Assembly (NCBI GenBank): GCA_032718475.1
Contig: JAUCBJ010009158.1
Coordinates: 1-64,000, forward strand
Direction: 5' to 3'
Origin: Nemertoderma westbladi
Taxonomy: Eukaryota > Animalia > Xenacoelomorpha
DNA length: 64,000 bases
Shown here: piece by piece, positions 1-64,000 of the stretch
Layout: each line of letters starts with the position of its first letter
Position numbering within the stretch: the first letter of the stretch is position 1
The notes under the pieces: generated by a model
Database searches by the model: none
Told to the model about the DNA's origin: nothing
What the model saw: the letters and a program-made list of their open reading frames with translations, nothing else
Translations under genes and position numbers: made by a program

Positions 1-139
1 TTGCGCTTCCGGCTGAAGCTACCGCTCACCCTCACAGCCTCAACCAATAGCCTACAGTATTAAGCATTGGATCGGACTAGGCTACTACTAGGCTGCTACA
101 GTAGGTCCTGTACTCAGTTCGTATCACAGTCACAACACC

Positions 140-2871
140 ATGCCGACTAAAAGGACTTCCGGTTCGACTAGGTCCAGCATTACCAAACTCGATTCCTGTG
201 AAACCGACGAAATAAACTACCTCATAAGGAAGTTATCCTCAGACATGGACAAAATGAAAGCCGATATCGCTGACATCAAACAGGGCAATGTAATAATTGC
301 CAGACTAACGCAAACAAGAGGACTTGGAGAATCAACTTGTTAAAGTCAATGAAAAATGTACTGCTTTAAACGTACAGATCGACGACCAAGAACAATACTC
401 GAAATCTTACAATCTGCTATTCCATGGAGTTGCGGATCTACCAGAATCGGAAATCCTAAATTCCTTCGATATATCCGAGACAGATATTTGACATCATGCA
501 CCGTCTACCAGGTAAACAGCTTCATGATAAACACATCAACGGCCGTCCAGCGAAAATTCGTCCCTATCCTCTTCTCATTCGCTTTGTTGCACGTCATACA
601 CGATTATCCGTTTTGAAAAATAAGAATAAACCTTCCAGCCGGCGTTTACATGACCGAAGATCTAACCTCCTTCCGTGCAAGTTTACTCCGCGAATTGAAA
701 CAAATGAAGTCAGCCAAAAAAATCCATTCCGCATATACCCGCAATGGAGTTGTAGTCGCCAAGATCGGCAGGCTCATTCCAAAGTAAAGTACGGGACATT
801 CGTACACAATTTTGAACTTTGATTGCCTGTACAATGTTATCCACAACACATATGTGCAAAAAATTGTGCTTGGATTGAACTTTCGAATATCAGCTTAGTC
901 ACTGTTGAGAAAACACCAGCTTGTCCAATTAAGGTAAAGTACGGATTCGTACGAAATGGTTTCTTTTATTTTATGATTTCAATTCTAAAGTTTAGCGAAT
1001 TGTGCGCATGTATGGTGTTGAGTTGATGTTTAGGATAAAGCTGTATTATTAAGCTTAAATAAAAATATAAATATCAGACTAATTGCTACATTGCTAATTT
1101 TTTACAGTGTCGTGTGTGTGGTAAAGTATGGGACATTGCTAGGTAAAGTACGGGACCTGTACGAATTTTATGGTCAAAATGGTCTCTTACACTTAACCTA
1201 ACAGTAATTTCTGGATAATTAGTGATAATAAAGTGCAACTAAGTATTTCCAACCAAGATATGAATGCAAAATGTGGGGCGACCCACAAATTGACCCGAAG
1301 ACTTAGCATATGGGTCCCCTTGAGGAGTTCTATGTTATCTGTCATCTGTCTAATTTTTGATCGCTAATACTGTATAACTCGGTCATTTATAGATGAAATT
1401 AAACCAAACCTGGTACATATGAAGTCTGTCAAAAGTTTGGAAAGAATCTGAGGTTTAAGGAATCAAAGTTCACATATCAGACAGTCTGTCTGTTGGTACC
1501 GATAGTTTCAAAATTTTGATAAAAACCGAAATAAGTCCGCCAATCATTGATGAAATATAACCAAACTTGGTACACATGTAGTCTGTGAAAAGTTTAGAAA
1601 TTCTTTCCATTTTTCTGAAAATGTATCAATTGCTGTACTTACCGATCTTCTTATCTGCTAAAAAACTAAATTTTTTGAAATTTGTTGTAAAAAAGTACAG
1701 GACTTTACATGCATAAACTCAAAGATTAGTTAACTGAGGTATGATTCTTAATTCAAATACATCTATGCATACTTCTATCACCCTAAAGCATTATAACACT
1801 CCTGCCCTCCAGGTTTCATATATTACATTAATACAGTGCACTAATGTAATCGCCAATATAATGGTAAAGTATGGGACAATTTTCAATTGGCCGTCATGAT
1901 GTTTCTGAAGGAGTAGAATATGAAACTACAGGTAATTGTTTCTTAAGATGACGATGACAAACGTGCTTTGCAATCCACTGGGTGATTGGGTTGAGTTAGA
2001 CTACTTCTCTGTGTATAAATTAAAAATTTCGCTATTTTTTGGTAAAGTATGGGACTTTACATGCATAAACCCAAAGATTTCTTGACTGAGGAATGATTCT
2101 CAGTTCAAATATAGACTCATATTCTTACGGCCGACTATGACCTTAGAGTCTTCTAACACTCCCGGCTTCACATATTACATTAATACAGTGCACTAATATA
2201 ATCGCCATTTTAATGGTAAAGTATGGGACAATTTTCAATTGGCCGCCATGATATTTCTGAGGGAGTGAAGATGAAACTAATTGTTTTATACGATGACGCA
2301 ACACAAACGTGCTTTGCATTCCACTGGGTGATTAGTCTGAGTTACATCTCTGTGAATAAACTAAAAATTTCATTATTTTAGGTAAAGTATGGGACATCAC
2401 ATGATTAACTTTATCGATTTCATTACAGAGGAATGAAACACTTGTGAAATTAAATGAAACCAAAAAAATCCGAAAAAGGGTTTGTTTTTGATTTGGTACA
2501 TGCTCAGATTTGTTAATTTATTGGTCATAGGAAGTGCCTACAGGAAACGAAACTTTTGCACACTTTTATTCACATTTGTGCAGAGCAGGTGCATAATTTT
2601 TAATTCGACTATTTTTGAGAAACCACCTGTGTTGATACAATTTTTAGCACTGAATTCATGAAGTATGATAAATTTTGACCTAAAATAAGTATAAATTCAA
2701 AGCTAGATCTCATTTTTTGAAATTAGTGGGGAGGTTGACCTTTTCATGGAATGAGCCGGCAACGAAAGTGAAGTAATTCCTATTCGACAATCCATCGACA
2801 TAGCGAATCTTGCAGCCACTGTGGGATTTGCCCATGGGCGCCTAAACTCCACCACTGACAGTTCTCCCTAA
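140..2871 (+). pseudogene. LINE ORF1 remnant (coiled coil plus RRM/L1-transposase-like region), frameshifted and split by the TIR element
   Basis: Coiled-coil N-terminus, then DDQEQYSKSYNLLFHGV, MHRLPG..LIRFVARHTR and YMTEDLTSFRASLL..YTRNGVVVAKIG. Continues after 2757 as NESEVIPIRQS..SSP* (TAA 2869-2871). Confidence 0.8.
771..2757. mobile_element. Non-autonomous DNA transposon, 11-bp TIR GGCTCATTCCA, 4-bp TSD GGCA; superfamily unassigned
   Basis: GGCA|GGCTCATTCCA at 767-781 and TGGAATGAGCC|GGCA at 2747-2761. Removal restores the ORF1 frame. A second copy starts at 62021. No transposase ORF. Confidence 0.92.
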
Positions 2872-4992
2872 GAACCAAAGGGTTTCTTCTCGTTGAAATT
2901 TCTGTATCCCACGGATTATTGGGTCGGCCTACTAGTAACACAACCCAAGTAATTAGTCATTTTTAATTAAACGTTCATGCATCAAATAGTTCTCCCTTTA
3001 AGGGGGTCCAGTATATACCTGTATATACAGTATTACACTACGGTGATGCAATGGTGAAGGTGTAGGCAATATATAATATAACTTGGCTAGATACGCTATG
3101 TTGGCCATAGTTAGGTTTACATATTCTATTAAATCAATGATTCCTTGAAAATGCAGGCGGCAGGGGCAGCGTATGGTACAGTACAATCAGTGGAGCTAGC
3201 TTAACAATTTGGTGCTTTCTGTTTACTTAAATTTAACCAGTCTTTATTTTTTATGCCCGAATCCCATTCCTCTTGTGCGTTTTGTTTCTCCCCTTTTCTT
3301 TATTCAAACCAATCTGTCCGGTGTGCAATATGCTGCAACTACTCTCACTACCAATGTGGAACGTATCTCACCCTGCAGGAAGTTGTGTCCAGACCCACTA
3401 ATTTATTTTGTAATTTTTGTTCTCTTGAAATATTTCAATTTTTTTCAGTTCCGTCATCCGATTTTGATATTTTTTGTTCAGGCAGTTCTACCTACCTGGA
3501 GTCTGACATTCTGAACCAAACTTTTTGTCACCTCGATCCTCATTCAAATTTAAATAATATAAACCATGACACTGCACTGAACCTGCACTGAGCAGCAGAT
3601 TAATAAAGAATTTTCGTCATTAAAAAAGGGCTCGTCTATAAAAATTCTTCATCTAAACTTCCGCTCTTTACCTAAAAATCATTCAGCATTATTAGATTTT
3701 TAACTTTTTCTGAAACTTTCCTTACAGCCGACCACTCTCTGCTTGAACTCATCAAAATTGCTGGATACCAAGACCCAATTTTAACCAATCGTTCGTATGG
3801 AAAAAAATTAAACCGAGGTGGTACTGCTATTTTTGTATCAAATGATCTTGAAATCAGCGATTATCCAGATATTCAGATGGCTGGGCTCGAGAGCACTTGG
3901 GTTAAAATTAAACGTCCCCGTAATTCCAAACCTCTTATAATTGGTACAATATATCGCCCTGACACCATTGTTCACGCTGACTTTCTATCCTTACTTGACT
4001 CTACACTTTCTAAATTTACAAAAAATAACCTTGACATTATTATAACCGGGGACATGAATATTAACTTACTTAAACCGAACACTGATTCCTCTTCCTATGT
4101 CGACCTAATGTCTTCTTACGGATTCGTACAACTGATTAACAAACCCACTCGAATTTTTCATTCTGAATTATCCAACCGCACCATTCACTCTGAAACACTA
4201 ATCGATCATATATTCACTAACATTACATCCCACTCCACTACTTCTGGAACAATCTCATGTAAAATTGGCACCACCGACCACCAACCCACTTTTGTTATTC
4301 TTGAAAAATACCCTTCTATATTCGTTGCCCCTAAACAAACATTTAAATTTGACTACTCCAACTTCAATCAAACTGCATTTACTTCCGACATCGAGTCTCT
4401 GAGCAACAGTACATTTACTAACAATTTAAACGCTTCTGATAAATTCGACAACTTTTACAATTACCTTAATAACTTATGTTCTTCTCACGTTCCCCGCACC
4501 GTAGTCCCTCTTCGCTCCATCCCACAGCCATGGATGACAGAAAACATAATAAATTGTACTCTCACAAAAAATAAACTTTACCGTACCTATATTAAAAATC
4601 CAACTTCCAGCAATCACAAGATTTTTACAGTTTACATAAATAAATTAACCTCTATTCTCCGCACAGCTGAGAAAAAATACTACACCAGACAGTTCCAAGA
4701 AAATGCCGGTAACATTAAAAAAACGTGGATTATAATAAATTCGGCGCTAAATAGAAACAACTCCTCCAAACTCCCAACTAAACTCACTGTTAAAACTGAT
4801 CTTTCTACTGAAACAATTACTGACCCAATTTCTCTAGCAGATCTATTCAACAACACTTTTCCACTATTGGCCAATCACTAGCTAGTACAATTCCCTCTTC
4901 ACCACGCAGACCAACTCGCCACATAAACCCCACATCGCAATTCTTTCTCGTTAATCGAAACCTGTCCTATTGAAGTTGAATATAAACTACTA

Positions 4993-5277
4993 ATAATATA
5001 ATATAATAATAATATCAATTTTATTTCATTCACAGTTGAACATATTAAAATATACGTGCACAATAAATAATTATATTAATATGAAAATATGTCGGAATTT
5101 ATTACTATAGCATGATAAAAATATATAACTAATAAAAAATATAATTAAATTAATTCGGCTCTACCCGTAAACGGCGATACGACTTAAACATCTCAGATTG
5201 AGACAAACAGTTATCTCGGACAGCACGAATAACGACGTTAGTTGATGTGGATACTCGTGAGACTACAAACTCGTGAG
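4993..5277 (-). mobile_element. 5'-truncated non-LTR retrotransposon (ORF C-terminus, 3' UTR, ATT-rich tail)
   Basis: TSD ACTACTA at 4986-4992 and 5278-5284; removal restores EYKLLQLDP. The minus strand reads ..STNVVIRAVRDNCLSQSEMFKSYRRLRVEPN*, then AATAAA and an (ATT)n-like tail. Confidence 0.8.
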
Positions 5278-6047
5278 ACTACTACAACTAGACCCACACA
5301 CTGCCTCCAATGACCCTTTTCCAACTCTCTTACTTATTCTAGCTGCTAAGCAATTATCTAATATCCTAAGTTATCTCTTTAATATATCTATTTCCCACGG
5401 TTTTTTCCCGGACACTTTAAAAAAAGCCAAAGTTATCCCAGTTTTTAAATCAGGTGAACACTGCGATCGAAATAATTACCGTTCCATCTCTCTCTTGCCA
5501 ATTCTTAGTAAAATTTTTGAACAATTAATTAACTCGCAGCTTCTCTCCTACATACATAAATTCTCGATCATGCCCAAATATCCGTCATTGAAAATTTACA
5601 CCAGTACCTCGAGAATAAAAATTATTCCTGTGTAATATATATTGATCTAAAAAAATCGTTCGACACAATTAACCACGATATACTTCTCCAAAAACTCTCC
5701 TGCTATGGTATCATCCGCGGCCTAGCTCTACAATTATTTTCCAGCTATCTCTCTGCTCGCACCCAATGCGTTTCTATTGGAAATAATACATCCTCCTACC
5801 TTCCTCTTAACACCGGCGTCCCTCAAGGCGCCACCTTGTCCCCCCTCCTATTCCTCCTTTACATTAACGACCTCCCAAACGCTACCCGACTTTTCACTAC
5901 GCTCTTTGCCGATGACACTACTCTATACGCCACTGGTTCGAACTTACCTCTACTAAGCGATTTTGTTAACTCTGAACTCAACACCCTCTCTGATTGGCTG
6001 TCTGATAACAAACTCTCCTTAAATCTAACCAAAACTGAATATACTAT

Positions 6048-6218
6048 TGTAATGAAAGAATGACGAGGTGATGAGTAACAAACAATGTAATATAAAGACC
6101 ACAAGTATGGCTTTACGAGACATACAATACATAAGTAAATATGAGAATACCGGTATACTGATGAGCAGTATACAGGTGTACTGAACAGCAGTATAAAGAT
6201 AGCTGATTAATTATAACA
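6048..6218 (-). repeat. Gypsy-1 3' LTR
   Basis: Direct repeat of 10198-10368, preceded on the minus strand by the polypurine tract. Confidence 0.97.
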
Positions 6219-6331
6219 TTCTCCCCATCCAAAAAAAATCACTAAACAAAAAAAATCATAAATGGTTTTTTCAATTTACAGTTATTGTTATACTCTATAC
6301 AGTATTACAGTTTTTGTATTATTACAGTTGT

Positions 6332-9280
6332 TCAATGATTGGTATCATAACCATATCGTATTGGTGGTTTACGACTGCGGGTTGGTCGATAATACCTAGT
6401 AGTAGTAGATTGCCTAGGTGATTGGATTTTGGGGTCTCTGCCATGTGCTGTTACTTCTACCTCATGTATGTCGGTATCGGCAATACTTTCAGTTTCGATG
6501 CCAAGTGGAGATAGTTGTAAACTATCATTCCCAGCGGTTAGATTCGGTTGATCTATAGCGTCATCGGTGGTCCTGATTACCGATGGTGGTCCATCGGTGG
6601 TTCTCATCTGAGACTGCGTTGTAATACCACGGGGGGCCAGGTCTTTAATTGAAACAGTCGATTCTCGTCCTGATGCAAATTTAACGAACGCATACTGAGG
6701 ATTCGCTTCTATTAATTCAGCTTCTTCCACCAATGGGTCGTATTTGCTGGCTCGAACATGTTTCTTAACCAAAACTGGCCCTGGTTCAGCTAACCACGAC
6801 GGTATTGATTGACCAGCACTAGATCGTCTCTGATAATTAAAGAATCTCTCATGTGGAGTAGCGTTTGTGGAAGTGCACAGTAAAGACCGAATAGAATGCA
6901 ATGCATCAAAAATAACGGTTTGCCAACATTTGCTGGGTAGGTTCCGGGATTTCAAAGCTAACGTTATTGCTTTCCATATAATGCCGTTATATCTTTCAAC
7001 TTGCCCATTTCCTCTAGGGTTGTATGGTGTAGTTCTGCTAGTTGCGACACCATGTTTATATAACCATGATTTCAGCTCCTCTGATATTAATGAGCTTCCC
7101 CTATCGGAATGAACGAAAGCAGGCATTCCAAATATCGAAAATAATTGCGTAAGGCAACTAATAACTGTCTTAGTTGCAACATTAGGGCATAGATACACGA
7201 ATGGGAATCTGGAGAATTCGTCTACAATTGTTAATATATATTCATTATTAGTATTCGATGGAAGGGGTCCTTTAAAATCAATATTAAGTCGTTCGAAAGG
7301 CTGAGTAGCTTTGATTAAGTGACTTGTAGGAGGTTTGCAAAAACGGGGTTTAACCTCAGCGCATGATGGGCAATTCCTAATCACACTTTTGACATCATTG
7401 GTTGAATAGGGTAAATTTTTACATCTGATGAAGTGTAACATACGAGTAACTCCTGGATGGCACAAAGCATTGTGGAGTGATGCCAGCGATTCAATGGACC
7501 CAGTATCAGTGAAGCAACATTTATCAACATTAACATTGTCATTAGATTGGGGACCGAGTGGCTGAAGGAGTAGGGCTGCGCAACTTGATCGAGACAGAGC
7601 ATCAGCAGGGAGATTTTCACTTCCAGGTCTGTATATGATGTCATAGCTATAGCAGCCGAGTTCAGTTCGCCACCTCATTATTTTATCGTTTTTAATTTTT
7701 CCTTTGTTCTTAGAATCAAACATGTAAGCCACGGACCTTTGATCGGTCACTAACGTGAAATGTCGACCCGTAAGATAATGCTTCCATTTCCGAACAGCAT
7801 CTATAATGGCCTGGGCTTCTTTCTCTACACTTGCCTGTTTAATAGCCGAACCACTGAGAGTTTTCGAGAAGAAGGCGACAGGGCGACCCTGTTGATTTAG
7901 TGTAGCCGCAATAGCAAAATCTGAAGCATCTGTTTCAACAACAAATGGGATATCTTCATCTATAGAGTAGACAACAGCTTCTTCAATTTCCTTTTTGAGT
8001 AGCTCAAAGGCATCCTTAGCTTCTTTGCCCAAAGGAAATGCTGATTTAACAAGAGGACCTATTTTAGCAGAGAAATTGCAAATAAATTGCGAATAATACG
8101 AGAACAATCCCATAGCACGTTGTCGCGATTTATTATCGGTTGGGATGGGAAGATCTCGGAGAGGTTTCAGTCGTTCAGGATCAGGCCTGAGTTCGTTATG
8201 GGAAATAACGTAACCAAGAAGGTTGATAGACGATTTGGATATAATGCTTTTATCATGGTTAAAGGTAAGATTATTCTTCTTAGCAGCAGCGAGTAATCGA
8301 TTTAGGTTAGTATCGTGTTCCTCTTGGTTTCTACCACCAATAGTTATGTTATCGAGATACACGAATGTGTCCGATAGATTCTCATCCTTGACAAATTCAT
8401 CCATTTTCACTGAAAACTGGCGACTGCGTTTGTCAATCCAAATGGAAGTCTAGTGAATTGATAAAGGCATCCATTGGCCTCGAAAGCAGTATAAATCTTA
8501 TCCTCACAGAGTAATGGGATTTGATGATATGCACTCTTTAGGTCGAGTGTGCTGAAGACCTCGTACTGAGCAATGTTATTAGCCATATCATCGATTCTAG
8601 GGAGGGGATATGCATCCAGATAAGTAAATCGGTTTATGGTTTGTGAATAATCAACACAAAGACGCTTCTTATGTCTTCCATCATCTGCGATGACGACTTG
8701 AGCTCGCCAAGGTGACTGGCTTCGTTCAATGATACCTTCCTTGAGTAGTTTTTGAATTTCGATTTCAATAAATTGTTGATCAGAATCATTAAACCTCCTT
8801 GATTTAGTAGCAATTGGTTGACAATCTGGTGAAATATGTGCAAATACAGTTGGTGCCGATGTAGATACTATAGTGAGACTACATATATCTAAAGTTGGAA
8901 GGTCACCACCAAAACTAAGAGTAACACTAGAGTGCCGTTTCATAAATCGTTGACCGAGGATTACTTCGGAGCAAAGAGATGGTAGAACATCGAACTGAAC
9001 TTCCTCGTATCGTTGGCCGTTAAGATTGATAGTTAAAGAACACTGACCCAATATTGGAGTCGATAAAGAAGGTGCAGCCATAGAGACTTCTCCTCCTCCA
9101 GGTTGAATTGAAATTTGTAGCCGAGAAGTAAGAGGTTCTGTTATATAATTTCCTGAACTACCCGTATCAACTAGTACATTAACTTGTTGTCCTTTTATTT
9201 TGATATTAACAATAGCCTTTGAAAGAGATTTAGGACATTCACTAGCAGCAGCGGAAACGTTTTTAGGGTAGATAGCGGCT
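6332..9280 (-). pseudogene. pol: Gypsy-1 pol (protease, RT, RNase H, integrase), frameshift near 8408
   Basis: LVDTGSS protease; DLKSAYHQI, LPFGLTNA and YLDN RT; VETDASD, EKEAQA and TDQRS RNase H; H-x4-H..CPSC, IDFKGP, SDRG and GQVERYN integrase. Confidence 0.95.
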
Positions 9281-10160
9281 AAAACTCATTGTCCTGTATA
9301 TTGCTAAAATCATTAATTGCTGCTGATTGCTTTACCCTGCTGGAACTGGTACTACTGTTGTACCTACTGCTACCGCTACCTGGTCCAATTCCGCCCCCAC
9401 TTCGACAAACTTTAGCGAAATGGCCTGGTTTGCTACACTTAGTGCAGTTAGCTCGACTTGCAGGACAGAACTGCCTTTGATGATAAGAATTTCCACAGAA
9501 ATAGCAACTTTTTTTACCATATGCCATTGCTGAGAATTCGTTACCGGTACCGGTACCGGTACCGGAACCATAGTTATTGTCCTCATTAGATGGAACAGCT
9601 GCAATATTGTCATTGGCAGATGCAGATGGCTGAGCATAAAACTCGGAATGTTTATGAGCAAGTTCCAATGCACGAGCTTGATCATGTGCGGACTGCAAAT
9701 CTAGTGTTGCATTCTCTAATAATCGTTGTCGGATGATAGTCGAAGATAAACCTGAGATAAAAGAGTCGCGTATTGATTCTTCACAGTGTTTATTTGCATC
9801 TACGGGTGTAAAATTGCAATCCTTTGAGAGCTGACGCAGAGACTGAAGAAACTCGTCGATTGATTCACCTGATTGCTGTTTCCTCGTTGCAAGTTGATGA
9901 CGAGCGAAAATTTCATTTTTCGGCTTGACATAGAGATTACGAAGGATCGCTATAGCGTTATCATATGTTGTACAATCTGCAATGTACTCATACACAGCGG
10001 GCGACACGTAATTAATAAGAGTGTCAAACTTCTTCGGATTTAACGTTGTGACAGAATCCATGAAGTTGGTAAAGGTTCGAAACCAGTGAACCCATTCCTT
10101 GTTTGCAGTAACCGAATTTGGATTGACATCGAAACGATCTGGACGCATAAATTTTTCCAT
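9279..10160 (-). CDS. gag: Gypsy-1 Gag with two CCHC-type zinc knuckles
   Basis: ATG at 10160 (MEKFMRPDRF..), QQSGESIDEF major-homology-like motif, CYFCGNSYHQRQFC and CTKCSKPGHFAKVC. Confidence 0.92.
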   Translation of the reverse strand: MEKFMRPDRFDVNPNSVTANKEWVHWFRTFTNFMDSVTTLNPKKFDTLINYVSPAVYEYIADCTTYDNAIAILRNLYVKPKNEIFARHQLATRKQQSGESIDEFLQSLRQLSKDCNFTPVDANKHCEESIRDSFISGLSSTIIRQRLLENATLDLQSAHDQARALELAHKHSEFYAQPSASANDNIAAVPSNEDNNYGSGTGTGTGNEFSAMAYGKKSCYFCGNSYHQRQFCPASRANCTKCSKPGHFAKVCRSGGGIGPGSGSSRYNSSTSSSRVKQSAAINDFSNIQDNEF

Positions 10161-10178
10161 TATACCATGAAACTGAGT

Positions 10179-10196
10179 TATTGTATGTCTCGTAAA
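10179..10196 (-). promoter_or_regulatory. Gypsy-1 primer-binding site complementary to its own LTR (putative self-priming)
   Basis: The 18-mer 1 nt inside the 5' LTR boundary is the exact reverse complement of LTR positions 10262-10279. No TGG-type tRNA PBS is present. Confidence 0.8.
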
Positions 10197-10197
10197 T

Positions 10198-10368
10198 TGT
10201 AATGAAAGAATGACGAGGTGATGAGTAACAAACAATGTAATATAAAGACCACAAGTATGGCTTTACGAGACATACAATACATAAGTAAATATGAGAATAC
10301 CGGTATACTGATGAGCAGTATACAGGTGTACTGAACAGCAGTATAAAGATAGCTGATTAATTATAACA
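10198..10368 (-). repeat. Gypsy-1 5' LTR
   Basis: Direct repeat of 6048-6218. Confidence 0.97.
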
Positions 10369-11458
10369 ACTATCCTTTCTAACAAACGTTTTAACCCCAC
10401 AGATCTTAAAATTCAAATAAATAATACTCCTATCGATTTTAAAATCTCAACAAAATTTTTAGGTATTTCGGTTGATAATAGACTTTGCTGGAAGTCACAT
10501 ATTAATTCAATAATTAAAAAAATATCCAAAACCGGTGGTTTATTCTATAAACTCAGATACATTTTTCCATTAAATATCTTACGCCAACTATATTTTTCCC
10601 TTCCACCCCTATCTATTATATGGTATCTTAATTTGGGGAAAAACCCAATCTTCTACGCTTAAACCCCTACGTACCAAAATTAATAAAATAATTCGTTGTA
10701 TTACATTTTCTCACAGCCGTTCATCATCCAACCCTATTTACAAATCGTTATCTATTTTACCCATTGACCTCCTATACAAACATCAAACCGCCTTACTTAT
10801 GTACGACGCAAATAATAACACTATTCTTCCAACCTCCCCCCATCGGTAAATTATTTAAAAAAATCTCTCATGGATATTCTACCCGCTTGGCTTCCTCTTT
10901 TGGTTTCATCGTCCCTTTAGTTAGATTAGATTCCTCCCAATGCTCAATCCGTTATCAGGGCCCAACCATCTGGAACTCGGTTCCCTCTCAAAAACTCTCA
11001 AAGATCAAAAATTCTAAAAAATCATTCTCAAAGTCATATAAACGACATATTCTAAATTATATTTAAATCTCTGATAACAAAACTCTATTCCAACATACGC
11101 CATGCGATAACCCCATTATTTTTCAAGACATAACGTCCTGTGTTTGAAATGATCCACTTCGGTACTACTTAAATTGCAGCATACTGTACTCCATGAGCAC
11201 TTCATTAAATTCAGCCTAATCTGAGCAACAAAACGCACCCCCCCCCAAAACTTTACAAAAGAGATTGTACGCGCAGGTTCAAATACAACTAAAGCTCTGT
11301 ATATTTTGCACTGAAGTGGAATACTTTAGATGCTGGGGAAACTAGTTTACGAGGGATATTTAAATGGTGAGTATAACCTTGTGAGTTAGTGTGGTGTTAT
11401 CTCACCATGGATGGGGCTTTACCCCTGAAACGAAAAACGGGAAAAGAAATTAAGCGTG

Positions 11459-11548
11459 TACTCATATCTGCTCTCTCATTGGCTGCTTTACTCGCATCTG
11501 CTCTCTCATTGGCTGCTTTACTCGCATCTGATCTCTGATTGGCTACTG
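11459..11548. repeat. 3 x 30-bp tandem repeat with ATTGG (CCAAT) boxes, in unclassified sequence
   Basis: TACTCGCATCTGCTCTCTCATTGGCTGCTT x3 with few mismatches. Confidence 0.85.
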
Positions 11549-11677
11549 CAAACTAAGTTTCCTCTATATAGACCCTTGTTTACTGCCTTCCCATTCATTA
11601 TATATTTTTATTTTTAAAAGTTTTATTTATTTAAAATTTACAATTTTACTTACAAAAGAGTACAAAAGAGTACAAAA

Positions 11678-12190
11678 ACGGCTGTAGCATGCCCATCAAA
11701 CCGCGATTCCAATCTGCAATCATTTATTATAGGCCTACATTGCTTTCACCAAGAGGAAACATTCAAAGCATTGCTTAAGCCCAATCAGTCGAGGGAATCC
11801 CAGATAATAAACTAGCCAATAGCTGATTGGCCTTGCAATGCACTGAATTCACCTCTATTATCACTCACGTAGATTAGGTTGACAATGTATATATATTAGG
11901 TGGAGGGTCCATTTTAGCTTTAGGCCACATAATTATTAGTTGTGAAGATTAGTTATTGCTCACTGTTTTATACGCTGCCAAGAATCAATTTGTATTGTTA
12001 TAGATATACTGTGAATAAACATGAAAGCTTCTTTTATACTTTATGTTTTCTATTATCAAAGTTGAAGCTATCTGCGGTGTCCCTGTTTTAGGCCTGCAGA
12101 TAGCTTGGTAACAATACGCGATGACGCTGCGTCATATTACAGTTACCAAAAAAACCCACGACTTGGCCTCAGTCGTCACAGTATAAAACA
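11678..12190 (+). repeat. BEL-A 5' LTR (first ~4 bp missing)
   Basis: Start matches the 3' LTR stub. Contains CCAAT boxes, a TATA-like run near 11888 and AATAAA near 12014. Ends ..AAAACA, followed by TTGTGTCAGA (one mismatch to the tRNA-Leu-type PBS TGGTGTCAGA). Right boundary is inferred because the 3' LTR is truncated. Confidence 0.7.
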
Positions 12191-12437
12191 TTGTGTCAGA
12201 TAAAATAATTTTTGAATACAAAATTATCATTTAATTATTAATAAATTTTAAATTGAGCAGCTAATCTAGTTTAAACGATTGGTTTCTCCAACAACATTTA
12301 ACTCTTATCTTCAATTTAATTAATCAAATTTATGTAAATTTAAATTGCGTTTAAATTTTAATTTACAACCTAGCGTATAGAACTGTGCCATTATTGTACA
12401 GTAGTTTAGATCTATACCATTTATTTACTGAAGAAGT

Positions 12438-13836
12438 ATGGATGATCGTGATCCCTTATACAGTTTCAGTGAGGGGGAAACAGCTGAAGAAGAAGTCTCA
12501 GAGTTCCTCGAGGATTCTAACTTAAATGAAACGGTAAGTGGCTCTGTAGATTTATCTTTGATTCGTCCCAATAGCCGTCGGAGGGCCCCTGACTCTATTG
12601 GTACTAACCAAAGGGACGCAGTACCGCAAATCGCGCGGTCTTCCAGCAGTACCAGCTTCAAACGAATATTAGGAGGACATAAATCAGCATTTACAAAAAA
12701 TTATAATATTTTTCTAGCTGGTAGATCGAAATTTAGTAAAGAAGAGCTAAATAAGTTATATTGTGAGTGTACACAACAAAAATTAGAGATACAGGAAATT
12801 TATTCCACAGTCCTCCAATATTTGAGGCAGCAACACGCACGCGAGGAAGCTGATAAGGTATTTAACGAATCAGTTTCGCTCATAGCTTCTATGGAAAACA
12901 AGATAGCCTCAATGCGTGACGCCATAGGTAGTTATGATACGCCAGTGACATCACGTGTTGACCGAAGGCATCCAAATGTAGTTAATCAACCAGCGCAATT
13001 AACCGGTGTTGGTTCTGGGGATGAATTTTTAACCCCTCCCCCTGTCACTAGAGGTACAGTTACATTTCGAGCGGAAAATTTACCGATTGTACCCCTTTCT
13101 GGTAACTCAAATGGAGGATCTTCTTTGTCCTCTAAGGATACCAGAATCTCTAGGATGAGGCAGAATTTGCAAACGATCCCGTTTACTTTCTTTCATCTGA
13201 GTGTGAAACGACCAGACGTAACGCTGTACCAACGCAAGGTATGGTAAACAAACCTTTTAAAGTAACAAGTATGAAAACTGATGCAGCACCAGCAGTGAGT
13301 AGCCTTTTGCGAACATCGACATCAAATAATAATGATGTTCCATTGGTCAAGTCTGCATCAAATTCAAGTGTTTCACAAAACAGTAAATCTAAGAGAATTC
13401 TAACGTGTTTGTTTTGCAAAGGCAACCACCCTATATACAGGTGTGAAACATTTCTGGCACTAAATTGTGATTCACGTGGCGCATATATAGAGAAGGCACA
13501 TATTTGTCGCCGATGTTTAAATCCTAAGCATGAAGCACAAAATTGCCAATCTACTATGGTGTGTCCAATATATGGTTGCACAGGTGATCATAATGTACTT
13601 TTGCATAAGCCTCCTTCAATGCACTCATCTATTAATACTACAAACATTATTGCAGTTTCAGACGATGATGTTTTGAATCAGACTGAAACGAATTTGTCAT
13701 CAAATTCAAATATTAATATTTCTTCCTCTTCCATATCACAGAATCCTAGGGCAGTCTCACACACAACAACATTGCCTTCTGTATGGTTGCCAGTTGTTCC
13801 TGTCATGATAACGATAAACTCCCTATCCATTTCTAC
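12438..13836 (+). pseudogene. gag: BEL-A gag, internally deleted/frameshifted
   Basis: BEL triple zinc knuckle CLFCKGNHPIYRC..CRRCLNPKHEAQNC..CPIYGCTGDHNVLLH, then WLPVVPV. The central DUF1759-type region appears to be missing near 13190. Confidence 0.85.
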
Positions 13837-13847
13837 TACTACTACTA

Positions 13848-16800
13848 CTAGGTCGAGCGAACTCGGACAGTGGAAATGAGATCCTTCCAGGCTTCCCGAT
13901 TCTCCATAGTTGTCGCAATTTCGTTTCTCCCAAGTTCAGTATCCCTTTCAAGTTGATCTATATATGTTATGGCAGGTCGTCCACGACTACGCTTTCCATG
14001 GGTTGGTTGCCAGAGAAGTAGATCTGGTATGACCTCGTCTTTACTTCGCCAGCAGTGCCCACTGAATCTTAATCTGCGTTCACGGAGGGTGGTTGATACA
14101 GGTGGTATTGTACCATAAAGCTCGGCGTTTGTCATGTGTTGTCTCCAGCTGATGTTTAGGGCTGCCCTTAGTAGTCTTGTGTAGCAACCATCAATTCGTT
14201 GTTCAAGTGATTTAGTCAGTGTCCAGGTCTCACCCCCGTATAAAAATACACTTTCCACTGTGGCTCGAAAGAACTTAGTCTTCAGGTGCCTGGAGAGATC
14301 TGATTTCCAGATGGTATCCATTTTTGATAGAGCTACCCAAGCCTTTGCTTTCCTAACTTCTATGTCCTTTTTGCTACTCTCTATCCATGATCCAAGGTAC
14401 TGGAAGTCATCGACCTTCCTTAGTTGATTATTATCAATGGTTGTCAAGTTTCCATCAACATTAAAGGTCATGAATTCGGTCTTGGTAGCATTTATATGCA
14501 ATCCAACCTCCTTAGCAGCCCTCTCCACTTTATTTAGTAGAAGCTGTGCATCTGCTAGCGTATTAGAGAGCAGGGCGATGTCATCCGCAAAGTCGGTGTC
14601 TGTGACTGTAGTTGCCGGATATCTACTACTTCTGTGTTCTTGAAGTGTGCATCCCAGATCTTCACCCTTTGTGGCCGTCCTCATTGCGTAATCCAGCACA
14701 ATTACAAATAGTAATGGTGCTAATGTGTCACCTTGCAGTACGCCAGCCAGGATTGAGAAAAACTCAGTTTCACCATCTGGTGAGAGTACCTGCGCTTCTG
14801 TGTCACAATATAACAATCCAATGCCAGCAACAATTACTTCTGGTATTCCATAAGCTCTTAGGATTTCAAGCATTTTACCTCTATGGATGGAGTCGAATGC
14901 CTTCTTGAAGTCCACAAAAGTCATGACTGCGGGGAGATTCTTTGACTTAATTCCTTCAATCAGTCTCCGTAGTGCAAGTATCTGAGCTATTGTTGATCTA
15001 CTTGGTCGAAATCCGTTTTGGCTCTTACGCAGTAGTTTCTCTATGTGAGGCCTAATCCTATATAGAATCATTTTATTGTATATTTTGGCAGCTACCACAA
15101 GCAGACAGATCCCACGATAGTTTGTTGGTATGCCGAGGTCTCCTTTCTTGGGGAGAGGCTTTAGTTGACCTTTAGTCCAAATTGGTGGTGGCTTTTCCCC
15201 TTTTAACATCCGGTTGCAAACATTCAATAATGGTCTATTTAGCACTCCGGTTTTCCATACCTCCGCTGGGATTTCATCTAATCCACTCGCTTTATTATTG
15301 GACATGCTTTTAATGCTTCTTTGGAGTTCGGCAGGTGTGAAGTCCCCTGTTTCTATAGGTAGTGTCTTGTCATATATTTTCCTTGTAGGGCTGACCTCGA
15401 TGTTTGGTGGCTGCCCAAGCAAGTTGCTGAAGTGATTTTTCCACTTCCCAACACGTTCTTCAGGACTATCGGCTTTGAGGCGCCCCTTTGCACAACTTTT
15501 CCGACCAGATACCTCATTTACAGTTTGCCAGGTAAGTCTTGATTGTTGCTGTATGTGAGCAGTTGTAATTGCTTCAGTTTTATCCTGTATGTACTTTTCC
15601 TGGCTGATGTTGTAGGCCAATTTAAGATCGTCCTTAGCTTTCTCAACCTTGTTGATGTTTTCGGTTGTTGGTTGTTCGGTTTTAACTTTGTAGGCTATCT
15701 TGAGATCTTCTCTCTTACAAGTAACCTCAGAGTTTTGCCATGGCACATACTGTTTTCGTTTAGGTTTCTGGGGGATATGCCTCTTAGCTGATTCCTTGTG
15801 GGCTGTTATTATATTCTGGTATATTGAATCGGTGGATTGGTCTTCATCCATTGACTGAAGTGCTTCAAAGCGGTTTTGAACTTCTACTGTATAAGCATCC
15901 TTTACAGCATTGTCAGTTCTGAGTTTCTCCCAGTCATAGTTGATTTGCTTGCTTGTCCTGGGTTTGCTGGCTCTCAAACTGAGTCTGATCTCTGCAGTCA
16001 CAATTCTGTGGTCCGAACCAATTAGGTTGAACGAGCTGTATGCCTCGCAGTTGATCATGCTATTTCTCCACTTTTTGTTTATAAGGATGTAATCCAGTTG
16101 TGCTTTGGTTCCATTAGGGTATTGAAAGGTCCATAGCTTCCCCTTACTCTTTTCGAATGTGTTGTTTGTTGGTATCAATTCACATTCTTCCATTAGGTCT
16201 AAAAGTAAGTACCCATTTCTGTTAGAAGTGGTGTTATAGGTGTAACCCTTGATGTCTTCTGGGCCAATTTGCGCATTTAGGTCACCAGCAATGACTTTAA
16301 CATTGTGTTTCGGGATGTCCTTAATAAGTCCAGTCAGTTCTTCATAAAACTTGACTGCTTGTTCTGGCTCTGATGCATTGGTTGGACTGTAGCAACCAAC
16401 ATATAACTGTTGTCTTGGGATTCCCATCAAATGTTGCGATCATAACCCTGGAATTTATAGATTCGATGTTGTTTAGGGTCTTAAGTGCAAATGGGCTTAG
16501 CAGAATTCCTACTCCACCAATTGATGCATTGGCCGAGTTTCTTACTGCTGAGCTTGTTACTAACGTCCATCCATTTCCAATGTCATTGTACTTCATGGCA
16601 GTGTCTTCATGACAAATCCGATGTTCTTGGATGCAGATGATGTCGATGTTATATTCCATTGCTAGAGCGACCATGTCACCCTGTTTGCTCTGTGCTTTCA
16701 GCGTGCGTGCGTTCATTGTAGCAATCTTTAGTGTCTTTTTACATTTCAACAGGTTGGTTCTTCTTTCTTCTCTGTCTTCTGTTCCAGTAGCCAATTTATC

Positions 16801-16944
16801 GACCCCAGCCTGGTGTACCACTGAGGGACGCGGTCCTTGTTGACCCGGGCGACGACCGAGCCGGTATTTCTCCTGGAGGGTTCTCATACTCATATCTTTC
16901 AGTTGCGGGAGTAAACCGCTTGTGGTCGCAACTCCTACAAGCAT
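13848..16944 (-). pseudogene. RTE APE-RT polyprotein, one frameshift near 16400; start codon uncertain
   Basis: IATMNARTL, ICIQEHR, AGDLNA, QLDYIL and SDHRIV (APE); FVDFKKAFDS, GVLQGDTLAP, FADD and FQYLGS (RT); RLRFSGHCWR..RSRGRP RTE C-terminus. Confidence 0.95.
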
Positions 16945-17136
16945 CTTCGCAGTAGGTCGCCGTTGGTTGATTACCTTCCGCCGACCTTGTCAGCATGTCT
17001 CCTATATGTTCCTCCTATATGTTCCTCCTATATGTTCCGATAAGCTGTAGGCCTGCCGACAATAAGACCAAGAAAGATACCGGTACTAGGCCTATACAGT
17101 TTTTATCCCTGAGTCAGACTACAGCCAGACAGCACA

Positions 17137-20100
17137 ATGTCCCCGCTCTTAATCTCCACAGTTTTCATCGTTCTGGGTCGTTTCGTTGTGGCAGAACCAT
17201 CCGATCCGCGGGGTAACCCTGCAACCCACCCAATACCCGTATTGGACTGGTTTGCGGAACACCCTGTCGCTACCGTTTCGAACTGCCGCGCCGAATCGAC
17301 GGAGATGTGGTCGACGAGTGGATTTAGCCTCTACTGCTCTCGTCGGGGAAGAAGATCTTGGGTCTCCTCTCCACGATCTAGAGGCCTAATCGCTAAACTC
17401 TGTCTACTGTCTCTGGCTGGGGATATTGAGACCAACCCAGGACCCAGCAGGACGCGGGCCCCGAAGATCAACTGTCCCGTCTGTCAACGAGGAACAAACT
17501 CTCGGAGTAAGATCGTCCAATGCGAGAGTTGTGACACATTTGTACATTTAAAATGTTACCGTAGGAAACGCAGTAATTTATTCTCCACCAGAAACAATCT
17601 TGAGCCAAGTTTTCTTTGCAATAGCTGTATTTTTACCGAACTTCCCTTTCATGATACAATTTTAGAATCAGAAACCGACGATTCATTTCTCACATCGCCT
17701 CTGCAAACTCCAAGTGATGCTGAGAGTGAAACTTTTAATTTTTTTAAGAAAAAAGGTCTGCATTTTTTGCACTTAAACGCACGATCTCTGCTTCCAAAAC
17801 TTTCCGAAATTCGTATTTTAATCAATAAATCCAACCCAGCAGTTTTAACAATCTCTGAAACTTGGCTCGATGATAGTGTTTCTGATGGAGAAATTTATAT
17901 TGATAATTACGTAGTTTTACGTAAGGATAGGGACAGACACGGTGGTGGTGTCTGTACTTACATTCGATGTGATTTAGCTTTTAATCGTAGGGAAGATTTA
18001 GAGACTTGTGACGAAGTTTTACTGGTGGAACTTTTACTTCCTAAAACTAAACCTATTTTAATCGGTACTTTATATCGGCCCCCTAAACAATCAGATTTTT
18101 TGCAAAATTTTGAAAATACAATTTTATGTAATCTTAGGTCAGACTGTGAAATATATTTCTTAGGTGATTTTAATATCTGTTACCATCACAAAGCATCCCC
18201 CATCTGTAAACAGTACCAAAGTATTTTAAATTTGTTTGGTTTAAAACAAATTATTCGAGATTCTACCAGAATTACCAGTAAAACTTCTACTTTACTAGAT
18301 CACATCCTTTGTAATAATACCGATATTATTTCTCAATCTGGGGTTTTACCTATAGGACTAAGCGATCATTTTATAGTTTTTTGCACAAGAAAGACACAAA
18401 AATCTTTTTTCGGGGATCATAAAACAGTAACAGTTAGGTCTATGAAAAATTACAGCAAGGAACGCTTTTTAAGTTTGTTAGTTAATTCTGACTGGGAACC
18501 CTGTTTTAAGGCCGCTGACATTAACCTTGCGTACACTGTTTTTAAAGATATATTTTTAAAGGCACTTAATACTGTAGCACCAATTAAAGAAATTAGTCTT
18601 AAACAACGCACTGAGCCCTGGATGACCTCGGGTATTCTTAGTAATATCAGAGAAAGAGATAACTATTTGTATAAATTTAGGAAATACCGTGTTTTAGCTG
18701 ATTATAATAATTACTGCAAATATAGAAACCTTGTCCAACGGGAAATAAAAAAAGCTAAATCTGAATATTTGTACAACAAAATAAGTGAGAATAAAGATAA
18801 TCCAAAAAGTCTATGGTCTACCCTAAAATCTTTAGGTTATAAAAACCTTAAATCTAAATCGAATATTGTTCTGCAAGATAACGGTGAGCTGATTCATGAT
18901 CATACTCTAGTTAGTAATTTATTTAATAATTATTTTACTAATGTTGCCTCTAATTTAGTTAAGAAATTACCGTTATCAAGTAATAAATATAGTATAGGGT
19001 CCGAAACTCTAAATAATTTTTATTTAGAAAAGTTACAAAATTCAGAAAAGTTATTTTTAAAACCCGTTTCTGAGGATTTCGTTTTTAAAAATCTACTTAG
19101 CCTATCAGCCTCAAAAAGTACCGGTCTAGATCTAATACCTGCCCGTTTTCTTAAGGATGGTGCTGAAGTACTTAAAGTGCCTATTACTTTTATTATTAAT
19201 TACTCTATCGTAGATAATGTAGTACCAGACGAACTGAAATTAGCTAAGGTTGTTCCTCTGTATAAAAAGAATAGTAAAGTAGAACCCTGTAATTACAGAC
19301 CTGTTAGTATCTTAAGTATTGTATCTAAAATTCTAGAACGTTCTGTTTTTCTACAGCTGGAGGCACATCTTAGTAGGCTAAATCTGATCTATGAACTTCA
19401 GTCCGGTTTTCGTAAATCATATTCTACAGACACCTGCCTTATTAACTTAACTGATACAATTAGATGTAATAACGCAAAGGGTTTATATACTGGTATGGTA
19501 ATGTTGGACCTACAAAAGGCTTTCGATACTGTAGATCACGAAATTCTGCTTGGTAAGTTAGGCCTGATGGGTGTAGGTTCTATAGACTGGTTCAAGTCCT
19601 ACCTGTCAGACAGAGGTCAAACTGTAGTCATTAGCAAATCGCTGTCTACTGTACAAGAGATTACCTGTGGTGTACCGCAAGGTAGTATATTAGGTCCTCT
19701 GCTTTTTGTATGCTATGTAAATGATATGATAAGTAGTATAGATCCCGATTTTAAACTCATTTTATATGCCGACGACAGTGCTCTTATTTTCTCTCATAAA
19801 GATCCTATCCATATTTCCCAAAAGTTAAGTGCAGTTCTAGAATCCTGTAATGAGTGGTTGGTTGATAATAAGCTATCCATTCACTACGGTAAAACTGAAA
19901 GTATTTTGTTTGGTTCCAAAAGAAAGTTAAAGAAGGTAACTAAGTTTGAAGTCACTAGTAATGGACATAAGATTGAAAATAAAAAGGAAGTTAAATATTT
20001 AGGCGCCACATTGGATAACTGCTTATCAGGAGAAAGTACAGTGAAAAATATTTTCTCGAAAGTTAACAGTAGGCTTAGGTTTCTATACAGAAATAAAAAT

Positions 20101-21745
20101 AGTTTGAACACCGACTCCCGCAAGTTACTTTGCTCTTCTTTAATACAGTGTCACATGGACTATGCGTGCTCTTCTTGGTATGAAGGCTTAACCAAACAGC
20201 TTAAATGTAAATTACAAGTAGCTCAGAATAAAGTAGTACGATTTATTAAAGACTACAAACCTAGGCACCACCTAACTCCAGATGACTTTTCTGAATCTGG
20301 ACTACTTAACTTAGATAGTAGAGTTAAGCAGCTACGCCTTAACCATGTGCATAAAGTGTATAATGGTAAATGTCCCAATTACCTAAAACAAAAATTCAAC
20401 AGAGTACGCGATACACACTCTTACAGTACCAGAGCTAGTGCTTCAAACTTCTACCTCCCGAATTGTAAATCCTTCGAATCTGATACTTTCTTTTTTAACG
20501 GTATTAAAAATTGGAAGGCTCTGCCTAATGAAATTAAAAACCTAAATAATCAACATTCTTTTAAGGGGGGGTAGCGCATTTTCTGACCAAAAAGACGAAT
20601 TTTTGAAACATATCCTATCTGATGCAGAATTTCATGCTGAATCCAAATATGGAAACCGTTTTCCCATATCTTGCTTAGTTTTCGAGATACCATGGATAGA
20701 AGATACTGGCTCCGATATATCGCGATATCGGTAAAGGCGATGAAGTTTGGGTTTGCATTCAATTTCTGCAAATTTCTGTGCTCATTGGCGCCAATTGGAT
20801 GTCTCCACGAGAAAGAGCACAAAATTTTAGTTGAGAAGGTATTTTTTTATGATTATTGGACCAACGTTTCAGTTTATAAGACAACTTCAAGTCTCCGGAA
20901 TGAAGATGGGACTCGAATAAGCGACTCGCGGTCTTTGCGGGATTACACGGAATAGACTTATCGGTCATCGGAGATCTTCAAAATGTATAATCTCCAGTTC
21001 TAGTGGTCGTACGAAGTTTGTTTTAGGCTCATTCGAAAGCTCTTTTCTTAGAGAACAAAGTTACCATTTGATTTAAGATAAAATTGTTGTAAAGCAACAT
21101 AACATGAATTTGGGTAAAATATGCCTTGCAAATTTTGTTCAAGTTATGATTGCTTAGGCAGCTTTCAAGAGTTCGCCAAACCAAATGGTAACTTTGGTCT
21201 CTGAGAAAAGAGCTTTCGAATGAGCCCAAAACGAACTCTGTACGACCACTAGAACTGGAGATTATACATTTTGAAGATCTCCGATGACCGATAAGTCTAT
21301 TCCGTGTAATCCCGCAAAGACCGCAGAGTCGCTTATTCGAGTCCCGTCTTCATTCCGGAGACTTGAAATTGTCTTATAAACTGATCAGTAGGTCCTATTA
21401 ATCATAAAAAAATACCTTCTCAATTAAAATTTTATGCTCTTTCTCGTGGAGACATCCAATTAGCACAGAAATTTGCAGAAATTGAATGCAAACCCCAAAC
21501 TTCATCTCCTTTACCGATATCGCGATGTATCGGAGCCAGTATCTTCTATGCCAGATATCTCGAAAACTAAGCAAGATATGGGAAAACGGTTTCCATATTT
21601 GGATTCAGCATGAAATTCTGCATCAGATAGGATATGTTTCAAAAATTCGACTTTTTGGTCAGAAAATGCGCTTAAATCTGCAGTTAAATCTCACCTCCGT
21701 GTGCAATGTAAAAATAGGTACAATAGTCCTACAGTAAGTTATTAG
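17137..21745 (+). CDS. LINE polyprotein: leader, 2A-like peptide, PHD, APE, RT; last codons separated by a MITE
   Basis: Open for 1145 codons with GDIETNPGP, a PHD cluster, HLNARSL, SETWL, GDFN, SDH, DLQKAFD, GVPQGS and YADD. Removing 20565-21675 restores [14 protein letters not shown] (TAG 21743-21745). Confidence 0.95.
17401..17445 (+). other. 2A-like StopGo (ribosome skipping) peptide [15 protein letters not shown]
   Basis: Exact match to the D(V/I)ExNPGP consensus with the typical LLxLAG upstream context, in frame. Confidence 0.9.
20565..21671. mobile_element. Foldback-type MITE with ~500-bp TIRs, TTAA TSD and GGGG terminus (Sola3- or Kolobok-like)
   Basis: 20573-~21072 is the reverse complement of ~21181-21671 with a ~110-bp spacer. 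TTAA at 20561-20564 and 21672-21675. Confidence 0.9.
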
Positions 21746-22458
21746 TTTATTAATTATTTACTATTTATACTGTAATTACGTTTTATAATAAATTGTTCTG
21801 TACATTACATCTTTATCGTTGAGTCGGGCATTGTCACGCTCTCGGTAAAGTTGTACATGTACATAGTGTAATTACGTTTTATATTGGTTTTAGGTTAGCG
21901 TAGTGTAATATTGTATTTGTAACCAAGTAACATAAAGGACCCCCTTGGAAATAAGCTGCAAAGCTTTAGGGGTAATCCTATATGTTATGTTGGACAATAC
22001 CTTTATACCGGTACATTGTTTGGTGTATTTGTTATTGTTTTTACATAATGTATAAATAAATCTATCTATCTATGTCTAGCCGTTGGTTGATTACCTTCCA
22101 CCTATCCATGGCCTACAGCCCTGCTGCCGACTGTAGGGGTCCATTTGTTACACCCTGAACCAAGTGTGCCTCCTGGGTTAGGTTACCTAACACTGGTAGA
22201 GGAGCATCCAGTATAGACAGGGCGGGGCTTGTATCATCTCTAATGCAGATGCGTATCAAGCCTTTGCCTTCAATGGTGCCCTAGGAGCTATAACCCTCAA
22301 TGACTTATTTAGTTGACAGGGCTGAACCAACCCACTCTTGGTCAACTAAATAATGAATAGGCTATGCTTATCGGGCCTGCCCTACTGGGCTGACAGCTAC
22401 AGGTAGTACCACATTACTGCCATAGTGGTAGCAGGATCTGGGGACCTGACCTGACCCG

Positions 22459-22819
22459 ATCCATTTCTACCTACGCATTATTGGATGGAGGAAGTACAAC
22501 ATCACTTATAGATAAGTTTGTTATTGACTATCTTGGAGTTCAGGTAAGTTACAATATTAACCTTAATGTTAAAGCTGTGTTTAATTCCACTGTCGGAAAA
22601 GCAGGTAAGGTTGATTGTTCCATATGCCCTCTACCAAACAAGTTAGGAGCAAATGAAGGTTACACGTTGGAAGCAGAACAAATGTATGTGGTTGATAATT
22701 ACAAATATGATTATAATTACAACGTGAACCAAATTAACTTAGGACAATGGCCTCACACAAGTAAATTGTTGCCAGAATTAAGTCAACAGGAGATTATTGA
22801 TATTCCGCAAGTAACAATT
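22459..22819 (+). pseudogene. BEL-A aspartic protease segment
   Basis: YALLDGGSTTSLI; continues after 27374 as LLGRDYP. Confidence 0.9.
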
Positions 22820-23070
22820 TATACGATTATCAAAACGCTCACTCTGTCAGTTCTATTATTCGTAGTTCGTTGTAATGTTAGGTAGGCCTACTATATTATC
22901 CAAACACATAGACCAGTACCGTACCGGTAACACTATACCAACTACTGAACTACAGGTACCTACTTCCGTACTTAAGCCCGTCAGTCCCTCCTTCACCTAA
23001 CCAGTACCGGTAACACCCTAACCCTCGTCAGTTCTAGCCCTCTATACTGTATGTATATTATATTCTTATA
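22820..23070 (-). repeat. Gypsy-2 3' LTR
   Basis: Direct repeat of 27119-27369. Confidence 0.96.
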
Positions 23071-23121
23071 TTACCCCCAGTTTATATATAAACTCAATGT
23101 TTTTTATTATTTCACAATCCT

Positions 23122-26100
23122 TCAATCTGGGACAAATCTATTGGGTGGCCTTGACTCTCTTCCACATCGAGTTGTAATATATCGCCGATTGTCATCAACA
23201 TCATCATCACTACTATCGTCGTCAACTACATCGTCATCACTACTATCATCCCCACCTTGAATATCATTCTGATCATCAATATACTGTATGGTTTCTCTAT
23301 CATCATCTAAATTATCGTAATATGATGAGTCCTCTGAATCACCATCTATCATTTCCTCTCCATCGGATTATCTTGTCGTCTGCCTAGAGTTAACTTCACT
23401 CTCTATATTTACTTTTCTAACATCTTGTAAATGACGTCTAACTTTGTTCACTATAACCGAGCGTTCGTCTGGCACTCCTTCAACTTTAACTGGTCCATTC
23501 CACCTTTTATAACATCTCCACCTTTGATCCGGTTTCACATATACTAATTCTCCAATTTTGATTGGTGTGTTTTGTATTTCTTTTTCTTCTTTCAATTTCG
23601 TTACACCTGGTAATTTTATTTCACGACTTTCCATCATTTTTTGTAAAGGGCTCTCCTTGCCTTTCGTAGAACTCCTGTTATACCAAAAAGTTTGTATTGG
23701 GTTCTTCTTTGATCTTGCCGCCCATGCCTTTATTGTGCGGTGCATTCTCTCTACCGGATTTCCCTTAGGCCGGTATGCACAAGAAGGTTTCAGTTTCACC
23801 TCCCATATGCTTAAAAAGTTTTTAAATTCTTGACTTCGAAATGCGGGCCCTTGATCTGGAATCAGTTCCTCTGGTGGACCCCATTCTATAAATACTCTTT
23901 GGAGCGCTTTAATCGCCTGGTTACTTGTCTTATCTGGTACTTTATTCCAAATAGTAAAGTTTGAGCTGCAATCCATGACAGTTAAGTAGCAGCTTGATTC
24001 ATAGTCTGAAAAGTCAACGGACATTCGTTCCCATATATTTTCAGTTTTACAACTTCCTTCTTGATTCACTTTCACTGGAATTGGGTCGATACTTTTACAA
24101 TCGTTGCAATTCTTGCACACTTCCATAATGATGTCTTTGTGCTTATCGCCTTCTTTTAACTTGCGGTCTACTTCACATAATTGTGCGAGTCTACTAGATC
24201 CTATATGTGCAATTTCATGCAGTTCTTTCACTCTCTTCGCTATATTAACCTCATCATTGCCAATCTCGGTATTTTCTGTGACTGTTAATGCAGCAATTAC
24301 TTCTTTTTTATTTAGCCATTGTTTTGGAACACGTGTTAAACAATCTGCTTGATTTTTCTTTGATGTTACTAGTTGTATTGTTGTTTTCAGTTCGAATTCT
24401 TGTACTGTTTTCCTTAGAAGTTCCAATCGACGCCTTATTAACATTTTTGACATTCCATTTGTCCTTATTCTGTGTTCGTCATTTAACACAGCCTTTACCC
24501 ATGAATATACGGTTGCAGAATCTGTAAAAATTTTAATATCTTTCAGTTCCCATTCAATAGCCATATTTATTCCTGCTATTATCGCACTTAATTCGGCCGA
24601 GTTAATATGCTCAGCATCGTTGCTTTTCCTTAGCCATGAGCCATCCTCCGCTATGTGTCCTCCAATCTTTATCATTGCCCCTATGGCCAAGTTACTAGCG
24701 TCCGCCCATACCTCTCCCTGCTTACTGTCACTAATGGGCCACGTACCACCAACTGGGTCCTCTCGTTGAACTCGTCTAATAACTTCGAGTAGTTTCTCTC
24801 TCACTCCTTCATCGATTTGTGAATCCATAGGAATTTCAGCTGCCTGACGTTGTAGCCAGCTCAATGCTACCCTCAACCAACCACCAACTAGATAATTACC
24901 TCGTAATTGTCCTACAACTGATAGAAGTTTCCTATGAGTTATAGGTGTCACTAGGTTCGCTGGGTCCGGTAATTCACAGTCACGTCTCCATTTCCCCCCT
25001 TGAACATGTACTCCTAGAACTCTAGCTCCTTCCTTAATCATCACTGCATCCTTGGATTCAAGCCCATAATTTGCTAGATGTTGCTTAATGTCATTTGCAG
25101 TTTTTAATCTTAGGTCCACATATACGTCATCCCTAAAGCTGTCAGTTGATTCTAGAATCTTTGTATCCTGTTCTAGAACTTTCTCTACGATATTATCCAA
25201 TATCTTGGGTGCAGGCCCCAACCCAAATCCCAGTCTGGTCATGCAGTATATTTTACCTTTGTATTTCACGGTTTGATATACATGTAGCGACGTTTTTACT
25301 CTGATTTGCATATATGCCCACTTGAGATCTATAATTGCAGTATCTTCCCCCATTCTAATCCATTTCCTTAATTTTTCCACACTCGCTGCTGCATCTACAC
25401 CAGGTTGCTTTATCAGATATTCGTTTAGTTCTCTAAAGTCCATTATCGGCCGTACCCTGTCTTTTCTAGGTTCATTCTTACCCATTAGGGGAATAATCGC
25501 TTTATATTCCCCATGAATCTCTGCCAGCCATCCCCGATCAATCCACTCTTGAACACCCTTCTCATACTTACTTCGTAGCTCCTCAGGTATGTAATATTCC
25601 GTTTTTGTGTTATTTAATTTCTCTGGTGGAATACCCCCTTCAAATTTATATTCCACCTCCCAACATTTCCCATCGAAATTTGCAGTAAAATCATTCTTCT
25701 CAATCCGGATGACTGGTTCACTAACCGTCCTTGTCATTCCCACTACTACTGGTGCTTGTTCTGGACCCACATTTACTTTCACTTTCCCATTCGCTGAAAC
25801 TATAAATGACACACCGCCAACCTTTTTTATTAAGTCCCAACCGAATATCATATTCGCGTCTCCAACTATTCTATCAACTACCAGAAACTCCCAGCTCATC
25901 TGCGGCAACCCATCTATTTGCAACCCTGTTCTAAATGTTCCTACCCCATTTGCGGATGAAGTCCCATCTAACATTGTTATTGCTGTCTTCCCGGCTGATT
26001 TATTAAAAACGCCATTAATCTGTTCCGCAAATTCCATACGTAATATGCTCTGGGAACACCCTGAATCAACAAATGAATCCACCATTTTCCCACCGCAGTT

Positions 26101-26184
26101 TACCATCTTCATTGGAAAATCGCCTATCTGTTCACTGGGGAGACGACTACTGGCGCCAATTACGTCCCCCCTTGCTCGTTTCCC
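23122..26184 (-). pseudogene. pol: Gypsy-2 pol (PR, RT, RNase H, integrase); acidic C-terminal tail separated by a stop/frameshift near 23360
   Basis: FVDSGCSQS; IDLKWAYMQI, RLGFGL, FRDD; VWADAS, HINSAEL, FTDS; H-x3-H..CNDC, SVDF, PDQG, VERMHRTIK; terminal TRCGRESRPPNRF. Confidence 0.92.
26137..26184 (-). promoter_or_regulatory. -1 programmed ribosomal frameshift signal (gag-pol)
   Basis: G GGA AAC in the gag frame (26184-26178), a 6-nt spacer, then a 9-bp stem GGGGGGACG/CGTCTCCCC. pol is in the -1 frame. Confidence 0.85.
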
Positions 26185-27088
26185 GGTCCCGCCACTGCCT
26201 GCTGTCCCTCTACAACTTGTCCATACGCTACACATCCCCGTGCCAAATGGTTGGCGGCTCCACAACGGAAACAACCTGGACCATTTTTCGGTCTAAATCC
26301 ATTACCCCCTGACCCAGTTCTGTTTCCTCCTTCACTATTACTATAGCAATCTCGTGCGAAATGCCCAGGTTTACCGCACCTATAGCAATTACTGCTTGTG
26401 CTTCTCACCTGGCTCCATCCTCGCCCTCGTGTATCGCTAGTGTTTCGTTGCTTCCAGTTGTTTCCTCTGTAATCCTGGTTAAAGTCTCCCATCGGGCTAG
26501 GACGCGCTCCTCCGTTCCCATTCCAGCCCCCAACCCTCGCCATCGCTCCAACGATTTCATGTCCGTCATCCTTTCGCTCCGACTCCGATAACAGCCGCCT
26601 CGCCTGCACCAGAAGTTTAGTCAATTCGGTTTCTCCGGCCAACGCCTTGGTTTCATTTTGTATTTCGTCCGGTAGTCCACTCACAAATTGTACAGCCAAT
26701 AGACGCTTGGCACAGTCTGACTGTATATCTCCATTAGTAACCAACCCCAGAAGCCGTTTTAATTCTGCAACGAATGTATCTGCCTCCTCGCCATCTCTTA
26801 GTCGCCGTTGTTTAAATTGGTCATATGCCGAATGTTCATTGGATGCGAAAGCAGTTATCAACGCCTTCCTAATTGCTTGCCAACTTTTCTTGTCGTCCTC
26901 AGACATCTGACTGACCACATCGTATGCTACCCCCTCCAATGACATCCGAAGATAAGTTGCCTCGATTCTTCTTTTAGTCCAGCCTCTACAATCATGATAT
27001 CATAAGTGTCCCCAAACCGCATCAACCATGCTGATGGATCGCCTTCGCCCGTATACTTCTTGATATAGTCAGACAGTTTCGGAGCCAT
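26160..27088 (-). pseudogene. gag: Gypsy-2 gag with two CCHC knuckles, frameshift near 26970
   Basis: ATG 27088 MAPKLSDYIKKYTGEGDPSAWL, then SLEGVAYDV..FVSGLP, CYRCGKPGHFARDC and CFRCGAANHLARGC. Confidence 0.9.
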
Positions 27089-27106
27089 TATTACAACTGA
27101 CTGAAA

Positions 27107-27118
27107 GCCCGGTTAGCT
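27107..27118 (-). promoter_or_regulatory. Gypsy-2 putative PBS complementary to the 5' 12 nt of a tRNA (Lys-like)
   Basis: AGCTAACCGGGC abuts the 5' LTR. Its complement GCCCGGTTAGCT matches the conserved GCCCGGNTAGCT start of metazoan tRNA-Lys. Confidence 0.6.
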
Positions 27119-27369
27119 TATACGATTATCAAAACGCTCACTCTGTCAGTTCTATTATTCGTAGTTCGTTGTAATGTTAGGTAGGCCTACTATATTATCC
27201 AAACACATAGACCAGTACCGTACCGGTAACACTGTACCAACTACTGAACTACAGGTACCTACTTCCGTACTTAAGCCCGTCAGTCCCTCCTTCACCTAAC
27301 CAGTACCGGTAACACCCTAACCCTCGTCAGTTCTAGCCCTCTATACTGTATGTATATTATATTCTTATA
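27119..27369 (-). repeat. Gypsy-2 5' LTR
   Basis: Direct repeat of 22820-23070. Confidence 0.96.
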
Positions 27370-27374
27370 CAATT

Positions 27375-30300
27375 TTACTTGGACGTGATTATCCATTTGC
27401 AATTTTTGAAGACCGTTTCGTTTTCGGTGGTGATGATACACCATCCATAGTCCATACACATTTTGGTTGGTGTATTTTTGGTCCCGTTCCAAGTATCCCT
27501 TATAAGGATCGACAGCAATTTCAAATAAATAAAATGTCTGACGAATCCATCGATTCTAATTTAGTGTCATTAGTTAAACAATCACTTGGTATAGAACGAT
27601 TAGTTAAAACTGAATTTAGTAGTGATGAAGACTTGACATTATCTCGTAATGATTCTTACGCTTTAGATATTCTAAAGGAAAGTTCAAGGTTAGTAAATGG
27701 CCGCTATATGGTGAGTATGCTGTGGAAATCAAACCCCCCTTCTCTTATAAATAATTACCCATTAGCGAAACGCCGATTAAATCAATTATTGAAACGTCTA
27801 GAATCTAATCATGATAAATATGTCATGTATGATAATCAATTAAAGGAATATGAAAAAAAGGGATACGCTATTAAGATGTCTTCCAAAGAAGCTAACATTT
27901 CTTCACAGCAAACGTATTATTTGCCGCACCACTATGTGGAGAATATAAACAAACCCGGCAAGATAAGGATTGTCAACGATGCTGCTGCATCATATAAAGG
28001 TATGTCATTAAACACTCAGCTCCTAGATGGCCCAAATCAAGTTTCCTCTCTTATAGGAGTACTTCTCCGTTTCCGTCAGAAATCAGTAGCCTTCATTTGT
28101 GATATTGAGGGAATGTACCACCAGATAAGAGTAACTGATGAAGACAGCGATAGCTTGCGCATTTTATGGAAGCCTCCCGGTCATAAGCACATTATTGTTT
28201 ACAAAATGTTGCGACATATTTTTGGAGCCCGTTGTTCTCAATCCATTGCTTGTAATACAGTTAAACAATGTGGATGGGATAACGCAGATCAGTTTGGTAC
28301 TGAAGTTGCAGAGGTTATTGAACGTTTATTCTATGTAGATGATGGTCTCCCATCAGTTGAAACTGTAGCCGAGGCAATAAAGCTTTCATATTCATTAATC
28401 CAGTGCTTAGCAAAGGGTGGGTTTAATCTTAAGAAATTCCATTCAAATTCTCGTGAATTTCTCAGAGCTATCGAGCCCTTGGGAATTATAGCTCAACCCA
28501 TCGATCTTGATCTCGACAAACTACCGGTAACCCGAGCTTTAGGTGTTATCTGGGAACCAGAAACAGACTTATTAACTTTTAAGTCCACTCACCGTGTGCG
28601 TCCACTTACGAAATGCGGTTGTCTTAGTCAGTATATGTCGATATTTGATCCTCTCGGATTTTTATCTCCTTTTCTTGTTAAAGGAAAATTAGTTTTGCAG
28701 TCCATTTGGAAAGCTGAATACGGTTGGAAGGACATAATTTCAAACGAACTCCAACGATTATGGTTAAAGTGGATCGAACAGGTAAGTGAGTTGAAGGCTC
28801 TGAGTATTCCTCGGGCTTATCACACCGGTCCGACAAACATCTCAACATATCAATTACATTGCTTTGCCGACGCATCAGAGAAAGCATTTGGTGCTGTCTT
28901 ATATCTACGTCGCTGCACTTCAGAAACTATTGACATATCTTTAGTTTTTAGTAAAGGTAAGGTTTTCGGTATCCATGATAGCAGTTCAACCCCACATAAA
29001 GAATTAGTTGCCGCAGTGTTAGCTGCAACCAGTGCGAAAATCGTTCAAGGAGAATTAGATTTTCAGGTAGAAGTTCATTTTTGGACAGATTCCACTGTTG
29101 TGTTATGTCAAATCAACAATGTTACTAAATCCTTTAAACGATTTGTAGCCAATCGACTTGCTCTCATTCATAGTTACACTCAAACGAATCAATGGCGACA
29201 TGTTGCAGGTAAGGAAAACCCTGCCGATTTAGTAAGTCGTGGAGTAGATGCCAAAGTACTACTTAATTCAAGATGTTGGTGGTACGGCCCAAAATTTCTA
29301 TCTGAAGCAGAGTCGAATTGGCAATTGCCTTTTCAACCAGGTTTGTATGTATTTAGTGAAAACGATCTGGACATTAAAGTGTCACATGTTGAAGCTACAG
29401 AACTTGCTCTTCAGGTAGAATTGGAGGAGCCAGAACCACAGGTAAATATTGTAGCCAATATGTTAACCGATATTCTTGAATATTCTGAGTCTAAATTTGA
29501 ATCAGCTGAACACTTAGACGTAACAACCAATAAGAGTGAACTCAAAGGGGCACATAGTGATTCTCATGGTGCCGATTGTTTGATTGCTGGAACTCGTAAA
29601 GCTCATCTTGTTCTTAAAAACAAGCGTCGCCATGCCTTATTTCAGAAAACACGAAATTTAACAATAGACGAGCGATTAAATTATCTGATTTCTACAACAT
29701 CATCTTGGATTAAGTTGCAGGTAAAAATCGCCTACATCATTCGCTATTGTCACTACTTATATAATCCAACATCTAGACAGGCAATGTTAGCGTCACCAAA
29801 TATCACCGCCCGTGATATGGAAAATGCACAAAAATGTATATTTCGTTATGCTCAAAAAATATCATTTCCTAACGAATATACACGCCTGTCTTTAGGTAAG
29901 AATATTTTGTTTAATAGTTCCTTGAGAAAATTCTGTCCTTTTCTTGATGTGAACAACATTATGCGTGTATCAAGTCGTATTGCTCAATCATTAGTACCCT
30001 ATGATACGGCTTTTCCAATTATTCTGCCTAATGATAATCCAATAACTAGAGCCATTATATTATATATTCATACTTGGGACACGTTGGTTACTCATATATT
30101 GTTAGCAAGTTGCGTGAACGGTTTTGGGTAATCAAAAGCCAGGCTGTAGCCCGGTCTGTCACATCTACTTGCTTTCAATGCCACAAAATAAAAGGTCGCC
30201 CCATGACCCAAATAATGGCTAACTTACCATCATCCCGTTTACAGCCATATGTCCCACCTTTTACTTTCATTTCACTGGACATGATAGGGCCATGTAGGGC

Positions 30301-30811
30301 CACAAGAGGGCGCATTACTGTAAAGCGTTACATGATTATTTTTGTGTGCCAGAACGCTCGTGCCATTCACCTGGAACTAGCTGTTGACAAGTCATCAGAT
30401 GCCTTTATTAATGCCTATCGGCGATTTATATCACGTAGGGGCGTTCCAGTTGAAATAATATCTGATAATGGCACTAATTTTACAGGGGCAGAAGCTGATA
30501 TAACATTTTTTTCTGATCTTGAGCAGGGTCCATCCGGGACATACGTTAGAAATAAAGGAACCAAATGGCAATTTCTAACCCCCTATGCTTCACATACAGC
30601 AGGGTTACATGAACGAATAGTTCAATTAACCAGACGTATTTTAATAGCCGTATTAGAAAACCAGTTAGTCTCAGAGGATGTTTTACATACGTACAATGTA
30701 CATGGTCGAAGTGGAGGGTATTTTGAATAGCAGGCCAATAACCACTATCCATAACGATCCAAAGTCAAGTGAACCATTAACCCCTAATCATTTATTGTTA
30801 CAGAGAGCAGC
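27375..30811 (+). pseudogene. pol: BEL-A pol: RT, Pao-type RNase H, integrase core (frameshifts near 27500, 30080 and 30700)
   Basis: YLPHH, RIVNDAAA, DIEGMYHQI, FYVDD, FDPLG, FADASEKAFG, FWTDS, NPADLVSRG; [35 protein letters not shown]. Confidence 0.95.
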
Positions 30812-32062
30812 TGTTCGCGCTTTCAGACCTTTGGCAGTTTAACCCGCCAAATTAGGATGTCTTCTAGATAATAAATCGCTTTAGCCTCTAACAAGTATTT
30901 GATTCACTACACTAGTTGAAACCAATCTGTGCGCGATCATTCACCCGTTGGATATACCCGGGAGATTGATTTCGACAGCTTAATCGTATTGCTATGTAAG
31001 CCTAATGTATTATTCGACTGACAGTATTATATAATCTCTGACAATATTATTCACCTTCGGGGAATATTAACAGTTCCTTTAGGACGTGGCGCTCTATCTA
31101 TATAAACAGAGTTATGACTTAAACTACTCACAACGATATGGCTTAGTTACAATTCACATATATGGCGCATTCTTTAGGAAATGCTTAGTTATCAGTCTCA
31201 CTCATACACAGTGCCGCACAATACTGCACACTGATCTGCCGATCTTCACTGATTTTAGTCACATATAAAAGGAACACGGACCGAATCATGTAGGGTCTAT
31301 CAAATAACATTAGATTCACTTCAAACCACTTTAACATAAGTCACAATCGTTTATCTGTAACCTTTCTCTCTTACCTTCGGTATATCAAGAATATTGGGTT
31401 TCGGGGTTATTTCTCGTTATTCCAAATATAATAATTCATCCACAAATATAATGAATAACCGACAGCAAAGCAGTAATGTTAAGTTAAGTTGCACAGTATG
31501 GGCCAATTAACCAGTTTGTTTTGAGTTAAGACAATCAGTCAGTTTTGATAACGGATATATGTCCTTATAATTAAGCCTACTAGTGTAAGGCTAAAGCATA
31601 AAAGCACAAAATACTCTAAAGCCGTTCTTCCTGGCTTAGAATCACCAACAACACTGATAAGAATAACTATAAGAATACCAGCTACCCTTATTCCACGAAG
31701 CTCCCGTCCAACACAGAGAAAGAGCAGTGAGATAGGAAAATTCAGTTCAGTAGCTCTGTGATAGGTCAAAATCAAAGCTAACTCAAATTCTATTGGCAGA
31801 TACAGAAAGCTGCAACGTGGCAATATCAGCCGTTAGCCGTCGTCATGGTAGCGACACTGTTTTCAAGAGTATCGAGCTTTTTACGTCATGAAATTGCAGA
31901 TTATGTCCTCTAAAGTACAAATACAGTTCAAATACAGAAGAAATGACTTTTATGTCCTCTAAAACACCAGTACAGCAAGGACACGGCCTTTTTATGCCTG
32001 GCAAACCAACTACAGAGTACTTTAAGGGAAAATAACCGGTTAATGACGCAAAAGCTTTTACA
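30812..32062 (-). repeat. BEL-B 3' LTR
   Basis: Direct repeat of 41852-43101. Confidence 0.96.
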
Positions 32063-35000
32063 CCGCTCCCAGAAAATGGGATTGTCAGTCTATAAAATAT
32101 AAAAATCACAGTTTCTAAAACATAAAGATACTCTAAACAGTTAGTCTTTCTTACGCAGACGGCGTTTACGCAGTTTTTTGAGGCTAGCAAGAGTCTTTTT
32201 CTCTTTGGGGGGAGCCACTTTACTAGGAGGGCCATAACTCCTGGGTGAAGGGTGCAATATGATTGCATCAGAAGGTGTAGGATTGTGGTCGAGGTATCTG
32301 CCGTTTCGATATGCTTCTCCTCGAGCTGATTTTCCTCCGCTAGTAGCTGGATACGTTCATCCAAAAACTCTCGCAGAGAATAGGATCGTCCAAGTTCGAT
32401 AACTTCTTAGAGATTCTGGATTTCCCAATCGAATTGAGATAAGGCCAATTCGTTTATCGATTGGACTTACTGTTATAACTTACGTTTATCTGAACAAACG
32501 CAGGTTTCCTTTTTGATCTTTATAGAATAGCGTTTAACTCGTTTCGTACAACGCTCTCCTTCACCTTGATGAGGTGTTGTATCGCGTTAAACGTGGACGA
32601 CCATACGGTTGGATAGTGATATTAGGTGTCCGCGTCACAATCCGGCTAGGTAAGATGGGCGGCTAGCTAGAAATAACTGTCGGAGTGTTACCGATTAATT
32701 GTTAGGGTAGCACTAGATCTTTGAACAGTGAATACAGTCCGCGAGGATCCGCGACACCACCAGGATCGCAGGTCTGAGGTCCAACTAAGGAATGAGGAGG
32801 TTTGACCGAGTATTCCGGGACTCTGATCGTAGGTTTACTCCAGGATCGTTCGAGCCGAGTGAGCATAGGTGATACGTCAACAAGTTTCGCTCGAAACTCC
32901 AGTAAATATAACGAGTACAACTGTGTTTAACACAACGTTTCCGTGGATGTTTATGTCTTTCCGTTTATTGGCTGGGTCTAAGGCATTTATCGTAATAATA
33001 CCAAAGACGCACGTCTGTTAGGGGAAACGCGGGTGCTATTTATTTGTTGTTACAATGCTTCTATCAAGAATTCCAAATATACGTTGGAGTTACCGCGTCC
33101 ATTTGTTTCTTTAGTGTCTTTTCTTTCGAGTCGATTTCGAATAGAATTTTCGCATTCGAATTTCAGTTTATGGTTCCGACTCCGCTGGGTAGGATATATA
33201 GTCGACATAGTCCGTATTGTGTAAATCGATAGGATGATCAGTAGTTAAGAAGCCCATATACGTACCATTACGCTGCGTATATCGAGTAGCGAATTTTCTA
33301 TAGTCCAACTCGCGCGAGCTGCTCTTGGGACATTGGCGGTTCGATATAACGACCATCGTCCTCCGCAGCAGTTGGACTAACGTCGCCGCGTATTAAGCTA
33401 TCAACAAACGCTTGTAAAAGTAGAGTATATCTCTCCCCGATACCAAGACCATCTTCTATCAACTCCGTCATATCTGCTATATATGAGTTTATCCATATTA
33501 TAATGAGTTTATATTTAGGCGAGCGGACGTCGCTGCCTACCCCAATCAACCCCCGGACAGTACGAGATCCTCAGCGCCGATGTGTCGTCGCCGCTGTACT
33601 TTCGCCAATGACGTAGCCGCACAACGACAACGACAACCGGCACAAGTCACTCAACTGTCCGTCCCAAAGGCTTAGATGTACTTCAGGTTTTCCTTGGAGA
33701 GTTAGGTTACTTTTACGATTGCGACTAGCTACTGTAAACACACCTTAGCAGTAACATTCACCTATAAACTCACAAATACCACACAACTGGTCACAACTAC
33801 GCACATTCGGGCCATTTGTCCGTTAGTCAATGCCTTCCAGAATGTCACTGTATTATTATGTATCCTTGGATACTAGCAGTGCGCTATTTATTCCCTATGC
33901 TATTCAATGGGACAAGCTTTCTATTGTTCGTTTAACTCAATTCTAATTCTAGCGTGGTTGTTGCTATGGTGACATTATGTAAAGCTAGCGGTAGAATTAG
34001 GGTAATTCCAATGCATACAGATCTGGGATGTTATTTAATAGTAATTCTTTAATGGTCAATGTCCTGTTTTATACATGGCTTTATGAATTTTATCGGCTAT
34101 TGACCATGTTTGGGAGACTTTCGCACACTCATACGCATAATAAGATAAATCTCCGCTCCCTTGATCTATTAATTAATGGAATTTTGGGAATGTTACAAAT
34201 TGCGTAAAAATGGCAATTTATTAAATTCATTAAAAGGCATGAATTTAAATTTATTCCCTGAAATTTTATTATTTGATAATTAAATTGACATATTTTGATT
34301 CTAGAACATGTCTGGGGACACAAGATCCTTAATTCTATGAAAATTGTCTTTTTAAGAATATCGGTAAATGCTACGATATCTTAATTGACTAGAATTGTTG
34401 AAGGATCTGAATTTTACAGATTTTGATTTATTAGATTTGCAAATATTAAATAATTAATATTTGAGATGGGCACCGATTTATTCCAGAACTTGTCTGGGGA
34501 CGTTAACCACTGATTCTAAAATTTGTCTTTCAAGTATATCGGTGGGTGCCGCGATATCTTAATCGACTAGAATTGCAGATGGTCAAAGGGTTTAACAGAT
34601 TAATTTGCGTTGTACGCTACTGTTAAAGGGACATCACGCTACTATATGTATTATTTAATATACGGTATGAGAGCAATATCGCACGAAGCAATGTCAGTGT
34701 GAAGAGGCAAGTCGTTTCCAAGGTCTACCCAGAGCTTGGTTTAGCCGAGACACGAGGATCTGAACTTTGCATTCCTAATACTCTGCCTACCAATAATACT
34801 TAAATATAGTAGTGGCTTTATTGTACTTTAATAAGTACGGACATTTCATCTTACTGTAGTCACGTATTTATAATATGATACGGACAGTAAGGAAAGAGAA
34901 AAAGAATTATTTCTTGCCGTCGCATTAAATATAATATATACGTAATTAAGTAATAAACACGAATATATATTGCACTAATCTACTAAATAATCGCTAAAAT

Positions 35001-35123
35001 AACATTCTACTGAATAAAATTAAAGAAAACGATTATAATAAAATTACGTAGTAATACATACATAAATATAAAAATAATAAAATAATATAAAATAATAGAG
35101 TCACACACCCACTCCATATGTTG

Positions 35124-38100
35124 TTACGTTATGGAGTCCCTAGATGTTTGAAGGATTAGGGAGGTGGTCGTGGGAAGAGAATCTTGCCTTCCACAGTTTC
35201 CGGAGAGTCCTCCATTCCCTTCCGGTAAACACAAACGACCAGCTGGGCGATTGAGTCGCTGCATCCCGAATACAATTCCAGGTTTCCTCTTCGTCCTGGA
35301 ATAGTGACGATAGAAACATCGCTCTAAGTACACGACGGCCTTACAAAGCCGATTCCAGGAGCTATAGTGGTCCGTCGCTCCCTGCAGGAGAGGTAAGAGT
35401 CCCTGCGAGACGTCTGATGTTCCAGAGCTCCAATCGCTCCCTCTGATCTTCATGAAGGATCCACTCGCGGTGGGGAGGTCCAGATCCACGGCGTCGTCCC
35501 TGGCAATATGTAATACCGACAGATCTATCCCGGGTTCAAATAACTCCGATCCACCCGTCCGGGTTTTAGGTTTAACTTTCTCCGCTCCCTTGGCTGGTCT
35601 AATCTCAGTCGGAGTAAGATGGGGAGGCCATTCATCCTCCTTACTCAGGAAGTCGGGTTCACCTAACCGGTCTGTAGTATCTGTCAGTTCTTGAGGAGTT
35701 GCTCCTTTGGAAGCGATATCAGTTGGATTAAACTTCTTGGGGCAATATCTCCATTGATCTACATTGGAGCTAAGATTGTCATTATCTGAGGAGTGTGGTG
35801 TTCCCTCAGTTGGGTCGTCTCCCTCACTAGTATCATCTTCCCATTCACTCACCTGGCAGACGCGATCTTGAAGCAGTCTTTCTCTGAGCGTTCTTCGGGA
35901 AGGTCCAGTAAGGTACCAACCTACTCTAGTTCTTACCGCATAGGTCTGAAGTGGTTGCAGTTGAGTAGGTCGTTTCTCTAATGTCTCCAGCGCCTCATGC
36001 GCGTTTTGACCGATTAATATTTGTACTCCAGGATAATCGGTGTCGAATCTAGGGATGTTAAGTTGTTGGGCATGATCATCTTCGTCCCAATTATAAGGTT
36101 CCACTTGGGTGGTAGCGAAGTTCTTTATTGCCACCATTTTTACTGACCTTATACTGTATTCTCCTAGTTTATCCTGTGGAGTGGACAACTCACCTATATA
36201 ATAGTCGGCAGCTACAGTAGAATTCCAAACCGGCATGATCCCTGACATGTTTAGCTTGGTTCGGAACTTGGGTTGTCCAGCAAAGATGACTTCGGCTAGT
36301 TCTTTATCGATGAATGTTCCTGTGCTACCGGAGTCCAGGAGGGCGTTCACTATATAGCTCTTCTGAGGTCCGTGGACCCGTAACTGGACTACAGGAAATT
36401 CTCGGATTCCTATATTGGAAGTTGGCGCTTTCCAAGATGGTTGTTGATCTGAAGTAGTTAGGGTGAGGTCGCTGTCTGTGTCTTTCTCATACATGAGTGC
36501 TCGATACACTGCGGTGGTGTTTATTAAGTAACAGGATTCGTTTTCGTCGGAGAACTCGTCCGTATAGAATCCTTCCATCTCAGATTGATCAGTGTCGTTC
36601 ACATCACTGAATTGGACATGTAGTTCGGACTCACTTACCTGACTCGGGCTGTTTCGTTCGAATTCCGTGTGCAACAAGATATGATGTTTTGCGCCGCACT
36701 TTGCACACCTTGCGTCGGAGTAACAGGTTCGCCGTTGGTGTCCTCGTCTGAGGCAATTATAACACAACCGCTTATCCCACATGACTTCACGTCTATCCTT
36801 TAGTGATTTCCTCAGGAATTTATCACACGCATTTAAACGGTGGGGCCCGTCGCACAGCACACATTTGGGCTTGATGTTACTTACTTTAACATGTGCTGTG
36901 TGGTGCACACTTGTTCTTTCTTCGGGCTTTCTCACCTGAATTCTTTTAGGAGACGTAGGAGGGGTTTTTTGTACCGGTTCCCTTCTGTCATTGGGTCGAG
37001 ACTTGGATTTACTTACCTGATCTTTAGGCATTTTATTGACATAATAAGATCTGTCAGTGTCTTTCCCGCTGTCCTCTCCTTGAGAAGTCTGGCTTTCGCC
37101 ATCGTCTGTATAACACACTGGTGTTACTTTTCTCCTGGAAAGGGGTTTTTCACTTACCTTGTTTTCCGGTGTCTTCTCTCTGGATTGTTTGAGGAGTTGC
37201 AATTTCACTTCTCCATCCAGGAATGACATGAGATCAGCCATGGTAGGGTCTCGTCGTTGTTGTTCCATCATATATAGTACTTTCTTATCCCAGCGTGTGC
37301 CTACCCCACCTTTCGGTAAAGTAGAAGCCACAGCTCCAATGACCATAGAACTTTGGTATTCATGAGACTTACCTAACCAATCTAATTGTCTACAGATCTC
37401 TTGAATCTCATCGGAAAACTCTATTATCCCACTGCTGATGAACTTTCTGGGCGCTACTAATTTTGCATATAGATACTTAGCGATATTATTCCTATTACCA
37501 TACCTGATGTTTAGTGTGTCCCAAACTTGTCTTAATCCATCTGGATGTCCAATAAACTTTAACGCCATTAACTTGGGAGATCCTTCCAAGCACTCGATGA
37601 GGAATCTAAGTTTCTCTCCATTAGATAGGACAGAGTTCTGTATGTTATCTTTGTAATATTCATTAAAAGGTAACCATTTCATCTCATCTCCATTGAACTT
37701 AACGATCTCTCCCACCTTTACCGCTTGCCGGGCTTCGGTTCTAGCCATTTGACGCGTAAAACTTTCTTGGGCCATCGTGTTATTTAATATCGAGTTATCG
37801 GTATATAAATTTCTCGGATTATGATCCGGTCTATAGGGAATATCATTATCAACAGGTCTATAATTACCCTTAATAGGGTTCACTATAGGAGTTTCTACTT
37901 CGCTAGCAGTATAGATGCGTGTAGGCTCCACACCTTGCGCATGAGATACTTCAGACCTAACAGGTTGACACATTGTTACAAGGGGTGGTGGTATACCCTT
38001 TTGTAAATTTACTAATTTATCGCGTTCTAGCACGATATTTTGCTGCACTTCCTGCAACTCTAACCTACTTTCCTTTACGGTTCCCTTTAACTGTTGAACA

Positions 38101-39575
38101 GTCCCTTCTAACTCTCGGACCTGTTGGGAGGAGCGCATTTGATTCTCCTCCATCTTTCCGAGGAGAATGTCCATCCCCCGCCGTCTCTCGTCCACCCAAT
38201 CAACCGCCGAAACGGGATCCGCCAACGTTGTAGCGGGCGGACGAGGGACAACGGGCGACAAATCATGAATATTTCGCTCGGAGTCCAGAGCATGAACTGT
38301 CTCAGGGGCTGTTCTGCTGGGCACAGGTAGCTTAGTGCTGTGCAACGGGAATTGAGAGGTAGGTTCAGGGAGTACAGGTGTGTCTACGACCGAAAGGGTA
38401 GCTTCAGGAACAGGCCTAATTATTTCAGGCTCATCTACTATAGTAGGGAGTCTCTCTATTGTAATTATTTGGTCTGTGGGTTCTGTACTCGCTAAGTTGG
38501 TGTTATTTAGTTGCCTTCTAACAGCTGGAGGCAAATCAGGCAATTTCTGACGGTGGAATGTTCTTTTACGTCTGCTTAGGCGAGATCGATTTCCTCCGCC
38601 TTCAGGATCGGTAGTATCGCCTTCCTCAGATGATGTATACCCCTGTCTTTTGGGTGTAGATCGACTCATCATCTGCATATTACTAGCTGTTAACTGTTTA
38701 TTGAAGTTGTCTTGCCTCTCTTGAAGAATTTCCAACTCTAGTTGGGTTGCCTCTTCAGATGCCCTCCGTTCTGCTTCTACCACTGCCTCTGCTGTTGCCA
38801 GTGCCGCCTTTCTTTCCGCTTCGGCCTCTGCCACTGCCACTGCCACTGCCGCTTTTCTTTCGGCTTCTGCCGCTGCCACTGCTGCTGCCACTGCCGCTGT
38901 CTTTCTATCTTCTATACGTTTTTTCTTTACTTGTTCTTCCTGGACTCGTGTGATGCGGAGTTGTTCATCGTATTTAGCTTGATTCGCCGCTAACATTTCC
39001 GCATCGATTGCGTCCAGCACAAGCTTGGTTCCTTCACTATTAGGGCTAAGTCCATCTAACCTTCTCCTCAACTCGTCATCCCCTAAAAAACGTTGATAGT
39101 CTGACAGATAGATGTCAATGGCATCTCTCTTTTGCGGTTTCTCTGCCGTCGCTTCGCTTTCTTCTTGAGAAGAAGTGGCGTCGGTTGATTCTTCATAGGT
39201 TGGCCGCTCATCATAAACCTTATCCGCCATCTTCGCTCCGCGCTCGGGCGTCCGCTCAACAGTATCCGAACTACTGGAGCTGTCGGACCGCTGAGAAACA
39301 AGTTCCTGGCTCGCGGGTTGTTGCTGTTCCGCTGCTTCTTGGTCTCGCTTGACCTGAGCTCGAGTGCCTATGATAGACCTACGATGTTGGACCAGCCTCG
39401 GTTCTGTTATTACTACTGTAGGGATGACCTTGCTTACAGTAGGAGGGGACTTGGACTTTGGTCTCAGACGCTCTATACTCTTAGCTGAGTCCCAGATCTT
39501 TTTAAGACCCTGTCTAACACTCATTCTAGCACTTTCTAAGAGACTATCTGACAGTGATTGGGTTGTGTCAGACAT
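35124..39575 (-). CDS. gag: BEL-B Gag-protease polyprotein (1483 aa) with in-frame deletion of RT/RNase H and no integrase
   Basis: KFNGDEMKWLPF (DUF1759-type), CVLCDGPHRLNAC..CYNCLRRGH..CAKCGAKHHILLH, ALLDSGSTGTFI, ILIGQN, then a direct jump to the RNase H tail QWRYCP..NPTDIASKG. Confidence 0.93.
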   Translation of the reverse strand: MSDTTQSLSDSLLESARMSVRQGLKKIWDSAKSIERLRPKSKSPPTVSKVIPTVVITEPRLVQHRRSIIGTRAQVKRDQEAAEQQQPASQELVSQRSDSSSSSDTVERTPERGAKMADKVYDERPTYEESTDATSSQEESEATAEKPQKRDAIDIYLSDYQRFLGDDELRRRLDGLSPNSEGTKLVLDAIDAEMLAANQAKYDEQLRITRVQEEQVKKKRIEDRKTAAVAAAVAAAEAERKAAVAVAVAEAEAERKAALATAEAVVEAERRASEEATQLELEILQERQDNFNKQLTASNMQMMSRSTPKRQGYTSSEEGDTTDPEGGGNRSRLSRRKRTFHRQKLPDLPPAVRRQLNNTNLASTEPTDQIITIERLPTIVDEPEIIRPVPEATLSVVDTPVLPEPTSQFPLHSTKLPVPSRTAPETVHALDSERNIHDLSPVVPRPPATTLADPVSAVDWVDERRRGMDILLGKMEENQMRSSQQVRELEGTVQQLKGTVKESRLELQEVQQNIVLERDKLVNLQKGIPPPLVTMCQPVRSEVSHAQGVEPTRIYTASEVETPIVNPIKGNYRPVDNDIPYRPDHNPRNLYTDNSILNNTMAQESFTRQMARTEARQAVKVGEIVKFNGDEMKWLPFNEYYKDNIQNSVLSNGEKLRFLIECLEGSPKLMALKFIGHPDGLRQVWDTLNIRYGNRNNIAKYLYAKLVAPRKFISSGIIEFSDEIQEICRQLDWLGKSHEYQSSMVIGAVASTLPKGGVGTRWDKKVLYMMEQQRRDPTMADLMSFLDGEVKLQLLKQSREKTPENKVSEKPLSRRKVTPVCYTDDGESQTSQGEDSGKDTDRSYYVNKMPKDQVSKSKSRPNDRREPVQKTPPTSPKRIQVRKPEERTSVHHTAHVKVSNIKPKCVLCDGPHRLNACDKFLRKSLKDRREVMWDKRLCYNCLRRGHQRRTCYSDARCAKCGAKHHILLHTEFERNSPSQVSESELHVQFSDVNDTDQSEMEGFYTDEFSDENESCYLINTTAVYRALMYEKDTDSDLTLTTSDQQPSWKAPTSNIGIREFPVVQLRVHGPQKSYIVNALLDSGSTGTFIDKELAEVIFAGQPKFRTKLNMSGIMPVWNSTVAADYYIGELSTPQDKLGEYSIRSVKMVAIKNFATTQVEPYNWDEDDHAQQLNIPRFDTDYPGVQILIGQNAHEALETLEKRPTQLQPLQTYAVRTRVGWYLTGPSRRTLRERLLQDRVCQVSEWEDDTSEGDDPTEGTPHSSDNDNLSSNVDQWRYCPKKFNPTDIASKGATPQELTDTTDRLGEPDFLSKEDEWPPHLTPTEIRPAKGAEKVKPKTRTGGSELFEPGIDLSVLHIARDDAVDLDLPTASGSFMKIRGSDWSSGTSDVSQGLLPLLQGATDHYSSWNRLCKAVVYLERCFYRHYSRTKRKPGIVFGMQRLNRPAGRLCLPEGNGGLSGNCGRQDSLPTTTSLILQTSRDSIT

Positions 39576-40904
39576 ATTTACTTGTACAGTTGAATGCCTA
39601 CTGCTATGATTACAGCTAAAGCAAGTCTAGTAATTCAGTATCACTGTTAGCCTAGTAATTAATTACCGATACTGCTACTCAGTGTAGCGTGATATATATA
39701 ATATATTAGAATACCGGTATGCTTATAGTATATATAACTATATAAGTATTATTACAGACCAGGTTTATCACAGAATACCGGTACAATTTTAGCACAAATA
39801 TATATAAATATATAATAGGCCTATCGTGAATACCGGTATACAGCTTACACTTATAATGTATATATATAAGTATAATTATAGACGAGAATTAATTACAGAA
39901 TACCGGTATGGTTTCAACCTAAAATTTATAGAAATAAATATAATAAGCCTATCGTAAATACCGGTATGTCAATTATTTTAGAATAATTGAATTTCTGAAT
40001 TTTAAGGGTTACTTGGTTACTTTAACTTACTTTATTACCGTTATTTAAGCAGTAGTCCAACTGATATTGAGACCTAATTATTGTATGGCAGGCCTACTAT
40101 TTATAAATCGTTTGAGTTGATTTATAATATATATATACCCGTTTTAATGGGTTTTGTCAATGTTTGAAATAAATGTTATTATTTCTGGGGAGTAATCACT
40201 ACACAAAGCGGTGCGCTTTCAGTGAAGTGTTACTTATAGGACACTAAAACAAATAATTCTAATTTACCTAAGTTACTTAATACTACAAATTACGTACGAT
40301 TCGGGTTGAGATTACAATCTCTAAATAAACACAAAAATTTACAAAAAACACAAAATACGAATTTTCAGGGTAATTTTACAAGAAGTCTACAAACCAGCCT
40401 AACAAAGGGTTAGAATTCTGGTTATTACAACGGACAGGGTACTACGGTATTTGAAATAATAAGTAGTAGTAAATACACTGCGTTGTCCAGATAGGAAAAT
40501 ACCACCGCCTGACGACCTATAGCCGTATCGCTATAGGTTCTACGTTATGTATCACGGAGTGTTCCTACCTAGAAGTTAATAGAGCTAATCGAACGTGCCT
40601 ATCAACCACTTTACAACACAAATATAATGCCTACACTAATTACTTTCGGTAAGCACTGTACACTAAACCCTAAATTAGGTACGAGTACTTGTACAACATA
40701 TAATCAGTAGTTAAATATACTTGAACAGCTAAAAGAACCACGGCATCTGCTGGAGTGACCGGTGCACAAAATCACCAGTCTTTACCTACGCCAAGCAGCC
40801 CGTGTAGTACCGGGGTTAATTTAACTATAGCGGTATGTATAACAAACACAATTACTGTAGGAACAAACTTGGGGAATGAATGTTGCGGATAATCGCATAA
40901 ACTC

Positions 40905-41480
40905 TGAATAATAAATATTACGCTACGCGTACAAACTACTCAAACAAAATGCAGACCGAACACTGACAGACTACTATCAAGCCTAAACAAACTACGGTAT
41001 ATGCAGACTCCGAAATAATTAGGTAGTATGCGTTCTAACCCAGTAGTACGACTTATTCTTTAATTGGGGGTTTACCTTACAGCATTCGCTGCCCCTACTT
41101 CCTAACCGTTCTTTATCGGACAAGTGATCTACACACGCTGCAATCCGTTCAGACCTAATAACAGCCAGACAACTATCCAGCCTACAAATTATCTAAATAA
41201 AATTATACGCTACCCGTACAGACTTACACAAACAAAGTACAGACTAAACGATGGCAGACTACTCTCAAGCCTAAATAAACTACAGGACATGCAGACTCCG
41301 AAATAATTAGGTAGTATGCGTTCTAACCCAGTAGTACGACTTATTCTTTAATTGGGGGTTTACCTTACAGCATTCGCTGCCCCTTCTTCCTAACCGTTCT
41401 TTATCGGACAGGTGATCTACACACACTGCAATCCGTTCAGACTTAACAGCAATCAGACAACAGCTCAGCCTACAAATTGT
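40905..41480. repeat. ~290-bp tandem duplication in the BEL-B 5' leader
   Basis: ATGCAGACTCCGAAATAATTAGGTAG..CAGCCTACAAATT occurs at ~41001 and ~41289. Confidence 0.85.
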
Positions 41481-41840
41481 CTGTACAATCTGATCAGGCT
41501 TACACGTCTTCTGTTCAATACTGGCCTACAAACAAATAAAACTTGACAGAAATAAGTAAAATCTCAATAAAAAACCAGGGCGGCCGTTCCCTGATTAAGT
41601 ACTAAGACCTACCGGTATACAACAATCAAATCGAATAATACTAATGTACTTATACGGGAAGTACCGGTTAGGACAGTTAGGCCTACGGACCTACAGAAGT
41701 ACCGGTTCTGGCAGTTGGACCTACGGGCCTACAGCAGTACCAGTTCTTGCAGTTGGGCCTACTGACCTACAGAAGTACCGGTTCAAGTTTACCGGTTGAC
41801 CGGTATTTTCAACTTTATTGCTTACTGCAATAAAGAAGCA

Positions 41841-41851
41841 ATATCCGTTAT
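41841..41851 (-). promoter_or_regulatory. BEL-B putative self-priming PBS
   Basis: ATAACGGATAT directly follows the 5' LTR on the minus strand and is complementary to LTR 42587-42597. No TGG-type PBS. Confidence 0.65.
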
Positions 41852-43101
41852 TGTTCGCGCTTTCAGACCTTTGGCAGTTTAACCCGCCAAATTAGGATGT
41901 CTTCTAGATAATAAATCGCTTTAGCCTCTAACAAGTATTTGATTCACTACACTAGTTGAAACCAATCTGTGCGCGATCATTCACCGTTGGATATACCCGG
42001 GAGATTGATTTCGACAGCTTAATCGTATTGCTATGTAAGCCTAATGTATTATTCGACTGACAGTATTATATAATCTCTGACAATATTATTCACCTTCGGG
42101 GAATATTAACAGTTCCTTTAGGACGTGGCGCTCTATCTATATAAACAGAGTTATGACTTAAACTACTCACAACGATATGGATTAGTTACAATTCACATAT
42201 ATGGCGCATTCTTTAGGAAATGCTTCGTTATCAGTCTCACTCATACACAGTGCCGCACAATACTGCACACTGATCTGCCGATCTTCACTGATTTTAGACA
42301 CATATAAAAGGAACACGGACCGAATCATGTAGGGTCTATCAAATAACATTAGATTCACTTCAAACCACTTTAACATAAGTCACAATCGTTTATCTGTAAC
42401 CTTTCTCTCTTACCTTCGGTATATCAAGAATATTGGGTTTCGGGGTTATTTCTCGTTATTCCAAATATAATAATTCATCCACAAATATAATGAATAACCG
42501 ACAGCAAAGCAGTAATGTTAAGTTAAGTTGCACAGTATGGGCCAATTAACCAGTTTGTTTTGAGTTAAGACAATCAGTCAGTTTTGATAACGGATATATG
42601 TCCTTATAATTAAGCCTACTAGTGTAAGGCTAAAGCATAAAAGCACAAAATACTCTAAAGCCGTTCTTCCTGGCTTAGAATCACCAACAACACTGATAAG
42701 AATAACTATAAGAATACCAGCTACCCTTATTCCACGAAGCTCCCGTCCAACACAGAGAAAGAGCAGTGAGATAGGAAAATTCAGTTCAGTAGCTCTGTGA
42801 TAGGTCAAAATCAAAGCTAACTCAAATTCTATTGGCAGATACAGAAAGCTGCAACGTGGCAATATCAGCCGTTAGCCGTCGTCATGGTAGCGACACTGTT
42901 TTCAAGAGTATCGAGCTTTTTACGTCATGAAATTGCAGATTATGTCCTCTAAAGTACAAATACAGTTCAAATACAGAAGAAATGACTTTTATGTCCTCTA
43001 AAACACCAGTACAGCAAGGACACGGCCTTTTTATGCCTGGCAAACCAACTACAGAGTACTTTAAGGGAAAATAACCGGTTAATGACGCAAAAGCTTTTAC
43101 A
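41852..43101 (-). repeat. BEL-B 5' LTR
   Basis: Direct repeat of 30812-32062. Confidence 0.96.
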
Positions 43102-43458
43102 GCAGCTTATCATGTCCCAGTGGATTCACAAGATGATAACGACATCTACTCAACAAAGACATGGAAGCAAGGTCAGATACTAGCGACTCGCTTTTGGAAC
43201 GAATGGATAACTGGTTATATCTGTCTTCTTCAAGACAGAAAGGACTGGACACGACAACAGCGTGATGTGAAAGTCAATGACGTTGTTCTTATCTCACAAG
43301 AAATTATCCCTCGATCACAGTGGCCTTGGGGACGGATTACACGTGTGTACCCTGATGAATACGGCAATGTTCGTTCTGTCGACATTCTAACCCATAGCAG
43401 TGGAACCATTTATAAACGTTCTATACATGACCTTATTATGCTTGAGGCAGACATATAA
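43102..43458 (+). pseudogene. BEL-A integrase C-terminus (DUF5641-type)
   Basis: RFWNEWITGYI..LQDRKDW..DVVLI..WPWGRITRVYPDEYGNVRSVDI..KRSIHDL. Confidence 0.93.
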
Positions 43459-44592
43459 TATGAGCCAACTCTATTATTGAACTCGAATTGTTTCATTAAC
43501 CATTTACTTTGGAATTATAATTTACAAATTTGTTTCTATTATTTTTTTTCGATAAAAATAATCTAGAAAATTTTTGGATTGTTTATGAGAGTTTTGTATA
43601 GTAAAATTTATAAAGACCCATAAATATAAAACAAGCATATATTTCATGATGTTAGACCTTTAAACAAGAAAACCATTCTTGTTCTGTCTCCCAGAAATTC
43701 ATATAATTCAAATATTCCCGATTTAAAATTCATTATATCATTATTTTTAGATTTGAAGGCCGGTATTTATAAATCCCCCATCAAAATGTGTTTGTTTTGG
43801 GAACATTTTCTACATTATATTTCCATATTTTGTGCTGTATGAAGACTCGTACCTTATTGGATTTTTGGCTAATTTAATTAATAGTCCCACATCATCCCTT
43901 TTGACCCAGAGGCACTTGACGACGTCCGGTAGTCTCTGTGGTTTTCATATGTAGGCTACCCGTGATCCCCTTACAAGGCTCCCGGCGGGTTAGCTGACCA
44001 TTTACAGTAGTTCAATTAATACCTCATTTAAACAGTAGGCAGCCCGTGATCCCCTTACAAGGCTCTCGGCGGGTTAGCTGACCATATCATACGCCGAAGT
44101 CCAATATTGTTTCGTGTTTTCCATTTCCAGCAGAGTCCTGATTAAAATAGAGTTACACTTTATTAGTGTTCCAATCAGAAACGCAATCTTGCTTTCCTCC
44201 TTGACATTTCAATTATCCCCCACCACAACAGCCTTCAAACTCTATAAATATCCAATTGTTGTAAGTTTATGAGCCATTTTAAATTTCTGGGCGACACACA
44301 AGAGGTTATTTTCGATTTAAAAAGAAAGGCTCTAATTATTATGACATGTTTTGTAATTATATAATTTAGGAAAACGAAAGTGAAAGTTTTTTAGAACGTT
44401 AAGACCCATTTGCTTTACGGTGTCGGTACATACTACAAAGCACTCAGTGAAGTCCATGTTTATATTAATTTTTGGAAATCAAATTCATATCAAATTTCGT
44501 AATACATATTTTTTTTATCGAAGAAGAATAATTATTATTTTAGATTTTCCTTTTATATCATGTTAAAGTAATGCAATTCGCGAGCGAAATTG

Positions 44593-44621
44593 CAGAGGGG
44601 ACTGTCACGGCTGTAGCATGC
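44593..44621 (+). repeat. BEL-A polypurine tract and 19-bp stub of the 3' LTR
   Basis: AGAGGGGA-C-TGTCACGGCTGTAGCATGC; the last 15 nt equal 11678-11692. Confidence 0.85.
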
Positions 44622-44971
44622 TGTTGGTGTAAGTACACTGTTGGTGTAATTGATCCAGCAGTTCAACTACGCGTAGCCCTAGTTCACATGCACACAGCAT
44701 GGATATGTATATATATGCTTACCGGTACCTACCGCCATCTTTATGCATTTGCTGTTTACCTACTGCTGTACTGGTTAGCAAAGTAGTACTTACCTTTACC
44801 GGTCTGTTGCACATTACCTGATTACCGTGTACCGGTACCGCTGCTGTGCTGTGGTGTTATCTTATATATATACACTATATCAGTTATATGATTATTATCT
44901 ATCCTATCTGATATCAGTTGTTGTTGTTACAACCAACCTACAGTTACCAGGTTACCCTTTTACCTTTGGCG

Positions 44972-44985
44972 TGGTGGCAGCGGTG
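44972..44985 (+). promoter_or_regulatory. PBS complementary to the tRNA-Leu 3' end
   Basis: TGGTGGCAGCGGTG is the complement of CACCGCTGCCA-CCA, the 3' end of metazoan tRNA-Leu(AAG/TAG). Confidence 0.85.
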
Positions 44986-45297
44986 CGCTACGTTCTTACG
45001 TTCTCATACTGTGATACCTACAATCCACACCTTACCGCAACAGACCCGTGGATTGTACTCATTTCTGCCTTCCACTTACGCTTCACTACTGCAGTACCGG
45101 TAGGCCTACCAGTCAACCTTCTCGTACACCCCAGTCCAGGGTTGTATCAGGGCACATAGGCCTACTTATCAGTTTATATTCAGACATTCGTTCAGGTTCA
45201 GCTTCACTACCGGTAGACATTTCACACACTCCAGTCTGCCAATCCAGGGTTGCAGGGCACATAGCAGCATAGGCCTATCACTCTCACAAACTGAACA

Positions 45298-48200
45298 ATG
45301 GCTCTAAAAGCTCCGAAATTACTCCCTCTTACCAAGACGGAAAGTATCAGTTCCTATGAGGCCTGGCGGGCCAATTTAATTTACAACCTTGCCCTGGATC
45401 CGGAGTTTGCACGTTTCACCGATCCTACCGCCGTGTGGTTGAAACAGTCACATATCACACCCACACGCGGTCTTGCCCGTCCCTGTCAATCGTCGTCGCA
45501 CAGCTATTCAACAATGTACTTCATTACAACTGATGTTAGGCCAGATTGCCAACTACGCACCTATTATAGCTCGGAATTCTATTGTTCGTGACTCTACTTC
45601 CCTCTCTTCTGTGTGGCAAGCCATACGTCTGCACTATGGTTTTCAGTCCTCTGGTGCTCAATTCCTGGCCTTTTGTGACATCAAGTTAGAACACGAGGAG
45701 CGCCCTGAAGATCTATTTCAGCGCCTCCTGGCGTTTACAGATGATAACCTTCTTAAACATGATGGTGGTATCTCACACCATGGTCTTATACCGGATATTG
45801 ATGAGGAAGTAACCCCCTCCCTAGAAAACTTTGTTGTACTTACCTGGCTTAGATTAATGCACCCAGACCTCCCCCGTTTAGTACAACAACGTTATGGTAC
45901 ATTACTCCGGTCCCGTACTCTTGCTTCAATTAAGTCTGAGGTCTCACAAGCACTTAGTTCCCTCCTTGACGAGCTTCAAACTTCTGCAGAGGTAAGAACT
46001 TTTCGGTCTTATACTCGCGATTCTCGCTCATTTGGCTCAGCCAATGCACCTAGGTCAACAGGACGGGCAGCTACACGACTACCACGTTGCTGTCCTTTGT
46101 GTTCCCAGGCAAAGCGATCCCCCACTGATCACTTCCTTAGTAACTGCAAGTTCCTACCAGAATCTGATCGCCGTTACCTTGCCCGTGCACGACTTGTGCA
46201 CATTGATGATTCTGAGTTTGATCATATTCCCCATATCGAGCTTCAGCCTGAACCAGAGGAAACCCGATCCCCCTCAATCCAACGAGTTGCAGTACATTCT
46301 AGTCCTATCTTCGAAGCTGCCATTCATGGAAAAACAGTCCCTCTTCTTATTGATAGTGGAGCAGAATCCAATTTAATTTCTAGCATTACTGCCAAACGTA
46401 TCGGTGTCCATATATCCCCTAACAACCTACAGATTCCTGCACAGGCTGATGGATCCCCACTCACAGGTGTTATGGGTGAAAGCCGTTTTACCCTAACCCG
46501 CCGCAGTCTTTCCTTCCAATTCCATGGCTTAGTTGTATCTGATCTTGGTACCCCAATTCTGGCTGGTATGCCATTCCTGTCTGTCAATGATATTACCTTA
46601 CGCCCAGCTCGTTCCTTAATTACCTTTGTGGATGGTTCTACCTATGAGTATGGTAGTGGCTCTCGCCCACCTCCTACTGTCCGCCGTGTTAGTCCTTATT
46701 TGCTTAGGGCCCCACCTTGTTCCACAGTAGTCCTTCCTGGTGAATCCCTCCAGCTCACCCTCCCAACAGACCTTCAGGCTTCCTCGGCTGTACTTATCGC
46801 GCCCCACAGAGTGAATGATATCCTCCATTATGAGTCTGCCCCAAAGTGGATTCGACCAACATTATGTATGGTCTCAAATGGTGCTTTAATGCTTCCTAAC
46901 CATTCCACCCACCCAGTAAAAGTCACGAGGAACTCTCATTTGTGTTCTGTTATTGCTACTAACCCAACTGTCCCCTCTGATTTAAATCCAACTGTCCTGT
47001 TTACCACACCCACCCAAACAAGTCGCACTACTACTGATAAACCTACATACCATATTGACTCTGTCCAGTTAGACCCAGATTGTATTACCAGGAACGAGCT
47101 TGTTTCCATGATATATTGAAAGAATATCAGGATGTGTTCGACCCCTCCTTCCCGGGTTACAATGGACAGGCTGGCCCTTTTGAGTCTGTGGTTAATGTTG
47201 GCCCCTCCTTGCCCCCCCAACATAAGGGACGTATACCCCAATATTCACGTGACCGTCTTGTTGAGTTACAATCCCGATTTGATGCCCTGGAACAGTTAGG
47301 AGTTTTTGCAACCCCTGAGGCCGCTGGTGTCACAGTAGAGTATTTAAACCCATCTTTTCTTGTGGCAAAACCGAATGGAGGGACACGTCTCGTCACTGCT
47401 TTTACAGAGGTAGCCAAGTATTGTAAGCCTCCCCCTGCATTGCTACCTGACGTGGATTCCACTCTTCGTTCCCTTGGCCGTTTTAAATATCTCATTAAAT
47501 CAGATCTAACCAGTGCTTTCTTTCAGATACCCTTACAGCATGCTTCAAAGCGTTTTTGTGGCGTTGTTACCCCATTCCGTGGTGTTCGTGTTTATCAACG
47601 CTGCGCCATGGGGATGCCAGGCTCAGAAACTGCCCTGGATGAGTTGATGACACGTGTTCTTGGTGACTTACTGTGCAAGGGTAATGTCTTAAAGCTGGCT
47701 GATGATCTATATTGCGGGGGTGACACCATTTCTGATCTACTTGTCACTTTCTCTGCTCTTCTCACTTCCCTTAAGAATTGTGATCTTCGCCTTTCAGCAT
47801 CTAAGACTGTAATATGCCCTCGTACCACCACAATTCTTGGATGGCAATGGTCTAACGGTACTCTTTCTGCCTCATCCCATATAACATCTGCACTGTCAAG
47901 TTGTCCTTCTCCAACTACAACACGATCCCTTCGATCCTTTCTTGGATCTTATAAAGTATTGGCACGAGTCTTGCCACACTGTTCCGCCTTAGTGGGTCCA
48001 TTAGACACTCTACTCACTGAGAAACCTGGTGATAACCTTGAGTGGACACCAGAATTACTCTCTATATTTCGCCGAGCCCAGGCTGCAATAAAGTCATGCC
48101 GTTCAATTACAATCCCCAGTCCTTCAGATGAGCTTTACATTGTAACTGATGCTGCCTCTAGTATTGATGGCCTTGGAGCTGTAATGTATGCCAAACGGGA

Positions 48201-50130
48201 CTCTACCTTACATGTTGCTGGTTTCTTTTCTGTTAAACTTAAACAACATCAACACAGTTGGCTTCCATGCGAGTTAGAGGCTTTAGCCATCGCTGCTGCT
48301 GTCACCCACTTTGCACCATATATAGTTGCTTCGAGTAAACCATCCCGGGTTCTTACTGACAGCAAACCCTGTGTCGATGCTTTTCAGAAACTCTCACGTG
48401 GAGCATACTCAAGTAGTCCACGACTTTCTACCTTCCTTACTGTCGCAAGCCAATATCTAGTTTCCATCGCACACATCAAGGGTTCGTCTAACCTTCCAGC
48501 CGACTTTCAAAGTCGCAATGTAGTTCAATGTGACCTCCAGTCATGTCAGGTATGTTCATTTGTAGCTGATACTGCTCCCTCACCAGTAATCCGTAGTACA
48601 CCTCATGTTCTCACTCCCATAACCCCACCTGTCCAATCTCCAAGTCTTCCCAACCAAACCTGTTCACTGCCTCAACCCCAACTACTTACGGCAGAGAGTC
48701 GTCCCCTCTATGCAAGTCGATCAGCTTGGTTGGTTACTCAGCAAGAGTGCCCTGACCTGCGGCGTACCCATGCCCATCTGCTACAAGGAACCCGCCCAAC
48801 TAAGAAGGATACTCATAGTCGTGACATTAAACGTTACCTTGGCTGTTGTACTGTTGCTCGTGATGGCTTAATTGTTGTCAAGCGGGAACGTCCCTTTTCC
48901 ATGCCAGTTGAGCATATTTTAGTTCCCAGGCACTCACTTTTGGGTCTCCTTACCTCTTTACATTTAGAGTTGCAACACCCTTCAAAGGCCCAATTGCGAT
49001 CTATGTTTACTCGCTACTTCCATGCCTTAGATATAGACCGTTCTATCACTGCTGTGTCCAGCCAGTGTCACCAATGCGTTTCATTATCTACTGCCCCCCG
49101 ACGTGTTATTCCCCAGTCCACAGGTGAACCTCCTGCCACTTTAGGAATTTCATTTGCTGCAGACGTAGTTCGTCGTCACTCACAATACATCCTTCTCTTA
49201 CGTGAGTGTACTTCTAGTTTTACAGCCACTTGCATTATTCCAGATGAACGCCATGAAACACTGCGTGATGCTCTTATAGTACTAGGATCTGGATTATGTC
49301 CCCTAACTGGCCCATGTGCCATTATCCGTACAGATCCTGCACCTGGATTTCAGGCCCTCGTTGATGACCCCATTCTTGTCCAACATCGACTCCGTATTGA
49401 GATAGGTCGCCGTAAGAATCCTGATAAAAATCCAGTTGCAGAACGTGCGATACAAGAACTTTTAATGGAATTACACAAGCTTCGTCCTTCAGGTGGCCCT
49501 TACTCATCAACAATTATTGCGATAGCTACTGCTAATCTTAATTCCAGATTACGATCACCAGGCCTATCAGCGCAAGAGATCCTATTTCAAAGGGATCAAT
49601 TTACCGGGGAACAGATCCCCATCTGCGATCTTGACCTGATTGACCAACAACATGACCGTCGATCGGCTAATCACCTCCCAAGTGCTCAATCCAAGACTCC
49701 CAAGCCTATGAAGAATGTTCCCCAACACTCCATCTCCGTTGGTGATTTAGTATACCTATACGCCGATCCTGTAGCTCTACGTTCTCGACCTCGGTATATC
49801 GTTGCCACAGTGGATGGTGATTGGTGTTCTGTGAGAAAGTTTGTGGGCAATCAGTTACGTGCCCATGCTTACCGTGTCCGTAAAGCTGATTGCTTCCTTG
49901 TTCCATCTATGCCCACTCTTACTACCATCGATAATGATCCTAATTCATCTGATGAGGATCTCTCTGCCGAGTATACGTCACCAACAACTAGTCCAGATGG
50001 ATGCGTTGATACTGCTGTTGAACCCATCCCCAGTATGGACAACGATACTCTGTTTCGTAACGTGGATGGCGAATATTCGTTATCACCACCTATTCCCAAT
50101 AAGTCTCCTCCACGTCTCGAGAGATATTAA
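45298..50130 (+). pseudogene. pol: Gypsy-3 gag-pol with frameshifts near 45475 and 47095
   Basis: CPLC..HFLSNC knuckle; LIDSGAESN protease; SDLTSAFFQIPL, MGMPGSE and KLADD RT; IVTDAAS, CELEAL and LTDSKP RNase H; H-x4-H..CHQC, AADV, RTDPA and VAERAIQE integrase. Confidence 0.93.
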
Positions 50131-50631
50131 ATTCCTCATAATTTTACCTCTATATACTTAGTACGCTAATAGTTTGCTTAGTTTCTTTGTTATTGGTCTA
50201 CTTATACTCATGAAGTCAAGCCAGTCAAACTCCTCATTCATTGATTTGCTTTTAATTTGTATCACACTTTAGACTCAAGATTACTCCTTCTCTAGTGATA
50301 TATACATCTATCACACTTGCGGTATATTACGCCTTTTGCTTCTCTTAATTATATCATTTCCGTTGATATCTTGCATTTATAGATATATATAGGATAGGTG
50401 TAGCAGTTCACCCAATATATTATTTTTGTTACGCACTGAGTTATCTATCTGAATCATTGGTACAATGTTATGCAACACTAAGGCGCTTTGTGTCATACCG
50501 ATAACTTTTAGTTATGACTTACATGATTCGTTTACTTTTTGGATACTTGCAATTACATATATAATTGAGTTAGATCTTGTGGTTATAGTATCTTTAGTGT
50601 TTATAGCTTCGCTATGTAGAAAAAGGAATTA

Positions 50632-50986
50632 CGCCAGACCCGACCCAGTACACTGTTGGTGTAATTGATCCAGCAGTTCAACTACGCGTAGCCCTAGTTC
50701 ACATGCACACAGCATGGATATGTATATATATGCTTACCGGTACCTACCGCCATCTTTATGCATTTGCTGTTTACCTACTGCTGTACTGGTTAGCAAAGTA
50801 GTACTTACCTTTACCGGTCTGTTGCACATTACCTGATTACCGTGTACCGGTACCGCTGCTGTGCTGTGGTGTTATCTTATATATATACACTATATCAGTT
50901 ATATGATTATTATCTATCCTATCTGATATCAGTTGTTGTTGTTACAACCAACCTACAGTTACCAGGTTACCCTTTTACCTTTGGCG
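50632..50986 (+). repeat. Gypsy-3 3' LTR with CGCCA..TGGCG termini
   Basis: Begins 3 nt after the PPT. Right end is fixed by divergence from the 5' LTR exactly at the PBS. Left end is inferred from the terminal inverted repeat. Confidence 0.8.
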
Positions 50987-51138
50987 GAAGATGAAAAGAA
51001 AAAGAGAGATGAGCGTGATATATTAAAGACAAAACAGACAATGGAAAATAAATTTCATAAAGTTATGAATATTTTGAAAGGAATACAAAAACAGAAAATG
51101 AAGAAAATTTGAGTGAGAAAGAGGAATAGGACAATGAG

Positions 51139-52119
51139 ATGGAGAATGAAAATAGTGAGGGTCAGGATGAAGTTGAAGAGAGTGAGGTTGAGAACGAAGA
51201 AAGTGAAGATCAGGAAGAGGACAAAGAAAGTAAAGGTCAGGAGGAGGGTGAAGAAAGCGAAGGTCAGGTAGAGAATGAAGAAAGTGAAGAACAGGAAGAG
51301 GATGAAGATAGTGAAGAACAGGAAGAGGATGAAGAATGCGAAGGTGGGGAAGAGGATGAAGAAAGTGACGGCCAGAAAGAGGATGAAGAAAGTGAAGGTC
51401 AGGAAGAGGACAAAGAAAGTGAAGGTCAGGAAGAGGGTGAAGAAAGCGAAGGTCTGGAAGAGAATGAAGAAAGTGAAGGTCAGGAAGAGGGTGAAGAAAG
51501 TGAAGAACATGAAGAGGATGAAGAATGCGAAGGTGGGGAAGATGATGAAGAAAGTGAAGGTCAGGAAGAGGACGAAGAAAGTGAGGAACAAGAAAATAAA
51601 GAAAGTGATGAACAAGAAGATGAAGAAAGTGAAGATCAGGAAAGTGAAGAAGAGGATGAAAATGATAATAATGAGGAAATATTGAGACAATTACTCGGAA
51701 ATAAGAATAAATTGCTGACAATTATTAAACATTTGAAGGAAAATGAATTAAATAAAGAGGTTACATTGACCCAAGTTCTAGGAAGTAAAATTAAATTACA
51801 GAAATTTATTAAACATTTAGAAGAGAATGATGAAAATAAAGAAGAGATATTGAGACAAATATTAGGAAACAAAAATCAAATGCGGAAATTTATTAAACAA
51901 ATGGAAGAAAATGAGGAAAATAGAGAAGAGATATTAAGACAGGTTCTGGGAAATAAAAGTAAATTACTGAAAATTATTGAACAATTGAATAAAATTAAGA
52001 AACAGTTGGGTAATGAGGAAGATGAAACTAAAGTAAATCAACCAGCTTTTACTAATTTTCGAAGACCTATGATAAAAAACTCTCGTTCAGTAAATGCCCG
52101 CGCAGGACGACGCTATTGA
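51139..52119 (+). CDS. Uncharacterised acidic repeat protein (9-aa EEDEESEGQ repeats plus four 28-aa helical repeats); probably the 3' part of a disrupted gene
   Basis: 326 open codons. The 28-aa repeats keep the motif ExILRQxLGNKxKLxKxIxxL despite nucleotide divergence. Coding-like sequence continues upstream to the LTR at 50987 across a stop and frameshift. Confidence 0.55.
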   Translation: MENENSEGQDEVEESEVENEESEDQEEDKESKGQEEGEESEGQVENEESEEQEEDEDSEEQEEDEECEGGEEDEESDGQKEDEESEGQEEDKESEGQEEGEESEGLEENEESEGQEEGEESEEHEEDEECEGGEDDEESEGQEEDEESEEQENKESDEQEDEESEDQESEEEDENDNNEEILRQLLGNKNKLLTIIKHLKENELNKEVTLTQVLGSKIKLQKFIKHLEENDENKEEILRQILGNKNQMRKFIKQMEENEENREEILRQVLGNKSKLLKIIEQLNKIKKQLGNEEDETKVNQPAFTNFRRPMIKNSRSVNARAGRRY

Positions 52120-52147
52120 CATTTGTTTGTTTGAGTTCCTTTCATAA

Positions 52148-52315
52148 TAGTATTAGGGCTATTTATCCAAAACAATTATATTAGTATTAGGACTATTTAT
52201 CCATAACAATTATATTAGTATTAGGACTATTTATCCATAATAATTATATTAGTATTATAAATGTATTTACCCCACAATATTTATTACTATTAGGTCTATT
52301 TATTCAAGAAATTAT
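52148..52315. repeat. ~34-bp AT-rich tandem repeat, 3 good and ~2 degenerate copies
   Basis: TAGTATTAGGACTATTTATCCATAACAATTATAT units. Confidence 0.85.
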
Positions 52316-52634
52316 ATGTTTTTATAATATACTTTGGAGAATTAGTCGACTAAGTCATAATTTTTAAAACTTTAAATAAGGGTTGAGTAATTTTATAAAG
52401 TTAAGAAGAGTGAATCAATGGAGGCAACCTGAAGTCTAATCTCTTGGCCTTTAATCACATTAACTCCCAAGGTTGCATACTATCACTATAGCTGGGAGAG
52501 TCGAAGCTAGTGTACACTAGAGACAGCCAAGAGATAGGAAAAATAATAATGCTCTTCTAGGGTTCGAACTCACGAAGTTCTAATTAGAAAACTAAGCAAA
52601 TGATCAGCTTGAAGGACTTAGACCCTTAATCTGA

Positions 52635-53037
52635 GCCTCAGTGAGGCATAGTCTGTGCCTCATTACCTCAGTGAGGCATAGTCTGTGCCTCAGTGAGGCA
52701 TAGTCTGTGCCTCAATGCCTCAGTGAGGCATATTCTGTGCCTTAAATCCACAGTGAGGCATAGTCCATGCTTCAGTGCCTCAGTGAGACATAGTCTGTGC
52801 CTCAGTGCCTAGGTGAGGCATAGTCTGTGCCTCAGTGCCTCAGTGAGGAATAGTGTGTGCCTCAGTGCCTCAGTGAGGCATAGTCTGTGCATCAGTGCCT
52901 CAGTGAGGCATAGTCTGTGCCTCAGTGCCGCAGTGAGGCATAGTCTGTGCCTCAGTGAGGCATAGTCTGTGCCTCAGTGCCTCAGTGAGGCATAGTCTGT
53001 GCCTCAGTGCCTCAGTGAGGCATAGTCTGTGCCTCAG
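52635..53037. repeat. Palindromic minisatellite, ~14 units of 30 bp (some 22 bp)
   Basis: Unit CAGTGAGGCATAGTCTGTGCCTCAGTGCCT, built from TGCCTCA/TGAGGCA inverted heptamers. Confidence 0.93.
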
Positions 53038-53089
53038 GTCTTAAATCTCAAGTCTGTCCCTTTAGGAGTGCCTCAGGTCTTAAATCCGA

Positions 53090-53970
53090 GTCTTTAGCAG
53101 CAGGCTGGAGAACTGCGGACCGATCAACCTCCTCAGTAAAGTATAGCCTATGTCATAGTTGATGCCTACCAAGTTTCAGCCTAAATGGATTAAAAACAAA
53201 CAATCAAATGAGATCAGGTTTTCACTTTGAGAGATTTCGCCCTCTAGCGGCAGACTGGGGAACTTCAGACCACTCTACGACTCCGTAAAAGATATAGCCT
53301 ATGCTGCAGTAGATGCCTACCGAGTTTAAACCTAAGGGGATTGTAAATAGCAAAGTTAGAGAAGATGTTAATTTTCAGATAATATGCCCTCTAGCGGCAG
53401 ACTATAGAACTGCAGATGTCTGGATATAGGTAAGAGTAATTAGTAATCAGAGGTGTCACGAGAGGGGGCGGGGCGCTTGGATACAACTAGTATTAAAACC
53501 TGCTGCTTTGTTAAGGCAAATTGGGGGTCAAAGGTCAACGATTAAGCTGTCTGGATATAGATAAGAGTAATTAGTTACCAGTAAGGGAGCTATACCTTAG
53601 GGCTAAATATAGCGAAGCGGTGTCAACAATGACGTCATTCGTTAAGTAATTTATAAACTAATTATTGGTAAATCTAAAATTAGAAATTAAAATTAATTTA
53701 AANNNNNNNNNNNNNNNNNNNNNNNNNNNNNNNNNNNNNNNNNNNNNNNNNNNNNNNNNNNNNNNNNNNNNNNNNNNNNNNNNNNNNNNNNNNNNNNNNN
53801 NNTGATTTATGGCAGATGGTATTACTACATCGATAGATACATACAACACATTAGATAGATACATACATACACATTAGATACATACAGACATACATACTGT
53901 GTACACACTTAGATAGATAAATACACACCAAAACTCAAAAAAATACCCCGCCTATACGAGACGGGTTCAT
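53090..53970 (+). repeat. ~148-bp degenerate tandem units and, after the gap, a GATA/CATA microsatellite plus terminal hairpin; Helentron/DINE-1-like non-autonomous element(s)
   Basis: GCCCTCTAGCGGCAGACT at 53239 and 53386; GATGCCTACCRAGTTT repeated; microsatellite 53830-53920 followed by the CCCGCCT-ATACG-AGACGGG hairpin. Continuity across the gap is unknown. Confidence 0.5.
53703..53802. other. Assembly gap (100 N)
   Basis: Run of exactly 100 N, usually a placeholder of unknown size. Confidence 0.99.
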
Positions 53971-54418
53971 AATTTACCATTTCTTAAAGGTTGTATTGAT
54001 AGAATGGAGAAACTACCGTTCTATTGGTCGCTATACTTTTAGGCCTATGCTAATTTTGCAGTTTTCTGGGCTGCAAGGCCTGTTAGTAAAGGTTGCCTTG
54101 GGAAGAGGTCAGCAGCTGGATATGTCCAAGGATTCTTTAACTCCTTAGGGCGACTGGAAACTCAGTTATTCCGAGGACAGTTAGAACCTCAAGCACAGGG
54201 ACCACTTCTGTATCAAGTGAGGGAGCGGATATTAAGAATTAGGTTAATTTTGTCGGCATTCGAAGAAGCCTCAAAGAGGATTCAAGATATATCACTGCGC
54301 GTGGCAGTAAAGATCTGGTTTCAATGAATCAATGACAAAGTTCATGGAACAACTACATGGAGAGCTGAGTTAGCAGATCAACTCGTTTACAGAGAATCCA
54401 CTGACACCATTCTTTCGT

Positions 54419-57400
54419 ATGGAGAAGGCGACCGAAGGGCAACCAAAGAAAGACGCTATCGACATTTATTTGTCTGATTACCAGCGATTCATAGGAGACC
54501 AGGAGTTAAGGAGACGTCCAGCTGGACTACACCCATGTAGTGAAGCAGCACAAAATATATTAGATGTACTGGACTTAGAAATGCTAGCCGCAGAGCAGGG
54601 TAAAGAAGACGAAAGAGCTCTCCTAGCATTAGAGAAAGCTAGAGAAGTGAAGCGGAGATTAATCGACAAGAAAGCGAAGAGAGAGGTTGAAGCAGCTGAG
54701 GCAAAGGTGAAAAGAGAGGCTGCAGCAGCAGAAGCATCAAGAGAGGCTGCAATGGAGGAAGCGAAAGGAGTGGCTGCAGCAGCCACAGCCAAAGCGTTAT
54801 CCCAACTGGATTTAGAGACTATCCAAAACAGACAGGAACTACTACGAAAACAAAGAGAAACGGCTCAGGCACAACTCAGAAGCCGATCAACTCCCAAAAG
54901 ACACGGATTTATTACCTCCTCAAATGAAAGGTACGACGACAGAATCGGAATGTAGGAGTTATAAATCCAATTCAAATGGATGTAGACGAGCTCCCATAGG
55001 ACACAAGTTACCCAATTTGCCCCCTCTGGTGAGAAGATAATTGGCGAGCACAGATTTAAAGTCTGGCGAGTTAATAACCCAGGTAGTAGAATCTGATAGG
55101 CTTCCCACTATTCTAGATGAGCCTGAAGTATTTAAGCCTGTTTAACCCTATTACCACTGGGGTGTTTTGACCATTAGCACCACTGGGGGGGGGGGGGCCG
55201 ATTCGGCCCACCCACTATATTTTTGTAGTCGTCCAATGAAATCCTACAAAATTTGGGCTGTTGGTGAAACAACTATAGATGAACACTACCAAACCTTAAA
55301 AAATTAAAATTTTATAAGCAGGGATTCATAATTTTGATGAAAAATAAAAGTAGTCCCAGGACAAAAATTACAAAATTTTTCGTTTTCTAAAAACTAATAG
55401 TGTGGCAGTGTTGGCTAGATTTAGTAGGTTTTTCAAGACGCTGAATCGAATGTGATTATATTCCACTTCCAAAAATTGAAGTGGATGCTATTTTTCGTGC
55501 ACCTAAGAAGTGGGCGTGGCACTTCAAATTTTGAAAAATTAGATATTCAGAAAATGCCCCTAATTTTTTTATTTCAACGCATCTTTATGGGTTTTCTGGG
55601 CCGCTGAATCGATTGCAAGTAATATAGAAGCCTGACGACTGCGTGGTTCGCCATTTTTGGTGCACCAAAATTAGGGCGTGGCACTTCAAATTTTGAAAAA
55701 TACGAGATTCAGAAAATAAACCAAAATTGAAATTTTAACGAATTTATATAGGTTTTCCAGACCGCTGAATCGATTGAAAGTAATATAGAAGCCTGAAGAC
55801 TTAGAAGTTAGCCATTTTTTGAAATCAAAACTTTAGTGTTTTTTCCGAATAAAGTAATTTTGAAAATTTGAAGTGCCACGCCCTAATTTTGGTGCATCGA
55901 AAATTACGTACACAAAGGATTTGAGGCTTCTATATTACTTTCAATCGATTCAGCGCTCCAGAAAACCTATAAAATTAATTTGAAATCAAAACTTTAGTGT
56001 ATTTTCCGAATCTCGTATTTTTCAAAATTTGAAGTGCCACGCCCTAATTTTGGTGCACCAAAAATGGCGAACCACTACACTTACATACTTGTATAGAGCA
56101 TTAGAGTGATCCAAACCAATAAAAATAAATAAAAATAGCCCAAACATAAATAATTACTAAATCACGAATGACTTTGTAAAATTCGAAAATTTCAAAAAAT
56201 TTGGTGCTGGAGACCAAATTTTGAGGTGGCACTCACATCGAAAAGTAGAAATCCAATTGCAACGGCGTTTTTTGCAAAAGATGCGGCATTAAATTTGGCT
56301 AATTCTCACAAAAAATTGGGCCGGTACGTAATGTGGTTGCATAGTTACAGCAACTAAAAACTAGGAAGGGGCCGATTCGGCCCCCCCCAGTGGTAATAGG
56401 GTTAAGTCTACTCCATTAGTGTAGACTCCTTTACTGTTTGAACCCGACTCTAAATTCCCTTTAGAAAGTACCAATCCACCATTGACCAGTAGCCAAATCC
56501 CAGTAGCCCAGATTGGTAGTAAGCCTGGAGAACGAAAATCGTTCGGGCAAGGGTTGTCCCCCGTCACCCTGATGGGCAATACAGCCACTCCATTGGCATC
56601 TCCCGCACCAGCGGTGGAGTGGATGGAGGAAGGGTGGCGGGAGATAGGCGACCTTCTCTGGCTGTTAGCCCAAAATAAAGTGAAATCTTGTTGAGTGAAA
56701 TCAGTTGAGGGATTTGGAAGGTACTGCAACTCACTGAAAGGAACAGTACAAGATAATAAAATAGAGTTACAAGAAGTACAGCAACGCTTCGCTCTAGAAA
56801 GTGATAAGTTAGTAAATATAAAAAGGGTATACCACCACCCCCTATAACTGCATTTCAACCTCTTAGGTCTGAATCATATCATGCGCAAGGTGTAGAGTCT
56901 ATACGCATTTATACTGATAGTGAAGTGGAAACTCCAAAAGTAAACCATACTAATGATTTTAATAAACCAACTTATAATGATATCCCATATGTGCCTGACA
57001 ATAATTCAAGAAATATATAGTTGGATAATTCGATATTGAATAACATTATGGCTCAGGAGAGTTTTATGCATCAGATGGCTAGAATGGAAGCCCGTCAAGC
57101 CGTAAAGGTGGGAGAGGTCATCAAGTTTAACAGAGATGAGATGAAGTGGCTACCTTTTAATGAATATTATAAGGACAACATACAAAACTCTGTATTATCA
57201 AACTGAGAAAAGTTACAATTCCTCATCGAGTGCTTGGAAGGTCCTCCTAAATTGATGCCGTTAAAGTTCATCGGACATCGTGACGGATTAAGACAAGTTT
57301 GGGATATACTCAATATCAGGTATGGTAATAGGACTAACATAGCTAGATACTTGTATGCGAAATTAGTAGCACCCAGGATATTCCACAGTAATGGAATCAT

Positions 57401-60400
57401 AGAGTTTTCTGATGAGGTTCAGGAGATCTGTAGACAGTTAGACTGGTTAGGTAAATCTCACAAGTACCAAAGTTCTATGGTAGTAGGAGCTGTTCTTTGC
57501 CAAAGGGCGGAGTAAGTACGAGTTTGGATAAAAAGGTTCTATACTTTGAGGACCAGCAGAAGAGAGATCCTACAACGGCAGAGTTATGTCTTTTCTAACA
57601 GGAGAGGTAAGAATACAGCTAATTAAACAGTCTAGAGAGAAGACTCCTGAAACTAAGGTAAGCGAGAAACCAGTTGCAGGAAAAGAGTAACTCCTGTATG
57701 TTACACTGAGTATGAGAGCCAAACCTCATATGATGAGGACAGCGTACAAGACACTGCCAACGTCTATTACACAAATAAAGGTAAGGACATAGGAAAACCT
57801 AACGTTCAGCATAATAATAAAAAGGGAGAACAACTTAAGACTCCTCCAACGTCCCCCAAGAGGAATCCCAATAAGAAGCCCGAAGAAAGAACTCGTGTGC
57901 AGAACACAGTTCAACAAAGGTAACCAATCTTAAGCCTAAGTGTGTGTCATGCGAAGGTCCCCATCATTTAAGTGAGTGTGAGGAATTCTTGAAGAAAGAC
58001 CTTAGGGACAGGCGTAGTGTAACTTGGGATAAGAGGTTATATTACAATTGTCTGAGGAGAGGGCATCAGAGGAGAACTTGCTATTCAGACGCTAGGTGCG
58101 CTAAATGTGGAGCTAAACATCACTCGTTATTACATAGCCAGTTTGATAAGGTGAGTGAAACAGAGTTGCATGTCCAGTTCAGCGACGTGAATGACACGGA
58201 CCAGAGTTCGGAGTTCGGAGGATTCTATGCAGACTAGGTTTCTGATGAAAATGAATCCTGTTACATGAACAACATAGCCGTATATAGAGCCCTTACCCAT
58301 GAGGTGACAACCGATGGAGAGGAAATCCAACTACCCATTCCAGATAAACATCTCTCGTGGAAGGTCTCACAACCATCTATTGGCATAAAATAATTTCCCG
58401 TGGTGCAGCTCAGGATACATAGACAAGGTAAGCGTTTCATTATTAACACCCTCCTTGATTCAGGTAGTACAGGCACCTTTATTGACAAAGATTTAGCCAA
58501 GGATATATCTGCAGGCCAGGAGAAATTTCAAACTAAGCTTAACCTCTCCGGGATCATCCAGGTATGGAAATCTACCATATCGACGGACTTCTATATGGGA
58601 TCATTATCTACACCACAGGATAATTCTAGTAAGAACAGTCTAAGGTCTATTAAAATGGTAGCTATTAAGAACTTTGCTGCCAGTCAGGTAGAACCTTATA
58701 ACTGGGACGAAGACACCTTTGCCCAGTGGTACAGAGTTCCCAGAATCAAGACTGACTATCCTGGAGTCCAGATGCTACTCGGACAGAATGCACATGAAGC
58801 GCGAGAGACACTTGAGAAGAGACCTACTAAACCACAACCTCTACAAACTTACGCGGGACGGACCAGAGTCGGTTGGTACTTCACGGGACCATCCAGACGC
58901 ACTCACCGAGAAAGAATGGAAGGAGTACACATTAACCAGGTATTTGAGAGTGTAGAAACTGTGAACGACGAGGTCATTTCAGCTGAGGAACCTCCATGCT
59001 CCTCAGATAATGACAACATCCAAATATTGTATGAGGAGGACAATACGATCGAACCCCTCACCAAAAATCAAACTTGGACAAACCAAACCGAACTGTATTA
59101 TTTAATACAACAGAACAATTAACTGTTTGCCTAAGAGGATGACGAGCTAAACGAGGTAGTGGGACGATATAACTCTAAACTGAGAGATGAACATGCAGTG
59201 TGATTCTTTACCCAAGAGGCTGTGGATGTGGAACCTAACTCTTACGATAGAGCCCTATCTGTAGAGGAGGAGAGAGCTAAACAATTCCAAGGGACGATTA
59301 TCAAGGAGGCTCGTTATATCAAGGAGGAGGGTCCTTACAAGATCGGTTTACCTTTCCAGAAGCGAGAACCTAGCTTCATCAATAATCGACCATTAGCCAT
59401 CAAAAGTCAATCAACTGCACCGACGCTTATCATCGAACAATAAAGCTAAGGAAATGTACAAGACCCAATTAAACTAGTTCATAGATGAGGGATACGCGGA
59501 GCGAGTTCCGATAGAAACACCAGTAACGTAGAGAACAAATTATCTAACTCACCACTACGTTCCCAAACCCGGTAAACCGAACAAAGTCCGGGTGGTGTTT
59601 GACGGCTCCGCCTTGTATAAGTGACAGTCCCTAAACTTTGAGTTGTTGCCGGGACCCAACTTACTTCAATTGCTGTTGGGAACATTACAACGACTCCAGC
59701 AGTACTCCATCGCATTTGCCTCCTTCATTGAAGGCATGTTTCTACAAGTCAAAGCATTGTAACAAGATCGAGATAGCTTACGGTTCTTGTGATGGCTGGA
59801 AGGAGACTTCGACAAAGAACCGGTCGAGTACTGGATGACTATCTAGGCCTTCAGCATTATCTCTAGTCCATCTAATGCTGGCTCGGTAGTGCGTACCACT
59901 GCTGACGAAAATTGAGATGCCTTTCCCAAAGCGGTCATCGATAACATAAAACGTGACATCTACATGGACGACAACCTCAAATCCCTGCCTATAGTGGAAG
60001 AAGCAATCGAGGTTGGCAAGGGAATGGTAGAGTGTCTTCAATGCGGTGGTTTCCAGTTAACTAAATTCACCAGCAACTCCCGTGAGTTTCTGGAGGCGAT
60101 CCCAGAAGAATAATGAGGTGTTAAAGATCTGGACCTCATTAAAGACGACCTCCCAGAAACAAAAACCCTCGGTTTAAAGTGGGATACAGAGAGGGATATT
60201 TTGTTCTTCCAATTAAAACAATGCAATAATCCTGTTCGTACTAAGAGGATTTGCCTAAGTAGTCTGAGCACGTATTTCGATCCGTTGGGATTTATTAGTC
60301 CTATAATGCTAGTTGCTCGGAATCTAGTCCAACAAATGTGGCTCGAAAACCACTCTTGGGATGATCCACTTAAGGGAGAACTGTTAAAGAAGTGGATAGA

Positions 60401-61543
60401 GTGGGAAGTGACTCTTTACCAGCTATTGAGAACTTTAAGATTTCCCGCTCGTATTTAGGTCACATTCTCCTCACTTATTCCTATCAACTCCATGTCTTTG
60501 GAGAGACACCAGCGATATTGGAATAGGTATAGTAGCCTATTTGAGGGTCAAAACTCCGCAAGGAATTAAAGTTTCATTGGCCGCCTCAAAGGCTTTGATA
60601 AACAACAAACCACGGGTCCCTAGAGCGGAGTTAAAAGCAGCATTATACGCTACCGCCATCGGCAGGAATATAATGGAACAGATAGAATATCCATTGGATA
60701 AAACTGTTTATTGGACAGATTCATTACTCGTTCTAGAATATATTACTAACAAAGTCTGTCAGTTAAGCGTCTTTGTCACCAACCGAGTAGCTGTTATACT
60801 TAGTCGGACTAATATAGTCTAATGGAATCATTGCTCTGGAACTATTGATACAGCTGACATCACCTCCAGAGGAGCTACACCTAAAGAACTGACGGATATG
60901 CCAGATTAGTTAAGTGGCCCTGACTTCCTAAGTAAAAAGGAGGAGGAATGCCCCCCCCCCCCCCCCCCCACATCTTACTATGACTGAGATCGGACAAGCC
61001 AAGGAAGCGGAGACCATTAAAGCAAAGATCTGGATGAGTAAATCCAAACTGTTCAAACTGGCGATAGACCTGTTGGTATAGCATACCGGTGATGATGCTA
61101 ATTAAGATCCTAAGCGAGTCCCAGGTAAAGCAGTTGTTTCTATACGAGAGTGAGATTGGAATACTGGTATACCTGATATCTCTGAAGGACTCTCTCCTAT
61201 TATTCAGAGAGCAATGGCGTATTATAGTTCTTGGAATAGGCTTTCTAAAGCCATAACTTATTTAAAACGGTGTTTCCATCACCACTATTCCAAGCCTAAG
61301 ACAACCGGTGACGCCATCCCAAGAGTAGTCGAAGAAGTGAATGCCATTAAAGATCTTCCCATTTATCGGCTACATACCAAGTTTCTTGCTGACAAGATCA
61401 CTTACCAGGAGCATGATGATACCAACAAGCAACTACTGAGACTTCTACAATGTCATGAGCAGCATGAGAAGTATTTCCTGTTTTTGAGAAATCCGCAGAT
61501 GCGCTTAAAGGATTCCTTTTCTAGCATGATGTTTGATATATAA
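54419..61543 (+). mobile_element. Old, heavily mutated BEL/Pao gag-pol fragment (BEL-C), close relative of BEL-B, retaining RT and RNase H; no LTRs or integrase seen
   Basis: Collinear with the BEL-B ORF (DAIDIYLSDYQRF, MAQESF..KWLPFNEYYKDNIQNS, LLDSGSTGTFIDK), plus RT remnants (RDIYMDDNL near 59952), FDPLGFISP and YWTDS. Confidence 0.92.
55146..56401. mobile_element. piggyBac-type non-autonomous element (TTAA TSD, CCC termini)
   Basis: TTAA|CCCTATTACCACTGGGG .. CCCCAGTGGTAATAGGG|TTAA. Subterminal GGGCCGATTCGGCCC at both ends. Internal ~170-bp subrepeats, two forward and two inverted. Confidence 0.93.
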
Positions 61544-61554
61544 AATATATAAAA

Positions 61555-62020
61555 TATATTTTGACAGACATATTGACAGATAAACGGACAAACATACAAA
61601 CTGTACAAATGCTACCAAACATGAAATCTGATACCGCAAATTAAGTCAGAGTCCAAAAAACAGACATTCCCATGATTTAAGCTTTATAGGGTGTCATATT
61701 GTATTTTGACAGACAAATTGACAGACAAACGGACAGACTTACAAACTGTAAAATTGCTGCCAAACATGGAAACTGATACCGTAAATGAAGTCAGAGTCCA
61801 AGAAAACAGACATTCTCAGGATTTTAGCATTTGCAGGGTGTCATATTGTATTTTGACAGACAGTTCGACTGATAAACGACAGACAAACAAACTGTTCAAT
61901 TGCTGCAAAACATGAAATCTGATACACTAAATGAAGTCAGAGTCCAAGAAAACAGACATTCCCGGGATGTTAGCTTTGTATGGTGTCATATTGTATTTTG
62001 ACAGACAGATTGACTGACCT
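61555..62020. repeat. ~146-bp tandem repeat (3+ copies), satellite/Helentron-like
   Basis: GTGTCATATTGTATTTTGACAGACA at ~61691, ~61838 and ~61983; AAGTCAGAGTCCAA in each unit. Confidence 0.85.
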
Positions 62021-64000
62021 GGCTCATTCCAAAGTAAAGTACGGGACATTCGTACACAATTTTGAACTTTGATTGCCTGTACAATGTTATCCACAGCACA
62101 TATGTGCACAAAATTGTGCTTGGATTAAACTTTCGAATATCAGCTTTGATTCCGCGAAGCTTATGGCGGGACTTAGTCACTTTTGAGAAAACGCCAGCTT
62201 GTCCAATTAAGGTAAAGTACGGATTCGTACGAAATGGTTTTTTTTTATTTTATGATTTCAATTCTAAAATTTAGCGAATTGTGCGCAGGTACGGTGTTGA
62301 GTTGATGTTTAGGATAAAGCTGTATTATTAAGCTTAAATAAAAATATAAATATAAGACGAATTGCTGCATTGCTAATTTTTTACAGTGTGGTTTGTGTGG
62401 TAAAGTATGGGACATTGCTAAGTAAAGTACGGGACCTGTACGAATTTTATGGTCAAAATGGTCTCTTACACTTAACCTAACAGTAATTTCTGGATAATTA
62501 GTGATAATAAAGTGCAACTAAGTATTTCCAACCAAGATATGGATACAAAATGTGGGGCGGCCCACAAATTGACCCGAAGTCTTAGCATATGGGTGCCCTT
62601 AGGAGTTGTATGTCATCTGTCTAATTTTTGATCGCTAATACTGTATAACTCGGTCATTTTTAGATGAAATTAAATCAAACCTGGTACGTATGAAGTCTGT
62701 CAAAAGTTTGGAAATAATCTGAAGTTTAAGGAATTAAAGGTCACATATCAGACAGTCTGTCTGTTGGTACCGATAGTTTCAAAAGTTTGATAAAAACCGA
62801 AATAAGTCTGCCAATCATTGATGAAATATAACCAAACTTGGTACACATGTAGTCTGTGAAAAGTTTAGAAATTCTTTCCATTTTTCTGAAAATGTATCAA
62901 TTACTGTACTTACCGATCTTCTTATCTGCTAAAAAAACTAAATTTTTTGAAATTTGTTGTAAAGTACGGGACTTTACATGCATAAACTCAAAGATTAGTT
63001 AACTGAGGAATGATTCTTAGTTCAAATACATACTTCTATGCTTCCCCCTACTATCACCCTAAAGCATTATAACACTCCTGCCCTCCAGGTTTCATATATT
63101 ACATTAATACAGTGCACTAATGTAATCGCCATTATAATGGTAAAGTATGGGACAATTTTCAATTGGCCGTTATGATGTTTCTGAGGGAGTAGGTTATGAA
63201 ACTACAGGTAATTGTTTCTTAAGATGACGCAACACAAACGTGCTTTGCATTCCACTGGGTGATTGGGCTTAGTTAGACTACTTCTCTGTGTATAAATTAA
63301 AAATTTCACTATTTATTGGTAAAGTATGGGACTTTATATGCATCAACCCAAAGATTTCTTGACTGAGGAATGATTCTCAGTTCAAATATATAGACTCCTA
63401 TTCTTACGGCCGACTATGACCTTAGAGTATTATAAAACTCATGGCTTCACATATTACATTAATACAGTGCACTAATATAATCGCCATTTTGATGGTAAAG
63501 TATGGGACAATTTTCAATTGGCCGCCATGATATTTCTGAGGGAGTGAAGATGAAACTAATTGTTTTATACGATGACGCAACACAAACGTGCTTTGCATTC
63601 CACTGGGTGATTAGGCTGAGTAACATCTCTGTGAATAAACTAAAAATTTCACTATTTTAGGTAAAGTATGGGACATCACAAGATTAACTTTATCGATTTC
63701 ATTACAGAGGAATGAAACACTGGTGAAATTAAATAAAACCAAAAAAATTCGAAAAGGGGTTTGTTTTTGATTTGGTACATGCTCAGAAATGTTAATTTAT
63801 TGGTCATAGGAAGTGCCTACAGGAAACGAAACTTTTGCACACTTTTATTCACATTTTGTGCAGAGCAGGTGCATAATTTGTAATTCGACTATTTTTGATA
63901 AACCACCTGTGTTGATACAATTTTTAGCACTGAATTCATGAAGCACGATAAATTTTGACCTAAAATAAGTATAAATTCAAAGCTACATCTCAATTTTAGA
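62021..64000. mobile_element. Second copy of the GGCTCATTCCA TIR element, running off the window end
   Basis: Collinear with 771-~2715 from the first base of the TIR, with scattered substitutions and a ~28-bp indel near 62145. Confidence 0.95.

Follow-up and report, generated by a model that had tools for sequence, protein, structure and literature searches.

A candidate self-priming BEL/Pao-derived retrotransposon of Nemertoderma westbladi and a self-complementary primer-site signature among its relatives

The analysed window, a stretch of 64,000 nt of Nemertoderma westbladi DNA, contains on its minus strand a BEL/Pao-derived LTR retrotransposon (30812-43101) in which the 11 bases at the primer-binding position are exactly complementary to a segment of its own LTR. 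This 11-base match is a real, non-random feature. With a probability of roughly 0.6, the layout of the sequence points to Tf1-like self-priming of the element from the contiguous 11-mer, with the reverse transcriptase of a partner; that the element self-primes in either the contiguous or a splice-joint form is likely. Judged from distant relatives, the self-priming signature is probably common to many BEL/Pao families.

Structure of the element and its primer-binding position

The element is bounded by a 5′ LTR of 1250 bp (41852-43101, minus strand, TGT...ACA) and a 3′ LTR of 1251 bp (30812-32062, minus), which show 4 differences (3 substitutions and one 1-base indel; 99.7% identity). A target-site duplication, GCTGC, flanks the element on the minus strand (upstream copy 43102-43106, downstream copy 30807-30811), and a polypurine tract (32063-32070, minus) directly adjoins the 3′ LTR, with zero spacer. 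The element inserted recently, into a second BEL/Pao element that lies on the plus strand and was hit in its integrase region. Given the near-identical LTRs and the intact target duplication, the primer site would therefore have been in recent use.

A single frame of 1500 codons (35124-39626, minus) encodes a gag of the DUF1759 type with three zinc knuckles (residues 922-986) and a protease motif at 1096, and then jumps from the protease to the RNase H end, of which only a remnant is present. Three zinc knuckles are a BEL signature, and homologues carry the Pao family PF05380. In a domain search of 30812-43101 reverse transcriptase and integrase were absent, and the 3′ region of about 3 kb (32071-35123, minus) is mostly non-coding, with short frames, none of which has a Pfam family. 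The element thus shows the TG...CA LTR pair, target duplication, purine tract, gag and protease of BEL/Pao elements, but of their reverse transcriptase, RNase H and integrase it has nothing save the RNase H-end remnant. It is a non-autonomous BEL/Pao derivative and not a full member; the original description had overlooked the non-autonomous nature of the copy. Because this copy has no reverse transcriptase, its priming would have to use the enzyme of a partner. A degraded sister copy on the plus strand (54374-61300) contains remnants of reverse transcriptase and of the Pao RNase H, retains PF05380 and is 72% identical to the element in DNA sequence across 2.2 kb. No LTR was found for the sister copy, upstream of which lies an assembly gap (53703-53802). 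A protein search with the element returned only distant relatives (23-49% identity), and viral contigs contained neither a BEL/Pao relative by protein search nor a match to the LTR-end pattern.

The primer-binding position (41841-41851, minus) adjoins the LTR-terminal CA and has no TGG; the sequence ATAACGGATAT (41851-41841, minus) comes straight after the 5′ LTR, with zero spacer. Its exact complement, the candidate self-primer, lies within the 5′ LTR at 42587-42597 (minus; LTR positions 505-515), and the identical 11-mer is found in the 3′ LTR at 31548-31558 (minus). LTR alignment and match search thus confirm the arrangement originally described, i.e., no spacer, no TGG and an exact complement at 42587-42597. 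The perfect match comprises exactly 11 bases and is no longer, and its polarity is such that the 3′ end of the candidate primer falls on the first base past the LTR. As in the Tf1/sushi group, the site adjoins the LTR and is perfectly complementary to an LTR segment; the 18-nt site for tRNA-Arg or tRNA-Gly of the ICTV description is absent from the element. Because the first TGG downstream of the 5′ LTR occurs at offset 109, the sequence rules out that a tRNA 3′ end primes at the customary position. No tRNA genes were found in the 64,000-nt window, and an Rfam search over 40500-43200 gave no credible match (one hit, E 0.69, far below the cut-off).

When the LTR was resampled with preservation of its dinucleotides, a match of at least 11 bases arose at offset 0 in 11 of 20,000 sequences, close to the ∼3e-4 estimated beforehand, and at any offset from 0 to 4 in 24 of 20,000. 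Of 9,747 internal positions of the element, 1 gives an equally good match.

Other repeats are present in the window. A Ty3/gypsy element at 6046-10366 (minus) has identical LTRs of 171 bp and no TGG site; an 18-base stretch that starts one base past its LTR is exactly complementary to LTR positions 90-107, and 0 of 20,000 resampled LTRs exceed 12. No chromodomain was detected in it by Pfam, and it is a second self-priming candidate, possibly outside the chromoviruses. A gypsy element on the plus strand (44632-50986) combines identical LTRs of 340 bp with a primer site of the usual TGG type; it shows no self-complement at offsets 0-4 and serves as a negative control within the window. The LTR element at 22819-27369 (minus), with DUF7047 and a hit of the RVT_3-type RNase H, has LTR ends other than TG...CA and no TGG directly past the LTR, and is predicted to pair with its own LTR in an interrupted manner (-22.2 kcal/mol). 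An older BEL/Pao element on the plus strand (12432-43443), for which no LTRs were found, is interrupted by sequences nested within it, namely two elements of LINE type, a palindrome of 1.1 kb (20573-21672), the 22819-27369 element and the element 30812-43101. In addition, a 2-kb repeat with units of ∼350 bp occurs at 771-2717 and 62021-63997 (94% identity, 61 kb apart), and tandem arrays are located at 51109-51675 and 52599-53067.

Self-complementary sites among BEL/Pao relatives

The relatives comprise 79 BEL/Pao loci from a metagenome scan, taken from the best 80 of 531 loci confirmed in part of the collection; 33 of them have a long-range repeat and 46 do not. From these 33, a controlled set of 14 loci was picked by eye, in which the LTR-like end was fixed by comparing two copies (for L047 this end rests on the family mate L060); the 19 repeat-bearing loci without an independently fixed LTR end stand outside the controlled count. 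L047 and L060, as well as L029 and L032, belong to the same or close families, so that about 12 of the 14 loci are independent. In the spliced form of the test the complement of the post-LTR sequence bridges a donor of the type GT[AG]AG and an acceptor of the type [CT]AG, both within the LTR of the same locus.

A self-complement of 10-15 bases, at offset 0-4 from the LTR end, is present in 12 of the 14 relatives. In ten (10-15 bases) it bridges a splice joint that is predicted within the LTR, and in two, L004 and L057, it is contiguous, with lengths of 11 and 10. L007 is the only one of the 14 with a TGG (tRNA) site, and L065, the LTRs of which are 86% alike, has neither a tRNA site nor a self-complement by the strict test. 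In the control of 206 mismatched LTR/site pairs, a length of 10 was reached by one pair in the spliced test and by none in the contiguous test. Three pairs of loci show compensatory changes. The exon-1 end reads CGAT with ATCG in L016 and CGTC with GACG in L038, the LTR ends of both being taken from a blind scan; L048 and L049 differ by one paired change in exon 2, and L005 and L014 by two paired changes. The covariation of post-LTR 11-mer and LTR-internal site on which the original prediction was to be judged is thus seen among distant BEL/Pao relatives (12/14, with three compensating pairs), and the conventional TGG site that might have persisted in relatives occurs in just 1 of 14. Because the self-match is seen in most of the distant relatives whose repeat end can be defined, it is likely that members of the group use their own RNA to begin copying.

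The primer segments of the 12 relatives share a context, in that 11 of 12 end in AC or AT and 11 of 12 are then followed by C. The 11-mer of the element likewise has AT at its end and C as the next base; this context occurs at 27 of the 1,238 positions of its LTR. Offset 0 occurs in just one family of relatives, that of L047 and L060, which is also the sole one in which the purine tract adjoins the LTR, as it does in the element; outside this zero class, purine-tract spacer and offset are only weakly correlated. The complement lies 86-216 bases from the LTR end in the 12 relatives, whereas this distance is 735 bases in the element. In L005 a TATA run begins 31 bases before the complement, and in most relatives there is none upstream of it. 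In several relatives the 5′ edge of the complement coincides with a pyrimidine-purine, initiator-like step; such steps are too common to count.

A blind scan was applied to 14 regions (13 of the 19 left-out loci and L005). Spliced matches of 10-12 came out in 7 regions and contiguous ones of 11-14 in 3, and the other 4 reached no more than 9-10; the scan chooses the LTR end by best score, without control, and is not counted as proof. One locus, L035 (L035:214-620), contains a contiguous 14-base complement and another of 12 bases; a TATA run precedes the upstream match by ∼38 bases, and downstream of the primer there is an intron-like segment. The order of these parts is that proposed for the element, the end of L035 being one that does not come from an independent comparison. 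In L039, a contiguous complement opens with the six bases that close exon 1 in the spliced family L047, a pattern as expected from intron loss; the two loci are not close on the tree. In this tree (85 sequences, midpoint root, without references from the named clades Pao, Sinbad/Sailor, Suzu, Tas, Bel, Flow and Dan; L040, L076 and L079 dropped) the sister copy of the element is placed next to the spliced clade, on a long branch and at a support of 0.16.

Predicted RNA features and alternative explanations

Bases immediately upstream of the 11-mer (42598-42607, minus) are predicted to lengthen the duplex by 5-7 pairs beyond a bulge, and a predicted 9-pair hairpin (41813-41835, minus) lies just downstream of the 11-base site. 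In a long-range folding prediction without shuffle control, the pair probabilities of the helix are 0.61-1.0 for an RNA starting at LTR position 505 or 495 and 0.56-0.99 for a start at position 470; for a start at position 406 or 300 the probability is 0. Stems in U5 and a leader hairpin are also predicted, on folding of the element with no shuffle control or alignment. A non-canonical TATA-like run (42608-42603) begins just 11 bases upstream of the 11-mer and is not among the runs listed by a strict TATA scan of the LTR; if it were the promoter, the transcription start would lie downstream of the 11-mer.

Sequence variation at the site is seen in X1, a public run represented by contigs only, the RNA nature of which is a guess. 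Two of the 11 bases, those at 41851 and 41847, are changed in the X1 contig that carries the commoner allele (16.6 of 22.3 depth). A compensating A>T at 42587 is not found among all six A>T variants of X1, at a cover of ∼4-8 there; with 40 of the 56 variants in view, a change at 42591 is possible among the remaining 16. Uncompensated, the changes would reduce the duplex from -17.2 to -11.1 kcal/mol. The X1 contigs, which have no cover at 42480-42569, cross the LTR-leader boundary, and the changes among those listed are only point changes.

The best donor-like motif of the LTR, AAG followed by GTAAGA (42408-42413, minus; LTR position 689), lies downstream of the 11-mer, and a weak acceptor-like TAG with its five following bases is found at 42026-42033 (minus). 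A splice joint within the 11-mer itself is ruled out, neither a donor nor an acceptor bordering it. The element might still prime from a splice joint as most relatives do, with the contiguous 11-mer being secondary: joining of the donor at 42413 to the acceptor at 42031 would bring together four and five bases that match post-LTR offsets 8-16. Such a joint would use the strongest donor motif available, would end 174 bases from the LTR end, within the 86-216 of the relatives, and would be untouched by the two X1 changes; its score is equalled by 6 of 1,500 random internal positions. However, it offers just 9 perfect bases, starts at offset 8 instead of the 0-4 of the relatives, and forms a duplex of -12.2 kcal/mol as compared with -17.2 kcal/mol for the 11-mer. 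The acceptor is missed by a pyrimidine-tract scan, and the adjoining purine tract of the element agrees with offset 0. Use of this joint as the primer is improbable.

A different view of the pairing accepts it as real and selected, but regards it as structural (closure of the leader, a signal for dimerization or packaging, or a switch masking the site), with some other RNA as the primer: an internal fragment of a tRNA, a small RNA or a short LTR transcript acting in trans. There are precedents in the accessible text of the sources: half-tRNA primers exist in Ty1/copia groups (PMC6317226), and in the fungal GalEa elements a hairpin replaces the tRNA site, with no known primer (PMC5445492). The matched sequence nevertheless varies by family and tracks the LTR of that family, as a fixed host RNA would not, and in every case no more than 0-4 bases separate the LTR end from the start of the match; a purely structural role is thus unlikely. 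Least probable, and indeed very improbable, is that the match in the element arose by chance or that the true primer site was removed by a local deletion. The match was one window-wide look among many features, and X1 indicates variation of the site within the family, both of which would suit such an origin. It is opposed by the rarity of the match at offset 0 (11/20,000 by chance), by the intact LTR end with its target duplication and near-identical LTRs, by the X1 contigs that span the boundary between LTR and leader and show, among the changes listed, point changes alone, and by the 13 of 14 relatives that likewise lack TGG.

Proposed mechanism and relation to known systems

Self-priming from the contiguous 11-mer would require that transcription begins at 42597 or a few bases before. 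The 5′ segment of the RNA would then fold back onto the primer site over ∼735 bases of R-U5, and the reverse transcriptase/RNase H of an autonomous relative would cleave after the 11th paired base. The new 3′ end would prime minus-strand DNA exactly at the LTR boundary, with extension from this boundary followed by transfer at the 3′ R. Because the primer would be copied in plus-strand synthesis, the two sites would stay complementary. The element would thus represent the contiguous form of a signature that relatives mostly bear across a predicted splice joint. As to the Tf1-like self-priming with an 11-nt duplex proposed originally, the Tf1 geometry and the covariation in relatives favour it; the need for the enzyme of a partner and the predicted splice joint of most relatives had not been foreseen. 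The nematode BEL element Cer7 is reported to encode its own tRNA-like primer.

In Tf1, the RNA's initial 11 bases pair with the primer site and are released by RNase H cleavage, as described in the accessible part of PMC7175516; the same priming is proposed for Tj1 of S. japonicus in the available text of PMC4600332, and the self-primer of Tf2 depends on the start site according to that of PMC5341516. As far as these partial texts show, Tf1 and Tf2 (Schizosaccharomyces pombe) and Tj1 resemble the element in having a perfect LTR-derived complement and no tRNA site, and the 11 bases are as in Tf1. The Tf1/sushi group is nevertheless Ty3/gypsy, with chromovirus-related proteins, while the proteins of the element are of the BEL/Pao type, so that it is not a member. 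Unlike Tf1, the element is non-autonomous, its presumed R-U5 is far longer (∼735 bases), and its relatives use a predicted splice joint. In Tf1 the position of the 5′ end and the RNase H cleavage have been demonstrated, whereas in the element they are proposed from its sequence layout.

Self-priming has also been predicted for the plant lineages Tcn1 (Ty3/gypsy) and TAR/Houba/Osr-1 (Ty1/copia), according to the accessible portion of PMC6317226. As for the element, the prediction is from sequence only and touches more than one superfamily in that portion of the source (PMC6317226), but it concerns plant elements and other superfamilies. The same portion names Bel-Pao once, with no claim of self-priming. 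The ICTV profile of the Belpaoviridae gives an 18-nt primer site for tRNA-Arg or tRNA-Gly (PMC8742986). The element agrees with this profile in its LTRs, purine tract, gag (capsid-type domain and zinc knuckles) and protease, and the Pao RNase H family of the Belpaoviridae is present in its sister copy; it differs in having no tRNA site and in missing reverse transcriptase and integrase. The fungal GalEa Copia elements (Conserved Hairpin Site) and bivalve TRIMs, in the available parts of their descriptions, likewise have no tRNA site and a hairpin just downstream of the LTR. For GalEa no LTR complement was found by the authors, in the accessible text of PMC5445492, whereas one is present in the element.

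A term search of the Sinbad paper (PMC554778), a BEL/Pao survey (PMC3118150) and a mollusc survey (PMC6238403) gave no mention of PBS, tRNA or priming, and the available parts of PMC3601003, PMC6934838, PMC8220671, PMC5445492, PMC13524379 and PMC2864245 contain no self-priming BEL/Pao element. Nor did the literature search as a whole, the scope of which lay outside most subscription journals, Repbase reports, GyDB and supplements, find one. The self-priming route was thus found described only in other retrotransposon groups and not in BEL/Pao, the replication of which is given in the reference description as tRNA-primed and poorly understood.

Priming of the element would accordingly be a variant of a known mechanism, the steps at the RNA level being proposed ones. 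For the group as a whole, the balance of the observations tips slightly towards a large BEL/Pao branch that abandoned tRNA priming, in which most families would build the self-primer by splicing an LTR intron, so that host splicing would license reverse transcription; the element would be a contiguous, splicing-free form, the intron having been lost from the joint or lying downstream. If true, the splice-joint form would tie reverse transcription to host splicing, for which no description was found in the literature examined. The signature would explain the failure of primer-site finders on many BEL/Pao elements, and would provide a sequence rule for locating BEL/Pao LTR ends and probable start sites. 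If the signature is indeed the primer, self-priming would reach a third LTR superfamily, and would do so in animals.
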